A DNA stretch of 64,000 nucleotides from Dendrobates tinctorius (taxonomy: Eukaryota): the NCBI RefSeq assembly GCF_039654945.1, contig NW_027361677.1, positions 18,042,001-18,106,000 of the forward strand, written 5' to 3'. Under the pieces are notes generated by a model. The model ran no database searches and was not told the DNA's origin. It saw only the letters and a list, made by a program, of their open reading frames with translations. Positions 1 through 64,000 of this stretch are shown piece after piece. The translations under genes and the position numbers were made by a program. Each line of letters begins with the position of its first letter. The first letter of the stretch is position 1.

Positions 1-2
1 AT

Positions 3-212
3 CTTAGACAAGAGGGTCCCAGCTCCTCGGAGATGCCACAAACTGATAGAGAACATTTCCAGGTCTCCTCGCCTTTATCTACTCTTAACTTACACGTTGT
101 CGCTCCGGTCCTGACTACGGCCAAGAGAAGTCTTCACCTCCCTATAATACCGATGGACATGTTAAAAGACGTCTCCCCAGCCGTTGGGGGGTCAGAGGAA
201 AATATGACTTAG
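3..212 (+). CDS. Candidate 3' end of a last coding exon entering the window (possibly BEAN1, by synteny)
   Basis: Frame 3 is open from the window edge to TAG at 210-212: LRQEGPSSSEMPQTDREHFQVSSPLSTLNLHVVAPVLTTAKRSLHLPIIPMDMLKDVSPAVGGSEENMT*. BEAN1 converges on TK2 in human. The PIIPMDMLKD stretch resembles my unverified recollection of non-mammalian BEAN1 C-termini. Confidence 0.35.
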   Translation, partial: LRQEGPSSSEMPQTDREHFQVSSPLSTLNLHVVAPVLTTAKRSLHLPIIPMDMLKDVSPAVGGSEENMT

Positions 213-430
213 CAATATCCTTAGTGGCGTTTTATCCTATTTTTTTCCTTGTCATGTGGCATCGATACGTTTGTGTGATTAATTGGAGAAGTGCAATTAG
301 TTTCTAACTAGCAATAAGAAAGCGCCATAGTTTTAATAAGGGCTACAAAGAACCACAACTGTCTCACATTGCACCTACTGTGTAGTCTTCTGATATAGAG
401 CCATGGTCATAAAGATACTGACATCTCATA

Positions 431-1992
431 CAGTCATGGCCAAAAGTGATGGCACCCTTTAAATTGTTCCAGAAAATGAAGCATTTCTCCCAGAAAATTA
501 TTGCCATCACACTTGTTTGGTTACGCACATGTTTATTTCTTATGTGTGTTTTGGAACAACACAAAAAATACAGAAACAAACAGGCAACTTGGACATCACT
601 TCACACAAAACCCCCAAAATGGGTTTGACAAAATCGTTGGCATCTTTCCAAAATTGTGCGTAAACAACTCTGTTTCAAGCATGTGATGCTCGCTCAAATT
701 CACCTATGGCAAGTAACAGGTGTCGGCAATTTGAAAATCGCACCTGAAACCAGGTAAAAAGCGGAGAAGTTGATTCAATCTTTGCATTGTGTGCCACACT
801 AAGCATGGAGAACAGAAAGAGGAGATGAGAACTGTCTGAGGACTTGCGAAACAAAATTGGTGAGAAATATCAACAATCTCAAGGTTACAAGTCCATCTCC
901 AGAGATCTTGATGTTCATTTGTCCACAGTGTGCAACATACTCAAGAAGTTTACAACCCATGATACTGTAGTTAATCTCCCTGGACGTAGATGAAAGAGAA
1001 AAATTGATGAAAAGTTGCAACGCAGAATAGTCTGGAGGATGGATAAGCAACCCAATCAAAGCCCAAAGAAATTCAAGCTGTCCTGCAGGCTCAGGGTGCA
1101 TAAGTGTCAGCGTGAACTGTCCGTCGACATTTGAATTCAATGAAATGCTATGGCAGAAGACCCAAGAGGACCCCACTGCTGACACAGAGACATAAAAAAG
1201 CTGAACTGCAGTTTGCCAAAATGTACATGAGTAAGCCAAAATTCTTCTGGGAAAGCGTCCTTTGGACAGATGAGACCAAGATGGAGCTTTTTAGTAAAGC
1301 ACATCATTCTACTGTTTACCGAAAACGGAATGAGGCCTACAAAGAACACAGTACCTACAGTCAAATATGGTGGAGGATGAAGGATGTTTTGGGTTTCTTT
1401 TGCTGCCTCTGGCACTGGGTAAATTATCTGTGTGCAAGGCATCATGAAATCTGAAGATTACCAAAGGATTTGGGGTTTACGTCCTAGGTCTTTTGTCTTA
1501 CAGCAGAACAATGACCCCAAACATACTGCAAGAAGCCCCCAGAAATGGATGGAAACAAAGCGCTGGAGAGATCTGAAGGGGTGAGGAATGAGTCCGGATC
1601 TAAATTCCATTGATCACCCGTGGAGAGATCTTAAAATTGCTGTTGGAAGAAGACACCTTCTCATATGAGAGACCTGGAGCAGTTTGCAAAAGAAGAGTCG
1701 TCCAAAAATCCAGCAGAGGGGGAAAAGAAGCTTGCTGATGTTTATAGGAAGCGATTGATTGTAGTTATTTATTCTAACTGGTGTTCAACCATATATTATG
1801 TGGAGGGTGCTAACAATTTTGTAACGCCCAATTTGGGGGTTTTGTGTGAAATTATGTCCAATTTGCCTTTTTTTTTCAGTTTTTTTGTGTTTTTCCAATA
1901 CACACAAAGGAAGTAAACCTGTGTATAACAAAACGTGTAAGTGCAGTAATTTTTTAGGAGAATTATTTCATTTTCTGGAACAATTTCAAGGG
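431..1992 (+). mobile_element. Degenerate Tc1/mariner (Sleeping Beauty/Frog Prince-like) DNA transposon
   Basis: Left end TA|CAGTCATGGCCAAAAG; the right end TTTTCTGGAACAATTT-AAGGG is complementary to the left subterminal sequence. Broken transposase from ATG 805 with GRRPKRTPLL, LWTDETKMELF and RDLEQFAKEE pieces, multiple stops and frameshifts. Confidence 0.9.
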
Positions 1993-2239
1993 CTGTAGAG
2001 ATAGATAGATAGATAGATATATATATATATGCACATATACACAGTTCTCTTATACACATATAGACATTTTTTGGCAAACAAAACAACGCAGAATATAAAA
2101 TAAAGGATTTATTAATAAATCATGATCTTCTTGGAGAGTTGTGCAATGATGGGGGTAGTGGTGGCAAATTGGGTTACACTCGGCCATCAGAGGTGCAAGT
2201 CCTCTGGTTATAAGAGTCTATGATGGGATTATTAACCCT

Positions 2240-2636
2240 TTAAAGGGAATCTGTGACCAGGTATTTGCCACCAAATCTGAGAGCGTCTTGATGTAGGATC
2301 AGAGACCCTGATTCCGGTGATGTGTCACTTACTAGGCGCTGTGATGCTATTTCAGTAAAATCATTGTTTTATCACTAGGAGATTATCACTACAGGACTAG
2401 GTGTCTGGTGCCTTCTAGTCCTACCACGCCCCCAGCTCTGATTGGAAGCAGTCAGTGTACACAGAAAGCAGCCAATCAGTGGTGTGGCCGGGGTTATACA
2501 CAGCTCTGCATTAGATCTGCAGAGAAAATAGTGATTGTATCAAAATGACAGCAAGCAGCCTACTAAGTGATATATCGTTGGAATCAGGGTCTCAGCTCCT
2601 ACATTATGCTACTCTCAGATTACATAGCAAAACCTT
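2240..2636. mobile_element. Non-autonomous TTAA/AGGG-ended (T2/Kolobok-type) MITE; same family as 47580-47936
   Basis: Start TTAAAGGGAATCTG; internally palindromic; clear similarity to 47580-47936 (GATGTGTCACTTACT, CTCTCAGATTACATAGC). Confidence 0.6.
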
Positions 2637-3850
2637 TTGTTTTTCGTTTTCCACATGATTTAGCTGTAGGATGGGATCATGCCAGTGTATTTCACAGCTA
2701 CAATGCAGACTGTAATGCCCGGTTCCTGAATTGAACTAACATCCTCCTCTGCTACCGGGCCGGTCTGCATACAGGTCATGAAATACAGTCCTGTAAACTC
2801 AGCTAAATTCATCATTTGTGACTTTTCGAAATGAGCGGCAGTTTTTTTGCACAAATGTTTTCCCAGTGACCCGAGTGTAATAAAAAGTCCGCCGAATTTT
2901 GTCTTGGTCGCAGTTGAAGACTAATTTGCGATATTTTAAAGAAACAAGACTTTTTGGTCTAAAAAAGTACAAAAAAAATAGGTCAAGGGCAAAACAAAAG
3001 TTTAATTTTGTGCTAAATTCATCATCCCCTATGCGCCGTTTTGAAGAATTTGACACACAAAAATGGAAACAAAGATCACACGACAAAAGAGAAAACCACC
3101 TGATGGATCGGCCCCATAAAGGGGTTGTCCAGTGCTCTTATATTGATGGTCTGTCCTTACGGCTCAATCTTACACGAACTGGCCGGCGGCTCTCCCCATC
3201 CTTGTGTGACAGCTGCATACAAATACATGAAGCTGTTGGGTGGGCAGAGCCGCCGGCCAGTCCGTGCACTGATTTCCGATCTCGCTCCGATTTATTCTGC
3301 CCATCTGAATGCATCCATTTGCATTTATCCCCTTACTGACCGCTGACGGGATAGTACGTCAGCGGTCAGTATCCCCTGCTTTGAGGTGGGCTCTGGCGGT
3401 GGGTGATAAAAAAGAACCTAGACATGTTTGGTGTCTATGAACTCGTAATGACCTGGAGAATCATAATGGCAGGTCAGTTTTAGCATTTAGTGAACCTAGC
3501 AAAAAAGCCAAACAAAAAACAACTGTGGGATTGCACTTTTTTGTAAATTTCAACGCACTTGGAGTTTTTTTCCCCATTTTCTAGTACACGAAATGGTAAA
3601 ACCAATGGTGTCGTTCAAAAGTACAACTCGTCCCGCAAAGAACAAGCCCTCACACGGCCATATTGACGGAAAAATAAAAAAAAGTTATGGCTCTGGGAAG
3701 GAGGGGAGCGAAAAATGAAAACGCAAAACCGAATAAAAGTGCAAATATGTTACAAAGTGTAATGTTAATTAAGAATGACTAATAATGCTGCCACCCGGAG
3801 GAGATGGACAGGCTCGGCTCTGCTACATCTGTACAGACTCCACAGCTGGC

Positions 3851-3999
3851 TTTCGCTTCCTGGCCTCCAGTGATCTGATTGACACCCAGCAGGCCCTATG
3901 TGGTCAGGCACAGTGCACACACCCAGCCAATGTTGTGGAGGGAGCTGGAGGCTGAGCCTGAGTAACTTCCTCAGAACTGAGCAGGAAGGAAAAAGCCCC
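3851..3999 (+). promoter_or_regulatory. Putative proximal promoter of the SPATA2-like gene with ETS-IRF, RUNX, AP-1/ETS and kB-like motifs
   Basis: TTTCGCTTCC at 3851-3860 (= GGAAGCGAAA, EICE consensus GGAAnnGAAA); TGTGGT 3899-3904; TGAGTAACTTCCT 3959-3971; GGAAAAAGCCCC 3988-3999. Motif matches only. Confidence 0.35.
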
Positions 4000-4004
4000 A
4001 GAGA

Positions 4005-4358
4005 ATGAAGAGCACTGCAGGCAGGCACAGGCTGTACCGGGAGTACATCGCCCACTATGAGGCCGGGAGCCATGAAGGCCATGTGGCACTGTGCAGGGCC
4101 GACGTTCACCTGGGCAGGGGCGACGTTCACCTGGGCAGGGGCGACGTTCACCAGGTCGGGGGCGACGTTCACCAGGGCGACTGCCCCGCAGCCCTGGGGG
4201 AAAACTACGCTCAGCTCATCAGACAGACCCTGCAGAGCACAAAGCTGGAGCAGAAGGTGGAGGCGCTGAAGCAGATGATGAAGGGGTTTGCAGTCCTGGA
4301 GCTGATCTGTGTCAACTTATTTCTGTTCCCATGGAGGAAAGAGATCAGGACACTGAAG
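4005..4358 (+). CDS. SPATA2-like gene, coding exon 1 (118 codons)
   Basis: ATG at 4005; ends ...ACACTGAAG|gtagga; encodes NLFLFPWRKEIRTLK. Confidence 0.85.
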
Positions 4359-7300
4359 GTAGGAAAAGCAGGGAAGGGGAGGCGAAACGAAGGGGAAGCG
4401 CTGGGGAGGCGAAACAAAGGGGAAGCGCAGGGGAGGCGAAACGAAGGGGAAGCTCTGGGGAGGCGAAACGAAGGGGAAGCGCTGGGGAGGCGAAGCGAAG
4501 GGGAAGCACAGGGGAGGCGAAACGAAGGGGAAGCGAAACGAAGGGGAAGCGCTGGGGAGGCAAAACAAAGGGGAAGCGCTGGGGAGGCAAAACAAAGGGG
4601 AAGTGCTGGGGAGGCGAAACGAAGGGGAAGCGCTGGGGAGGCGAAACGAAGGGGAAGCGCTGGGGAGGCGAAGCGAAGGGGAAGCGCTGGGGAAGCGAAA
4701 CGAAGGGGAAGCGCTGGGGAAGCGCTGGGCAAGCGAAACGAAGGGGAAGCGCTGGGGAAGCGCTAGGGAGGTGAAACAAAGGGGAAGCGCTGAGGAGGGG
4801 AAGCGCTAGGGAGGCGAAACAAAGGGGAAGCGCTAGGGAGGCGAAACGAAGGGGAAGCGCTGGGGAGGCGAATCGAAGGGGAAGAGCAGGGGAGGCGAAA
4901 CGAAGGGGAAGCGCTGGGGAGGCGAAACGAAGGGGAAGCACAAGGGAGGTGAAACGAAGGGGAAGCACAGGGGAAGGCGAATCGAAGGGGAAGAGCAGGG
5001 GAGGCGAAACAAAGCAGAAGTGCTGGGGAGGCAAAACGAAGTGGAGGCGAAATGAAGGGGAAGCACTGGGGAGGCGAAACAAAGGGGAAGCACAGGGGGA
5101 GGCGAATTGAAGGGGAAGAGCAGGGGAGGCGAAACAAAGCGGAAGTGCTAGGGAGGCGAAACGAAGGGGAAGCAGTGGGGAGGCGAAAAGAAGGTGAAGC
5201 ACAGGGGGGGGGAAATCGCTGGGGGAGGGAAAGCAAAGGGTCAGAGTAGGTGGAGGCAATGTGCATGGGAGGCAAAGCCCAGGGGAAAGGAAAGCAGGGA
5301 AATGGGAAGAACACGGGAGGAGAAGGGGGAGCACAGCACAGGGGAGTAGTGCAGGGGAGGCGAAGCGCATGGGAGGTGAAGAGCACATGAAGTAAAGTGC
5401 AGGGGCAGGGAAAGAGCAGTGGAGGCGATGTGCTGGGGAGGTGAAGGGCAGGGAAAATTGCACAGGGAGGGAAAGACCAGGGGAAGCAAAGAGCAGAGTA
5501 AAGGGGAAAGAGCAGAGGAGGTGATGTGCAGGGAAGGCGAAGCTCAGGGGGAGGGAAACAGTGGGGGAGGTGATGGGCAGAGGGTTCGTAAGCACAGGCA
5601 GAGGGTATGAGCAGGGGACGTGAAGCGCAGGTGAGACATACAATGGGGACTCGCCAGCTAAGGGCCCCTTTACATTTAGCGATGCACCAGCGATCCCGAC
5701 AACGATACGACCCGGTCAGGATCGCTGGTGCGTCGCTAAATGGTCGCTAGTGAGCTGCCACACAGGCAGATCTCACCAGCGATCAGCACCAGCGATAAGC
5801 CATCCGCCGGCGGTCGCTCTTACCTGTCACACGGCAGCGATGATGACGACTTCCGCCTGCGTCCATGCGTCGCTAGTCGGCGCCAGCGGGACGCCAACAA
5901 GAAAAAAATGGCCCAGGACGTTCCAGCACGATCAGCGATTTCCAGCGGGGGGGGGCGGTCGCAGGTACGTGTCACATGTAGCTACAAAGTCGGTGGCGCG
6001 CTAGCGATCTCGCTATGTGAGAAGGGGGCTTAAGCCTCAACTTTAAGAGCTAATTTGACCCATGAGAGCTCGACATTTTCAGCATGGAGGTGCGACCACC
6101 GGGACCTGCACCAATCAGCAAAACGGGGAACTTTTAGGGTATGCGGATTTTTCCGCAGAATCCACAGGTCAAAATGCCTGCGTTTTACCTGCGGATTTTG
6201 TGTGGATTTCACCTGCGTTTGTACGTCTGCGGAATCACTTTTTTCCAGCAGCCCCATAGAGAATGAATGGAATGGCTGCCGGGCGTCCAACCTGCCGCTC
6301 TGTTATGTAAAAATTCCATATTCTGCCAATCGTTGCAGGTCCCATCGGTCGACCCCTAACGGATCACTAAGATATCACTGACCCTGCAGAAAGGTAATAA
6401 CTTGTCTTTACAGGACAACCCCTTTGAAAGGGTATTCAAGCCCACAAAAAAAGATATGCAGGATTAGAAAAATCAACAGCACCCCAAAAGTCCACTGGTT
6501 GTGTTTGGTATTACAGCTGAGATCCATTGGTGGATCTTCTGTTCGCTACTGTATATAGAAGTGTTATCAATCATTGTACAGGAGGAGGAGGAGGTGAGCT
6601 GTGACATCACCTATTGTGAATGGTGGATCCTGTGTTATCTACTGTATATAGAGGTGTTATCAGTCATTGTATAGGAGGAGGGGGAGGGGAGCTGTGACAT
6701 CACCTATTGAGAATGGTGGATCCTGTTATCTACTGTATATAGAGGTGTTATCGGTCATTGTACAGGAGGAGGAGGTGAGCTGTGACATCACCTATTGTGG
6801 ATGGTGGATCCTGTTATCTACTGTATATAGAGGTGTTATCGGTCATTGTACAGGAGGAGGAGGTGAACTGTGACATCACCTATTGTGAGTGGTGGATCCT
6901 GTGTCATATACTGTATATAGAGGTGTTATCAGTCATTGTACAGGAGGAGGAGGTGAGCTGTGACATCACCTATTGTGAATGGTGGATCCTGTGTTATCTA
7001 CTGTATATAGAGGAGATATCAGTCATTGTACAGGAGGAGGTGAGCTGTGACATCACCTATTGTGAATGGAGGATTCTGTGTTATCTGCTGTATATAGAGG
7101 TGTTATCAGTCATTGTATAGGAGGAGGTGAGCTGTGACATCACCTATTGTGAATGGTGGATCCTGTTATCTACTGTATATAGAGGTGTTATCGGTCATTG
7201 TACAGGAGGAGGAGGTGAACTGTGACATCACCTATTGTGAATGGTGGATCCTGTGTAATCTACTGTATATAGAAGTGTTATCAGTCATTGTACACGAGGA

Positions 7301-10300
7301 GGAGGAGGTGAGCTGTGACATCGCCTATTGTGAATTCCTTCCGAATGGAAGAACAGTGTTTCAACATCATCTAAAAAAAAATCCCTGGAGTGAGAGATCT
7401 GTAATCAGCCGATTCACAACAGCACCGAGCTCAGAGTAACAAAATAGGATCTGTCAACAGCATCTTGTTAGGGGCTTCCAGACCTAGTACATGCCATTAT
7501 TTTAAATACTGGAGATATTTAAAGGACAAAACTTTTTTTTTTCATTTGAGGAGACCCTGATTATTAACCGCCCATTGTGTGGAGTTTTCTGTATTTAGCT
7601 CTAGGGATAGTGATCTTATCAGTTTAGGTTCTGTTATTTTGAGTTTACAAAACACCGATTACAGGAAGAGGCGATGACATCACCGGAGGAAGGAAAGCTG
7701 CAGATTTATCCTAGAAACTAAAGGCCACCTGTGTTACAATGCAAAATAAAAGATGTCAGTGTATTAACATATTTTAAAGGGCTGGTAACATTAAAAAAAA
7801 ATCCACTGCGTTATGATTTTTTTGCCTTTTTTATTGCCTTTCTCTTTCTCTGCTGTGGCTCATTTTCTCTGTAGCGACTCATATCTGCAGTGTTTTTTTT
7901 TCTCTGCAGCTGCTCTTTCTCTGCAGCGGCTCTTTCTCTGCTGCGGCTCTTTCTCTGCAGCTGCTCTCTTTCTCTGCAGCAGCTCTTTCCCTGCAGCAGC
8001 TCTCTTTCTCTGCAGCAGCTCTTTCCCTGCAGCAGCTCTCTTTCTCTGCTGAGGCTCTTTTTCTCTGCAGCGGCTCTTTTTCTCTGCAGCAGCTCTTTCC
8101 CTGCAGCAGCTCTCTTTCTCTGCTGAGGCTCTTTTTCTCTGCAGCGGCTCTTTTTCTGCTGCGGCTCTGTTTCTCTGCATCGGCTCTTTCTCTGCAGCTG
8201 CTCTCTTTCTCTGCAGTGGCTCTTTCCCTGCAGCAGCTCTCTTTCTCTGCTGAGGCTCTCTTTCTCTGCAGCTGCTCTCTTTCTCTGCAGTGGCTCTTTC
8301 CCTGCAGCAGCTCTCTTTCTCTGCAGCTGCTCTTTTTCTCTGCAGTGGCTTTTGTTCTGCAGCTCTCTTTCTCTGCAGCTGCTCTTTTTCTCTGCTGCGG
8401 CTTTTTTTCTGTAGTGGCTCTTTCTCTGCAGCTGCTCTCTTTCTCTGCAGTGGCTCTTTCCCTGCAGCAGCTCTCTTTCTCTGCTGAGGCTCTTTTTCTC
8501 TGCAGTGGCTCTTTCCCTGCAGCAGCTCTCTTTCTCTGCAGTGGCTCTTTCCCTGCAGCAGCTCTCTTTCTCTGCAGCTGCTCTTTTTCTCTGCAGTGGC
8601 TTTTGTTCTGCAGCTCTCTTTCTCTGCATCGGCTCTTTCTCTGCAACTGCTCTTTTTCTCTGCTGCGGCTTTTTTTCTGTAGCGGCTCTTTCTCTGCAGC
8701 AGCTCTGTCTCTGCTGAGGCTCTCTTTCTCTGCTGCGGCTCTTTTTCTCTGCAGCTGCTCTTTCTCTGCAGCTGCTCTCTTTCTCTGCATCGGCTCTTTC
8801 TCTGCATCGGCTCTCTTTCTCTACAGCGGCTCTTTTTCTCTGCTGCGGCTCTCTTTTTCTGCTGCGGCTCTTTCTCTGCAGCTGCGGCTTTTTCTCTGCA
8901 GTGGCTCTCTTTCTCTGCTGAGGCTCTCTTTCTCTGCATCAGCTCTTTCTCTGCAGCGGCTCTTTCTCTGCAGCTGCTCTTTTTCTCTGCAGTGGCTCTT
9001 TCCCTGCAGCTGCTCTCTTTCTCTGCAGCGGCTCTTTTTCTCTGCTGCAGCTCTTTCTCTGCTGCGGCTCTTTTTCTCTGCTGCGGCTCTCTTTTTCTGC
9101 TGCGGCTCTTTCTCTGCAGCTGCGGCTTTTTCTCTGCAGTGGCTCTCTTTCTCTGCTGAGGCTCTCTTTCTCTGCATCAGCTCTTTCTCTGCAGCGGCTC
9201 TTTCTCTGCAGCTGCTCTTTTTCTCTGCAGTGGCTCTTTCCCTGCAGCTGCTCTCTTTCTCTGCAGCGGCTCTTTTTCTCTGCTGCAGCTCTTTCTCTAC
9301 AGCGGCTCTTTTTCTCTGCTGCGGCTCTCTTTTTCTGCTGCGGCTCTTTCTCTGCAGCTGCGGCTTTTTCTCTGCAGTGGCTCTCTTTCTCTGCTGAGGC
9401 TCTCTTTCTCTGCTGAGGCTCTTTCTCTGCAGCGGCTCTTTCTCTGCAGCTGCTCTTTTTCTCTGCAGTGGCTCTTTCCCTGCAGCTGCTCTCTTTCTCT
9501 GCAGCGGCTCTTTTTCTCTGCTGCAGCTCTTTCTCTGCTGCGGCACTCTTTCTCTGCATCAGCTCTTTCTCTGCAGCGGCTCTTTCTCTGCAGCTGCTCT
9601 TTTTCTCTGCTGCAGCTCTTTCTCTGCTGCGGCACTCTTTCTCTGCATCAGCTCTTTCTCTGCAGCGGCTCTTTCTCTGCAGCTGCTCTTTTTCTCTGCT
9701 GCAGCTCTTTGCAGCTGCTCTCTTTCTCTGCATCAGCTCTTTCTCTGCAGCTGCTCTTTTTCTCTGCTGCAGGTCTTTTTCTCTGCTGCGGCTCTTTTTC
9801 TGCTGCAGCTCTCTTTCTCTGCTGCGGCTCTTTTTCGCTGCAGCTGCTCTTTCTCTGCAGCTGCTCTCTTTCTCTGCATCGGCTCTTTCTCTTCAGCTGC
9901 TCTTTTTCTCTGCAGTGGTTCTTTCTCACCCATCCAGATACATCCAGTTGGTTTTATTTTGTTTATTTTTGCTATAATATAATTTCATGTTTTTGTTTTT
10001 GCAGAAATTTACTGGGACTTTTGTCTATTTTATTCAACCTGTCATCCCAGAAGATGCCATCAGGCAAATCCTCCAACGAGTGGGTTACTCGATAGTGTCC
10101 AACACGGAATATACAATTGGAGGCAGGATAAATAGTGAGGAAGCCAAGCAGACGGCCTTCGACTTGTATCTATCGAGAATTCAGTGTGAAAATATGCTTT
10201 GGCGCCTCAATGAAGATAAATCCGTCTCCGTAAGTCTTTTGGTTCCTGGGCCTGGCCATGAAGCAAAACATGGGAGTGATCCTACTGGCCAAACTGGTAA

Positions 10301-11207
10301 AAATACCAGTGGACCTGATGAAATGCAAAATTTAAATCTTAAAAGCAACGACCCTATAAAAGCCGCGGAGATGACCGTAACCCATACGAGCAGCCAGGAC
10401 GACGTCTCTGATCTTTCGGAAGAGAAGCCACGTTATTATACCAAGCGCATGGACAGCGATGAGTTCCTCTACAACTACAGTGACCTCAACTTGGCCCAAC
10501 GGCCAATTTTCCCATTACATATGAAGCCAACAAAGTGGGTAGCTCCAGTCTCCGAAGAACCAAACTTTGCCAAACCTGATATTCCTGATGGATCAGCCAA
10601 GATCGAGGGCAGAGACCTTGCCGAGAAGATCATTTATGACCTACAAGGTGACAACATTGACATAACGACTTTTTCGGAACAGCTGGACCTTCCGAAATCT
10701 CTGGTGTCTAATGAGTCTCCTGCTGAAGTCATCGCGCCGACCAAGCAAGAGCGCGTGGTGTCCAAACTAAAGATGCTGAACATGTCCGGAGAGTCGTTGA
10801 CTTACCCTATCGAGGAAACGGCGGCGCCCGGCTCGGCAAAGTTATCTGAAAGCAGCGATCTGGGCAAAATTGAGGTCAAGTGGGCATTCCTGACAACTAA
10901 GGAGGGCACAGAGAGCTTTGCCAGTCCGATGTCCCCATCTTCTGATTTCTCCATGTTGAATATTTCTGGCAACTCACCGATTTGGACTCCAGGTACCGAT
11001 CATAGGCTCCGAGAGCCACCCAACTCCACATACATTCCACCACGGGCACCGGAAACCGAGCGTATGAGATCGCCAAATATCAAAGCAGAGGAACATCACT
11101 TCCAGGTCTCTTCTCCATCCGGAGATGCCCTTCTGGATAATGAGTATAATATACATGAAGATATCAAGGAGGACTACGTGATGATCACCAAAAAGGACCA
11201 AAACTGA
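4005..11207 (+). CDS. SPATA2-family (PUB-like domain) protein, 518 aa, join(4005..4358,10005..11207); likely a third paralog distinct from SPATA2 and SPATA2L
   Basis: The spliced product contains LELICVNLFLFPWRKEIRTLK|KFTGTFVYFIQPV...ILQRVGY...AFDLYLSRIQCE, the SPATA2/Tamozhennic PUB signature. Phase-0 GT-AG intron; 1557 nt with no internal stop. Confidence 0.85.
4372..5260. repeat. 27-bp G/A-rich minisatellite (GGGGAGGCGAAACGAAGGGGAAGCGCT), decaying toward ~5640
   Basis: Visible tandem units starting about 13 nt after the exon 1 donor. Confidence 0.95.
5662..6030. mobile_element. PIF/Harbinger-type MITE
   Basis: TAA|GGGCCCCTTTACATTTAGCGAT ... ATCTCGCTATGTGAGAAGGGGGCT|TAA; 3-bp TAA target duplication; same family as the nest at 39328-40439. 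Confidence 0.8.
6527..7335. repeat. ~90-bp tandem repeat (GAGGTGTTATCAGTCATTGTACAGGAGGAGGAGGTGAGCTGTGACATCACCTATTGTGAATGGTGGATCCTGTGTTATCTACTGTATATA), about 9 units
   Basis: Visible tandem units; the same unit recurs at 15385-15640. Confidence 0.95.
7840..9925. repeat. 18-21-bp pyrimidine-rich minisatellite (TTTCTCTGCAGCTGCTCT variants), ~2.1 kb
   Basis: Visible tandem units ending about 80 nt before the exon 2 acceptor. Confidence 0.95.
10005..11207 (+). CDS. SPATA2-like gene, coding exon 2 (400 codons plus stop)
   Basis: Acceptor ttttgtttttgcag|AAATTTACT; long non-repetitive ORF ending ...EDYVMITKKDQN* (TGA 11205-11207). Confidence 0.9.
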   Translation, partial: KFTGTFVYFIQPVIPEDAIRQILQRVGYSIVSNTEYTIGGRINSEEAKQTAFDLYLSRIQCENMLWRLNEDKSVSVSLLVPGPGHEAKHGSDPTGQTGKNTSGPDEMQNLNLKSNDPIKAAEMTVTHTSSQDDVSDLSEEKPRYYTKRMDSDEFLYNYSDLNLAQRPIFPLHMKPTKWVAPVSEEPNFAKPDIPDGSAKIEGRDLAEKIIYDLQGDNIDITTFSEQLDLPKSLVSNESPAEVIAPTKQERVVSKLKMLNMSGESLTYPIEETAAPGSAKLSESSDLGKIEVKWAFLTTKEGTESFASPMSPSSDFSMLNISGNSPIWTPGTDHRLREPPNSTYIPPRAPETERMRSPNIKAEEHHFQVSSPSGDALLDNEYNIHEDIKEDYVMITKKDQN

Positions 11208-11263
11208 GTCTGATGGACGGGGCTGCGTACTCTGTATGCAGGGAGGTCACCGATGCTGTGCAG

Positions 11264-11282
11264 TAGCGCCACCTAGTGGTGG
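11264..11282 (-). promoter_or_regulatory. CTCF consensus site in the SPATA2-like 3' UTR
   Basis: Reverse strand reads CCACCACTAGGTGGCGCTA, a close match to the CTCF core CCASYAGRKGGCGC. Confidence 0.5.
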
Positions 11283-11579
11283 GTGAAGAAAGAAGTTTTT
11301 TTGCCTTTCCAAGCGAATTCCAGCTCTGAATCAGAATATTGGAGCGCCAATTGTTAGAAATGGTAGCCAAAGCCAAAACTCAGGGTTTTTCTGAAGACAA
11401 CATCATGAGCAGTAGACATTTTATTTTTACCTAAACTTTTTCTTTGCACTTTGTCCAGAATGGAAAGTTATGAAACTTTGCAAATAACATAACTTTTTTG
11501 GGGGATTTGTCTAGTCCTTGAACAAAAAAAAAAAAAAAAATCTGAATTTTCTCCAGTCTATTTAGATGCATTGGATCAG

Positions 11580-12110
11580 ACTGCTTTGGAGTACAGATGA
11601 TGGCAGTGATGTTTCAGCTCAGCACCTGTGTCTCACTAACTGGGGAGAACCTGCGGCAGGAGAGGAGACGGGATCTCACCCATCACTGCCATCATCTGTA
11701 CTCCGAATGAGAACATTCTGATATCAATGCCGCAAATAGACTAGGGAAAAGGTTTGGAAGCCACTTGCAAGTATTTTTTACAGGAATAAAGTGGTTTCTC
11801 ATCTCCTGCTTTTCCCCCAATCTATTTCCTGCATGGATATGAGAACGTACTCATTTGGAGTACAGATGATGGCAGTAATAGGTCAGCTCGTCTCCTCCTC
11901 TGAATGTTCTGATTTTCAGCCGATTCCCAGAGTTAGGCCACATTCACATGCTCAGTATCTGGTCAGTATTTTGCATCAGTATTTGTAAGCCAAGACCAGT
12001 GATACAGGTGCTGAGCTGATCCATCACTGCCATCATCTGTACTCCATAGGAGTACGTCCTGATATCAGTGCAGCTGTGGGCAGAAAATAGTCTGGGGAAA
12101 GTGATTTTTA
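11580..12110. repeat. Two short inverted-repeat cassettes (TGGAGTACAGATGATGGCAGTGAT and its complement), MITE-like, in or near the 3' UTR
   Basis: Arm pairs at ~11585/11682 and ~11850/12023. The second pair is interrupted by a TTA|GGCCACATTCACA Harbinger-like fragment at ~11933. Confidence 0.65.
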
Positions 12111-13272
12111 AAGATTCCATGCTAGACAAAATTAATAAAACTAATATAAAAAGTTTAGCTACTTTTTAAGGTGAATATTTAGATAACCGTAACGATGTAC
12201 TGATGACTGTGAAGCATCATTATGTATGTATCATGATAAATGATCTTTTTCAATGTATATTTGTTTCTTATCCAATCCTGCGAGCTTAAAAAAAAAAAAA
12301 AAACGTTCTAGAAATTCACTAGTATTATACTCCAGAGCTGCATTTATAATTCTGCTTCGTTGGAAACAAACACATTCCTAACAGTTCATCTGAGCTCCTA
12401 TGGCAATACTCGTATATTAGTGACTAATTAGTGACATAGGTTCCCAGATTTAGGCAGTGATGAGAGATTTCAGCTCTGAAGCCTGAAGGATTGCGATTTC
12501 AGCTCTGCAGGAGTATAATGCATTTAGAAAATGATTTACATTTTTTTTTTAAGTGGAATAATTCACTATGTAAATTCTGTAACTGAAGCCTCGTCATAGT
12601 ATAACCTTGTACCCACAGGCGTGTAAGTGCATGGTTAGTGGAGGGAGAACCTTCAACCTACATCAGGGAGGATCTTATGTGTACATAACTGGGTGAAATG
12701 GTTAGTATATATTACTATAACCTTTGCTATGTTTTAATCTCTAGTTTGTTGGGGGTCTTTTTTGGGGGGTGGTTGACTCCTAGAGGGGATAGAATGGCTA
12801 AACTAATGTCGACAAGTTGTCAGATAGAACTTGGACCTATGTACTTCCTTCTCATCAAGGAGTACAAAACGTTTTCAACTTCTTGTTAACCTAATGGGGT
12901 CTATGGAAGGAGACAGATAAGTGACCATGATGCTGCTGGTCCTAAAGGGAAAATAAGGATGAGTAAATATCCCTTTAAAAGAAAAAAGGAACATTTTCAG
13001 TAAATAATACATTAATACAAAAAGGAGGGGAGAGGAGGGGTGTGCAGCTGCAGATTCTCTCTCTAGTCTGCCAGACTGAACAGGGAGAATTGGGGATATA
13101 TCTGAATGATATTGATAAAATTACAGAGGGATTTCGTACAGTGTGGAGAGGCACCATGCACCAAGCTGTCACGGTAGGTGTGGATATATCGGTAGCTGTC
13201 AATCATAAATTAGAACCGCCCACTGGACACCTAAGCTAGAAAACAGATTTAGAGCCATAAACTATAAGTTAT

Positions 13273-14094
13273 TGTCACGATGACCCGTCCTGTGTGACGC
13301 GACCCGCAGGCTGGTAACTAAGACAACAAGACACGGCACATGATACTGTCCTGTGTGACACGGCCCGCAGGCCGGTAACTAAAACAACAAGACACAGGGA
13401 AACAGTTACAACGGTGGGCCCTGCAATAGGGAAAGGGGACATGGAGACCTCCTGCACTCCCCTGAGTCAGTGTCCCTAACGCTCCTAACGTTCCGTACCA
13501 GGCGCCGATCAGGAACCTGTCGTCCTAGCACACCCTACACCTATCCCTTGCTAGGGAGCTGGGTGGCGCAGGCACTGGCCCCACCACTGTACTAATACAC
13601 ACTAAGGAAAAACACAAACAGGGAAACACCACTTAGCTTTACTCTGTTGCACTTGCTCCTGGCAACAGAGTCCACCACCAGAATGCAGCTCTTCTCCTGA
13701 ATCGCTGCCAACAAGCTCTGTCAGGGCCACAAGGAAATCCCCTGACTCCTTCCACACCAGGATAAGACAGTGCTGCAAGGAACGCTCTTCAGCTACTTCC
13801 TCTGCCAAGGATGGTTGAAATGAACACTATCACCAACACTGATTGCAAAACCTGTGACTCTTTTATAGAGAGCCAGAGCAATAATACCTGCATTATAATC
13901 ATGTGCACATAACTAAAGAAACCAAAGTGCAATAATGCTCACCACCACCGGGGGCAAACTTAGAACAAAAGACACCACAGTGCAATAATCCTAATGGCCA
14001 CCGGGGGCAAAAACCAAACTTAAGCACAGCTTAAGAAAAAAAAAAAAGGTTACCTGTGCTTTTTATCAGTCCTGATCCAGCATGGATCATGACA
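13273..14094. mobile_element. Solo LTR (Gypsy-like), 822 bp
   Basis: Termini TGTCACGAT...ATCATGACA; flanks GTTAT/GTTAC (5-bp target duplication with 1 mismatch). Confidence 0.7.
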
Positions 14095-14112
14095 GTTACA
14101 CTGACTCTATAC

Positions 14113-14640
14113 TGTGAGGCAGTGACCGGTGTCATGTGCGAGGGTCACTAGGTGTCCCCCAGGATGAGGACGAAGTCCTATTAGACCCGCTGGAGTGCCT
14201 TGTGTTCACAGCAGGATGCCTGTAAGTCACAGGGCAGAGATAAAAGTGAGCATGGACTTGGACAGGTTATTTGGCCAAGGCATTATTCAGTAAAAACCCG
14301 GCATGGGCTTTTATTTTTGGAGTGATCTACAGGATGGTAGTGGGGCGGGTCGCTCCACTCCACAGGGCCGGGTCTTACAAGTGGCCCTGCAGTATAGGGT
14401 TTTGGGTGTGCCAGTGTTGGTCTTGGAAGCAGACCGAGCAGGAGGCTTGTGCAGAGCGCCCTCTGTGTGAGGCCTGAAGCCTCAGCGTACACAGCGGTGC
14501 TGTCTCTCACGACAGCGGTCCTGGACTGTATGTGATTTTCCCGGCTGCGATCCGGAGGATACAGCGTGCTGTGCACTGTGTGGGTTTTTCTTTTTGGACT
14601 TGCTTGGGTCACTGCCCAGCGTGGACACCGCTGCACTACA
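14113..14640. mobile_element. Solo LTR (Gypsy-like), 528 bp
   Basis: Termini TGT...ACA; perfect 4-bp target duplication ATAC at 14109-14112 and 14641-14644. Confidence 0.7.
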
Positions 14641-15256
14641 ATACCCACAAAAAATATATATCAACCTGCTCAGTGGACCGAGCTCTACAACATGCTGCCG
14701 GTGGCTTAATAACGGGACAGGTTTCCTTTAAGGCCGTAGGTCTGAGACATATCCCATTAACACCCTATTACAGTTTTGCTTTGTGCTTCTGCTGTAAACC
14801 CGCCATCATCACAATACACTTGCAACAAAAATTTAGAACACATTATTTTTTTTTTTTTTTAAATACAGCAACATTGTGCAACATATACAGAAATGAAAAA
14901 AATAATGGCCGGACTAAAACAAGGAATAAATAGCCAGATAAATAAAATACGTTTTACCAAAATGACATATCACTATATTCTCTATACGCTCAGAAGATGC
15001 TGAAGCAAAAAGAGCGACCCCTTGGTCCGCAATAGCACCTCCGAAAGTAGCTGGTCCCCCAAAAATGGTCCGATCTGGGGATCGAGTTAGGTCACCCGTC
15101 ATGGTGACAGGCAGCGGCTGTACTGATGCACCAGGCTGGCAGCTGTGATTGGCTCAGGGATAGGCAGCCTAAAAGGTCAGAAAAATAGCTGCCTCCATAA
15201 TGTGTCCGCGAGAGACATATGGACAGAGTGTGCACGAGAGAGAGGACGTTCTTCCG

Positions 15257-15334
15257 TCAAGCGGCGAGGATCTTCCCGCGATTCTCTTCATAGTGCTGGA
15301 TCATCTCCTCCATGTTCTTATCTGCATCGATCAC
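15257..15334 (-). CDS. TK2: TK2 exon 10 ([25 protein letters not shown])
   Basis: Acceptor ctgatttttag|GTG; TGA at 15259-15257. Confidence 0.93.
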   Translation of the reverse strand: MIDADKNMEEMIQHYEENRGKILAA

Positions 15335-18300
15335 CTAAAAATCAGAAAAGGGAGAATGACACAAGTACTGAGAATGCAAATCTGGGTACAGGAGGAGGAT
15401 GAGGTGAGCTATGATATCACCTATATATTTAATGGTGGATCCTGTGTTATCTACTGTATATAGAGGTGTTATCAGTCATTGTACAGGAGGAGGAGGTGAG
15501 CTGTGACATCGTCTATTGTTAATGGTGGATCCTGTGTTATCTACTGTAAATAGAGGTGTTATCAGTCTGTACAGGAGGAGGAGGTGAGCTGTGACATCAT
15601 CTATTGTAAATGGTGGATGCCTGAGTTATCAGTCACTATAATCCTGTCTGTGATGATAATTAGCCTGCTGAAAATGTATTCATATAGAGCCGGAAGCATG
15701 AGACTAGTATTAGGACCTGTTACATGGATAAGGTTTAAAAGTTGCCATAAGAATTATTAAAAAAAACAATATTTAAAAATATATATCTTCTATGGCTGTT
15801 GCACTATATGGAAATGACCTGAAATACCTGGATTTGGCTCTGAACTTTCATGCATTTCATTTTTAATGCATTTTCAACTGAATATAATTGTACCAAACCC
15901 TCAGCTGTGAGAAGTATTAGGACCATGCAGACTTTCAGACATCTGAACGTGAGCCTGATTTTTCACATTCACTGAAAATCGGAGCTTTTACAAATATGAA
16001 GGAATCAAAATGCAACATAAACTCCAGAACTTCATTATACAATTAGTTTAGATGTCCCAACTTTTTAAAGGTTCGATCCCTCAGGAGGGAGGGGGTGCAA
16101 TATCTCTGCTTGCTTTTCTTTTACTGGAAGCTTCAGTCGGGGTGTAATAAGTAGAAATACTTACGAGTACCGGCGCCGGCACTGGAAACGAGCTCCGATC
16201 AATCAGCCACTCTTCATAGAGGCGGTGGATGGCGCTCAGGTACTCCTGCAAGAGAAAGGCACGTCCGGGGCTGGGACTTGTACTCACATCCTTGTTTAAT
16301 AAGAAGCATCTAATACATGAGCACAAAGGCCCCCGCGGAGCAGCACGACCTAATCCCCGGCCGACTTCTCCCCTGATCCCCATCCGACTACTCTCTCGAT
16401 CCCCGGCCGACTTCTCCCCCGAAACCAGGCCGACTTCTCCCCTGATCCCCATCCGACTACTCTCTCGATCCCCGGCCGACTTCTCCCCCGAAACCAGGCC
16501 GACTTCTCCCCTGATCCCCATCCGACTACTCTCTCGATCCCCGGCCGACTTCTCCCCCGATCCCCATCCGACTACTCTCTCGATCCCCGGCCGACTTCTC
16601 CCCCGATCCCCATCCGACTACTCTCTCGATCCCCGGCCGACTTCTCCCCCGATCCCCATCCGACTACTCTCTCGATCCCCGGCCGACTTCTCCCCCGATC
16701 CCCATCCGACTACTCTCTCGATCCCCGGCCGACTTCTCCCCCGATCCCCATCCGACTACTCTCTCGATCCCCGGCCGACTTCTCCCCCGAAACCAGGCCG
16801 ACTTCTCCCCTGATCCCCATCCGACTACTCTCTCGATCCCCGGCCGACTTCTCCCCCGATCCCCATCCGACTACTCTCTCGATCCCCGGCCGACTACTCT
16901 CTCGATCCCCGGCCGACTTCTCCCCCGATCCCCATCCGACTACTCTCTCGATCCCCGGCCGACTTGTCCCCCGATCCCCATGAGCTCCTGCCATTATTGT
17001 ACAGCATTATTGTCCCCTCTGATCTCCGCTACCTGCTCCATTACTGCTCTCAAACCAAACACTGACCCCTTTCATTCATGGCACTGCGCCGGCTACTTGT
17101 GCTGTAGACGAGACTGTACTGGGCTAATGCCGCAGCAATGGCAAGAGCCGCACAGGACGGATGTGCGCGATATTCTGCAGGGATGTCAATGGTATGAGAC
17201 TGCTGTAAGCTGCACATGACTGATCATTTTAAAAGGCCAATTCAGACGACCGTAATGTGATGCTACCGGGAATTACCGCCGTACAACAGCCACTAAAATG
17301 TGGTTGTCTGAATTAGCCCTTAGAGAAAAAGTCATCTCCTGGTCACAGGATAGGGGATAGCCTACAGATTGCAGGAAGTCAGAAGACTGCTGGGACCCCT
17401 CCACCGTGATAGATCAGGGCTATCCGCTCTGCAGGGACCCATCTTGTCCGCACATGCCCGACCTCTGAATCCGCTCTGCAGAGCCCCATCTTGTCTGCGC
17501 ATGCTCAACCTCTAAATCCGCTCTGCAGAGCCCCATCTTGCCTGCGCATGCGCAACCTCTAAATCTGCTCTGCAGAACCCCATCTTGTCTGCGCCTGCCC
17601 TACAGTGATGATCAAGGGGTTAAAAGACCAGAATCAGAGCCTTCCCCCTATCCTGGACATTGGATCAGAAGCTCAGCAGTCAATGCAGAGGTGGCACAAA
17701 ACACCCACACAAAACTTGCAAGCTGCTGTAAAAAGCCATGCTTGTGGCTATTAAGGGGTTAAACAGACCTTAAACAAAACAAGATAGGTGGTAACTTATT
17801 GATTGCATGAGGTCCGACCCCTGGGGCCTGCACCGGTCGGCAGCGCACATGCCCGACTGCTGCTCAGTTCATTCTCTATGGAGATGCCAAGTGCTGGGCT
17901 ACGTCCAGGAGCCACATGGAGAAGCGGTCAGGCATAATAGTGCCACGTTCTGCTGATAAGTGCGAGTCCTAGCAGTCGGACCCCCACCATTGAATAAGTT
18001 GTCGCTTATCCGCTGGATAGATGATTACTGTACAGCCCCTTTAAGCAATGTGCATGCAATTATGACAAGGCTCTTAGAGGGTCTCACCAGTGGGATAACC
18101 CGCTCTTCCTCTCTGCACCTCATCTTTAGTCTCTGGTAGCACGTTTCAGGGGATGTGCGCAGATAAACTGTGAAAAAAAGTGCACATGACAGTATTATTA
18201 TGCCAAATTTTCCTAAAATCCACCTGAATAGGTGCTGGATTATGAGATATTCCGAATTATCCTCTTGGAAGAATATGAAAAAAAAAACCATTAGGGAAAA

Positions 18301-19389
18301 AAAACTGTATTTCTATTCTTATTTGATTCTCTAAGTTTATATTTTTCTTTTTTTGGGACAATATGTACCAAATTGGCCGCCGTGAGGCTTTACTTACCTA
18401 TCAGATCAACAGAGAGGTCAATATTCTTTGTGATCCAATTAAACCACTCGGTTAACACCACATAATCCACTTCAGGCATCTTCCCACTGCAAAACAGAGG
18501 TGGACGGAGGCGTAACGGAGGCATAACAACTAAGGACCCAATTCATTAATGCATTTATGCCAGAAATTTGGGAAAAAAAAAAAAAAAAGGTCTGATAAAT
18601 CGGGGATTAAACACTTTTATACAAAAAATAAAAAATCTAAGATAAAAACAAAATGAGCAAATACTCTACAGTAAATTAATAAATAAAAAAAAATATCAGA
18701 GGTAAAAGCCATCCCACCACGTCAAGGTGACCCTATTCGGGAAGGTCCTAACCTCCAGTATTAAAACCTTACCATGTATCTAATAACGTAAATGTCAATA
18801 AGGGCCGAGCAGGACCAAGATAGTTGTGCCCCCCTTCTACTTTTTAAAAAGTTACATAACTGTTGTAAAACTTTTTACACCAGTTTAGTAGCTTTTAAAA
18901 AGTTGTAATATAAAACTATTGACTAGATGTAAAGATAAGAAGAAAAATAGAAGCGTGTATTTTAAAAAGTGCCTACTTTGTCAAAGCAGTTTGTTTTAAC
19001 TTTTCCATATAATATGCTAAAGGCATGCTACCCCTTTAAGAAGGGGCTTTTTGTCTTCTTCTTGAGCCTACCTTTTATAAAGGTTTTCCACAAATATGTA
19101 CTTTGCGCTATGGATGGACCTCTCCATCATTTTCACCGGAGCGAGCTGCAAAGGATGACACAAGTATGAGTCGGGGTGATGGCGCACAGGTGGAGTTCCC
19201 CATTACTAAGTAAGTTGCAGACTTCCAAGGGTTAAAACTGGACCTTACAACAGGAGTGACCCCATAACGTGGCCTGGGGAAAATCTAAAATAACCACGTT
19301 TGCCGTAGGGAGTGCAATACTGCAGTATTAGGGATGGTCCGACAGACCCCAAAAATGAAGCAAGACAGCGGTGCTGTTAGAAATGAGTG

Positions 19390-19438
<49 letters not shown>

Positions 19439-22400
19439 GGTATATATAAAATCGATACCACAAAATTAAAGGGGGTTTCCTATAATCAATCACAACCACA
19501 GGAAGGGCAATGCGTATCACATTGCTGGGGGTCCGGCCACTCGGGTATCCACTGAGATGATCGGTGAATGTCCCCTTGGTGAGACCCCCTTGTGGCATAA
19601 AGACCCCCTGTAGTGTAACAACCTATTTTATTGTGCTTCTGGCTACTGAGGGGATATCTTCAGTCCTAGGATGCAGGCGGCCTCACCGATGGCTTGGTGT
19701 GGACATCCAGCATTGTGAGCTGCACATAGGTCTGCAGCGTTAACCCCCATCTCGTTGGATCCGTGTACATGAGACCCTGAAGAAAGTATAAAGAATATGA
19801 ACTAATAAGAACACAGCGGTAATATAGCCGGCACAAGGTATATGACAGCGGTAATACAACTGGCACAGTGTATACGACGGCTGTAATGCAACCGGCACAA
19901 GGTATATGACGGCGGTAATGCAACCGGCACAGGGTATACGGTGGCAGTAATACAATCGGCACAGGGTATACGACGGCTATAATGCAACCGGCACAAGGTA
20001 TATGACGGCGGTAATGCAACCGGCACAGGGTATAGAGCGGTGGTAATGCAACCGACACAGGGTATACGGTGGCAGTAATACAATCGGCACAGGTTATACA
20101 GCGGCGGTATTACAACCGGCACAGGGTATACGGTGGCGGTAATACAATCGGCACAGGGTATACAGCGGCGGTATTACAACCGGCACAGGGTATACGGTGG
20201 CGGTAATACAATCGGCACAGGTTATACAGCGGCGGTATTACAACCGACACAGGGTATACGGTGGCGGTAATACAATCGGCACAGGGTATACAGCGGCGGT
20301 ATTACAACCGGCACAGGGTATACGGTGGCGGTAATACAATCGTCACAGGGTATACAGCGGCGGTATTACAACCGGCACAGGGTATACGGTGGCGGTAATA
20401 CAATCGGCACAGGTTATACAGCGGCGGTATTACAACCGGCACAGGGTATACGGTGGCGGTGATACAATCGGCACAGGGTATACAGCGGTGGTATTACAAC
20501 CGGCACAGGGTATATGGTGGCGGTAATACAATCGGCACAGGTTATACAGCGGCGGTATTACAACCGGCACAGGTTATACAGCGGCGGTAATACAATCGGC
20601 ACAGGTTATATAGCGGCGGTATTACAACCGGCACAGGGTATATGGTGGCGGTAATACAATCAGCACAGGTTATACAGCGGCGGTATTACAACCGGCACAG
20701 GGTATACAGTGGCGGTAATACAATTGGCACAGGGTATACAGCGGCGGTAATGCAACCGACACAGGGTATACGGTGGCGGTAATACAATCGGCACAGGTTA
20801 TACAGCAGCGGTAATGCAACCGACACAGGGTATACGGTGGCGGTAATACAATCGGCACAGGTTATACAGCGGCGGTATTACAACCGGCACAGGGTATACG
20901 GTGGCGGTAATACAATCGCCACAGGGTATACAGCGGCGGTATTACAACCGGCACAGGGTATACGGTGGCGGTAATACAATCGGCACAGGTTATACAGCGG
21001 CGGTATTACAACCGGCACAGGGTATACAGTGGCGGTAATACAATCGGCACAAGTTATACAGCGGCGGTAATGCAACTGACACAGGGTATACGGTGGCGGT
21101 AATACAATCGGCACAGGTTATACAGCGGTGGTATTACAACCGACACAGGGTATTTGATGGCGATATAACCGGCACAGGGTATACAGCGGCGGTATTACAA
21201 CCGGCACAGGGTATTCGATGGCGGTAATATAACTGGCACAGGGAACACGGCAGCAGTAATATAACAGGCACAGCGTACACGGTGGCGGTAACATAACCGG
21301 CACATGTATAGGAATATGAGATTGTACGATAACTCACCAGTGGATTGTGGCCTTGGACATTTCTCCATTTTGCAACAGGCTCCATCATAACCTTAAAAAT
21401 ACATCAATATATTAAAGGACAATTGCTAAGCAGAATGACTGCGATTCTCAAGGGCACAGAAGAAGTCTTCTTCATCTACATCCTTCTGTGGGCTCTGGGG
21501 AGGAGGACACGGATTCTGTAACCTATCGGCACCCTGAGTTTCGGGGAAAGGAGGTGGGAAATGGGCAGCTGCATGTGTGCAAATGGCAAGTCAACCCTTT
21601 ACATGCTGCTGACAGTGATTGACAGCAGCGTCTAAACGCTTGATCAACTGTGATCAGAGTTCGCTCTGATCGCTGCTGTCGGGAGACAGGTGGTGGATGT
21701 GCCACACTACCTTATGAAGACATACCTTGACATCAGGGTGGGTGAAGGGGTTAATAAACCAGTCCTATAGTACACGAATATATATGGTGATTACCTCGAG
21801 GTTGGCAGTATTGGAGAAATATTCGAGACAGCTGGTTTTTCCACTCGCTATGTTTCCCTCCACACAGATCTAAAAAGGAAGGATTGAAAGGAGACTTTTC
21901 TTTAAATTCTGCAAACGCAGTGCGGCATATATACGTATAATGTTATAATGAACGACACTTACGGTGCTTTTACCTTTGTTTTTCAAACCATTAGCTAGAG
22001 AGAAGGGAAAAAATATTAAGAGACTATTATTTTTATTTGTATTATTTATTATTTTTATTTATCAACTTTGATGTAATCATAAATCAGCTGAGAAGAACTC
22101 AGAAAAAGACAGATAAAAGATCCAAAAACTCTTAACAAATGAGACTGAGCTCACTGATGGAGCCTCAGTTAACTCATTCTGCAGCCAGTAATATACACAG
22201 AGGCTACACAACGCAAACATTGCAACATTTTTAATGAAGCACAGTGAAAATCATTTTTAGCCCAATAGACGTGCATTTAACCCCTTTTCGACTTTGGATG
22301 TATAGATATGTCCAAGCTAGTCTCCCTGACTTTGAGGCGGGTTCTGGCCTTGAGCCCGCATCTTTCCGCCACGTCATTCAAAAGTACAGAAAAAAACAAA

Positions 22401-23733
22401 CAAACAAGCGATCGTACGGCTGATAAAGAAGTTGAGGCTTTCGGAAAGGAACGGGATAAAATAAAATGTTGCTGAAAGGGTAAATAATACGGATTTTTTT
22501 TTTTCTTTACCTTAGATCTATTTCGCCAGTTAAAAAAAAAAAAATATGGGGGAAAATGCGACATTATAAGTATGCAGTACAATGAAATCATCGTTATTAA
22601 AAGGTTAATCTAATCTACAGCGACCAGGTTGGGCTCCTGGGGCAGGATGTTGGGCTCCTGACCACAAGGAGAGATTAACCCTCGCTGTGGGGGATGCGGT
22701 ACATACATATATAGAAGAGGCACCGCAGTATAACCAATTGTCCGATTTATGATACCGGAGTGCCCCTTTTATATGAGCACGAGACCTGCCGATCGTCAAC
22801 GCGTCCTGGCGGGTTAACAACACGACGCCAACTTGAGGAGTAAATAGACAACCCCTTTAAGTAGTCATTTTCTATATGCTTATTCAGACTTTGTTTTCTT
22901 TTGTTACATCCTTTTAAAGGGGAAGTTGGGTGACAACCAATATGTCTACCATAACATCATCCACTGAGGTTGTCACCCAAAATCTGCATATTGTACAGTG
23001 ATAGATGTGTGGCAGAGTGCCATACACCATCCATAGGGCCCAAATGTAAATAACGTCTAGTATATATTCAACAAACTAGATACCAATGTGAACATACATC
23101 TATACACACACAAAATATAGATATATATAGATATATATAGATATATCCCAAAGCAACAAATCAGAATTCTGCTTTCATTTTCCCAGAAGCCTTAGAAAAA
23201 TGAGTGCTAGATTCTGATTGGTTGCTATGGCCAACTGCAGCAAAGCCCATAGCAACTATATTAATGCTTTCATTTTCAAAAAAAGGCTTTCAGTAAATAA
23301 GAGCTGGAATGTGATTGGCTGCTATGGCTAACTGCAGAAAAGCCAATGGCAACCAATGAGAGTTCTGCTTTTATTTTCAAAAAGGCTTTTGGTAAACCTG
23401 ACCTGGAAGCTGATTGGTTGCGATAGGCAACTACCGCGCTGTCTCTAGCACCCAATCAGATTCCAGTTCTCATTTAACAAACGTTTTTTGTGAAATGATA
23501 GCATTGTTATGGGTGATCACCCCGGCTTTACCAGACGCCATTGCCTCTCGTTCTCCTCAGAGGGCAGGACGTGCTTGGAGTTGTAGTCCGAACACAGCCC
23601 GTATGTGTAGCCGGGATTTACCTTGCCCGTCGCTGTGCAGTAACCGGCTCATGACTGAGCAGCCCCCGACTGGCGGACGACGTATCCGGGTCAGCAGCTT
23701 GCAGCCCGCCCGCGCCGCTCCAGAGAGTGACAT
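15257..23733 (-). CDS. TK2: Thymidine kinase 2, mitochondrial; 10 coding exons, 765 nt, 254 aa
   Basis: complement(join(23622..23733,21963..21994,21795..21869,21338..21391,19687..19776,19072..19145,18398..18486,18088..18167,16165..16245,15257..15334)). P-loop [12 protein letters not shown] motif and lid RCREEE present; all introns GT-AG with consistent phases. Confidence 0.97.
15385..15640. repeat. Second locus of the ~90-bp repeat (about 3 units), TK2 intron 9
   Basis: Same unit as 6527-7335. Confidence 0.9.
16165..16245 (-). CDS. TK2: TK2 exon 9 ([27 protein letters not shown])
   Basis: 81 nt, cag|GAG ... CTC|gtaagt. Confidence 0.95.
16352..16980. repeat. 23/46-bp GC-rich minisatellite (CCCCGGCCGACTTCTCCCCCGATCCCCATCCGACTACTCTCTCGAT)
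   Basis: Visible tandem units in TK2 intron 8. Confidence 0.95.
17420..17600. repeat. ~47-bp tandem repeat, about 4 units
   Basis: Units of CCGCTCTGCAGAGCCCCATCTTGTCTGCGCATG... Confidence 0.8.
18088..18167 (-). CDS. TK2: TK2 exon 8 ([27 protein letters not shown])
   Basis: 80 nt, acag|TT ... CTG|gtgaga. Confidence 0.95.
18398..18486 (-). CDS. TK2: TK2 exon 7 ([30 protein letters not shown])
   Basis: 89 nt, gcag|T ... G|gtaagt. Confidence 0.95.
19072..19145 (-). CDS. TK2: TK2 exon 6 ([24 protein letters not shown])
   Basis: 74 nt, gcag|CTC ... AG|gtaggc. Confidence 0.95.
19393..19435. repeat. (TA)n microsatellite
   Basis: Visible run. Confidence 0.95.
19687..19776 (-). CDS. TK2: TK2 exon 5 ([30 protein letters not shown])
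   Basis: 90 nt, tcag|GGT ... TCG|gtgagg. Confidence 0.95.
19815..21305. repeat. 32-bp minisatellite with alternating 64-bp higher-order dimers (CAAYCGGCACAGGGTATACRGYGGCGGTAWTA)
   Basis: Fills almost all of TK2 intron 4 (19777-21337). Confidence 0.95.
21338..21391 (-). CDS. TK2: TK2 exon 4 ([18 protein letters not shown])
   Basis: 54 nt, taag|GTT ... CTG|gtgagt. Confidence 0.95.
21795..21869 (-). CDS. TK2: TK2 exon 3 ([26 protein letters not shown]-loop)
   Basis: 75 nt, ttag|ATC ... GAG|gtaatc. Confidence 0.96.
21963..21994 (-). CDS. TK2: TK2 exon 2 (32-nt micro-exon, [11 protein letters not shown])
   Basis: ctctctag|CT ... ACC|gtaagt; restores phase between exon 1 (phase 1) and exon 3 (phase 0). 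Confidence 0.88.
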
Positions 23734-23890
23734 GCCCGGTAACGAGGCCTACACATGGCTGCACACATCCGGCTCCTCCATAGACCTCCTCCTCACAGCC
23801 GGCGGGGAGGAGACGTGACAGCCCGGCCCAGAGTCACTGCCGGTACTGGTGAGGGAGCAGGGAGGACGCCATGTGTGAGGACACAGGGGG
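23520..23890. promoter_or_regulatory. CpG-rich TK2 promoter / first-exon region, possibly bidirectional
   Basis: High CpG density; GGCGGGGAGG GC-box-like motif near 23801; ACTACAACTCC (ZNF143/THAP11-like) on - at 23577-23587; + strand donor-like CTG|GTGAGG at 23848/23849. Confidence 0.55.
23622..23733 (-). CDS. TK2: TK2 exon 1 ([37 protein letters not shown]; Arg-rich, acid-poor mitochondrial presequence)
   Basis: ATG at 23733 in CpG-rich DNA; CAAG|gtaaat donor, phase 1. Confidence 0.8.
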
Positions 23891-23895
23891 CAGAA

Positions 23896-26115
23896 ATGTG
23901 TGACCCCCCCCCTCTCCATCCACCTCTATGGGAGCAGTGTAATGTGTGACCCCCCCCCTCTCCATCCACCTCTATGGGAGCAGTGTAATGTGTGACCCCC
24001 CCTCTCCATCCACCTCTATGGGAGCAGTGTAATGTGTGACCCCCCTCTCCATCCACCTCTATGGGAGCAGTGTAATGTGTGACCCCCCCTCTCCATCCAC
24101 CTCTATGGGAGCAGTGTAATGTGTGACCCTCCCCCTCTCCATCCACCTCTATGGGAGCAGTGTAGTGTGTGACCCCCCCTCTCCATCCACCTCTATGGGA
24201 GCAGTGTAGTGTGTGACCCCCCCTCTCCATCCACCTCTATGGGAGCAGTGTAGTGTGTGACCCCCCCTCTCCATCCACCTCTATGGGAGCAGTGTAATGT
24301 GTGACCCCCCTCTCCATCCACCTCTATGGGAGCAGTGTAATGTGTGACCCCCCCTCTCCATCCACCTCTATGGGAGCAGTGTAATGTGTGACCCTCCCCC
24401 TCTCCATCCACCTCTATGGGAGCAGTGTAATGTGTGACCCCCCTCTCCATCCACCTCTATGGGAGCAGTGTAATGTGTGACCCCCCCTCTCCATCCACCT
24501 CTATGGGAGCAGTGTAATGTGTGACCCCCCTCTCCATCCACCTCTATGGGAGCAGTGTAATGTGTGACCCCCCCTCTCCATCCACCTCTATGGGAGCAGT
24601 GTAATGTGTGACCCCCCTCTCCATCCACCTCTATGGGAGCAGTGTAATGTGTGACCCCCCCTCTCCATCCACCTCTATGGGAGCAGTGTAATGTGTGACC
24701 CCCCCCTCTCCATCCACCTCTATGGGAGCAGTGTAATGTGTGACCCCCCTCTCCATCCACCTCTATGGGAGCAGTGTAATGTGTGACCCCCCCTCTCCAT
24801 CCACCTCTATGGGAGCAGTGTAATGTGTGACCCCCCCTCTCCATCCACCTCTATGGGAGCAGTGTAATGTGTGACCCCCCCTCTCCATCCACCTCTATGG
24901 GAGCAGTGTAATGTGTGACCCCCCCTCTCCATCCACCTCTATGGGAGCAGTGTACTGTGTGACCCCCCTCTCCATCCACCTCTATGGGAGCAGTGTAATG
25001 TGTGACCCCCCCTCTCCATCCACCTCTATGGGAGCAGTGTAATGTGTGACCCCCCCTCTCCATCCACCTCTATGGGAGCAGTGTAATGTGTGACCCCCCC
25101 TCTCCGTCCACCTCTATGGGAGCAGTGTAATGTGTGACCCCCCCTCTCCATCCACCTCTATGGGAGCAGTGTAATGTGTGACCCCGCTCCATCCACCTCT
25201 ATGGGAGCAGTGTAATGTGTGACCCCCGCTCCATCCACCTCTATGGGAGCAGTGTAATGTGTGACCCCCGCTCCATCCACCTCTATGGGAGCAGTGTAAT
25301 GTGTGACCCCCGCTCCATCCACCTCTATGGGAGCAGTGTAATGTGTGATCCCGCTCCATCCACCTCTATGGGAGCAGTGTAATGTGTGATCCCGCTCCAT
25401 CCACCTCTATGGGAGCAGTGTAATGTGTGACCCCGCTCCGTCCACCTCTATGGGAGCAGTGTAATGTGTGACCCCCGCTCCGTCCACCTCTATGGGAGGA
25501 GTGTAATGTGTGACCCCGCTCCGTCCACCTCTATGGGAGGAGTGTAATGTGTGACCCCGCTTCGTCCACCTCTATGGGAGGAGTGTAATGTGTGACCCCG
25601 CCCCGTCCACCTCTATGAGAGCAGTAATGTGTGACCCCGCTCAGTCCACCTCTATGAGAGCAGTAATGTGTGACCCCGCTCCATCCACCTCTATGGGAGC
25701 AGTGTAATGTGTGACCCCGCTCCATCCACCTCTATGGGAGCAGTGTAATGTGTGACCCCGTTCCATCCACCTCTATGGGAGCAGTGTAATGTGTGACCCC
25801 GCTCCATCCACCTCTATGGGAGGAGTGTAATGTGTGACCCCGCTCCATCCACCTCTATGGGAGGAGTGTAATGTGTGACCCCGCTCCGTCCACCTCTATG
25901 GGAGTAGTGTAATGTGTGACCCTGCTCCGTCCACCTCTATGGGAGTAGTGTAATGTGTGACCCTGCTCCGTCCACCTCTATGGGAGCAGTGTAATGTGTG
26001 ACCCCCGCTCCGTCCACCTCTATGGGAGCAGTGTAATGTCTGACCCTGCTCCGTCCACTTCTGTGGGAGCAGTGGTGTAATATGTGCCCCCCCCTCCTCC
26101 ATCCACTTCTATGGA
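23896..26115. repeat. 42-45-bp minisatellite (TGTGTGACCCCCCCTCTCCATCCACCTCTATGGGAGCAGTGTAA), ~2.2 kb
   Basis: Visible tandem units just upstream of TK2 exon 1. Confidence 0.97.
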
Positions 26116-26351
26116 AGCACACACATGTATGCATACATCTTTACATAGCAAGGATAGAGAATGGTCTGACAGCCAGATCCAGGAGCCCCTTCTTCACAGA
26201 TTGTAATTCATAGTTCCGCCACTAGATGTCTCAATAACCAAAAGAATAGTAATCCTGGGGCTGCACTCATATAATGGTTCTTATTATAAGGGCCTGTGCA
26301 CATTCATCCTCTTCAGGATCAGGACTGGGGCTGGTTCTCGTCATCTCTGCA

Positions 26352-26741
26352 GTCTTCAGCAGTAAGACAAAATGAAAAAAACCCTGCTATAATTAAATAA
26401 GTAAAAAGCAAAAGTGCATGTAAATCTTACAGAGTTCTTAGTTATACTGTATTTGATCAAACAGCATAAAAGCCGTCCCGCCCCGACCACAGAGTCACCT
26501 TGTCGATGGTGGGACGGCTTTTATGCTATGTTTGATCAAATACAGTATAACTAAGAACTCTGTGTGATTTTAAATGCACTTTTGCTTTTTACTTATTTAA
26601 TTATAGCGGGTTTTTTTTTCATTTTGTCTTTTGTAGGTTTTGCATGCTTTATGGCCATGTGAACATGCATTTATATGCTGCATGTGTACCAACTCAAACC
26701 AAGCTCAATTTTTGTGTTTTTTTTTTGTCTTCAGCAGTAAG
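26352..26741. mobile_element. Penelope-like retroelement remnant with inverted ends and a 15-bp flanking direct repeat
   Basis: Inverted arms of ~115 bp (~26366-26482 and ~26507-26629); GTCTTCAGCAGTAAG duplicated at 26352-26366 and 26727-26741; related sequence at ~18620-18830. Confidence 0.6.
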
Positions 26742-27137
26742 GCCTAGTGTGCTGCCAGATGGTGGACGCTCATGAGCATAAAGTATCCCATAAAGCAGGG
26801 ACCTCTGATTAACACTTTAGGAACCATACAGTGGCAGCATTGCTCCTGGATGTGTAACTTCAAATTCTGCCCCTGTGACCGATCCTGTAATTATACAGCT
26901 TCCCCCAAAACCCGTCTCCTGAAAGCTCCTGCTAGAAAACTCCCCACTCTACCAACCCCACTGATCTGACCCAAAGGATATTAATGTTTCGGGCTCTTCC
27001 TCGCTCGCTCTGTCTGTTCCTCTTTTCTTAATGTCAGAGTTATGAAGTGCGGCTGCAAAATGCTGAGGCCACGAAAACATAAAGGAACCAGAAGTCTTTT
27101 GCAATGATAGAAAATATGATCTACAGATATTAACACA

Positions 27138-27438
27138 TCAATGTAGAAGGATCAACTTTATTCTCATTTGCACAAGGAAAGACTAGAAGCAATGGGATGA
27201 AACTGAATGGGAGGAGACACAGATTAGATATATGAAAAAACTTTTTGACAGTTAGAGTGATCAATGAGTGGAACAGGCTGCCACGAGAAGTGGTGAGTTC
27301 TCCTTCAATGGAAGTCTTCAAACAGAGGCTGGACAGACATCTGACTGGGATGATTTAGCGAATCCTGCTTTGAGCAGGGGGTTGGACCAGATGGCCCAGG
27401 AGGTCCCTTCCAACTCTACGATTCTATGATTCTATGAT
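27138..27438 (+). mobile_element. 5'-truncated CR1 LINE 3' end
   Basis: RT C-terminal remnant (..TVRVINEWNRLPREVVSSPSMEVFKQRLD..), GGTCCCTTCCAAC, and the diagnostic (ATTCTATG)n tail. Confidence 0.9.
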
Positions 27439-27704
27439 ACTGTCAGCATGCTGGTTAGGGCTTGCTGATGGTTTCCACTAGCCTGCAAGTGTCTGCTGGA
27501 TTGATGGACAGCAGCCGTGCCCGCCAGATCCATCAGGTTCCGTTATGGCACCCCAGATCCATATGCTCGTTGGGCTCCGTTCACATCTGAATCCAAAATC
27601 GGGCCGATGTGGTTCAGATGTTTCCGTGCAAAAGAAATCACCACCCGCAGTATTTATTTTTTTTTCATTTTTCAGATGTGGGTGCGTAAAAGAACTGGAA
27701 TGTT

Positions 27705-27960
27705 AGGCCGGAGTCACTCTAGAGAGAAAAACGGACAAGTGCAATGCGATAAAACATCGCATTGCACTCAGCCCAATGTTAATCTATGGGGCAGCTCCCA
27801 TCATCCGATTTTTTTTTTTTTTTTTTTTCTCGTCCGTTTTAATCAGGCTGAGAAAATTGCAGCATGCTACGATTGTCACCGATTATCGGATCGAACTCGC
27901 CAATGCAAGTCTATGGGGGCCAGAAAAATACGGATTACACACAGACCAGACGTGTGACTT
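27705..27960. mobile_element. Harbinger-type MITE fragment
   Basis: Start TTA|GGCCGGAGTCAC; internal palindrome AGTGCAATGCGAT..ATCGCATTGCACT. Confidence 0.5.
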
Positions 27961-28084
27961 GCGAGAAATACGCATCGGTGTCCTTTACCAAGAGCCGGCA
28001 ATTCATTTTACGATACAGTAAAATCACACTGACGGGTTTATTAAAGAAACAAAAGAATAGATATATACACATAGAATACATATA

Positions 28085-29692
28085 CAGTTGTGGCCAAAAG
28101 TTTTGACACCCCTGCAATTTTGTCAGATAATACTCAGTTTATTCCTGAAAATGATTGCAAACACAAATTCTTTGTTATTATTATCTTCACTTAATTTGTC
28201 TTAAATGAAAAAACACAAAAATAATTGTCCTAAAGCCAAATTGGATATAATTCCACACCAGACATAAAAAAGAGGGTGGACAAAAGTATTGGCACTGTTC
28301 GAAAAATCATGTGATGCTTCTCTAATTTGTGTAATTAACAGCACCTGTAACTTACCTGGGGCACCTAACAGGTGTTGGCAATAACTAAATCACAATGGAT
28401 AAAAGTTGACTCAACCTCTGTCCTGTGTCCTTGTGTGTACCACATTGAGCATGGAGAAAAGAAAGAAGACCAAAGAACTGTCTGAGGACTTGAGAAACCA
28501 AATTGTGAGGAAGCATGAGCAATCTCAAGGCTACAAGTCCATCTCCAAAGACCTGAATGTTCCTGTGTCTACCGTGAGCAGTGTCATCAAGAAGTTTAAA
28601 GCCCATGGCACTGTGGCTAACCTCCCTAGATGTGAACGGAAAAGAAAAATTGACAAGAGATTTCAACACAAGATTGTGCGGATGTTGGATAAAGAACCTC
28701 GACTAACATCCAAACAAGTTCAAGCTGCCCTGCAGTCCGAGGGTACAACAGTGTCAACCCGTACTATCCGCCAGCGTCTGAATGAAAAGGGACTGTATGG
28801 TAGGAGACCCAGGAAGACCCCACTTCTTACCCCGAGACCTAAAAAAGCCAGGCTGGAGTTTGCCAAAACTTACCTGAAAAAGCCTAAAATGTTTTGGAAG
28901 AATGTTCTCTGGTCAGATGAGACAAAAGTAGAGCTTTTTGGGCAAAGGCATCAACATAGAGTTTACAGGAGAAAAAAAAGAGGCATTCAAAGAAAAGAAC
29001 ACGGTCCCTACAGTCAAACATGGCGGAGGTTCCCTGATGTTTTGAGGTTGCTTTGCTGCCTCTGGCACTGGACTGCATGACCGTGTGCATGGCAATATGA
29101 AGTCTGAAGACTACCAACAAATTTTGCAGCATAATGTAGGGCCCAGTGTGAGAAAGCTGGGTCTCCCTCAGAGGTCATGGGTCTTCCAGCACGACAATGA
29201 CCCAAAACACACTTCAAAAAGCACTAGGAAATGGTTTGAGGGAAAGCACTGGAGACTTCTAAGGTGGCCAGCAATGAGTCCAGACCTGAATCCCATAGAA
29301 CACCTGTGGAGAGATCTAAAAATGGCAGTTTGGAGAAGGCACCCTTCAAATATCAGGGACCTGGAGCAGTTTGCCAAAGAAGAATGGTCTAAAATTCCAG
29401 CAGAGCATTGTAAGAAACTCATTGATGGTTACCGGAAGCGGGTGGTCGCAGTTATTTTGGCTAAAGGTTGTGCAACCAAGTATTAGGCTGAGGGTGCCAA
29501 TACTTTTGTCTGGCCCATTTTTGGAGTTTTGTGTGAAATGATCAATGTTTTGCTTCATTCTCTTTTGTGTTTTTTCATTTAAGACAAATTAAATGAAGAT
29601 AATAATACCAAAGAATTTGTGTTTGCAATCATTTTCAGGAAGAAACTGAGTATTATCTGACAGAATTGCAGGGGTGTCAATACTTTTGGGCA

Positions 29693-29698
<6 letters not shown>
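28085..29698 (+). mobile_element. Near full-length Tc1 (DD34E, IR/DR type) transposon, 1614 bp
   Basis: TA|CAGTTGTGGCCAAAAGT ... ACTTTTGGGCACAAGTG; ~200-bp terminal repeats with inner copies (GACAAAAGTATTGGCAC at ~28279, GTGCCAATACTTTTGTC at ~29494). Confidence 0.95.
28451..29486 (+). pseudogene. Tc1 transposase with one +1 frameshift (A8 run 28972-28979) and one TGA at a Trp position (29043-29045)
   Basis: MEKRKKTKELSEDLR..., WSDETK, QHDNDPKH and SPDLNPIE, with 34 residues between the second D and E. Confidence 0.92.
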
Positions 29699-29726
<28 letters not shown>

Positions 29727-30118
29727 CACACACACACACACACAGTATTTATATTTCTTAGAGTTCTACATAGCAGAGTAGCCGCAATATCATTTGCCGG
29801 CTTCTGTAAAATCAATACAAAACCCGACATAATGATACATGGGTTACATACAGTAAACCATTTCATTTCATGTATTTTTTTATGTCTTTGACTAGTAATT
29901 AGATTAGGGTTTGTGTGTAAAATTTGGGACATGTAGGTGTTAAATTGGTTAATTCGTTGAAAAAAAAATGCATGGGCTCCCGTGGTAAATGCGCAACCAG
30001 AGAGGGAAAGCAGGTGAGTGAGGGCAGATAGCCGAGAGAGGGACCATTGTTTTTGCCCCCCCCCAGCTACAAAAATCTGCCCCCAGAAAAGGTGCATCTA
30101 TAAGATGTGCCTTTTCTG

Positions 30119-31452
30119 CAGGGCTGTGGAGTCGTGGAGTCAGAGTCGGTGCTCATTTTGGTGGAGTCGGAGTTGGAGTCAGTATAAAATGGACCGACTC
30201 AGACTCCTAAAATATATAATAAATTGGGTACAGTAGTTCAATGCAGAATGTGCTGAATATTTTTTCATAGGAATTTGTGAAAGTTATGAAATGTCCTATA
30301 AATGACTGTTCTATTCCTGATCTAAGGCTACATTCACACACAGCGTTTTTCCTGCGTTTTTTGAGGATACGTTTTTCAGTTGCAAAAGCAGATCAGCTTT
30401 TTAAAAAACCGCATCACCGGAAAGGTTTTTGAGCTCATAGATGATGTTTTCAATAGCAAAAGCAGATTAGAAATCTGCTCTATCTACTGTATATATCCAT
30501 TTATCCATATCTGTCTATCCATATCATATCTGTACCAAAAAGAATGAAAGCCGGGTAGCACACAGACTAACACTCCTTTTTTTTAGCACCAGTCAGGTAC
30601 ACCTCATAGCTGCCCAAAAGGACGCCCAGGACAGGCATTGCTCGTCTTCAGTAACACATCAACATCAACTGATAGTTGGAATAAATAGACTACATTCACA
30701 TGTTAAGGTGCAGGCTTTTTATTTCAAGTGTAGGGGTGTGCAGTATGAGGTTCTGCAGCAGCTGAGGTGTGCAGTATGAAATTCTGCAGAACAGTATGAG
30801 GTTCTGCCCCCCCCCCCCCCAGGTTTGATCCTGGCTACGCCCATAGTGTGACTGTAGCCTGAGGATCTAGGCTTTATCTTACCCGAGATAAGTCATAGTG
30901 AGTGAGTGTATGTGTATACACACACATACAGTATATATACTGTATAATATATATATATTTGTAAAAGAAGGAAAAAGATGCGGCACGCACCCAGATTTGC
31001 AGTGCAGTGTTTCTTTATTCAACCATTAAAGGTCACACAATAAAGGACGGGCAGATAACATGAGGCATGCAGGGAAAAAGACGGACGACAGCCGTTTTGC
31101 GTACACAGACGCTTCAACAGGTCCAGGCTGTCGTCCGTCATTTTTCCCCACATGCCTCATGTTATCTGCCCGTCCTTTATTGTGTGACCTTTAATGGTTG
31201 AATAAAGAAACACTGCACTGCAAATCTGTCAATAGATTCCAAATAGATAAATAGATATTATATTCTATCTAAATATCTTGATTATTGGATCATAGAAATG
31301 ATTAAATGTCTGATGTTCACATTGTACTACAATACATTTTTCACTTATATATAAGCAATATATGTGGGAGTCGGAGTCGTGGAGTCGGAGTCGTTGTAAG
31401 GGAAATTGAGGAGTCGGAGTCACAGGTTTTGCTTACCGACTCCACAGCCCTG
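30119..31452. mobile_element. Non-autonomous hAT element carrying nested insertions
   Basis: TIR CAGGGCTGTGGAGTCG...CGACTCCACAGCCCTG; perfect 8-bp target duplication CTTTTCTG (30111-30118, 31453-31460); subterminal GGAGTC repeats. Confidence 0.9.
30992..31228. mobile_element. Penelope-like palindromic remnant (~100-bp arms) with a degenerate hammerhead motif in the loop
   Basis: Arms 30992-31093 and 31126-31228 are reverse complements; the loop region on - reads GGAC CTGTTGA A GCGT CTGTGT ACGC AAAA CGGCTG TC GTCC. Confidence 0.7.
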
Positions 31453-31547
31453 CTTTTCTGGCACTTAGCCTCTCTATTCCCATTGCCCTGTAGTGGTGGC
31501 TAATGGGTTAATATTAATGTCACCTTGCTATTGGAAGGTGACATTAA

Positions 31548-31876
31548 GGCTATGTGTCCACTTTAGCGCTTTAAAATTGCTAGAAAACCAGACTTCTTCC
31601 CAGAAAACGCGTTTTTTGCATAAAAGCCGTGCGTTTTTGATGCGTTTTTTCCGCACGTCTCCTGGACTCATTGGAAACAGCTAAAAACACAGACTGAAGC
31701 GGAAAATAATGAACGTGCTGCGTTTTTAGCCGATAAGCGTTTTTGCTATGCGGAAAAAAACGCATTAATTGGCGCAAAAATGCACTAAAATGAATGGGAA
31801 GCTTATTTTAAGCGTTTCTAAAGCGTCTGATCCGGCACAAACGCTTAAAAAAAAAAAGCAGCGTGGGCACACAGCC
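31548..31876. mobile_element. Harbinger-type MITE
   Basis: TAA|GGCTATGTGTCCAC ... GTGGGCACACAGCC|TGA. Confidence 0.7.
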
Positions 31877-33034
31877 TGAAGGGAACCTGTCACCCCCCCA
31901 GGGCGTTTTTCTGTGAAGGTGGCTCTTCTGTTTCTTATCCCCAGGAACACAGAAATATTGACTTCTATAAAACATGTCCCCATACCTGTAATGTGTCCCA
32001 TAGGTATAGTGTGTCCCCCTGTAGCAGCCGCCTCCCTGCCGTCAATCACGCCCGCCCTGCGCCGCCTCCTGCCTTGCTGTCGCCGTTACATGGCACAGCG
32101 CAGGCACCCGCCGGTAACTATTCTCGGGCATGCGCAGTGTATTCTATGTGTCTATATCTATTCTTTCGTTTGGGTGTTAACCTGTCATTGGGCTCCATTA
32201 TATGTCCATTTCGCAAGCCTGCAAGAAAATCTCCCGTATGCCATACGGATGCTTACATGTGCAAAATACGCGGCCACACCCTGAAAACGGATGACATCCG
32301 GAGCACTGCTCAGGGAACATTTCTGCGTATTACGACCGTACAATACGGTCCATACTTTTATACGTTAAGTGTGACTCCAGCCTTACACGGATCATCATCC
32401 GATTTTTCTGGACACATAAGCTGCATTTGATTTCGTCCAATTTATCGGTCAGTGTATAGATCCAGGTGACAATTGCACAGTTTTTCTTCTGCTCATCTGA
32501 ACCCGGACTTGAAATTATTCCCCCCCCCCATGGAAAAATAATCATCTCGTCAATTCTTCAAGCGTTTGTGTTTGGGGGAAAAAATGATCCCAGGATCGAT
32601 GGCAAAATAAAGCGTCACCAAACCCAAAATATTTATTTATTGCCATAGAAACTCCCAGTGACTGATCACAAGCAAAGGGGGCCAGATTCTCCTGTCCTGA
32701 ACTGATAGGAGTAGTATTGGAGCAGGGGGTGACCCAGCTTTCCCAGGCTCCTGGATGGCACAGTCAGGACCATTCAGAGATCATAGCAGCTGTAAGGACC
32801 CTGTGTGTTTCCAGATGGGTGGGCAGTGCCAGGCTTGGCTGGGGGGGATGTGCTTTGCAGCCTGTGGTCTGCGCACAGGATGTGGCTCCGGCAGTGCGGG
32901 GGTTAAGGCTGCTCACTTTCACACATGCTGCACTTTTTTTTTTTTTTTTTTTTTTGCACATTTCCGCATTGTCACAGCTTCCGCTCCCCCCTTTCCCCTT
33001 CCCAAAAAGACAAAACTCCTGCCCCGCACACAGC

Positions 33035-33151
33035 ATGGATGACTCAGAGTGTGCAGAGCAGCCCCCGGCCCCGAGATCTGCCCTGAGCGCCCTCATCCCG
33101 GGCAGGGAGTTCCTGACATCAAGGAAAGGACAGCTGCTGCTGGCTGAATGG
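33035..33151 (+). CDS. CMTM3: CMTM3 coding exon 1 (MDDSECAEQ...SRKGQLLLAEW)
   Basis: AGCATGG Kozak context; TGG|gtgagt donor. Confidence 0.9.
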
Positions 33152-36100
33152 GTGAGTGCAGGACCCTCATCATCATCCTCATTCCCCCCCCTCATCATCA
33201 TCCTCATTCCCCCCCCTCATCATCATCCTCATTCCCCCCTCATCATCATCATCCTCATTCCCCCCTCATCATCATCATCATCATTCCCCCCTCATCATCA
33301 TCATCCTCATTCCCCCCCTCATCATCATCATCCTCATTCCCCCCTCATCATCATCATCCTCATTCCCCCCTCATCATCATCATCCTCATTCCCCCCTCAT
33401 CATCATCATCCTCATTCCCCCCTCATCATCATCATCCTCATTCCCCCCTCATCATCATCATCCTCATTCCCCCCTCATCATCATCCTCATTCCCCCCCCT
33501 CATCATCATCCTCATTCCCCCCTCATCATCATCATCCTCATTCCCCCCTCATCATCATCATCCTCATTCCCCCCTCATCATCATCATCCTCATTCCCCCC
33601 TCATCATCATCCTCATTCCCCCTCATCATCATCATCCTCATTCCCCCCTCATCATCATCATCCTCATTCCCCCCTCATCATCATCATCCTCATTCCCCCC
33701 TCATCATCATCATCCTCATTCCCCCCTCATCATCATCATCCTCATTCCCCCCTCATCATCATCCTCATTCCCCCCCCTCATCATCATCCTCATTCCCCCC
33801 TCATCATCATCATCCTCATTCCCCCCTCATCATCATCATCCTCATTCCCCCCTCATCATCATCATCCTCATTCCCCCCTCATCATCATCATCCTCATTCC
33901 CCCCTCATCATCATCATCCTCATTCCCCCCTCATCATCATCATCCTCATTCCCCCCTCATCATCATCATCCTCATTCCCCCCTCATCATCATCATCCTCA
34001 TTCCCCCCTCATCATCATCATCCTCATTCCCCCCTCATCATCATCCTCATTCCCCCCCCTCATCATCATCCTCATTCCCCCCTCATCATCATCATCCTCA
34101 TTCCCCCCTCATCATCATCATCCTCATTTCCCCCCTCATCATCATCCTCATTTCCCCCCATCATCATAATCCTCATTCCCCCCCATCATCATCATCCTCA
34201 TTCCCCCCATCATCATCATCCTCATTCCCCCCATCATCATCATCCTCATTCCCCCATCATCATCATCCTCATTCCCCCCATCATCATCATCCTCATTCCC
34301 CCCCATCATCATCATCCTCATCCCCCCCATCATCATCATCCTCATTCCCCCCCATCATCATCATCCTCATTCCCCCCCATCATCATCATCCTCATTCCCC
34401 CCCATCATCATCATCCTCATCCCCCCCCATCATCATCATCCTCATTCCCCCCATCATCATCATCCTCATTCCCCCCCTCATCATCATCCTCATTCACCCC
34501 CCTCATCATCATCCTCATTCACCCCCCTCATCATCATCCTCATTCACCCCCCTCATCATCATCCTCATTCACCCCCCTCATCATCATCCTCATTCACCCC
34601 CCTCATCATCATCCTCATTCACCCCCCTCATCATCATCCTCATTCACCCCCCTCATCATCATCCTCATTCCCCCCCCTCATCATCATCCTCATTCCCCCC
34701 CCTCATCATCATCCTCATTCCCCCCCTCATCATCATCCTCATTCCCCCCATCATCCATCACCCTCATTCCCCCTCATCTGATATCATCATCCTCATCCCC
34801 CCTCATCATCATCATCCTCATTCCCCCCTCATCATCCTTCATCTGATATCATCCTCATTCCCCCCCTCATCATCATCCTCATTCCCCCTCATAATCATCC
34901 CCCCCCATAATCACCCTCATCATCATCCCCCTCTCCCCTCATAATCATCATTCCCCTTGATCATCATCATCCCCCCCATCATCCTGCCAATTCTGTGCAC
35001 TTCCACCTACACCTGATGCCCAGTGCAGGCTGCTGCAGTTATGGATGATGATGGGTGATGTAGCTTCCATAGTCCCAAGCTGCATTACTCTTTTTTAACC
35101 CCAAAATGAGCATTTTCCAACGGTATCCTAAATAATGTGTTAATTATTGCTGCCCATGATTTGTTTTGCACCATGCACATTGCGGCCTTGTCGATCTATG
35201 TTGTGCGCATCCGTAATGAGGCATCTACGGGCACCTCAAATCCGCAGAGGTCTTGTGTATGAGGGACTGAATGGAGCACAATCGTTATCACTGTACAGGG
35301 GGAACTGGTAAGGGTGTGTGCACACGTTGCGGATTCCTGTGCGGATTTTTCTGCGCGGAATCTGCAGGTAAAATGACCTGCGTTTTAGCTGCTGATTTAC
35401 TGCAGATTTCGCCTGCATTTTTACACCTGAGGATTCCTAGAATGGAATAGGTGTAAAAAACGCTGCGGAATCCACACAAAGAATTGACATGCTGCGGAAA
35501 ATAAACCGCTGCGTTTCCACGTGGAATTTTCAGCATCATGTGCAGTGATTTCTGTTTTCCATAGGATAACATGGCACTGTACACCACATGGAAAACTGCT
35601 GCAGATCCGCAGGGCCAAATCCACAGCGTCTGCACATACCCTAAATGTTCCACGTTGGTTCAGGGTGAAATTTTTTGATGTTTTGATCCACTTGCCTCCA
35701 TCAAAACTTTTCTTGTTTTTATATATAGCGTCATCCATAGTTGTTTTTTTTTTCTCAAAACTTTTTGAAGTGTTTTTTTTCTGCTCCAAACGCAAAAAAA
35801 AAAATCTGAGTGGCAACGTGTTTTAATTGGGAATTGAGAGCAATTTTTTGAATAACTGTGCAGGAAAATAAGCAGCTCCTACTTCGTGAAAAAAAAACCT
35901 CTCTTCAGAACAGCCGTGTCGAAAAATATTTGTCCATGTGAAATCCAATTTTAACACAGATGACATATGTACACAAAATACACTCATCGGCCCCATTTAG
36001 ATGGACATTTTTCAGATTTGTGTTCTATGTTTTTCCTGCTTGTCTTTTTTTTTGCAGGCCGATTCTCTTCCCAAAAATGGGGACTGATCCTGTATATTGG

Positions 36101-39100
36101 AGGCTATGTGGGCTCATACTGCGTATAGGAGGCTACGTGGGGGCTCATGCTGTATATAGAGAGGCTATGTGGGGGTCTCATGCTGTATATTGGAGGCTAT
36201 GTGGGGGTCTCATGCTGTATATTGGAGGCTATGTGGGGGTCTCATGCTGTATATTGGAAGCTATGTGGGAGCTCATACTTTATATAAGGAGGCTATGTGG
36301 GAGCTCATACTGTATATAAGGAGGCTATGTGGGAGCTCATACTGTATATAAGGAGGCTATGTGGGGGCTCATGCTGTATATAGAGAGGCTATGTGGGGGC
36401 TCATGCTGTATATTGGAAGCTATGTTGGAGCTCATACTGTATATAAGGAGGCTATGTGGGGGTCTCATGCTGTATATTGGAGGCTATGTGGGGACTCGTG
36501 CTGTATATAGGGAGGCTATGTGGGGGCTCATTCTGTAGGTTGGAGGCTATGTGGGCTCATACTGCGTATAGGAGGCTACGTGGGGGCTCATGCTGTATAT
36601 AGAGAGGCTATGTGGGGGTCTCATGCTGTATATTGGAGGCTATGTGGGGGTCTCATGCTGTATATTGGAGGCTATGTGGGGGCTCATGCTGTATATAGAG
36701 AGGCTATGTGGGGGCTCATGCTGTATATTGGAAGCTATGTGGGAGCTCATACTGTATATAAGGAGGCTATGTGGGGGTCTCCTGCTGTATATTGGAGGCT
36801 ATGTGGGGACTCGTGCTGTATATAGGGAGGCTATGTGGGGGCTCATTCTGTAGGTTGGAGGCTATGTGGGCTCATACTGCGTATAGGAGGCTACGTGGGG
36901 GCTCATGCTGTATATAGAGAGGCTATGTGGGGGTCTCATGCTGTATATTGGAGGCTATGTGGGGGTCTCATGCTGTATATTGGAGGCTATGTGGGGGTCT
37001 CATGCTGTATATTGGAAGCTATGTGGGAGTTCATACTGTATATAAGGAGGCTATGTGGGAGCTCATACTGTATATAAGGAGGCTATGTGGGGGCTCATGC
37101 TGTATATAGAGAGGCTATGTGGGGGCTCATGCTGTATATTGGAAGCTATGTGGGAGCTCATACTGTATATAAGGAAGCTATGTGGGAGCTCATACTGTAT
37201 ATAAGGAGGCTATGTGGGAGCTCATACTGTATATAAGGAGGCTATGTGGGGGCTCATGCTGTATATAGAGAGGCTATGTGGGAGCTCATACTGTATATAA
37301 GGAGGCTATGTGGGGGTCTCATGTTGTATATTGGAGGCTATGTGGGGACTCGTGCTGTATATAGGGAGGCTATGTGGGGGCTCATACTGTATATAAGGAG
37401 GCTATGTGGGAGCTCATACTGTATATAAGGAGGCTATGTGGGAGCTCATACTGTATATAAGGAGGCTATGTGGGGGCTCATGCTGTATATAGAGAGGCTA
37501 TGTGGGGGCTCATGCTGTATATTGGAAGCTATGTGGGAGCTCATACTGTATATAAGGAGGCTATGTGGGGGCTCATGCTGTATATAGAGAGGCTATGTGG
37601 GGGCTCATGCTGTATATTGGAAGCTATGTGGGAGCTCATACTGTATATAAGGAGGCTATGTGGGGGTCTCATGTTGTATATTGGAGGCTATGTGGGGACT
37701 CGTGCTGTATATAGGGAGGCTATGTGGGGGCTCATTCTGTATGTAGGGAGGCTATGTGGGGGCTCATGCTGTATATAGAGAGGCTATGTGGGGGCTCATG
37801 CTGTATATTGGAAGCTATGTGGGGACTCGTGCTGTATATAGGGAGGCTATGTGGGGGCTCATTCTGTATGTAGGGAGGCTATGTGGTGCTCATACTGTAT
37901 ATAAGGAGGCTATGTGGGGACTCGTGCTGTATATAGGGAGGCTATGTGGGAGCTCATACTGTATATAAGGAGGCTATGTGGGGGCTCATGCTGTATATAG
38001 AGAGGCTATGTGGGGGCTCATGCTGTATATTGGAAGCTATGTGGGGACTCGTGCTGTATATAGGGAGGCTATGTGGGGGCTCATTCTGTATGTAGGGAGG
38101 CTATGTGGTGCTCATACTGTATGTAGGGAGGCTATGTGAGGGCTAATGCTGTGTATAGGGGCATATTATAATTAATGGGCATATTATAATTAATAGGTTA
38201 TTAATATTGAGAAGAATTAATTTGGGCCTATTGGTTCAACCTCCACAACAGTAGTGGTCTCTCATGTGGCCTGTGGGTAAATTAATTGCCCACCGCTGGT
38301 CTAATGGATAGGCGCAGCTTGGAAATGTTTTTGTTTTTTTTTTTCTCGTTGCATATTAGAAAAATGGACACCCTAACTAAAAATGGATGAAAATTGAGTC
38401 CAGCACTTTGATAAAACTTGGTACGTTTTTCTTTTCCATATACCAAAAAAAAAGGATGTGTGAATGAAGTGTCCTAATGTGTATTGCCAGCTGGGCTTTA
38501 TACGGGAGCATGACATGTCTGTCCTGATCATCCTGCAGCCAATGTCTGCACCTTTCACATCTCTATGCCCAAGTTCACTATTCGATCCACAATGTGACCC
38601 CACATCTTGTATGGACATGTTATAGGGGCGGTGCGGGAATACTCTCATCATGCCCGTGCATAATACTCGCCAGGCATCCGACAGTTGCTTTGGCAGGTGT
38701 ACCATCCAGTGTGCGTATAAATATTGGATTGGACAGAACAGTGTGCCAGCACTACCCCTTTAAGATCAGACAGACGAGTATGTCCGCACAGCCCCTTTAA
38801 GATGAGGCAGAAGAGTATGCCCGCACTACCTCTTTAAGATCAGCCAGAAAAGAATGCCCGCACTACCTCTTTAAGATCAGATCAGAGGATGCTCGCACTA
38901 CCCCTTTAAGATCAGCCAGAAAAGTATGCCCGCACAGCCCCTTTAAGATCAGATCAGAGGCTGCCCGCACAGCCCCTTTAAGATTAGACAGAAGAGTATG
39001 TCCGCACAGCCCCTTTAAGATGAGGCAGAAGAGTATGTCCGCACAGCCCCTTTAAGATGAGGCAGAAGAGTATGCCCGCACTACCTCTTTAAGATCAGAT

Positions 39101-42100
39101 CAGAGGATCCCCGCACAGCCCCTTTAAGATCAGACAACGGAGTATGCCCTCACAGGCTCTTTAAGATCAGACAGTGGAGTATGCCTGCACCGCGCCTTTA
39201 AGATCAGAGAGAAGAGCCCTTTAAGAAACATGCATAGTTGTGCTGTGCAGCTCTTGTGATTTTGGGGCAGATTTATCAAAACTTTTGATTTTGGAGGACT
39301 GTTCCAATTGTGTTGCAGTTGCTGTAAAGGGGGTTTTACACATAGCGATATCGCTAACAATATCGCTAAAGCATCACCGATTTGGTGACGCAGCAGCGAT
39401 ATCGCTATGTGTGATACTTGCCTCCGACCGGCTCCCCCGCTGTCTGTCGCTGATCGCGCAGCTCCATCTCTCGTCGGGCGCTTCCTGCTGGCGCCGACGA
39501 GCGATGCGTGGACGGGAGGATGTCAGGATCGCTGTGTCTGAAAGGTAAGTAACGACCGCTAGATCGCTGATATGTCGACCTCATTTAGCGATGCACCAGC
39601 AATCCTGACAGGGTTTGTAACGTTGTCGGGATCGCTGGTGCATCGCTAAAGGTACTATCACACTTAGCGATGCACCAGCGATATGATGCGGTCAGGATCG
39701 CTGGTGCATCGCTAGGTGGTCGCTAGTGAGCTGCCACACAGACAGATCTCACCAGCGACATCGCAGGGGTCGCTACTTACCTGTCAGACGAGGCGATCCT
39801 GACGTCCTCCCGCCCGGCTCCACGCTCGTCTCTCCACAGGAAGCTGACGATGAGAAATGGTCCAGGACGTTCTCGCGCGATCAGCGATAACCAGTGGGGG
39901 AGCGGTCGGAGGTAAGTATCAGACATAGCGATATCGCTGCTACGTCACAAAAACCAGTGACGTTACAGCGATATCGCTGAAGGCCCTGTCACACTAAGCG
40001 AGATCGCTGCTGAGTCACTAGAACTGTGACGTTATAGCAATCTTACCAGCGAGATCGCTGTGTGTGACAGTGACCAGCGACCAGCCCCCCTGCCGGTATC
40101 GCTGATCGTGCCCGAAATGTCTGGACATTTCTTTGGTCGCTCATGTCCCGCTGAGTCGCTTGTATCGTCACATTTGATACCTAGCCTAACGACCTCGTTA
40201 GCGACTCAGAAGCAAGACAAGGTGGGGATTAGCCTTCCCGACATCGTTACAAAGGTCGCTATGACACGCTAGATCGTTGCTCTGTTGTTGGGTAGATTGG
40301 ACAGTCTGACATCTCAATAGCGACCACATAGCGATGCGGCAACGATCCCTGTCGTGTCGTATCGCTGTCGGGATCATTATAGCGTCGCTAGGTGTGACGG
40401 TACCTTTAGTGTGACAGGCCCTTAAATGTAAAGGGGGCTTAAGAAGCAGTATCTCCTGTGTTATCTCTGATCTGTGATCTTCCTTTGTCTCTGCTTTGTG
40501 CTGCTGAACCTCATTATCTTCCCTGCAGCCACTTAATGCAATCATCATGTGTCCCCCGGAGCGGACTGCTTCCAGATGGAGAAGGCATCTTCTCTATAAG
40601 ACCTGAGGGGCATTAGCTAATGAATGGCCGCTCCCTGTTAGGAGGTCAAGGGGGCGGCATGGGCCACTTCTGCAATATCTGTTGCTTTTTATTCACCAGC
40701 CATATCTGTTTCTAGGAAAGCTGGGTGACCTCTGTGCTGACAGTGGGGTGCGGCAGCTCTGGATGAGGTTATGATGTGTGTGCTGGGAGGGTCACTCTGA
40801 TCGTCTCCTTCCACTGCCAGCTGTGATGTAGCGCAGCCCATAGAGGCTCTCGTGCTGCGCAGATGATGATGAGTCTAGGAGCGGTAGTCTTCAGAGGTCA
40901 CACATCATGCACTGCCGCCCACTCTTATTTCCACTCTTATTGTCCTAAAACCACATACAATATACCATGTTTTTTTGGGTGGCAATGATCCCTCATGGGC
41001 AATTTTCAGTCTTGGGTGGTGTGATATCTGCGTGGTCAGTCACATCATCTGTGCCCAGGCATCCCCATGAAAAATCAGAGGCTCTCTCTTCTGGTGACTT
41101 TTGCCTTTGAGGTGTAATTTTAGGCCCCAAAACATTAAATTTGCTTTTCGAGTGATGAGTTGATTTCAAGGGGTCACAATGGGTCCTCTCCATACTGCTC
41201 TTCCCATAAGTAGTCCTCCACAAGATCTTCTCTACTCTTGGCTTCTCCATCAAGATTTTTCCGATGCATTCCCCAACTTCTGGAACTCCCTACCCCAACA
41301 TGAGACTCTCCCATGATCCAGACTTTCAGAAGCAATCTGACCCCCTCTTCTAAAAAGCCTACACCCATCACAGCCCTCATCAGCAGCGCCCTCTCGCCGC
41401 CTACACCCATCGCAGCCCTCATCAGCAGCGCCCTCTCGCCACCTACACCCTTCACAGCCCTCATCAGCAGCATCCTCTCGCCACCTACACCCTTCACAGC
41501 CCTCATCAGCAGCGTCCTCTCGCCACCTACACCCTTCACAGCCCTCATCAGCAGCACCCTCTCGCCACCTACACCCTTCACAGCCCTCATCAGCAGCGCC
41601 CTCTTGCCGCCTACACCCTTCACAGCCCTCATCAGCAGCACCCTCTCGCCACCTACACCCTTCACAGCCCTCATCAGCAGCGCCCTCTCGCCACCTACAC
41701 CCTTCACAGCCCTCATCAGCAGCGCCCTCTCGCCACCTACACCCTTCACAGCCCTCATCAGCAGCACCCTCTCGCCACCTACACCCTTCACAGCCCTCAT
41801 CAGCAGCGTCCTCTCGCCACCTACACCCTTCACAGCCCTCATCAGCAGCGCCCTCTTGCCGCCTACACCCCTCACAGCCCTCATCAGCAGCGCCCTCTCG
41901 CCGCCTACACCCTTCACAGCCCTCAGCAGCGCCCTCTTGCAGCCTACACCCCTCACAGCCCTCATCAGCAGCGCCCTCTCGCTGCCTACACCCATCACAG
42001 CCCTCATCAGCAGCGCCCTCTTGCCGCTTACACCCTTCACAGCCCTCATCAGCAGCGCCCTCTTGCCGCCTACACCCTTCACAGCCCTCATCAGCAGCAC

Positions 42101-45100
42101 CCTCTTGCCGCCTACACCCTTCACAGCCCTCATCAGCAGCACCCTCTTGCCGCCTACACCCCTCACAGCCCTCATCAGCAGCACCCTCTTGCCGCCTACA
42201 CCCCTCACAGCCCTCATCAGCAGCGCCCTCTCGCCGCCTACACCCATCACAGCCCTCATCAGCAGCGCCCTCTTGCCGCTTACACCCTTCACAGCCCTCA
42301 TCAGCAGCACCCTCTTGCCGCCTACACCCTTCACAGCCCTCATCAGCAGCACCCTCTCGTCGCCTACACCCATCACAGCCCTCATCAGCAGCGCCCTCTT
42401 GCAGCCTACACCCATCACAGCCCTCATCAGCAGCGCCCTCTCGCCGCCTACACCCTTCACAGCCCTCAGCAGCGCCCTCTTGCAGCCTACACCCATCACA
42501 GCCCTCATCAGCAGCGCCCTCTCGCTGCCTACACCCATCACAGCCCTCATCAGCAGCGCCCTCTTGCCGCTTACACCCTTCACAGCCCTCATCAGCAGCG
42601 CCCTCTTGCCGCTTACACCCTTCACAGCCCTCATCAGCAGCGCCCTCTTGCCGCCTACACCCTTCACAGCCCTCATCAGCAGCACCCTCTCGCCGCCTAC
42701 ACCCATCACAGCCCTCATCAGCAGCGCCCTCTCACCTTCTGGGCCGGTTTGAGGCTCTCTGAGCTCATGTCTTTTGCCTCTTCTGCTTTTATCACACATT
42801 CGTGGTACATATTAAACCCCCTTCTGTTCTATTTCCTTCGCAGGTGGTGTCATTGATCACATTCATCTGTTACGTGGCATCGACGGCTGTGGCTCTCATG
42901 ACCGTTCCTCTTATAGAATTCCTCTGGGCTCTCTTCACGTTCTTTGCTTATTCCACAAAACTAAATGAACAGCTGAAAGGAATTTTCTGGCCACTGCTGG
43001 TAAGTGCTCTGACATCTGGGACTTTCCATATTGCAGCTTTGCTTCTTCATCCACGTCTGGTGAAGATTAGTGAAACTCAGAGTAGAAGATGTTGAAATTT
43101 TGTTTTAGTTTTTTATCAGTGTGTGTGGGGGAATGTACTGTGGGGGCATCATACTGTGTGGGGGAATGTACTGTGGGGTCGTCATACTGGGGGGGCATCA
43201 TACTGTGTGGGGGGAATGTACTGTGGGGACATCATACTGTGTGGGGGGAATGTACTGTGGGGGCATCATACTGTGTGGGGGAATGTACTGTGTGGGGGGA
43301 ATGTACTGTGGGGGCATCATACTGTGTGTGAGGGAATGTACTGTGGGGGCATCATACTGTGTGGGGGAATGTACTGTGGGGACATCATACTGTGTGGGGG
43401 GAATGTACTGTGGGGACATTATACCGTGTGTAGGGGAATATACTGTGGGGACATTATACCGCGTGTAGGGGAATATACTGTGGGGACATTATACCGCGTG
43501 TAGGGGAATATACTGTGGGGACATTATACCGTGTGTAGGGGAATATACTGTGGGGACATTATACCGTGTGTAGGGGAATGTACTGTGGGGACATGTTGTG
43601 GGGGGGAATGTACTGTGGGGACGTGATACTGTGTGGGGGATGTACTGAAAATGAAAGCCGAAAACCCCTTTAAGATCACCATGGGCCCATTTTGTTAGTA
43701 AAAAGTGGTGATGAATCCCATTAAGAAATTCTCTTCCCTGACAGCAAGGAGATCATAGAACATTTAAGGAACTAAAATTTTGCTAGAATTTTGCATTAAC
43801 CATCATTTACTTACAAAAAATAAAAAATGTAATCCATCCCGTAAGGCTAGTGTTACTAAGCAATTTTGGAGGTGGAAGTGGTGCTGCAGAGCTGCTGCCA
43901 TGTGTCCTGTGGACTCAGGAGTGAGAAACTGGATGAAGATCATAGCAGTATATACTTAGGAATCCTCCCGCAATAGATGATGTCGGGGAAGGGAGGTCAC
44001 CTTGTTTTCTGGGCAGAAGCCTTCGCTCTCTATGTTGGAGACCGTGCTATCTCATGTGTATAGGTTACACTGAATCTGCTCACGTGAAGCCCTGACTCGT
44101 GGGCCTGGATTGTCTTCACCACTCCATCTTTGTCTATATAGAGGGTCCGGGTGGGGGGGGGTATATAGGGATCCATCCAGACTAAATATTACTGTTACCT
44201 TGTGACAGATCTGGGGCCGGTGATTTATGACTGCATTGAATGTTTGGATTACAGTGCATTAGCCTACCCCGTGCCCCTACTCACATGGTGCTGCAATGTA
44301 ACCGCGCTCTCTGCTCCCTCCTAGGACTTCATCCGCTGCGTCTCTGCTGCCATCATATATTTTGTGATCTCACTAGTGGCCGTGTCAAAATACTCCTGTG
44401 CGGCCTCCAAAGCTGCTGCGGTGAGTTCTCACGATTACGGTTATGGGGGCTCTCTGACGTATAGCAGATACCGTTTTTGGTTGCGTTTTGTGAAATGTGG
44501 GGGTTAAGAGTTACCAAAACCAGTGGGGAGAAATGGGTAAAGGTGACCAAACCCACCGATTCCATTGTAACTGGCCGATTAGTGTACATAGGGGCCACCC
44601 GACAGATGAGTAAAGGATCGTAGGCAAATGCTGTTGTTCTCGGAGAAAAGCTTTTACAAGATATGGATAGCAGCTGCTCACTCCCCTCTCCCCATTGATA
44701 ATACATGGCCAAGTTGAGCATTAAGGTCAAATTCAGATGTCTGTGAAACACAGTCCTTGCACAGAAGGTGATATCCAGTCCGGCCTGGGTTTCCTAACCC
44801 CAAACTGTTGAGTAAGGGTTGGGAGACTCGCAGTCAGTCTATATATCATGGTCTGTACACAGATCGTGTTTTATGGAAATCAGAATTCCCAAAATTATTT
44901 CTCAAGGGGGTTCATTTGCTGGGACCCCCTGGTATCCAGGTCTAGTAAGCACACCTCTGCTCCATTCATTGTCTATAGGACTGATGGAGAAATCTGAGGG
45001 CAGCACGCAGCTTTTTCCAGGAGTCCCACAGAGGTTGGAAATGAATGGAGAGAATAGACTTAACAAGAGGCACTATATTTTGAAGGTTAAACCTGAGCAC

Positions 45101-46906
45101 TTTAGTACTGGGATGCTGTATCTCCATCCAAGAATGTTACCCCATAATAAGGATTGTTGATTTTTTTTTTTCTTTTATGTTGTTATTCGATATATGTTAT
45201 TCTATGCCTATTTGTGGGTTCTCTAGTTTTTAAAAATTTTTTCCGTACCTGTACAAGGTTGTTTATTCCCCACTCCCTTCCCTCCCTTCTTACCTTCCTT
45301 TCCCTACCCTGTTTATTTCTAAAAAAACAATAAAATTATTTGAAAACGGAAATGAATGGAGAGATGGTGGGCACGATCAACCCCTAAACAGCCCCATACT
45401 CCGGACTGATGGGGGACGTCCCATCAGTCAGGTCCCCAGAGACCTGTAACTTATGTTATATTCCACTTCTCCCATGTCCCAGGTGCTTGGATTCATTGCC
45501 ACCATCGTCTATGCGTTTGACTTCTACATCATCTTTAATGACCTGATCGAATTCCTAAAGAAGGGAGACTCTGCAGATGACGAACCTCCGCGACGGAAGT
45601 CAGGTGACGGTACATACCTTGTGGTGTGAGGGTGAAGGTCCAGGCCAACTACTCTGCACCCCCCATAGTATCATCTGAAATCCAGGAACAGGCCTATTCA
45701 CACTGTTTCATGTACATATTGGAGACCTACTGTATGTGAGGACTTCCTAAATGTACCTCCAATGGATGCCTCTGTACAGGCCTATGGTGGCATGATAACG
45801 TTTCGGTAACAGTATGGCTACTAATCGGCAGGTAGGTAGAGATCTGCAGGCCATGGACTACTAATGTGGCCGCTGGACTACGGTCCTGTAAATCTTCTTG
45901 CTGAACTCTAGATCCTATGGTGATGTTGGTGCGTACATCAGGAGCCCGCATCAGGGGTCTGTGTATGGTATAGGGCACAGGTGCCGGGTAGGATCTGTGC
46001 GGTCAGCCATCTTGTCACTCAGCTGTTCCAGAAGTGGACAAACCATTGCCTGAATTCTTGGACTATGGGACGTGCATCCCCCCCTTACATACAGGATATT
46101 TTTCCCCCGGCTGTATATGGTCGGAAAGTGTCCAGAAGTATGTGCATAATGTAATTAAGAAGAATATGGACAACACAGATATTTCTTGTGCGACCGCCAT
46201 AATGATCCTTCCCCTGGAGATGGATTTTCTGTGGCTTCTCACATATATGTAATTAGACACAGGATGTATACGGCCGTCGTGGTCCGAGCAGACAATGGGG
46301 ATACGGTGCTGACATGGAAGCAGATTACACAGAGCAAAACAGGAAGAATTCAATTATAACATAAGGTCACGTTGGCAGTCATCGCAGCCCCCCATGGGAG
46401 GAGAGCTGCTCCATTTATTAACCTGTACTGGTATATAAAGATAGAGGATAAATGAGAGAGGAAGTGAAATCTGTGATCTCCAAACATAAAAGGGGGTTTA
46501 ATACATTAAAAATGGGTTGTATTGGCAATCCGATAGATGCTACTGCACAGTTGCCGCCGACACCATTTTGCTAGAGGGAGAAAAAAAATGGTGTCCACCA
46601 AGGTGGCGCCAGCGCAGCAGCATCTGTTGGATCGCCGCTAGATGCGCCTGCGCAGGCGCCTCCAGCGCCATCTTGATAGATTTTTTTTCAGAATTAATGT
46701 ATATTATACATGCGATCATGCTGCATTGTATACCCCATGTGATTGTTGCAGCAGTCCCGCATTTTGCTGCAAATTTTTATTTTCATAGAACATAGAGGGA
46801 AACATGACAAATGCCAAAAAAAGGAGATGAAAGAGTACAATGACCCCTAATCCAATGACTCTTGTGCTCACTTCCAGATGAAGACACAGACTCGGACTCA
46901 GATTGA
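33035..46906 (+). CDS. CMTM3: CKLF-like MARVEL transmembrane domain-containing protein 3; 5 coding exons, 519 nt, 172 aa
   Basis: join(33035..33151,42844..42999,44325..44420,45483..45603,46878..46906). FLTSRKGQLLLAE, WPLL|DFIRCVSAAIIYF, SKAAA|VLGFIA and acidic tail DEDTDSDSD; synteny with TK2 and CMTM4. Confidence 0.93.
33164..34985. repeat. 23-27-bp C-rich minisatellite (CTCATCATCATCATCCTCATTCCCCC), ~1.8 kb
   Basis: Starts about 12 nt after the CMTM3 exon 1 donor; almost devoid of G on +. Confidence 0.97.
35312..35641. mobile_element. Harbinger-type MITE
   Basis: TAA|GGGTGTGTGCACACG ... CGTCTGCACATACCC|TAA; internal TGCGGA repeats. Confidence 0.8.
36088..38160. repeat. 31-32-bp minisatellite (GCTGTATATAGAGAGGCTATGTGGGGGCTCAT), ~2.1 kb
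   Basis: Visible tandem units with larger block duplications. Confidence 0.96.
38735..39225. repeat. 33-37-bp minisatellite (CCCCTTTAAGATCAGACAGAAGAGTATGCCCGCACAG)
   Basis: Visible tandem units. Confidence 0.9.
39328..40439. mobile_element. Three nested Harbinger-type MITEs (A 39328-40439, B 39650-40422, C 39981-40405)
   Basis: Each is flanked by a TAA/TTA/TGA 3-mer; stacked right ends GTGTGACGGTACCT|TTA|GTGTGACAGGCCCT|TAA|ATGTAAAGGGGGCT|TAA. Confidence 0.85.
41190..41362 (+). mobile_element. L2-type LINE ORF2 C-terminal remnant
   Basis: Degenerate QDFS..SP..WNSLPQH..L...QTFRSNL...LF.KAY, typical of L2/CR1-group RT C-termini. Confidence 0.65.
41357..42735. repeat. 42-bp minisatellite (CCTACACCCTTCACAGCCCTCATCAGCAGCGCCCTCTCGCCA)
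   Basis: About 33 units; the only length variant seen is a 39-bp unit. Confidence 0.97.
42844..42999 (+). CDS. CMTM3: CMTM3 coding exon 2
   Basis: gcag|GTG ... CTG|gtaagt; VVSLITFICYVAS...GIFWPLL. Confidence 0.93.
43120..43648. repeat. 33-35-bp minisatellite (TACTGTGTGGGGGAATGTACTGTGGGGGCATCA)
   Basis: Visible tandem units. Confidence 0.93.
44325..44420 (+). CDS. CMTM3: CMTM3 coding exon 3
   Basis: ctag|GAC ... GCG|gtgagt; DFIRCVSAAIIYFVISLVAVSKYSCAASKAAA. Confidence 0.93.
45483..45603 (+). CDS. CMTM3: CMTM3 coding exon 4
   Basis: ccag|GTG ... TCAG|gtgacg; VLGFIATIVYAFDFYIIFNDL...RRKS. Confidence 0.92.
46878..46906 (+). CDS. CMTM3: CMTM3 coding exon 5 (DEDTDSDSD*)
   Basis: cttccag|AT, phase 1; TGA 46904-46906. 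Confidence 0.88.
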
Positions 46907-47579
46907 TGATTTCCGGGAGATATTTTCCTTCCTGCCCCTGTGGTTATTTGTGGTCAACACTGGACCCCACAGACGAGATTACTGTGAAGAGTGAAGGACT
47001 TTTTACATTTTTTAATAGAGAAATTGGATTAAAGGACTAAAGAAGAGGAGACGTCACATTACACCGAATATAGACCGGTATCGCCTGCAGGTTGCTGTCT
47101 GCAAACGACAACTCCCAGCAACTTATGAGTTTTTTTGGTGCAGTTTTTCCAGATTTTTGTATTTTAAAGGAGCCGTAACTATTGACAATCTTTTTTTTTT
47201 TAAGAATTACTCAGAATACAATTTATATAAGACCAAGGAAGAGAAAAGAGGTGTTTACTACACCTCTTTTCTCTTCCTTGGTCTTATTGTATTCCAATTT
47301 CTGCAGGATAGGACATCAGTGTTCAGATGGATATGTGCTGCAATATGCAATAGAGCAGGTAGGCTGGAATAGAGATGGCACCAGTGCTCTGCAGGGGCTG
47401 AGGGGTACAGACCCCCCCAACACTGCACTGGGAGGTGAGTAACTACTCTGCGCTAAGGCTTTCTTGTTGCATTGTATGAAAGAGACTATTAGAATCACTA
47501 CAACCATAAAACCAGACTTGATTATTGTACACGGGTCAGTGTTCATGGTAGAGTTTTGGGATAGAGAGGAGTCTTTTAT

Positions 47580-47936
47580 TTAAAGGGAATCCGTCTGCAG
47601 GTTTTTGCTGTGTAATCTGAAAGCACCACAATGTAAGAGCAGATAGCCCGACTCCAGAGATGTGTCACTTACTGGGGCTGTGCCTTCCTGTTTCAATAAA
47701 ATCAGTGTTTTATCAGCAGGAGATGATCACTGCAGGACTAGGCATCTCGTGCCTTCTGGTCCAACCATGCCCCCAGCACTGATTGGCGGTTTTCTGCCAA
47801 TCAGAGGGGTGGATGGGATTCTACACAGTTCAGCATTCTGTGAACTCTGCTGGATCTACAGCAGAGAAACTGCGATTACGGTCTCAGCCCCTACATCATG
47901 CTGCTCTCAGATTACATAGCTAAAACCTCCCTTTAA
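47580..47936. mobile_element. T2/Kolobok-type MITE in the putative CMTM3 3' UTR
   Basis: TTAAAGGGA ... TCCCTTTAA termini; similar to 2240-2636. Confidence 0.7.
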
Positions 47937-48237
47937 AAAATACACCCTTTACCCTCCAGAGCTTAACCTGAGTATACATGCCTATCAGTAGCCCCTGGGC
48001 CTGGCCGTACATCACAGTCAGACCGTAAAACTGACCCTACAGGCACACCTCTCTAGGTTGTAGTGAAGGGGGTGAACTATTGGTTTGTGAAGGATCGTGC
48101 TGCAAACATAACATGTGAAGTATCAGCAAGCCTTATTGGAGATGAAAACTTTATACTTACTGCCATTGTACAGGAAATTATTATATTTGCACTTGAGTAA
48201 CTTTGTACTATAAACGCTCACAATTTACCAGATATCC

Positions 48238-48243
48238 ATTAAA
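48238..48243 (+). terminator. Candidate CMTM3 polyadenylation signal (ATTAAA)
   Basis: Follows a TGTA-rich, UTR-like AT-rich segment. Confidence 0.35.
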
Positions 48244-48475
48244 TACGACCTGAAAATCGGATGGTGAATGTCAGGCTCAAGGACCCAGAAATCGGCTGTG
48301 AGCTGTGGATGTCCCTGCAGTGCCTCCGCAGGATAAATTAGGTATTGCGCTATTTGATTGAAACCAATGGTAAACTAATGGAAACTGTTGAAAACTACTA
48401 CACCAAGCATGCCCTGGGGGAAGCTGGTGGGGGGTGGAAGAACAGAAAACAAAAAAAAAACATGCGTTTGATCTT

Positions 48476-48481
48476 TTTATT
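48476..48481 (-). terminator. Candidate CMTM4 polyadenylation signal (AATAAA)
   Basis: TTTATT on +; a U/GU-rich element lies downstream on - (48441-48460); implies a 3' UTR of ~4.5 kb. Confidence 0.5.
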
Positions 48482-51400
48482 ACACGTTACAAAAAGAAAC
48501 TCCAGTCTCCATATTGTACCAGCACACGAGAAAAGGAACACACGCATCCAGTCTTACAATAATACACAAGTATCGGATGATTGACAAGTGCACATCGATA
48601 CGAAAAAGGCACACAAGGTGAGACGATTCGCCAAAACCCAAAAACAAAAAATGGAGAATAGAAAAAAGAAAGCAAAGGTGTACAAAAAAAAAAGCAAAGG
48701 CGTACACAAAGCGTAATGATTACATCCAAGAGACACGTACCGTTATACAAAAACCTAGAATACAAAATATGACATATAAGCACCATGAAAAATGCTCGTG
48801 TGTCGGCTCTTATCATACACGTGACGCAGCTGGCCGATAGGAGGCGCCGTTCTTTTCTCTGTGTCGGATGGAAAGTTTTCTGGTTATCGAGTGTTCGATG
48901 TGAAAAATTGCAATGAAACAATCTGATTTACACCAACGATGTCACAACTTCAAGAAGCGTCACGGTTATGTACAAAAAGAAGATTTTCTCTAAATTATAA
49001 AGGTCCATTTAATGAACTACACGGATGCGAGTGACCATTATTACAGGCAGTTAGGAGCGCACCGCTCACCTGGCTTCCTGTCTGCCGGAGTGACTGTGCG
49101 CTCCCAATGAGTGACGGTTTAAACCAGTGGCATACGCTGATGCTTCTAACTTTGGGGGTGGTCGCCGGATCGGCAGTACTTACTGCTTCAGAGCAGCACT
49201 TTCAGGCTCGATAGCAAAGAGCTTGTAGGCGCTGCGCCCCTAGAATAGAAAGCACAGATTATAATGAAGGGGTATGTGACTGCCCATCAGGGTTTCTATG
49301 AGGCTTATCCACCTGCAGACTCCTGAACGAAATCTGGGGGTCAGTCCACAGATTCCACCGTCAATAAGAGTTCACGGCGGATTTAGACTTTACACAGACA
49401 GGGGGTCCCGTTATGGCAGATAAACATTTTAAGACTCTTAATGGGTCGGGCATTGGACATCAAGATGGCAGAAACCTTTTGCAGACTTTAAACTCAAGAA
49501 ATGTCTGTAAGCCTCTGGATCTCCACCAAGAGGACCAGTACCGCTCCAGAGAAGACTTCACATATAAAATGGTCCACCGTCATTATCACCGAAAGTAATA
49601 AAACTTTTATGTAAGTTTAAGCAGTAAATATTTGGTCCTATCGTATTCACTGAACATCCCAAAACCTTAAGGCTAGGGTTACTCGGCACCTTTGGCCATG
49701 ACCAAAGGTCACTTGGTGCCAGCACTGCAGCTACAGAAGTGGTTGGGGTGGCACTGCGACACCTACACGACTGTGACAAGCAAGTCGCCAAAAATCCAAC
49801 CAAGGCGCCGTCGTGTTAGTGTCGCAATGTAACCCCCCGTCTGTTGCAGCAGCACCGAGGGAACGGCTGCTGGGGTCAATGTCGCCTGAGCCTACCCCAG
49901 CACTCAGGAAATGTCATCTCAGAGTCCTGGTCCCTCTGGTTTATAGAAAATGGAAAACTTTGGGTTTTTCCAGTGTGGAAACTGCTTTAGGAAACTCCGT
50001 TTTTGGAAGTTTTTTGTGACCTGCACTTATTGGACATAAGGCTTTTATTTGTTGTTGTTTTTTTTTTTAAAACTTGAAGCGGGAGGAAAGAGAAAAATAA
50101 TGTAGTGCAGCCACTGGCTTTGGAGCCTGAATACACGGACCCCTCCTCGATGTCACCTTCTGCCTTATACAAGCATGTATCTTGTGTTTCGGAGATGGTG
50201 GGATAAAGTGCGTAGAAGACTGGAAAAGCTGCAAAGCCAATACGGTCATAAGGGAATGTTCAGATAATGGAAAAGTGTCCCAAGCCTCAGACTCTCAAGC
50301 GTTTCAGGCAGCGAGTAGACTGGTCCTGGAAACATCAGGACCACAGAAGTCTATGTGGAGTGAAGCTATGGGCATATCTGCATAGTGAAAGCCTCAGCCT
50401 TGAAACTCACTATTGTACAAGCCCCATAGAAGAATTCTCACGCGTTTCTGGCAGCTAGTCGACCAGAGATGGCGGTCAATGCCTCAGCCACGACCATCAA
50501 AAAGCCACCAGGGACGGTTGGCAAAGGGTGAAGTCAACTTCCTACGTAGATGAAGTCTTCTACTTCAGCATCTGCCCATATATCCCCCCCCCCCCGCAGG
50601 CATTCACATCACTGGCAGACCCTATATTAAAGGGACAGCCATGCCTGCTTTACTTTAGCAGTTCCCTGCTCGGGCTCATCTATAGATTGTAACCTACAGA
50701 ACGGGGTCGTCCTAAATCTCTCATTCCCCAGGCTGACGCACAGTCATAGAGACCCATGTTCCCAACCATCAGCCCGTGCAAACACGCCGTCAACCTGCAA
50801 AACGTTCACTCGTTGGCCAACTGGATCCTTTACACACCCGTCAATGCAGAGTCAGGAGGCCTCCATACAAGGAGGATGCTTAGGGGGGCTGTTAATAGGA
50901 CAATTGGGATTCTTTCAATATCTGCACTGACTATTTGCTTTTTTACGATATTGTATTGCAAAATTTCAGTTTAGTAAACTGTAAAAAAAAAAAAAAAAGT
51001 TAATAAATTACATTTCCTACACAAAACCGGATTATAATCAGATACTTAAATTTTAATAAGCCTACGACGAGGCACAAAGACTGTATATTAAATACCTTCA
51101 TGTCTAAGGACTTTTTTTTTAACTTTTTTTTTTTAGGGGGGGTGGTCGGTTATTGATCCTTCAGATTACGCTAAATTCCCTTTTCACGAGATAAATAGTG
51201 TTAAAATATCGCTTAATAAAATAATAAAAGCTGTAGTTGTCAGTCCCTAGTGTAATATTGCATATGTATAGTGGCGTCACCGCGCTGTGATCGCTACGTT
51301 ACCGATATGAATACGAAAGACGGCGAACAAAGGAGAAAAATACAGGCCATCTAAAGCATCACCAAAAGAAAAATTAAACTCCCCCCCCCCCCCCCCCCCA

Positions 51401-51767
51401 GAGTGTGTGTTAAAAAATTAAAAGGGGGTCGTCCCATCTTCCTTCTTCAGAACTGCAACACTTCCTCTTCCTGCCCAGGAGGAGCGGTGTACTCCTGAAG
51501 ATTGCAGGCGGTATGATTACACCGCTGTCTGAACTGTGCGCTCTAACGCTGCAAACGTTTGCAAGTGCGTGCTCCCTGCCTAGGTAACCGACCACCACCG
51601 ATAAGACTTGACAGGTGGTCGGTAACCTAGGCAACAACTTAAAATTTAAAAATATTTCTGTTCTGAAATAGGTAAAATTGCAAAGTGCTTGTCCTTTAAG
51701 AAATGAACCTTTCACTCTTGCTTCAAATTAAGGTTTGCATGTCCCCATGATAACACTTCCTGTTTCG

Positions 51768-52237
51768 TTAGCCTCTAGCCAAGCAGGAGCCACTGGGTCT
51801 AGCCTCTACCCAAGGGGGAGCCACTGGGGCTAGCCTCTAACCAAGTGGGAGCCACTGGGGCTAGCCTCTAACCAAGCGGGACCCCCCCGGGGCTAGCCTC
51901 TAGTCAAGAGGGAGCCCCCCGGGGCTAGTCTCTTGTCAAGCGGGAGCCCCCCGGGGCTAGCCCCTAGTCAAGCGGGAGCCCCCCGGGGCTAGCCCCTAGT
52001 CAAGCGGGAGCCCCCCGGGGCTAGCCCCTAGTCAAGCGGGAGCCCCCCCGGGGCTAGCCTCTAGTCAAGCGGGAGCCCCCCCGGGGCTAGCCTCTAGTCA
52101 AGCGGGAGCCCCCCCGGGGCTAGCCTCTAGTCAAGCGGGAGCCCCCCGGGGCTAGCCTCTAGTCAAGCGGGAGCCCCCCGGGGCTAGCCTCTAGTCAAGC
52201 GGGAGCCACCGGGACTAGCATCTAGCCAAGCAGGAGA
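51768..52237. repeat. 31-33-bp GC-rich minisatellite (GGGGCTAGCCTCTAGTCAAGCGGGAGCCCCCC)
   Basis: Visible tandem units inside the putative CMTM4 3' UTR. Confidence 0.93.
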
Positions 52238-52946
52238 CTTATTTTTTTTTTTTTTTTCAAACGTGTAAATTAATGATGTCCCTATGATAAGATGGAGCTT
52301 CCAGGAAGTTTTGCCATGGGGACACATGCAGAAAAGCTTCTCTTATTTGCATTTAAGTCCCATTAACTTGAAAACAGGAATGAGATTTTTTTTTTTTTTT
52401 TTTTTTTCAGATCCTGTAATTTCCTTCAATCACCAGACGAATTATTTAAATTAAGTTAAATATTAAAAACCTTCATTTTTTTTTTTTTACCATTTTTCAG
52501 TGCCCTTCTGCGGCTTCAGCCTATTTCTCCACTGGAATGAATGCAATTAATAATCCGCTTAAAAAAAAAGACCCTAATTATAAATCGCAGGATTAAAAGA
52601 TGATCTAATTAAAAGATGCAAGACAGAAAAAAAAATCTAATCATCTGTCAGAGAGGGAAGTAGAAAGGTACGTGCCGCGACCAAGGTCATCACCGTCACT
52701 GGAGATCAGTCGTCTGGTCCCAGGTTTTTGGTCCATGTCAGGACTGTCCATCGCAGGATCTACAACGTTGGCTTCTCGGGAATGTTTGCCACCCACCTGC
52801 CTTTCTAAACATTAAGACGGAAATGTGATCCAAAAAAAAAAAATCTCTGTTCCCAAAATGCGTCTTCACAAAAGTAGTCCTGCTGCCAGGGGAGGAAGAA
52901 ACCACTCAGGACGGAAGCCCCTCTACCGATCGGGACCCCCGACGGG

Positions 52947-57826
<4,880 letters not shown>

Positions 57827-59914
57827 CTAGGGTGGCAAAAACAGAAAAGGCAAATTAGTGTTTTTGCAAGGACCGGTAACCATCCCTAAAACCAGTCTAT
57901 AATTTGTCATATGTCTGACATTACACTGACCATATGTCCCCATGAACATAGTTACGTAATTAAGGATTTTGTTCACCCTCCCCTCCTCCTATCAGAAAAA
58001 TAATAACATGGAGGCAATAGTAGAAATCATCCACCTTTGCGCTGGCTATAAATAATAGATGGCGAGACTTTCCCCAAGGAGTCTCCATCACAAAGAATTA
58101 AAGGGTCTCCGATGACGGAGTGTCAGAAAGGATTAAATCACCAGACTCCCGGCCCGCCATCTACAGATGAGCCCGCTGAACTGGGAGAAGCGTGAAATCA
58201 CTCAGCCGGACACGCGTAATGTACGGCGAAACGCCGGCCGAGTGACTGAGGAGGCGAAACATGGGGTGATAGTGTCCAGCTGGGAGTTGTAGTGTTATCA
58301 CCAGCATGCAAAATAAAATATTGCAAGATTTTAACAATTTCCCTCTTCTGAATATATGATCAGCTCCGTCCACGGTACCTCCAGCCCTGCAGGGCCGCCA
58401 GCACCTCCAGAGAGCCGTTCTCAGGGAAATCAATGGGGAAAATCTGGGAACATAATTCCGGGTTTCCTTCCTCCTCGGATAATTAATAGACCGTACACTG
58501 CAGACATCAGCGGCTCTCAGAGAACATTCATAACCCGGCTTCTCTGATGCACGGGACCCAAAGTGATTCCCTCCCTCCAGTAGGGACCTCTGATCCCCCA
58601 GTTATTTTTCCAAGTGGGGATCAATCCAGAAGCATCATGCGCATTCATTTCTTAATTGGGGTATTCCCAAAATTCAACTTTAACCCCTATCAACAGGATC
58701 AAAGCTAAATTTACTGATCGCTTGGGCCCACCATCAATCCCGACAACAGGGCTCTGAATGTACATGCTTGACCTCCACGTTCTCCGGATTACAGGCCGAG
58801 CATGAGCACACCATTGAAGACATGTCTTGAAATCCATTGGCCCGATCTAGGTATTACTAGAACCCCCCAGTGATCCAAAAATGATCCCCTATACCACAGC
58901 TATGAGGGATCACTTTGGATTGTGGGAATTCCTCCTTAATATTTGTTTATTGAGGTGAAAAATGGTTTACAGAGCTCCAAATCCCCTGCACTGGATTAAC
59001 AAACAACATTCTGGTTGCCACCACTAGAGGGAGCTCACTTTACTATGGAGAGCAATGTATACAGCATGCAGTGAGCTCCCTCTAGTGGTGGCTGCAAGAA
59101 GCCAAAATTTATCACTTCCAACGGAATCAGATCTTACAAAAGATAAAATATTCTCCATAGGAAGAAGATGCAAGAAATGGACAGGTCGGACTTCTTTTTT
59201 TTTTTTTGCAGATCTGCTCACTCTACACATAGGGCTACCACCATGTCCTCACAAGAATCTCACGTCATCTGCAGCTTAGATACATCCCGTGACAGGCATC
59301 TAACCAGCGATGTATCCCAGTACAATGCTGATATTGCTTGTACTTTTGCCTCTCTAACACAGCATGATTTCTACCTAGTTTGTGGTCTTTTTTAGATTTA
59401 GAAGGTTAAATAAGGAGTCTCACTCGATGCCAATGTAAACTTATCTGGGGAGCTGGAATACAGGGGTTTCTACTTCCCGAGAAGCTACGGTACGTCTCCA
59501 AGACATACAAAGGATTTATACGTAATGAGTCCCCAGACTCGAAGCATTTTCTTACTAAAAGATCACAGGTTAGGAAATTAGGATACATAGAAATGACTAT
59601 TGCCGAGCTGCAATACCAGATATGGACTCGAGTGGCGCTGTTTCAAGGGAAAAAACTAATGTTAAGCAGCTCCTTTAAGAGTTCTAAGAGACACCTTTTG
59701 GTAAGTAGGTAAACTCTCAATTCCCAGCCAACTAGTCCTGACAAGCACATCGCAGATCGGTCAGAAGCAAGTCACAGCCTTTGGGTTTTTAGTGGCGGTC
59801 ACACATTGCCTGCATTAATGAGCCTGTCAACATAACTAAGGACATTAGCCGATCCACAGGCTCCTCCTACGCGACGTGTACACAGCACAGCCTCGGCGTC
59901 CACCTTGTGATATG

Positions 59915-60630
59915 TATGCAGCAGAGCCTCAGCGTCCCCTATGTGCTGTGAATAGTACAGCAGTCTCAGCGTACCCTATGTGCTGTGTATATAGCAGTCT
60001 CAGCGTCCCCTATGTGCTGTGAATAGTACAAGTCTCAGCGTCCCCTATGTGCTGTGTATATAGCAGTCTCAGCGTCCCCTATGTGCTGTGTATATAGCAG
60101 TCTCAGCGTCCCCTATGTGCTGTGTATATAGCAGTCTCAGCGTCCCCTATGTGATGTGTATATAGCAGTCTCAGCGTCCCCTATGTGCTGTGTATACAGC
60201 AGTCTCAGCGTCCCCTATGTGCTTTGTATACAGCAGTCTCAGCGTCCCCTATGTGCTGTGTATACAGCAGTCTCAGCGTCCCCTATGTACTGTGTATATA
60301 GCAGTCTCAGCGTACCCTATGTGCTGTGTATATAGCAGTCTCAGCGTTCCCTATGTGCTGTGTATACAGTAGTCTCAGTGTCCTCTATGTGCTGTGTATA
60401 TAGCAGTCTCAGCGTCCCCTATGTGCTGTGTATATAGCAGTCTCAGCGTCCCCTATGTGCTGTGTATATAGCAGTCTCAGCGTCCCCTATGTGCTGTGTA
60501 TATAGCAGTCTCAGGGTCCCCTATGTGCTGTGTATACAGCAGTCTCAGCGTCCCCTATGTGCTGTGTATATAGCAGTCTCAGCGTCCCCTATGTGATGTG
60601 TATATAGCAGTCTCAGCGTACCCTATGTAA
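59915..60630. repeat. 34-bp minisatellite (CAGTCTCAGCGTCCCCTATGTGCTGTGTATATAG)
   Basis: Visible tandem units. Confidence 0.96.
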
Positions 60631-61479
60631 TCTGTATTTTTTCTACTGTGGCCCTTAGCCCCCCTTAAAATTGGGTGATAGACAAAGCTTGGTCCAATAG
60701 GTGGCACCAGAGAGACAGATTTCTCCCTTCTGGAGGAGAGCTCATTTGCATACCATCTTTCCCACACGCCATGAGATTCCTTATGCCAGCGGCCACTCTC
60801 CACCAAGAGTTGTACCGTGGGGTCTTGCAGCACCTTCCCACTCACAAGACATAACACATTGGGCTAAACTTGTCAGGTGGACATCGGAGATAAGAATCCC
60901 CCATTAGTGATCAGGTGACCGCAAGCAGCTCCACATTTGGGGGTCTCAGGGAGGTAAGCCACATTATAGCTGCTCCCCAGGTTCTCTGGTGGGGACAGGG
61001 ACTTTGCTCCGGACCTGTGAAGCCATCTTTTCATTCCCGCCACCATCATGGCCGCCCAGCGCTCGGACGATGCAGACTATCGGCGCCCCCTGCCCAGGAC
61101 ACAGACGCGGAGTTCGGCACAAGTTTATTGTGTGCTTCTGGAAAACAGGGAACAAGCACCACATTCCTCCGTCTGGGCCGCTCTTCTCCTAATTAGACCG
61201 CAAGCCACTTATTTCTGGAACAGAGGTTTTCCTCCTGCAGCTGCTGCGAAATTAAAGGGCAGACATGTCTATAGCTTAAGAGAACAGACAGCGACTTCCC
61301 ATCACGGGGGTCACCGACAGCGGCCGGGTGACGGTCACCCCCAAACCTTCAGCTCACCAGCTGTTGTGAAACTACAACTCCCAGCATGTCCTCACACACA
61401 GGCAATCTATGGCTCAGTCCTTCCACCTCACTTTAGAAATTGAAATCAATGAACAGATTGGTTAGATGTGTTGGGCGGC

Positions 61480-63310
61480 TATGTCTGTTTTTCCTGATCT
61501 TCCCATAGGTGCCAGATGTCATATAGATGACTTACCAAGAGGTTAGCACTCAGGCAATATTATGGCCCAGTGGTTAGCGCTGCTGCTGTCCAGTGCTGGT
61601 GCCCTGGGTTCAACTCTGACTGAGGACAATGAGATTCCTCCTCTCAGATGTGGTTTAGAAATAGTAGTCAGTGATTGTAACGGTTCCTGCTCTCGTCTTT
61701 TCTGACCGTCCCATAAATGCTGAGAGTCCTATTAATGATCTGGCCAGAAATAATCTCTCAGGCAGCTCAGTGGTTAGTGTGGTTACCTTTCAATGCTTGA
61801 GTCCTTAGTTCAATTCTGACTGAGGTCTGAGTAATTCTACCTCTCAGTTGTACTTTAGAAAATGCAAATGGACCTGCTCTAGTTTTTCCTGATCTTCCCA
61901 CAGGTGCCAGGAGTCATATAGATGAATTACCCAAAAGTTTAGCACTCAGGCAGCATGATGGCCCAGTGGTTAGCGCTGCTGTCTAGTGCTGGTGTCCTGG
62001 GTTCAACTCTGACTGAGGACAATGATATTCCTCCTCACAGGTCTACTTTAGAGATGGCAATGAACCTGCTCTAGTTTTTGCTGATCTTCCCATTGGTGCT
62101 GGTAGTAATATCAATGACTTTGCCAAAGGTCATTTTCTGAGCAGCACGGTGGCTCAGTGGAAAGTGCTGGTGCTTTGCAGCATGGGAGTCCAGGGTTCAA
62201 ATCCCACCATGGATGACATCTGCAAGGAGTTTGTATGTTCTCCCTGTGCTCAGGTGGCCTGCCACCCATGCTCCAAAGACATACAGGTAGGGGCTAATGA
62301 TGGTGTTACCTGTGCAGCATCCGGGAGGGCTGCTTACCCCCTTCATTGGGCAAAAAGCCCCAGTCCTTACCAGATGAATGTGCTGCTACAAGTGATTGTC
62401 ACCTTTTTTTTAAAGTGTTGGGCGCCTTTTTTTTAAAAAAGGTGTCCCCCCAAGCTGCTTATATACAAGCCAATCACATTCATCCAATAAGGACTGGGGA
62501 TACTTGCCCAATGAAAGGGGGAAGCAGCCCTCCTGGATGCTGCACAGGTAACACCATCAATAGCCCCTACCTGTATGTCTTTGGAGCATGGGTGGCAGAC
62601 CACCTGAGCACAGGGAGAACATACAAACTCCTTGCAGATGTCAACCATGGTGGGATTTGAACCCTGGACTCCCATGCTGCAAAGCACCAGCGCTTTCCAC
62701 TGGGCCACCGTGCTGCTCGGAAAATAAACTTTGGCAAAGTCATTGATATTACTACCAGCACCTATGGGAAGATCAGGAAAAACTAGAGCAGGTCCATTGC
62801 CATCTCAAAAGTAGACCTGTGAGGAGGAATCTCATTGTCCTCAGTCAGAGTTGAACCCAGAGCACCAGCATTGGACATCAGCAGCACTAACAACTGCATC
62901 ATCATGCTGCCTGAGTGCTAACCTCTGGGTAAGTCATCTATATGACTCCTGGCACCTGTGGGAAGGTCAGGAAAAACTAGAGCAGGTCCATTTGCATTTT
63001 CTAAAGTACAACTGAGAGGTAGAATTACTCAGACCTCAGTCAGATTTGAACTAAGGACCCAAGGAGCTATCCACTGAGCCGCCTGAGCATTACCTGATAG
63101 CTAGGTGATCAATAGGTCATCAATATGCCTATCAGTGCCCACTGACAGGTCATGAAAAGGAAGAGCAGGTTCCCTTGAGGTCACCAAATTCATTTTCTGA
63201 GATGTGTCTGAGAGGAGGAATCTCATTGTTCTTGGTCAGAGCTGAACCAATGAAAACAGCGACAAGAAAAAGAATGTCCCAGTGTTCCCATGCTGCCCCA
63301 TGGGTGCTTA
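61480..63310. repeat. Palindromic array of tRNA-SINE-head units; core inverted repeat ~61757-62381 / ~62477-63088
   Basis: Arms are near reverse complements (ORFs 62149+ and 62433- translate almost identically); A-box/B-box heads recur about every 190-200 bp. Confidence 0.85.
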
Positions 63311-63359
63311 ACCACCAGCAACAGCAGGCTGTGCACCGAGCTATGAGATGGGAGCAACA

Positions 63360-64000
63360 GGCTTTTAATCATTATATAAAAATAAAGATTATTATCATAC
63401 AATAATCAAGCTATTTAGATAGAACATATAATATATTTATTGGAAAACAACTTTAGAACAAAAAACCTTTTGCACATTTACAATTTATTATACACTGTGC
63501 AGTAAGTGGGAAAAACAGTTTTCAACAAAAACGTCCTGAATAACGTGTGTGCAGTCTATGAATTTGTTCTGAGGAATAGTATCGCCTCCATCAGATCCTC
63601 CTCCATAGAGGACCTCACATCTGACCTCATTATTTTAAGGCTACAGAACAACCTCTCTACAGTAACTTGGGTTGGTGACAAAGCCGTAACCACATGGGAA
63701 CATCGCTAACAATGTCAGGGTGTAGAGGAATTGCCTCGTGCGCAGTCAGTGTTGATTAATGATTGAAATCTTCTACTTCTTTGAGAGCAAGTGACAAATG
63801 TTGCTGAAATATGGTCGATGTGTTTTCTATGGGAGTGGAATCTTTCTCCTTGCAGCAACGCTTTGTCTGCTCCATGTCGTCCAAATACTTGTCGAAATCA
63901 AACTCCTCATCTGATGAGGATGAAGGAACGGCAGCAGCAGCACTGGCAGGACCCGAGTCCTCTGCTCTTGTCCTGTAGCCCACTCATCCTAACTGCTACC
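63360..64000 (-). mobile_element. hAT transposon 3' part with transposase pseudogene (C-terminal dimerisation domain)
   Basis: After one stop and one frameshift it reads VVTALSPTQVTVERLFCSLKIMRSDVRSSMEEDLMEAILFLRTNS* (stop 63558-63556); the 3' flank resembles the reverse complement of 31230-31310. Confidence 0.85.

What the first reader, a model, noticed from the sequence alone, without database searches (positions are those of the whole stretch)
4005..11207. Third SPATA2-family paralog: candidate CYLD-recruiting innate-immune/autophagy adaptor absent from the human locus
Seen: an intact 518-aa two-exon ORF with an N-terminal SPATA2-type PUB domain and ~330 aa of low-complexity tail. The tail has no cysteines, so it lacks the Cys-rich zinc fingers of SPATA2. 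Known: the SPATA2 PUB domain binds the deubiquitinase CYLD, and its PIM binds HOIP (LUBAC) in TNF/NOD signalling. Human SPATA2 (20q13) and SPATA2L (16q24) do not flank TK2. Inference: this is a separate paralog, probably lost in mammals. Its tail motifs (PIEET, LxIS, C-terminal LIR; listed separately) suggest it routes CYLD to TRAF/TBK1/ATG8 platforms rather than to LUBAC.
Basis: partly seen in the sequence, partly recalled or inferred. Interest (0 to 1): 0.85.

Follow-up and report, generated by a model that had tools for sequence, protein, structure and literature searches.

The report
Unnamed third SPATA2-family gene, frog copy
This is the poison-frog copy of an ancient third relative of SPATA2 and SPATA2L; no paper on it turned up, it sits between BEAN1 and TK2 in jawed vertebrates from sharks to cattle, and no primate or rodent copy was found, so it is probably an unexplored adaptor for the deubiquitinase CYLD.

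Summary
The gene has two exons (4005-4358 and 10005-11207, + strand). They encode a 518-aa protein identical to an "uncharacterized protein" of Dendrobates tinctorius. It has a SPATA2-type PUB domain (residues 1-190) and a disordered, cysteine-free tail.

RNA contigs confirm the splice junction. dN/dS against another frog is 0.27.

The "separate paralog" inference is supported. A tree of 48 proteins gives three well-supported gnathostome clades: SPATA2, SPATA2L and this one (database placeholder si:ch211-189a15.5). The order BEAN1 > gene > < TK2 is also seen in another frog, a bird and bowfin, and the gene-TK2 pair in a shark.

"Probably lost in mammals" is wrong. Platypus, wallaby and many placentals keep the gene. 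Only primates and rodents gave no hit.

Tail motifs:
- The ancestral HOIP-binding D-L-Y motif survives in sharks, coelacanth and sturgeon but has lost its Tyr in tetrapods.
- Y-P-I-E-E-T (TRAF-like), R-E-P-P-x-S-x-Y-I-P-P and a C-terminal ATG13-like LIR are conserved from fish to frogs.
- The LxIS motifs are not conserved.

CYLD, TRAF and ATG8 binding remain untested inferences. I found no paper on the gene.

The same scan noted this stretch before (s1-364460, s1-364597, s1-364598).

The parts
4005..4358 (+). Exon 1 coding part, codons 1-118: N-terminal helices of the PUB-like domain up to ...PWRKEIRTLK
   Evidence: ATG at 4005 and GT donor at 4359. The N-terminus aligns with 22 anuran orthologs. 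Pfam PF21388 matches residues 83-118. RNA contigs carry its 3' end joined to exon 2.
4089..4178 (+). In-frame 21-bp tandem repeat, 4.3 copies, encoding D-V-H-L-G-R-G-like units (residues 33-58). It is a species-specific expansion inside a variable loop of the PUB domain.
   Evidence: Tandem Repeats Finder. Ranitomeya and Phyllobates have 2 units and other frogs have one. AlphaFold2 pLDDT is below 50 for residues 40-58.
4359..10004 (+). Intron 1 (GT..AG, phase 0), largely made of three minisatellites: 27-bp units at 4375-5215, 88-bp units at 6546-7335, and 19-bp units at 7845-9924
   Evidence: The junction is confirmed by RNA contigs.
10005..11207 (+). Exon 2 coding part, codons 119-518 plus stop: the rest of the PUB-like domain (to about residue 190, window 10220) and the disordered tail
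   Evidence: RNA contigs cover it completely in four runs.
10452..10514 (+). Degenerate PIM-derived motif, residues 268-288, D-S-D-E-F-L-Y-N-Y-S-D-L-N-L-A-Q-R-P-I-F-P. It aligns with the S-I-D-L-Y-S-E-Y motif of shark copies, which resembles the D-L-Y-T motif of SPATA2 and SPATA2L.
   Evidence: Alignments. F272, Y276, D278, L279, A282, Q283 and P285 are invariant in 23 frogs. A short predicted helix covers 268-275.
10749..10820 (+). Conserved K-L-K segment followed by L-x-Y-P-I-E-E-T (residues 367-390). PIEET fits the TRAF2/3-type P-x-Q/E-E consensus.
   Evidence: P386, E388, E389 and T390 are invariant in frogs. Y-P-[IV]-x-E-[TS] is present in 4/4 cartilaginous fish, 23/26 ray-finned fish, 26/26 frogs, 13/16 other non-placental sarcopterygians and 0/30 placentals.
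10956..10967 (+). It is not conserved. The second one, L-N-M-S, lies at 10776-10787.
   Evidence: Absent in Xenopus, Bombina, Spea, Pelobates and Discoglossus. LNMS is shared only with Phyllobates.
11007..11042 (+). Orphan motif L-R-E-P-P-N-S-T-Y-I-P-P (residues 453-464). It occurs in all 26 frogs and all four sharks and is the only lineage-specific tail motif still seen in placentals (10 of 30).
   Evidence: E455, P456, P457, S459, Y461, I462, P463 and P464 are invariant in frogs. It is present from sharks to armadillo and horse.
11157..11189 (+). C-terminal acidic LIR-like motif E-D-I-K-E-D-Y-V-M-I-T (residues 503-513)
   Evidence: D504, V510 and I512 are invariant in frogs, with consensus E-D-F-V-M-I-T. 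Related [FY]-V-x-[IVL] C-termini occur in sharks, ray-finned fish, coelacanth, salamander, reptiles and birds. The known ATG13 LIR is H-D-D-F-V-M-I-D-F and the ULK1 LIR is T-D-D-F-V-M-V-P-A (PMC5538626).
11208..11875 (+). 3' untranslated region, at least to about 11875
   Evidence: One contig of run X21 spans 10003-11875 without a gap. The X1 and X2 contigs reach 11513 and resume at 11551.

Best explanation
Shown:
- The locus is the Dendrobates tinctorius ortholog of an ancient third member of the SPATA2 family. I found no paper on it. Databases carry it under the zebrafish-derived placeholder si:ch211-189a15.5, as 'uncharacterized protein', or wrongly as 'SPATA2L protein' or 'BEAN1 isoform'.
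- The gene was already present in the common ancestor of jawed vertebrates. It has kept its place next to TK2 in all five species checked and downstream of BEAN1 in the four bony vertebrates.
- It is transcribed, spliced as predicted, and under purifying selection.
- It encodes a SPATA2-type extended PUB domain followed by a disordered tail of about 330 residues that carries four conserved short motifs.

Inferred mechanism: it is a scaffold.
- The PUB domain binds the USP domain of CYLD, as the PUB domains of SPATA2 and SPATA2L do.
- The tail decides where that complex goes. The ancestral tail had a D-L-Y motif of the kind that docks SPATA2 into the HOIP PUB domain of LUBAC. In tetrapods, this frog included, the essential Tyr is replaced, so canonical LUBAC docking is probably lost.
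- What remains conserved is a TRAF-type P-I-E-E-T motif, an orphan R-E-P-P-x-S-x-Y-I-P-P motif, and a C-terminal ATG13/ULK1-like LIR that would bind ATG8-family proteins, most likely GABARAPs.

My odds: identity as a third paralog about 0.97; PUB-CYLD binding about 0.5; functional LIR about 0.5; TRAF binding about 0.35.
For: Identity
- An exhaustive profile search found 221 family members.
- The IQ-TREE tree (48 rows, 381 columns, hagfish outgroup) gives SPATA2 100/99, SPATA2L 100/100 and the third clade 100/97. The third clade is one group in 100% of 200 bootstrap trees, and its internal order follows the species tree: sharks, ray-finned fish, coelacanth, amphibians, sauropsids, mammals.
- The order BEAN1 > gene > < TK2 is seen in D. 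tinctorius, Phyllobates, a gull and bowfin. Gene > < TK2 is seen in a shark.

Domain
- Pfam PF21388, E = 7.6e-28.
- phmmer to the human SPATA2 PUB crystal structure 5LJM, E = 1e-20.
- The AlphaFold2 model has pLDDT 80-96 over residues 1-38 and 62-190. Its best Foldseek match is 5LJM (TM 0.65 by target, 208 columns), followed by the HOIP and PNGase PUB domains.

CYLD surface
- SPATA2 Y114 and T115, whose mutation weakens CYLD binding (PMC5031558), correspond to F120 and T121 here.
- F at that position also occurs in genuine SPATA2 of elephant shark and fish, and in most SPATA2L, which binds CYLD.
- The block around these residues is among the most conserved in all three paralogs.

Functionality
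- The exon 1-exon 2 junction appears in RNA contigs of runs X1, X2 and X21.
- A spliced transcript of another frog's ortholog exists.
- dN/dS is 0.27 overall, 0.19 in the PUB domain and 0.29 in the tail, at dS 0.71.

Motifs
-.
- The LIR comparison rests on PMC5538626.
Against: - No binding was tested. All partner assignments rest on motif resemblance and homology.
- SPATA2 T94 is Leu here, and Y114 is Phe, so the hydroxyl is lost.
- Sharks have P-I-A-E-T, which breaks the Q/E position of the TRAF consensus.
- The C-terminal motif could equally be a SUMO-interacting motif or another beta-strand-adding motif.
- The still strongly conserved remainder of the former PIM region (Y-S-D-L-x-L-x-Q-x-P-I-F) shows that this region binds something. 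That could still be a PUB domain, so loss of LUBAC contact is not proven.
- Placental copies have lost the PIEET and C-terminal motifs, yet persist. The core function may therefore not need them.
Confidence: 0.6

Rival explanations
1. It is a PUB-domain scaffold that does not work through CYLD. The PUB domain would bind another partner, for example p97/VCP or another protein through the pocket region. The tail motifs would serve a pathway unrelated to CYLD and ubiquitin editing.
For: The clade has been separate from SPATA2 and SPATA2L since before the shark-bony fish split. One pocket residue differs: T94 is Leu here. The tail motifs are unique to this clade: the SPATA2 and SPATA2L sequences checked lack the R-E-P-P motif, and only Monodelphis SPATA2L has a P-x-E-E-[TS] match. 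PUB domains of PNGase and UBXD1 bind p97 (structures listed).
Against: The segment holding the CYLD-relevant residues is nearly identical in all three paralogs: L-E, N-L-F-L, P-W-[RK]-K-E, K-[TK]-[FY]-T-G, F-V-Y. Both characterised paralogs bind CYLD (PMC5031558). The SPATA2 PUB domain does not bind PIM peptides.
Confidence: 0.25
2. It is still a LUBAC-linked CYLD adaptor like SPATA2. The altered motif D-S-D-E-F-L-x-x-Y-S-D-L would still dock into the HOIP PUB domain, or the frog-specific F-L-Y would restore a PIM-like Tyr.
For: The motif aligns with the D-L-Y of the shark, coelacanth and sturgeon copies, and D-L-Y-T is the PIM of SPATA2 and SPATA2L. It stays strongly conserved in tetrapods. 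The three dendrobatids (Dendrobates, Ranitomeya, Phyllobates) alone have a Tyr one position later, E-F-L-Y.
Against: The PIM Tyr is essential: even Y338F largely abolishes HOIP binding (PMC5031558). In tetrapods that position is Leu, and the Asp two residues before it is Glu or Phe depending on register. The dendrobatid Tyr is out of register and lacks the Asp.
Confidence: 0.12
3. It is a decaying or non-functional gene copy in this frog, or a relocated SPATA2L, rather than a working third gene.
For: An expanding 21-bp repeat sits in exon 1, and the intron is filled with minisatellites. I saw no anuran SPATA2L in a capped search.
Against: The ORF is intact. All family-invariant residues are kept. 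Spliced RNA is seen in several runs. dN/dS is 0.27. The repeat lies in a variable, disordered loop. The tree separates it from SPATA2L with full support, and both genes coexist in reptiles and a sloth.
Confidence: 0.03

Closest known systems
SPATA2 (human Q9UM82; PUB structure 5LJM)
   Same: Both have an N-terminal extended PUB-like domain (E = 1e-20, TM 0.65). The block with the CYLD-relevant residues is conserved. Overall size (about 520 aa) and layout match: PUB domain, then a disordered linker with a docking motif at a comparable position.
   Different: It is a separate gnathostome clade. The D-L-Y-T PIM is degenerate in tetrapod copies. The frog has no C-terminal Cys-rich module. It has three tail motifs (Y-P-I-E-E-T, R-E-P-P-x-S-x-Y-I-P-P, C-terminal F-V-M-I) that none of the SPATA2 sequences checked carries.
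SPATA2L
   Same: It is the sister clade in the tree (94/81). It lies on the same chromosome-scale contig in gecko, bearded dragon and sloth. It has Phe at the Y114 position. SPATA2L is a known CYLD interactor.
   Different: SPATA2L keeps D-L-Y-[TR]-[DE], has Ser instead of Thr at the T115 position, and is shorter. The R-E-P-P and C-terminal motifs are absent from the SPATA2L checked, and only Monodelphis has a P-x-E-E-[TS] match. It sits at a different locus, not between BEAN1 and TK2.
si:ch211-189a15.5 (zebrafish placeholder) and its orthologs, such as Xenopus XB5732280 / LOC100145743
   Same: Same orthogroup by tree. In the species checked (two frogs, gull, bowfin, shark) it has the same neighbours. 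The fish, shark and amphibian copies share all or most of the tail motifs.
   Different: The frog copy has lost the small C-x-x-P-x-C-x-x-C cluster seen in fish, coelacanth, shark and some lizards. It has the tetrapod form of the former PIM. It carries a species-specific 7-residue repeat expansion in a PUB loop.
ATG13 / ULK1 LIR motifs (GABARAP-preferring class)
   Same: The anuran consensus E-D-F-V-M-I-T shares the core D-F-V-M-I with ATG13 (H-D-D-F-V-M-I-D-F). It is close to ULK1 (T-D-D-F-V-M-V).
   Different: This is motif resemblance only. There is no homology of the proteins and binding is untested. D. tinctorius has Tyr instead of Phe.

Membership tests
SPATA2 family (Pfam PF21388, SPATA2_PUB-like) | Extended PUB-like domain at the N-terminus | tested here: met
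   Pfam E = 7.6e-28. 5LJM by sequence, E = 1e-20, and by fold, TM 0.65 over 208 columns.
SPATA2 family | Conserved CYLD-contact residues (human Y114, T115) and actual CYLD binding | tested here: inconclusive
   F120 and T121 here. F/Y varies within genuine SPATA2, and F is usual in SPATA2L. Binding itself cannot be tested with these tools.
SPATA2 family | HOIP-binding PIM, D-L-Y-[TR] | tested here: not met
   The only D-L-Y in the frog protein (171-173) lies inside a PUB helix. The aligned tail position reads E-F-L. Shark, coelacanth and sturgeon copies of this clade do have D-[LI]-Y.
SPATA2 family | C-terminal Cys-rich (B-box-like) module | tested here: not met
   There is no Cys after residue 179 and no conserved Cys column in the frog tails. 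Shark copies keep CxxC pairs, with a weak zf-B_box hit.
SPATA2 orthogroup | Groups within the SPATA2 clade | tested here: not met
   The SPATA2 clade (100/99) excludes it. Dendrobatid frogs have a separate SPATA2.
SPATA2L orthogroup | Groups within the SPATA2L clade | tested here: not met
   The SPATA2L clade (100/100) excludes it. Both genes coexist in Paroedura, Pogona, Sphenodon and Choloepus.
Third clade (si:ch211-189a15.5 orthogroup) | Groups within the clade, and lies between BEAN1 and TK2 | tested here: met
   Clade support 100/97, and one group in all 200 bootstrap trees. Synteny.
ATG8-interacting proteins (LIR-bearing) | Core [W/F/Y]-x-x-[L/I/V] preceded by acidic residues, in a disordered region, and conserved | tested here: met
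   E-D-Y-V-M-I at 507-512. It is conserved in 26/26 frogs and in most non-mammalian copies. The region is disordered. Binding was not tested.
TRAF2/3-binding proteins | [PSAT]-x-[QE]-E motif, conserved and accessible | tested here: inconclusive
   P-I-E-E-T is conserved in bony vertebrates except placentals, but sharks have P-I-A-E-T. Binding was not tested.
IRF3-recruiting adaptors (MAVS/STING/TRIF type) | Conserved pLxIS phospho-motif | tested here: not met
   LNIS is restricted to part of the Neobatrachia. LNMS occurs in D. tinctorius and Phyllobates only. Both are absent in Xenopus, Bombina, Spea and outside frogs.

The most novel reading that the evidence does not exclude
Most vertebrates, including zebrafish, Xenopus, birds, cattle, pig and horse, would have a third CYLD adaptor. 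In this reading it sends the deubiquitinase not to LUBAC but to TRAF-containing complexes and to ATG8-coated membranes. It would have escaped study only because it was lost in the primate-rodent lineage. Its ancestral form still had the LUBAC-docking motif, so the family would show a stepwise rewiring of one scaffold.
Probability: 0.3. Interest if true: 0.75.

Novelty: new member of a known kind. Interest (0 to 1): 0.55.

Why it matters
SPATA2 is the obligatory link between CYLD and LUBAC in TNF and NOD2 signalling. SPATA2L is its only recognised relative.

This work documents a third, equally old paralog with its own conserved docking motifs. Model and farm animals have it, but no primate or rodent copy was found. 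Two consequences follow:
- Results on CYLD regulation from mouse and human may not transfer fully to fish, frogs, birds or livestock.
- It gives a natural series for studying how a scaffold changes partners: D-L-Y kept in sharks, coelacanth and sturgeon, lost in tetrapods, and tail motifs lost in placentals.

It also flags a recurring annotation error, in which this gene is fused to BEAN1 or named SPATA2L.

Tried and rejected
- **LxIS / MAVS-STING-like layout.** Rejected, because the two motifs are not conserved even among frogs.
- **Relocated SPATA2L or SPATA2.** Rejected by the tree and by coexistence in single genomes.
- **Pseudogene.** Rejected by expression, dN/dS and invariant residues.
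- **Canonical PIM in the frog.** The only D-L-Y is inside a PUB helix.
- **KEAP1 (E-T-G-E) and ALIX (Y-P-x-L) readings of the Y-P-I-E-E-T region.** I considered these from memory and dropped them, because the required Gly-Glu or Leu positions are not conserved.
- **Literature.** No paper was found for ch211-189a15.5, XB5732280, LOC100145743 or LOC120980858, nor any description of a third SPATA2 paralog. Supplements and non-CC papers were not searched.
- **Naming two SPATA2L-clade proteins (P0140, P0165), to learn whether frogs have SPATA2L.** Unresolved. P0140 lies on a 1.56-Gb contig, as large as the salamander and Bombina contigs seen here. P0165 is not on record.
- **DNA of dendrobatid orthologs for a closer dN/dS.** Not available, because the files were too large. 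I used a Logan transcript of another frog instead.
- **Laying reads across the whole intron.** I did not do this. The gene exceeds the 6,000-letter limit and the intron is mostly long tandem repeats, so I laid exon 2 with flanks and read the junction from the loose ends.
- **First call of the look-up of sequencing runs.** It was unanswered because the machine was busy. The repeat worked.
- **Human or other primate DNA.** None was examined.

Full report

Yes.
- An ATG at 4005 opens a frame that runs to a GT donor at 4359. An AG at 10003-10004 precedes an in-frame continuation to a stop at 11205-11207.
- Joined, the two exons give 518 residues. These are identical to a database protein called "uncharacterized protein [Dendrobates tinctorius]". 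The window is therefore from the dyeing poison frog.
- Pfam's SPATA2_PUB-like model matches the end of exon 1 (profile 63-98) and the start of exon 2 (profile 100-163), with no gap at the junction. The whole protein scores E = 7.6e-28.
- Cysteines occur only at residues 30, 60, 102 and 179.
- The called neighbours are BEAN1 upstream on the same strand, ending near window position 212, and TK2 (dNK domain) downstream on the opposite strand, from about 15257.

**2. Is it a working gene?**

Yes, on three lines of evidence.
- *RNA.* Contigs of runs X1, X2 and X21 align from 10003 onward. Before that point they carry unmatched letters that are exactly the last bases of exon 1 (...CATGGAGGAAAGAGATCAGGACACTGA). 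This proves the 4358|10005 junction. One contig continues to 11875, which sets a minimum 3' UTR.
- *A relative's transcript.* A 2,071-nt assembled transcript from another frog (SRR12112769) holds an uninterrupted 507-codon ortholog.
- *Selection.* Against that transcript, Nei-Gojobori dN/dS is 0.27 overall, 0.19 in the PUB domain and 0.29 in the tail. dS is 0.71, so it is not saturated.

Neither applies.

**3. What is it?**

I ran a profile of 23 anuran orthologs (alignment A1) against 1.84 billion representative proteins. It returned 221 family members. I took names from cluster look-ups and two further searches. A first tree of 130 rows and a careful IQ-TREE analysis (48 rows, 381 columns, hagfish outgroup) give three gnathostome clades:

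| Clade | Support |
|---|---|
| SPATA2 | 100/99 |
| SPATA2L | 100/100 |
| Third clade, holding the frog protein | 100/97 |

- The third clade is recovered as one group in all 200 bootstrap trees.
- Its internal branching follows the species tree: sharks, ray-finned fish, coelacanth, amphibians, sauropsids, mammals.
- It is sister to SPATA2L with moderate support (94/81).
Tuatara also carries both genes.
- NCBI labels the shark and coelacanth members with the zebrafish placeholder si:ch211-189a15.5. UniProt uses the same name for a characin.
- The local gene order BEAN1 > gene > < TK2 recurs in Phyllobates, a gull and bowfin, where a MARVEL-domain gene follows. The gene-TK2 pair recurs in a shark.

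**4.

*"Probably lost in mammals" does not hold.*
- Platypus and wallaby have the gene.
- A profile search found it in about 30 placental species of Perissodactyla, Cetartiodactyla, Carnivora, Afrotheria and Xenarthra. It is often annotated as "SPATA2L protein" or fused to BEAN1.
- No primate, rodent or lagomorph appeared. That search scored only the 8,000 best candidates, so absence is a lead, not a proof. I examined no human DNA.
- Placental copies sit on a long stem (0.88), end soon after the R-E-P-P motif, and lack the PIEET and C-terminal motifs. This suggests a change or relaxation of function before the apparent loss in the primate-rodent lineage.

*The LxIS motifs are not conserved.* L-N-I-S is limited to part of the Neobatrachia, and L-N-M-S occurs in D. 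tinctorius and Phyllobates only.

**5. Anatomy of the protein.**

*Fold.*
- AlphaFold2 with a 61-sequence alignment gives pLDDT 80-96 for residues 1-38 and 62-190.
- Residues 40-58 form a low-confidence loop.
- The tail is disordered apart from a short helix at 268-275.
- The best structural match is the human SPATA2 PUB domain 5LJM (TM 0.65 by target, 208 columns), followed by the HOIP and PNGase PUB domains.

*The loop.* It is encoded by a 21-bp in-frame tandem repeat (4089-4178, 4.3 copies). This frog has four units, Ranitomeya and Phyllobates have two, and other frogs have one.

*CYLD surface.*
- Mutating SPATA2 Y114 or T115 weakens CYLD binding (PMC5031558). These residues correspond to F120 and T121. 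N98 corresponds to N104 and T94 to L100.
- Phe at the Y114 position is also found in genuine SPATA2 of elephant shark and fish, and in most SPATA2L, itself a CYLD interactor.
- CYLD binding is therefore plausible but unproven.

**6. The tail.**

Four islands are conserved in an otherwise fast-evolving sequence.

- **(a) Residues 268-288 (former PIM).**
  - The sequence is D-S-D-E-F-L-Y-N-Y-S-D-L-N-L-A-Q-R-P-I-F-P.
  - In sharks the aligned segment reads S-I-D-L-Y-S-E-Y-T-D-I, in coelacanth V-D-L-Y-S-A-Y, and in sturgeon T-D-I-Y-A-A-Y.
  - SPATA2, SPATA2L and hagfish all carry D-[LI]-Y-[TR] in their tails. This is the PIM that docks SPATA2 into the HOIP PUB domain, and its Tyr is essential: Y338F largely abolishes binding.
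  - I read this island as the descendant of the family's PIM. Its Tyr is replaced in tetrapods (E-F-L) and in bowfin and teleosts (E-M-Q or E-M-R).
The continued conservation of the rest of the island means it still binds something.
- **(b) Residues 367-390.** A K-L-K segment is followed by L-x-Y-P-I-E-E-T. P-x-E-E-T fits the TRAF2/3 consensus (my own knowledge of that motif class). It is present in most ray-finned fish and in all frogs. It reads P-I-A-E-T in sharks and is absent in placentals.
- **(c) Residues 453-464.** R-E-P-P-N-S-T-Y-I-P-P is kept in all 26 frogs and all four sharks, and it alone persists in placentals (10 of 30). I know of no assigned partner.
- **(d) Residues 503-513.**
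  - The sequence is E-D-I-K-E-D-Y-V-M-I-T, and the frog consensus is E-D-F-V-M-I-T.
  - The core equals the ATG13 LIR (H-D-D-F-V-M-I-D-F) and resembles ULK1 and ULK2. All three are GABARAP-preferring LIRs (PMC5538626).
  - Variants occur at or near the C-terminus in sharks, fish, coelacanth, salamander, reptiles and birds.

Fish, coelacanth, shark and some lizard copies also have a small C-x-x-P-x-C-x-x-C cluster, and sharks have further CxxC pairs. Frogs lack these, so the cysteine-free tail is a derived loss.

**7. Mechanism and confidence.**

*Shown:*
- identity as a third paralog, and synteny;
- expression and selective constraint;
- the fold and the motif conservation.

*Inferred:*
- the PUB domain recruits CYLD;
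- the tail directs the complex to TRAF-containing assemblies and ATG8-family proteins rather than to LUBAC.

The rivals are a CYLD-independent scaffold, retained LUBAC docking through the altered motif, and non-functionality. The last is contradicted by the data.

**8. Novelty.**

The gene models already exist in public databases. I found no paper that mentions the gene under any identifier I could search, and none that describes a third SPATA2 paralog. I file it as a new member of a known kind. It is of moderate interest to people working on CYLD and LUBAC and to comparative immunology.

The earlier notes of this scan on the PIEET/LxIS layout (s1-364597) and on the C-terminal LIR (s1-364598) were tested here. 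PIEET and the LIR hold up. The LxIS layout does not.

Noticed in passing
window 4089-4178: A 21-bp in-frame tandem repeat in exon 1 adds 7-residue units (D-V-H-L-G-R-G) to a PUB-domain loop. This species has four units, Ranitomeya and Phyllobates have two, and other frogs have one. RNA contigs break inside it.
   Followed up: partly
window 7845-9924: About 115 copies of a 19-bp unit (TTTCTCTGCAGCGGCTCT) fill the last 2 kb of intron 1 and end 80 bases before the real acceptor. Each unit looks like a pyrimidine tract followed by CAG, so the array reads like about 115 decoy 3' splice sites. The spliced RNA contigs seen all use 10005.
   Followed up: partly
window 9997: Contigs of runs X1, X2 and X21 match from 9997 onward but are preceded by at least 255 letters (ending ...CAGTGCTGTATTA) that occur nowhere in the window. 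There is no AG before 9997. This could be an intron insertion polymorphism, an assembly chimera or an unusual upstream exon. It is unexplained.
   Followed up: partly
proteins P0002, P0003 (Ranitomeya), P0220, P0224, P0239, P0240, P0147 (mammals): Gene models in a frog and several mammals fuse BEAN1 to this gene and are named 'BEAN1 isoform'. These are either read-through transcripts or a recurring annotation error. Other copies are misnamed 'SPATA2L protein'.
   Followed up: partly
window 1-64000 (e.g. 16353-16981, 19816-21304, 23907-26119, 33167-34836, 36078-38160, 41357-42733, 59928-60628): The window is unusually rich in long minisatellites with 26-88-bp units, many inside what should be TK2 introns. 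Several have strong GC skew.
   Followed up: no
window 11839-12004: Contig word depth in the four runs laid jumps 10- to 100-fold over a stretch just beyond the 3' UTR, with many loose ends. It is probably a high-copy transposable-element fragment.
   Followed up: no
search result: A profile search for SPATA2L returned reptiles, birds, mammals and lungfish but no frog. One SPATA2L-clade protein lies on a 1.56-Gb contig, as large as the salamander and Bombina contigs seen here. Whether anurans have lost SPATA2L, which would leave this gene as their only SPATA2L-side paralog, is open.
   Followed up: partly
loci L002, L003, L004: Intron 1 of this gene varies greatly in size. The whole gene spans 2.4 kb in bowfin, 4 kb in gull, 7.2 kb here, 22 kb in a shark and 54 kb in Phyllobates.
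   Followed up: no
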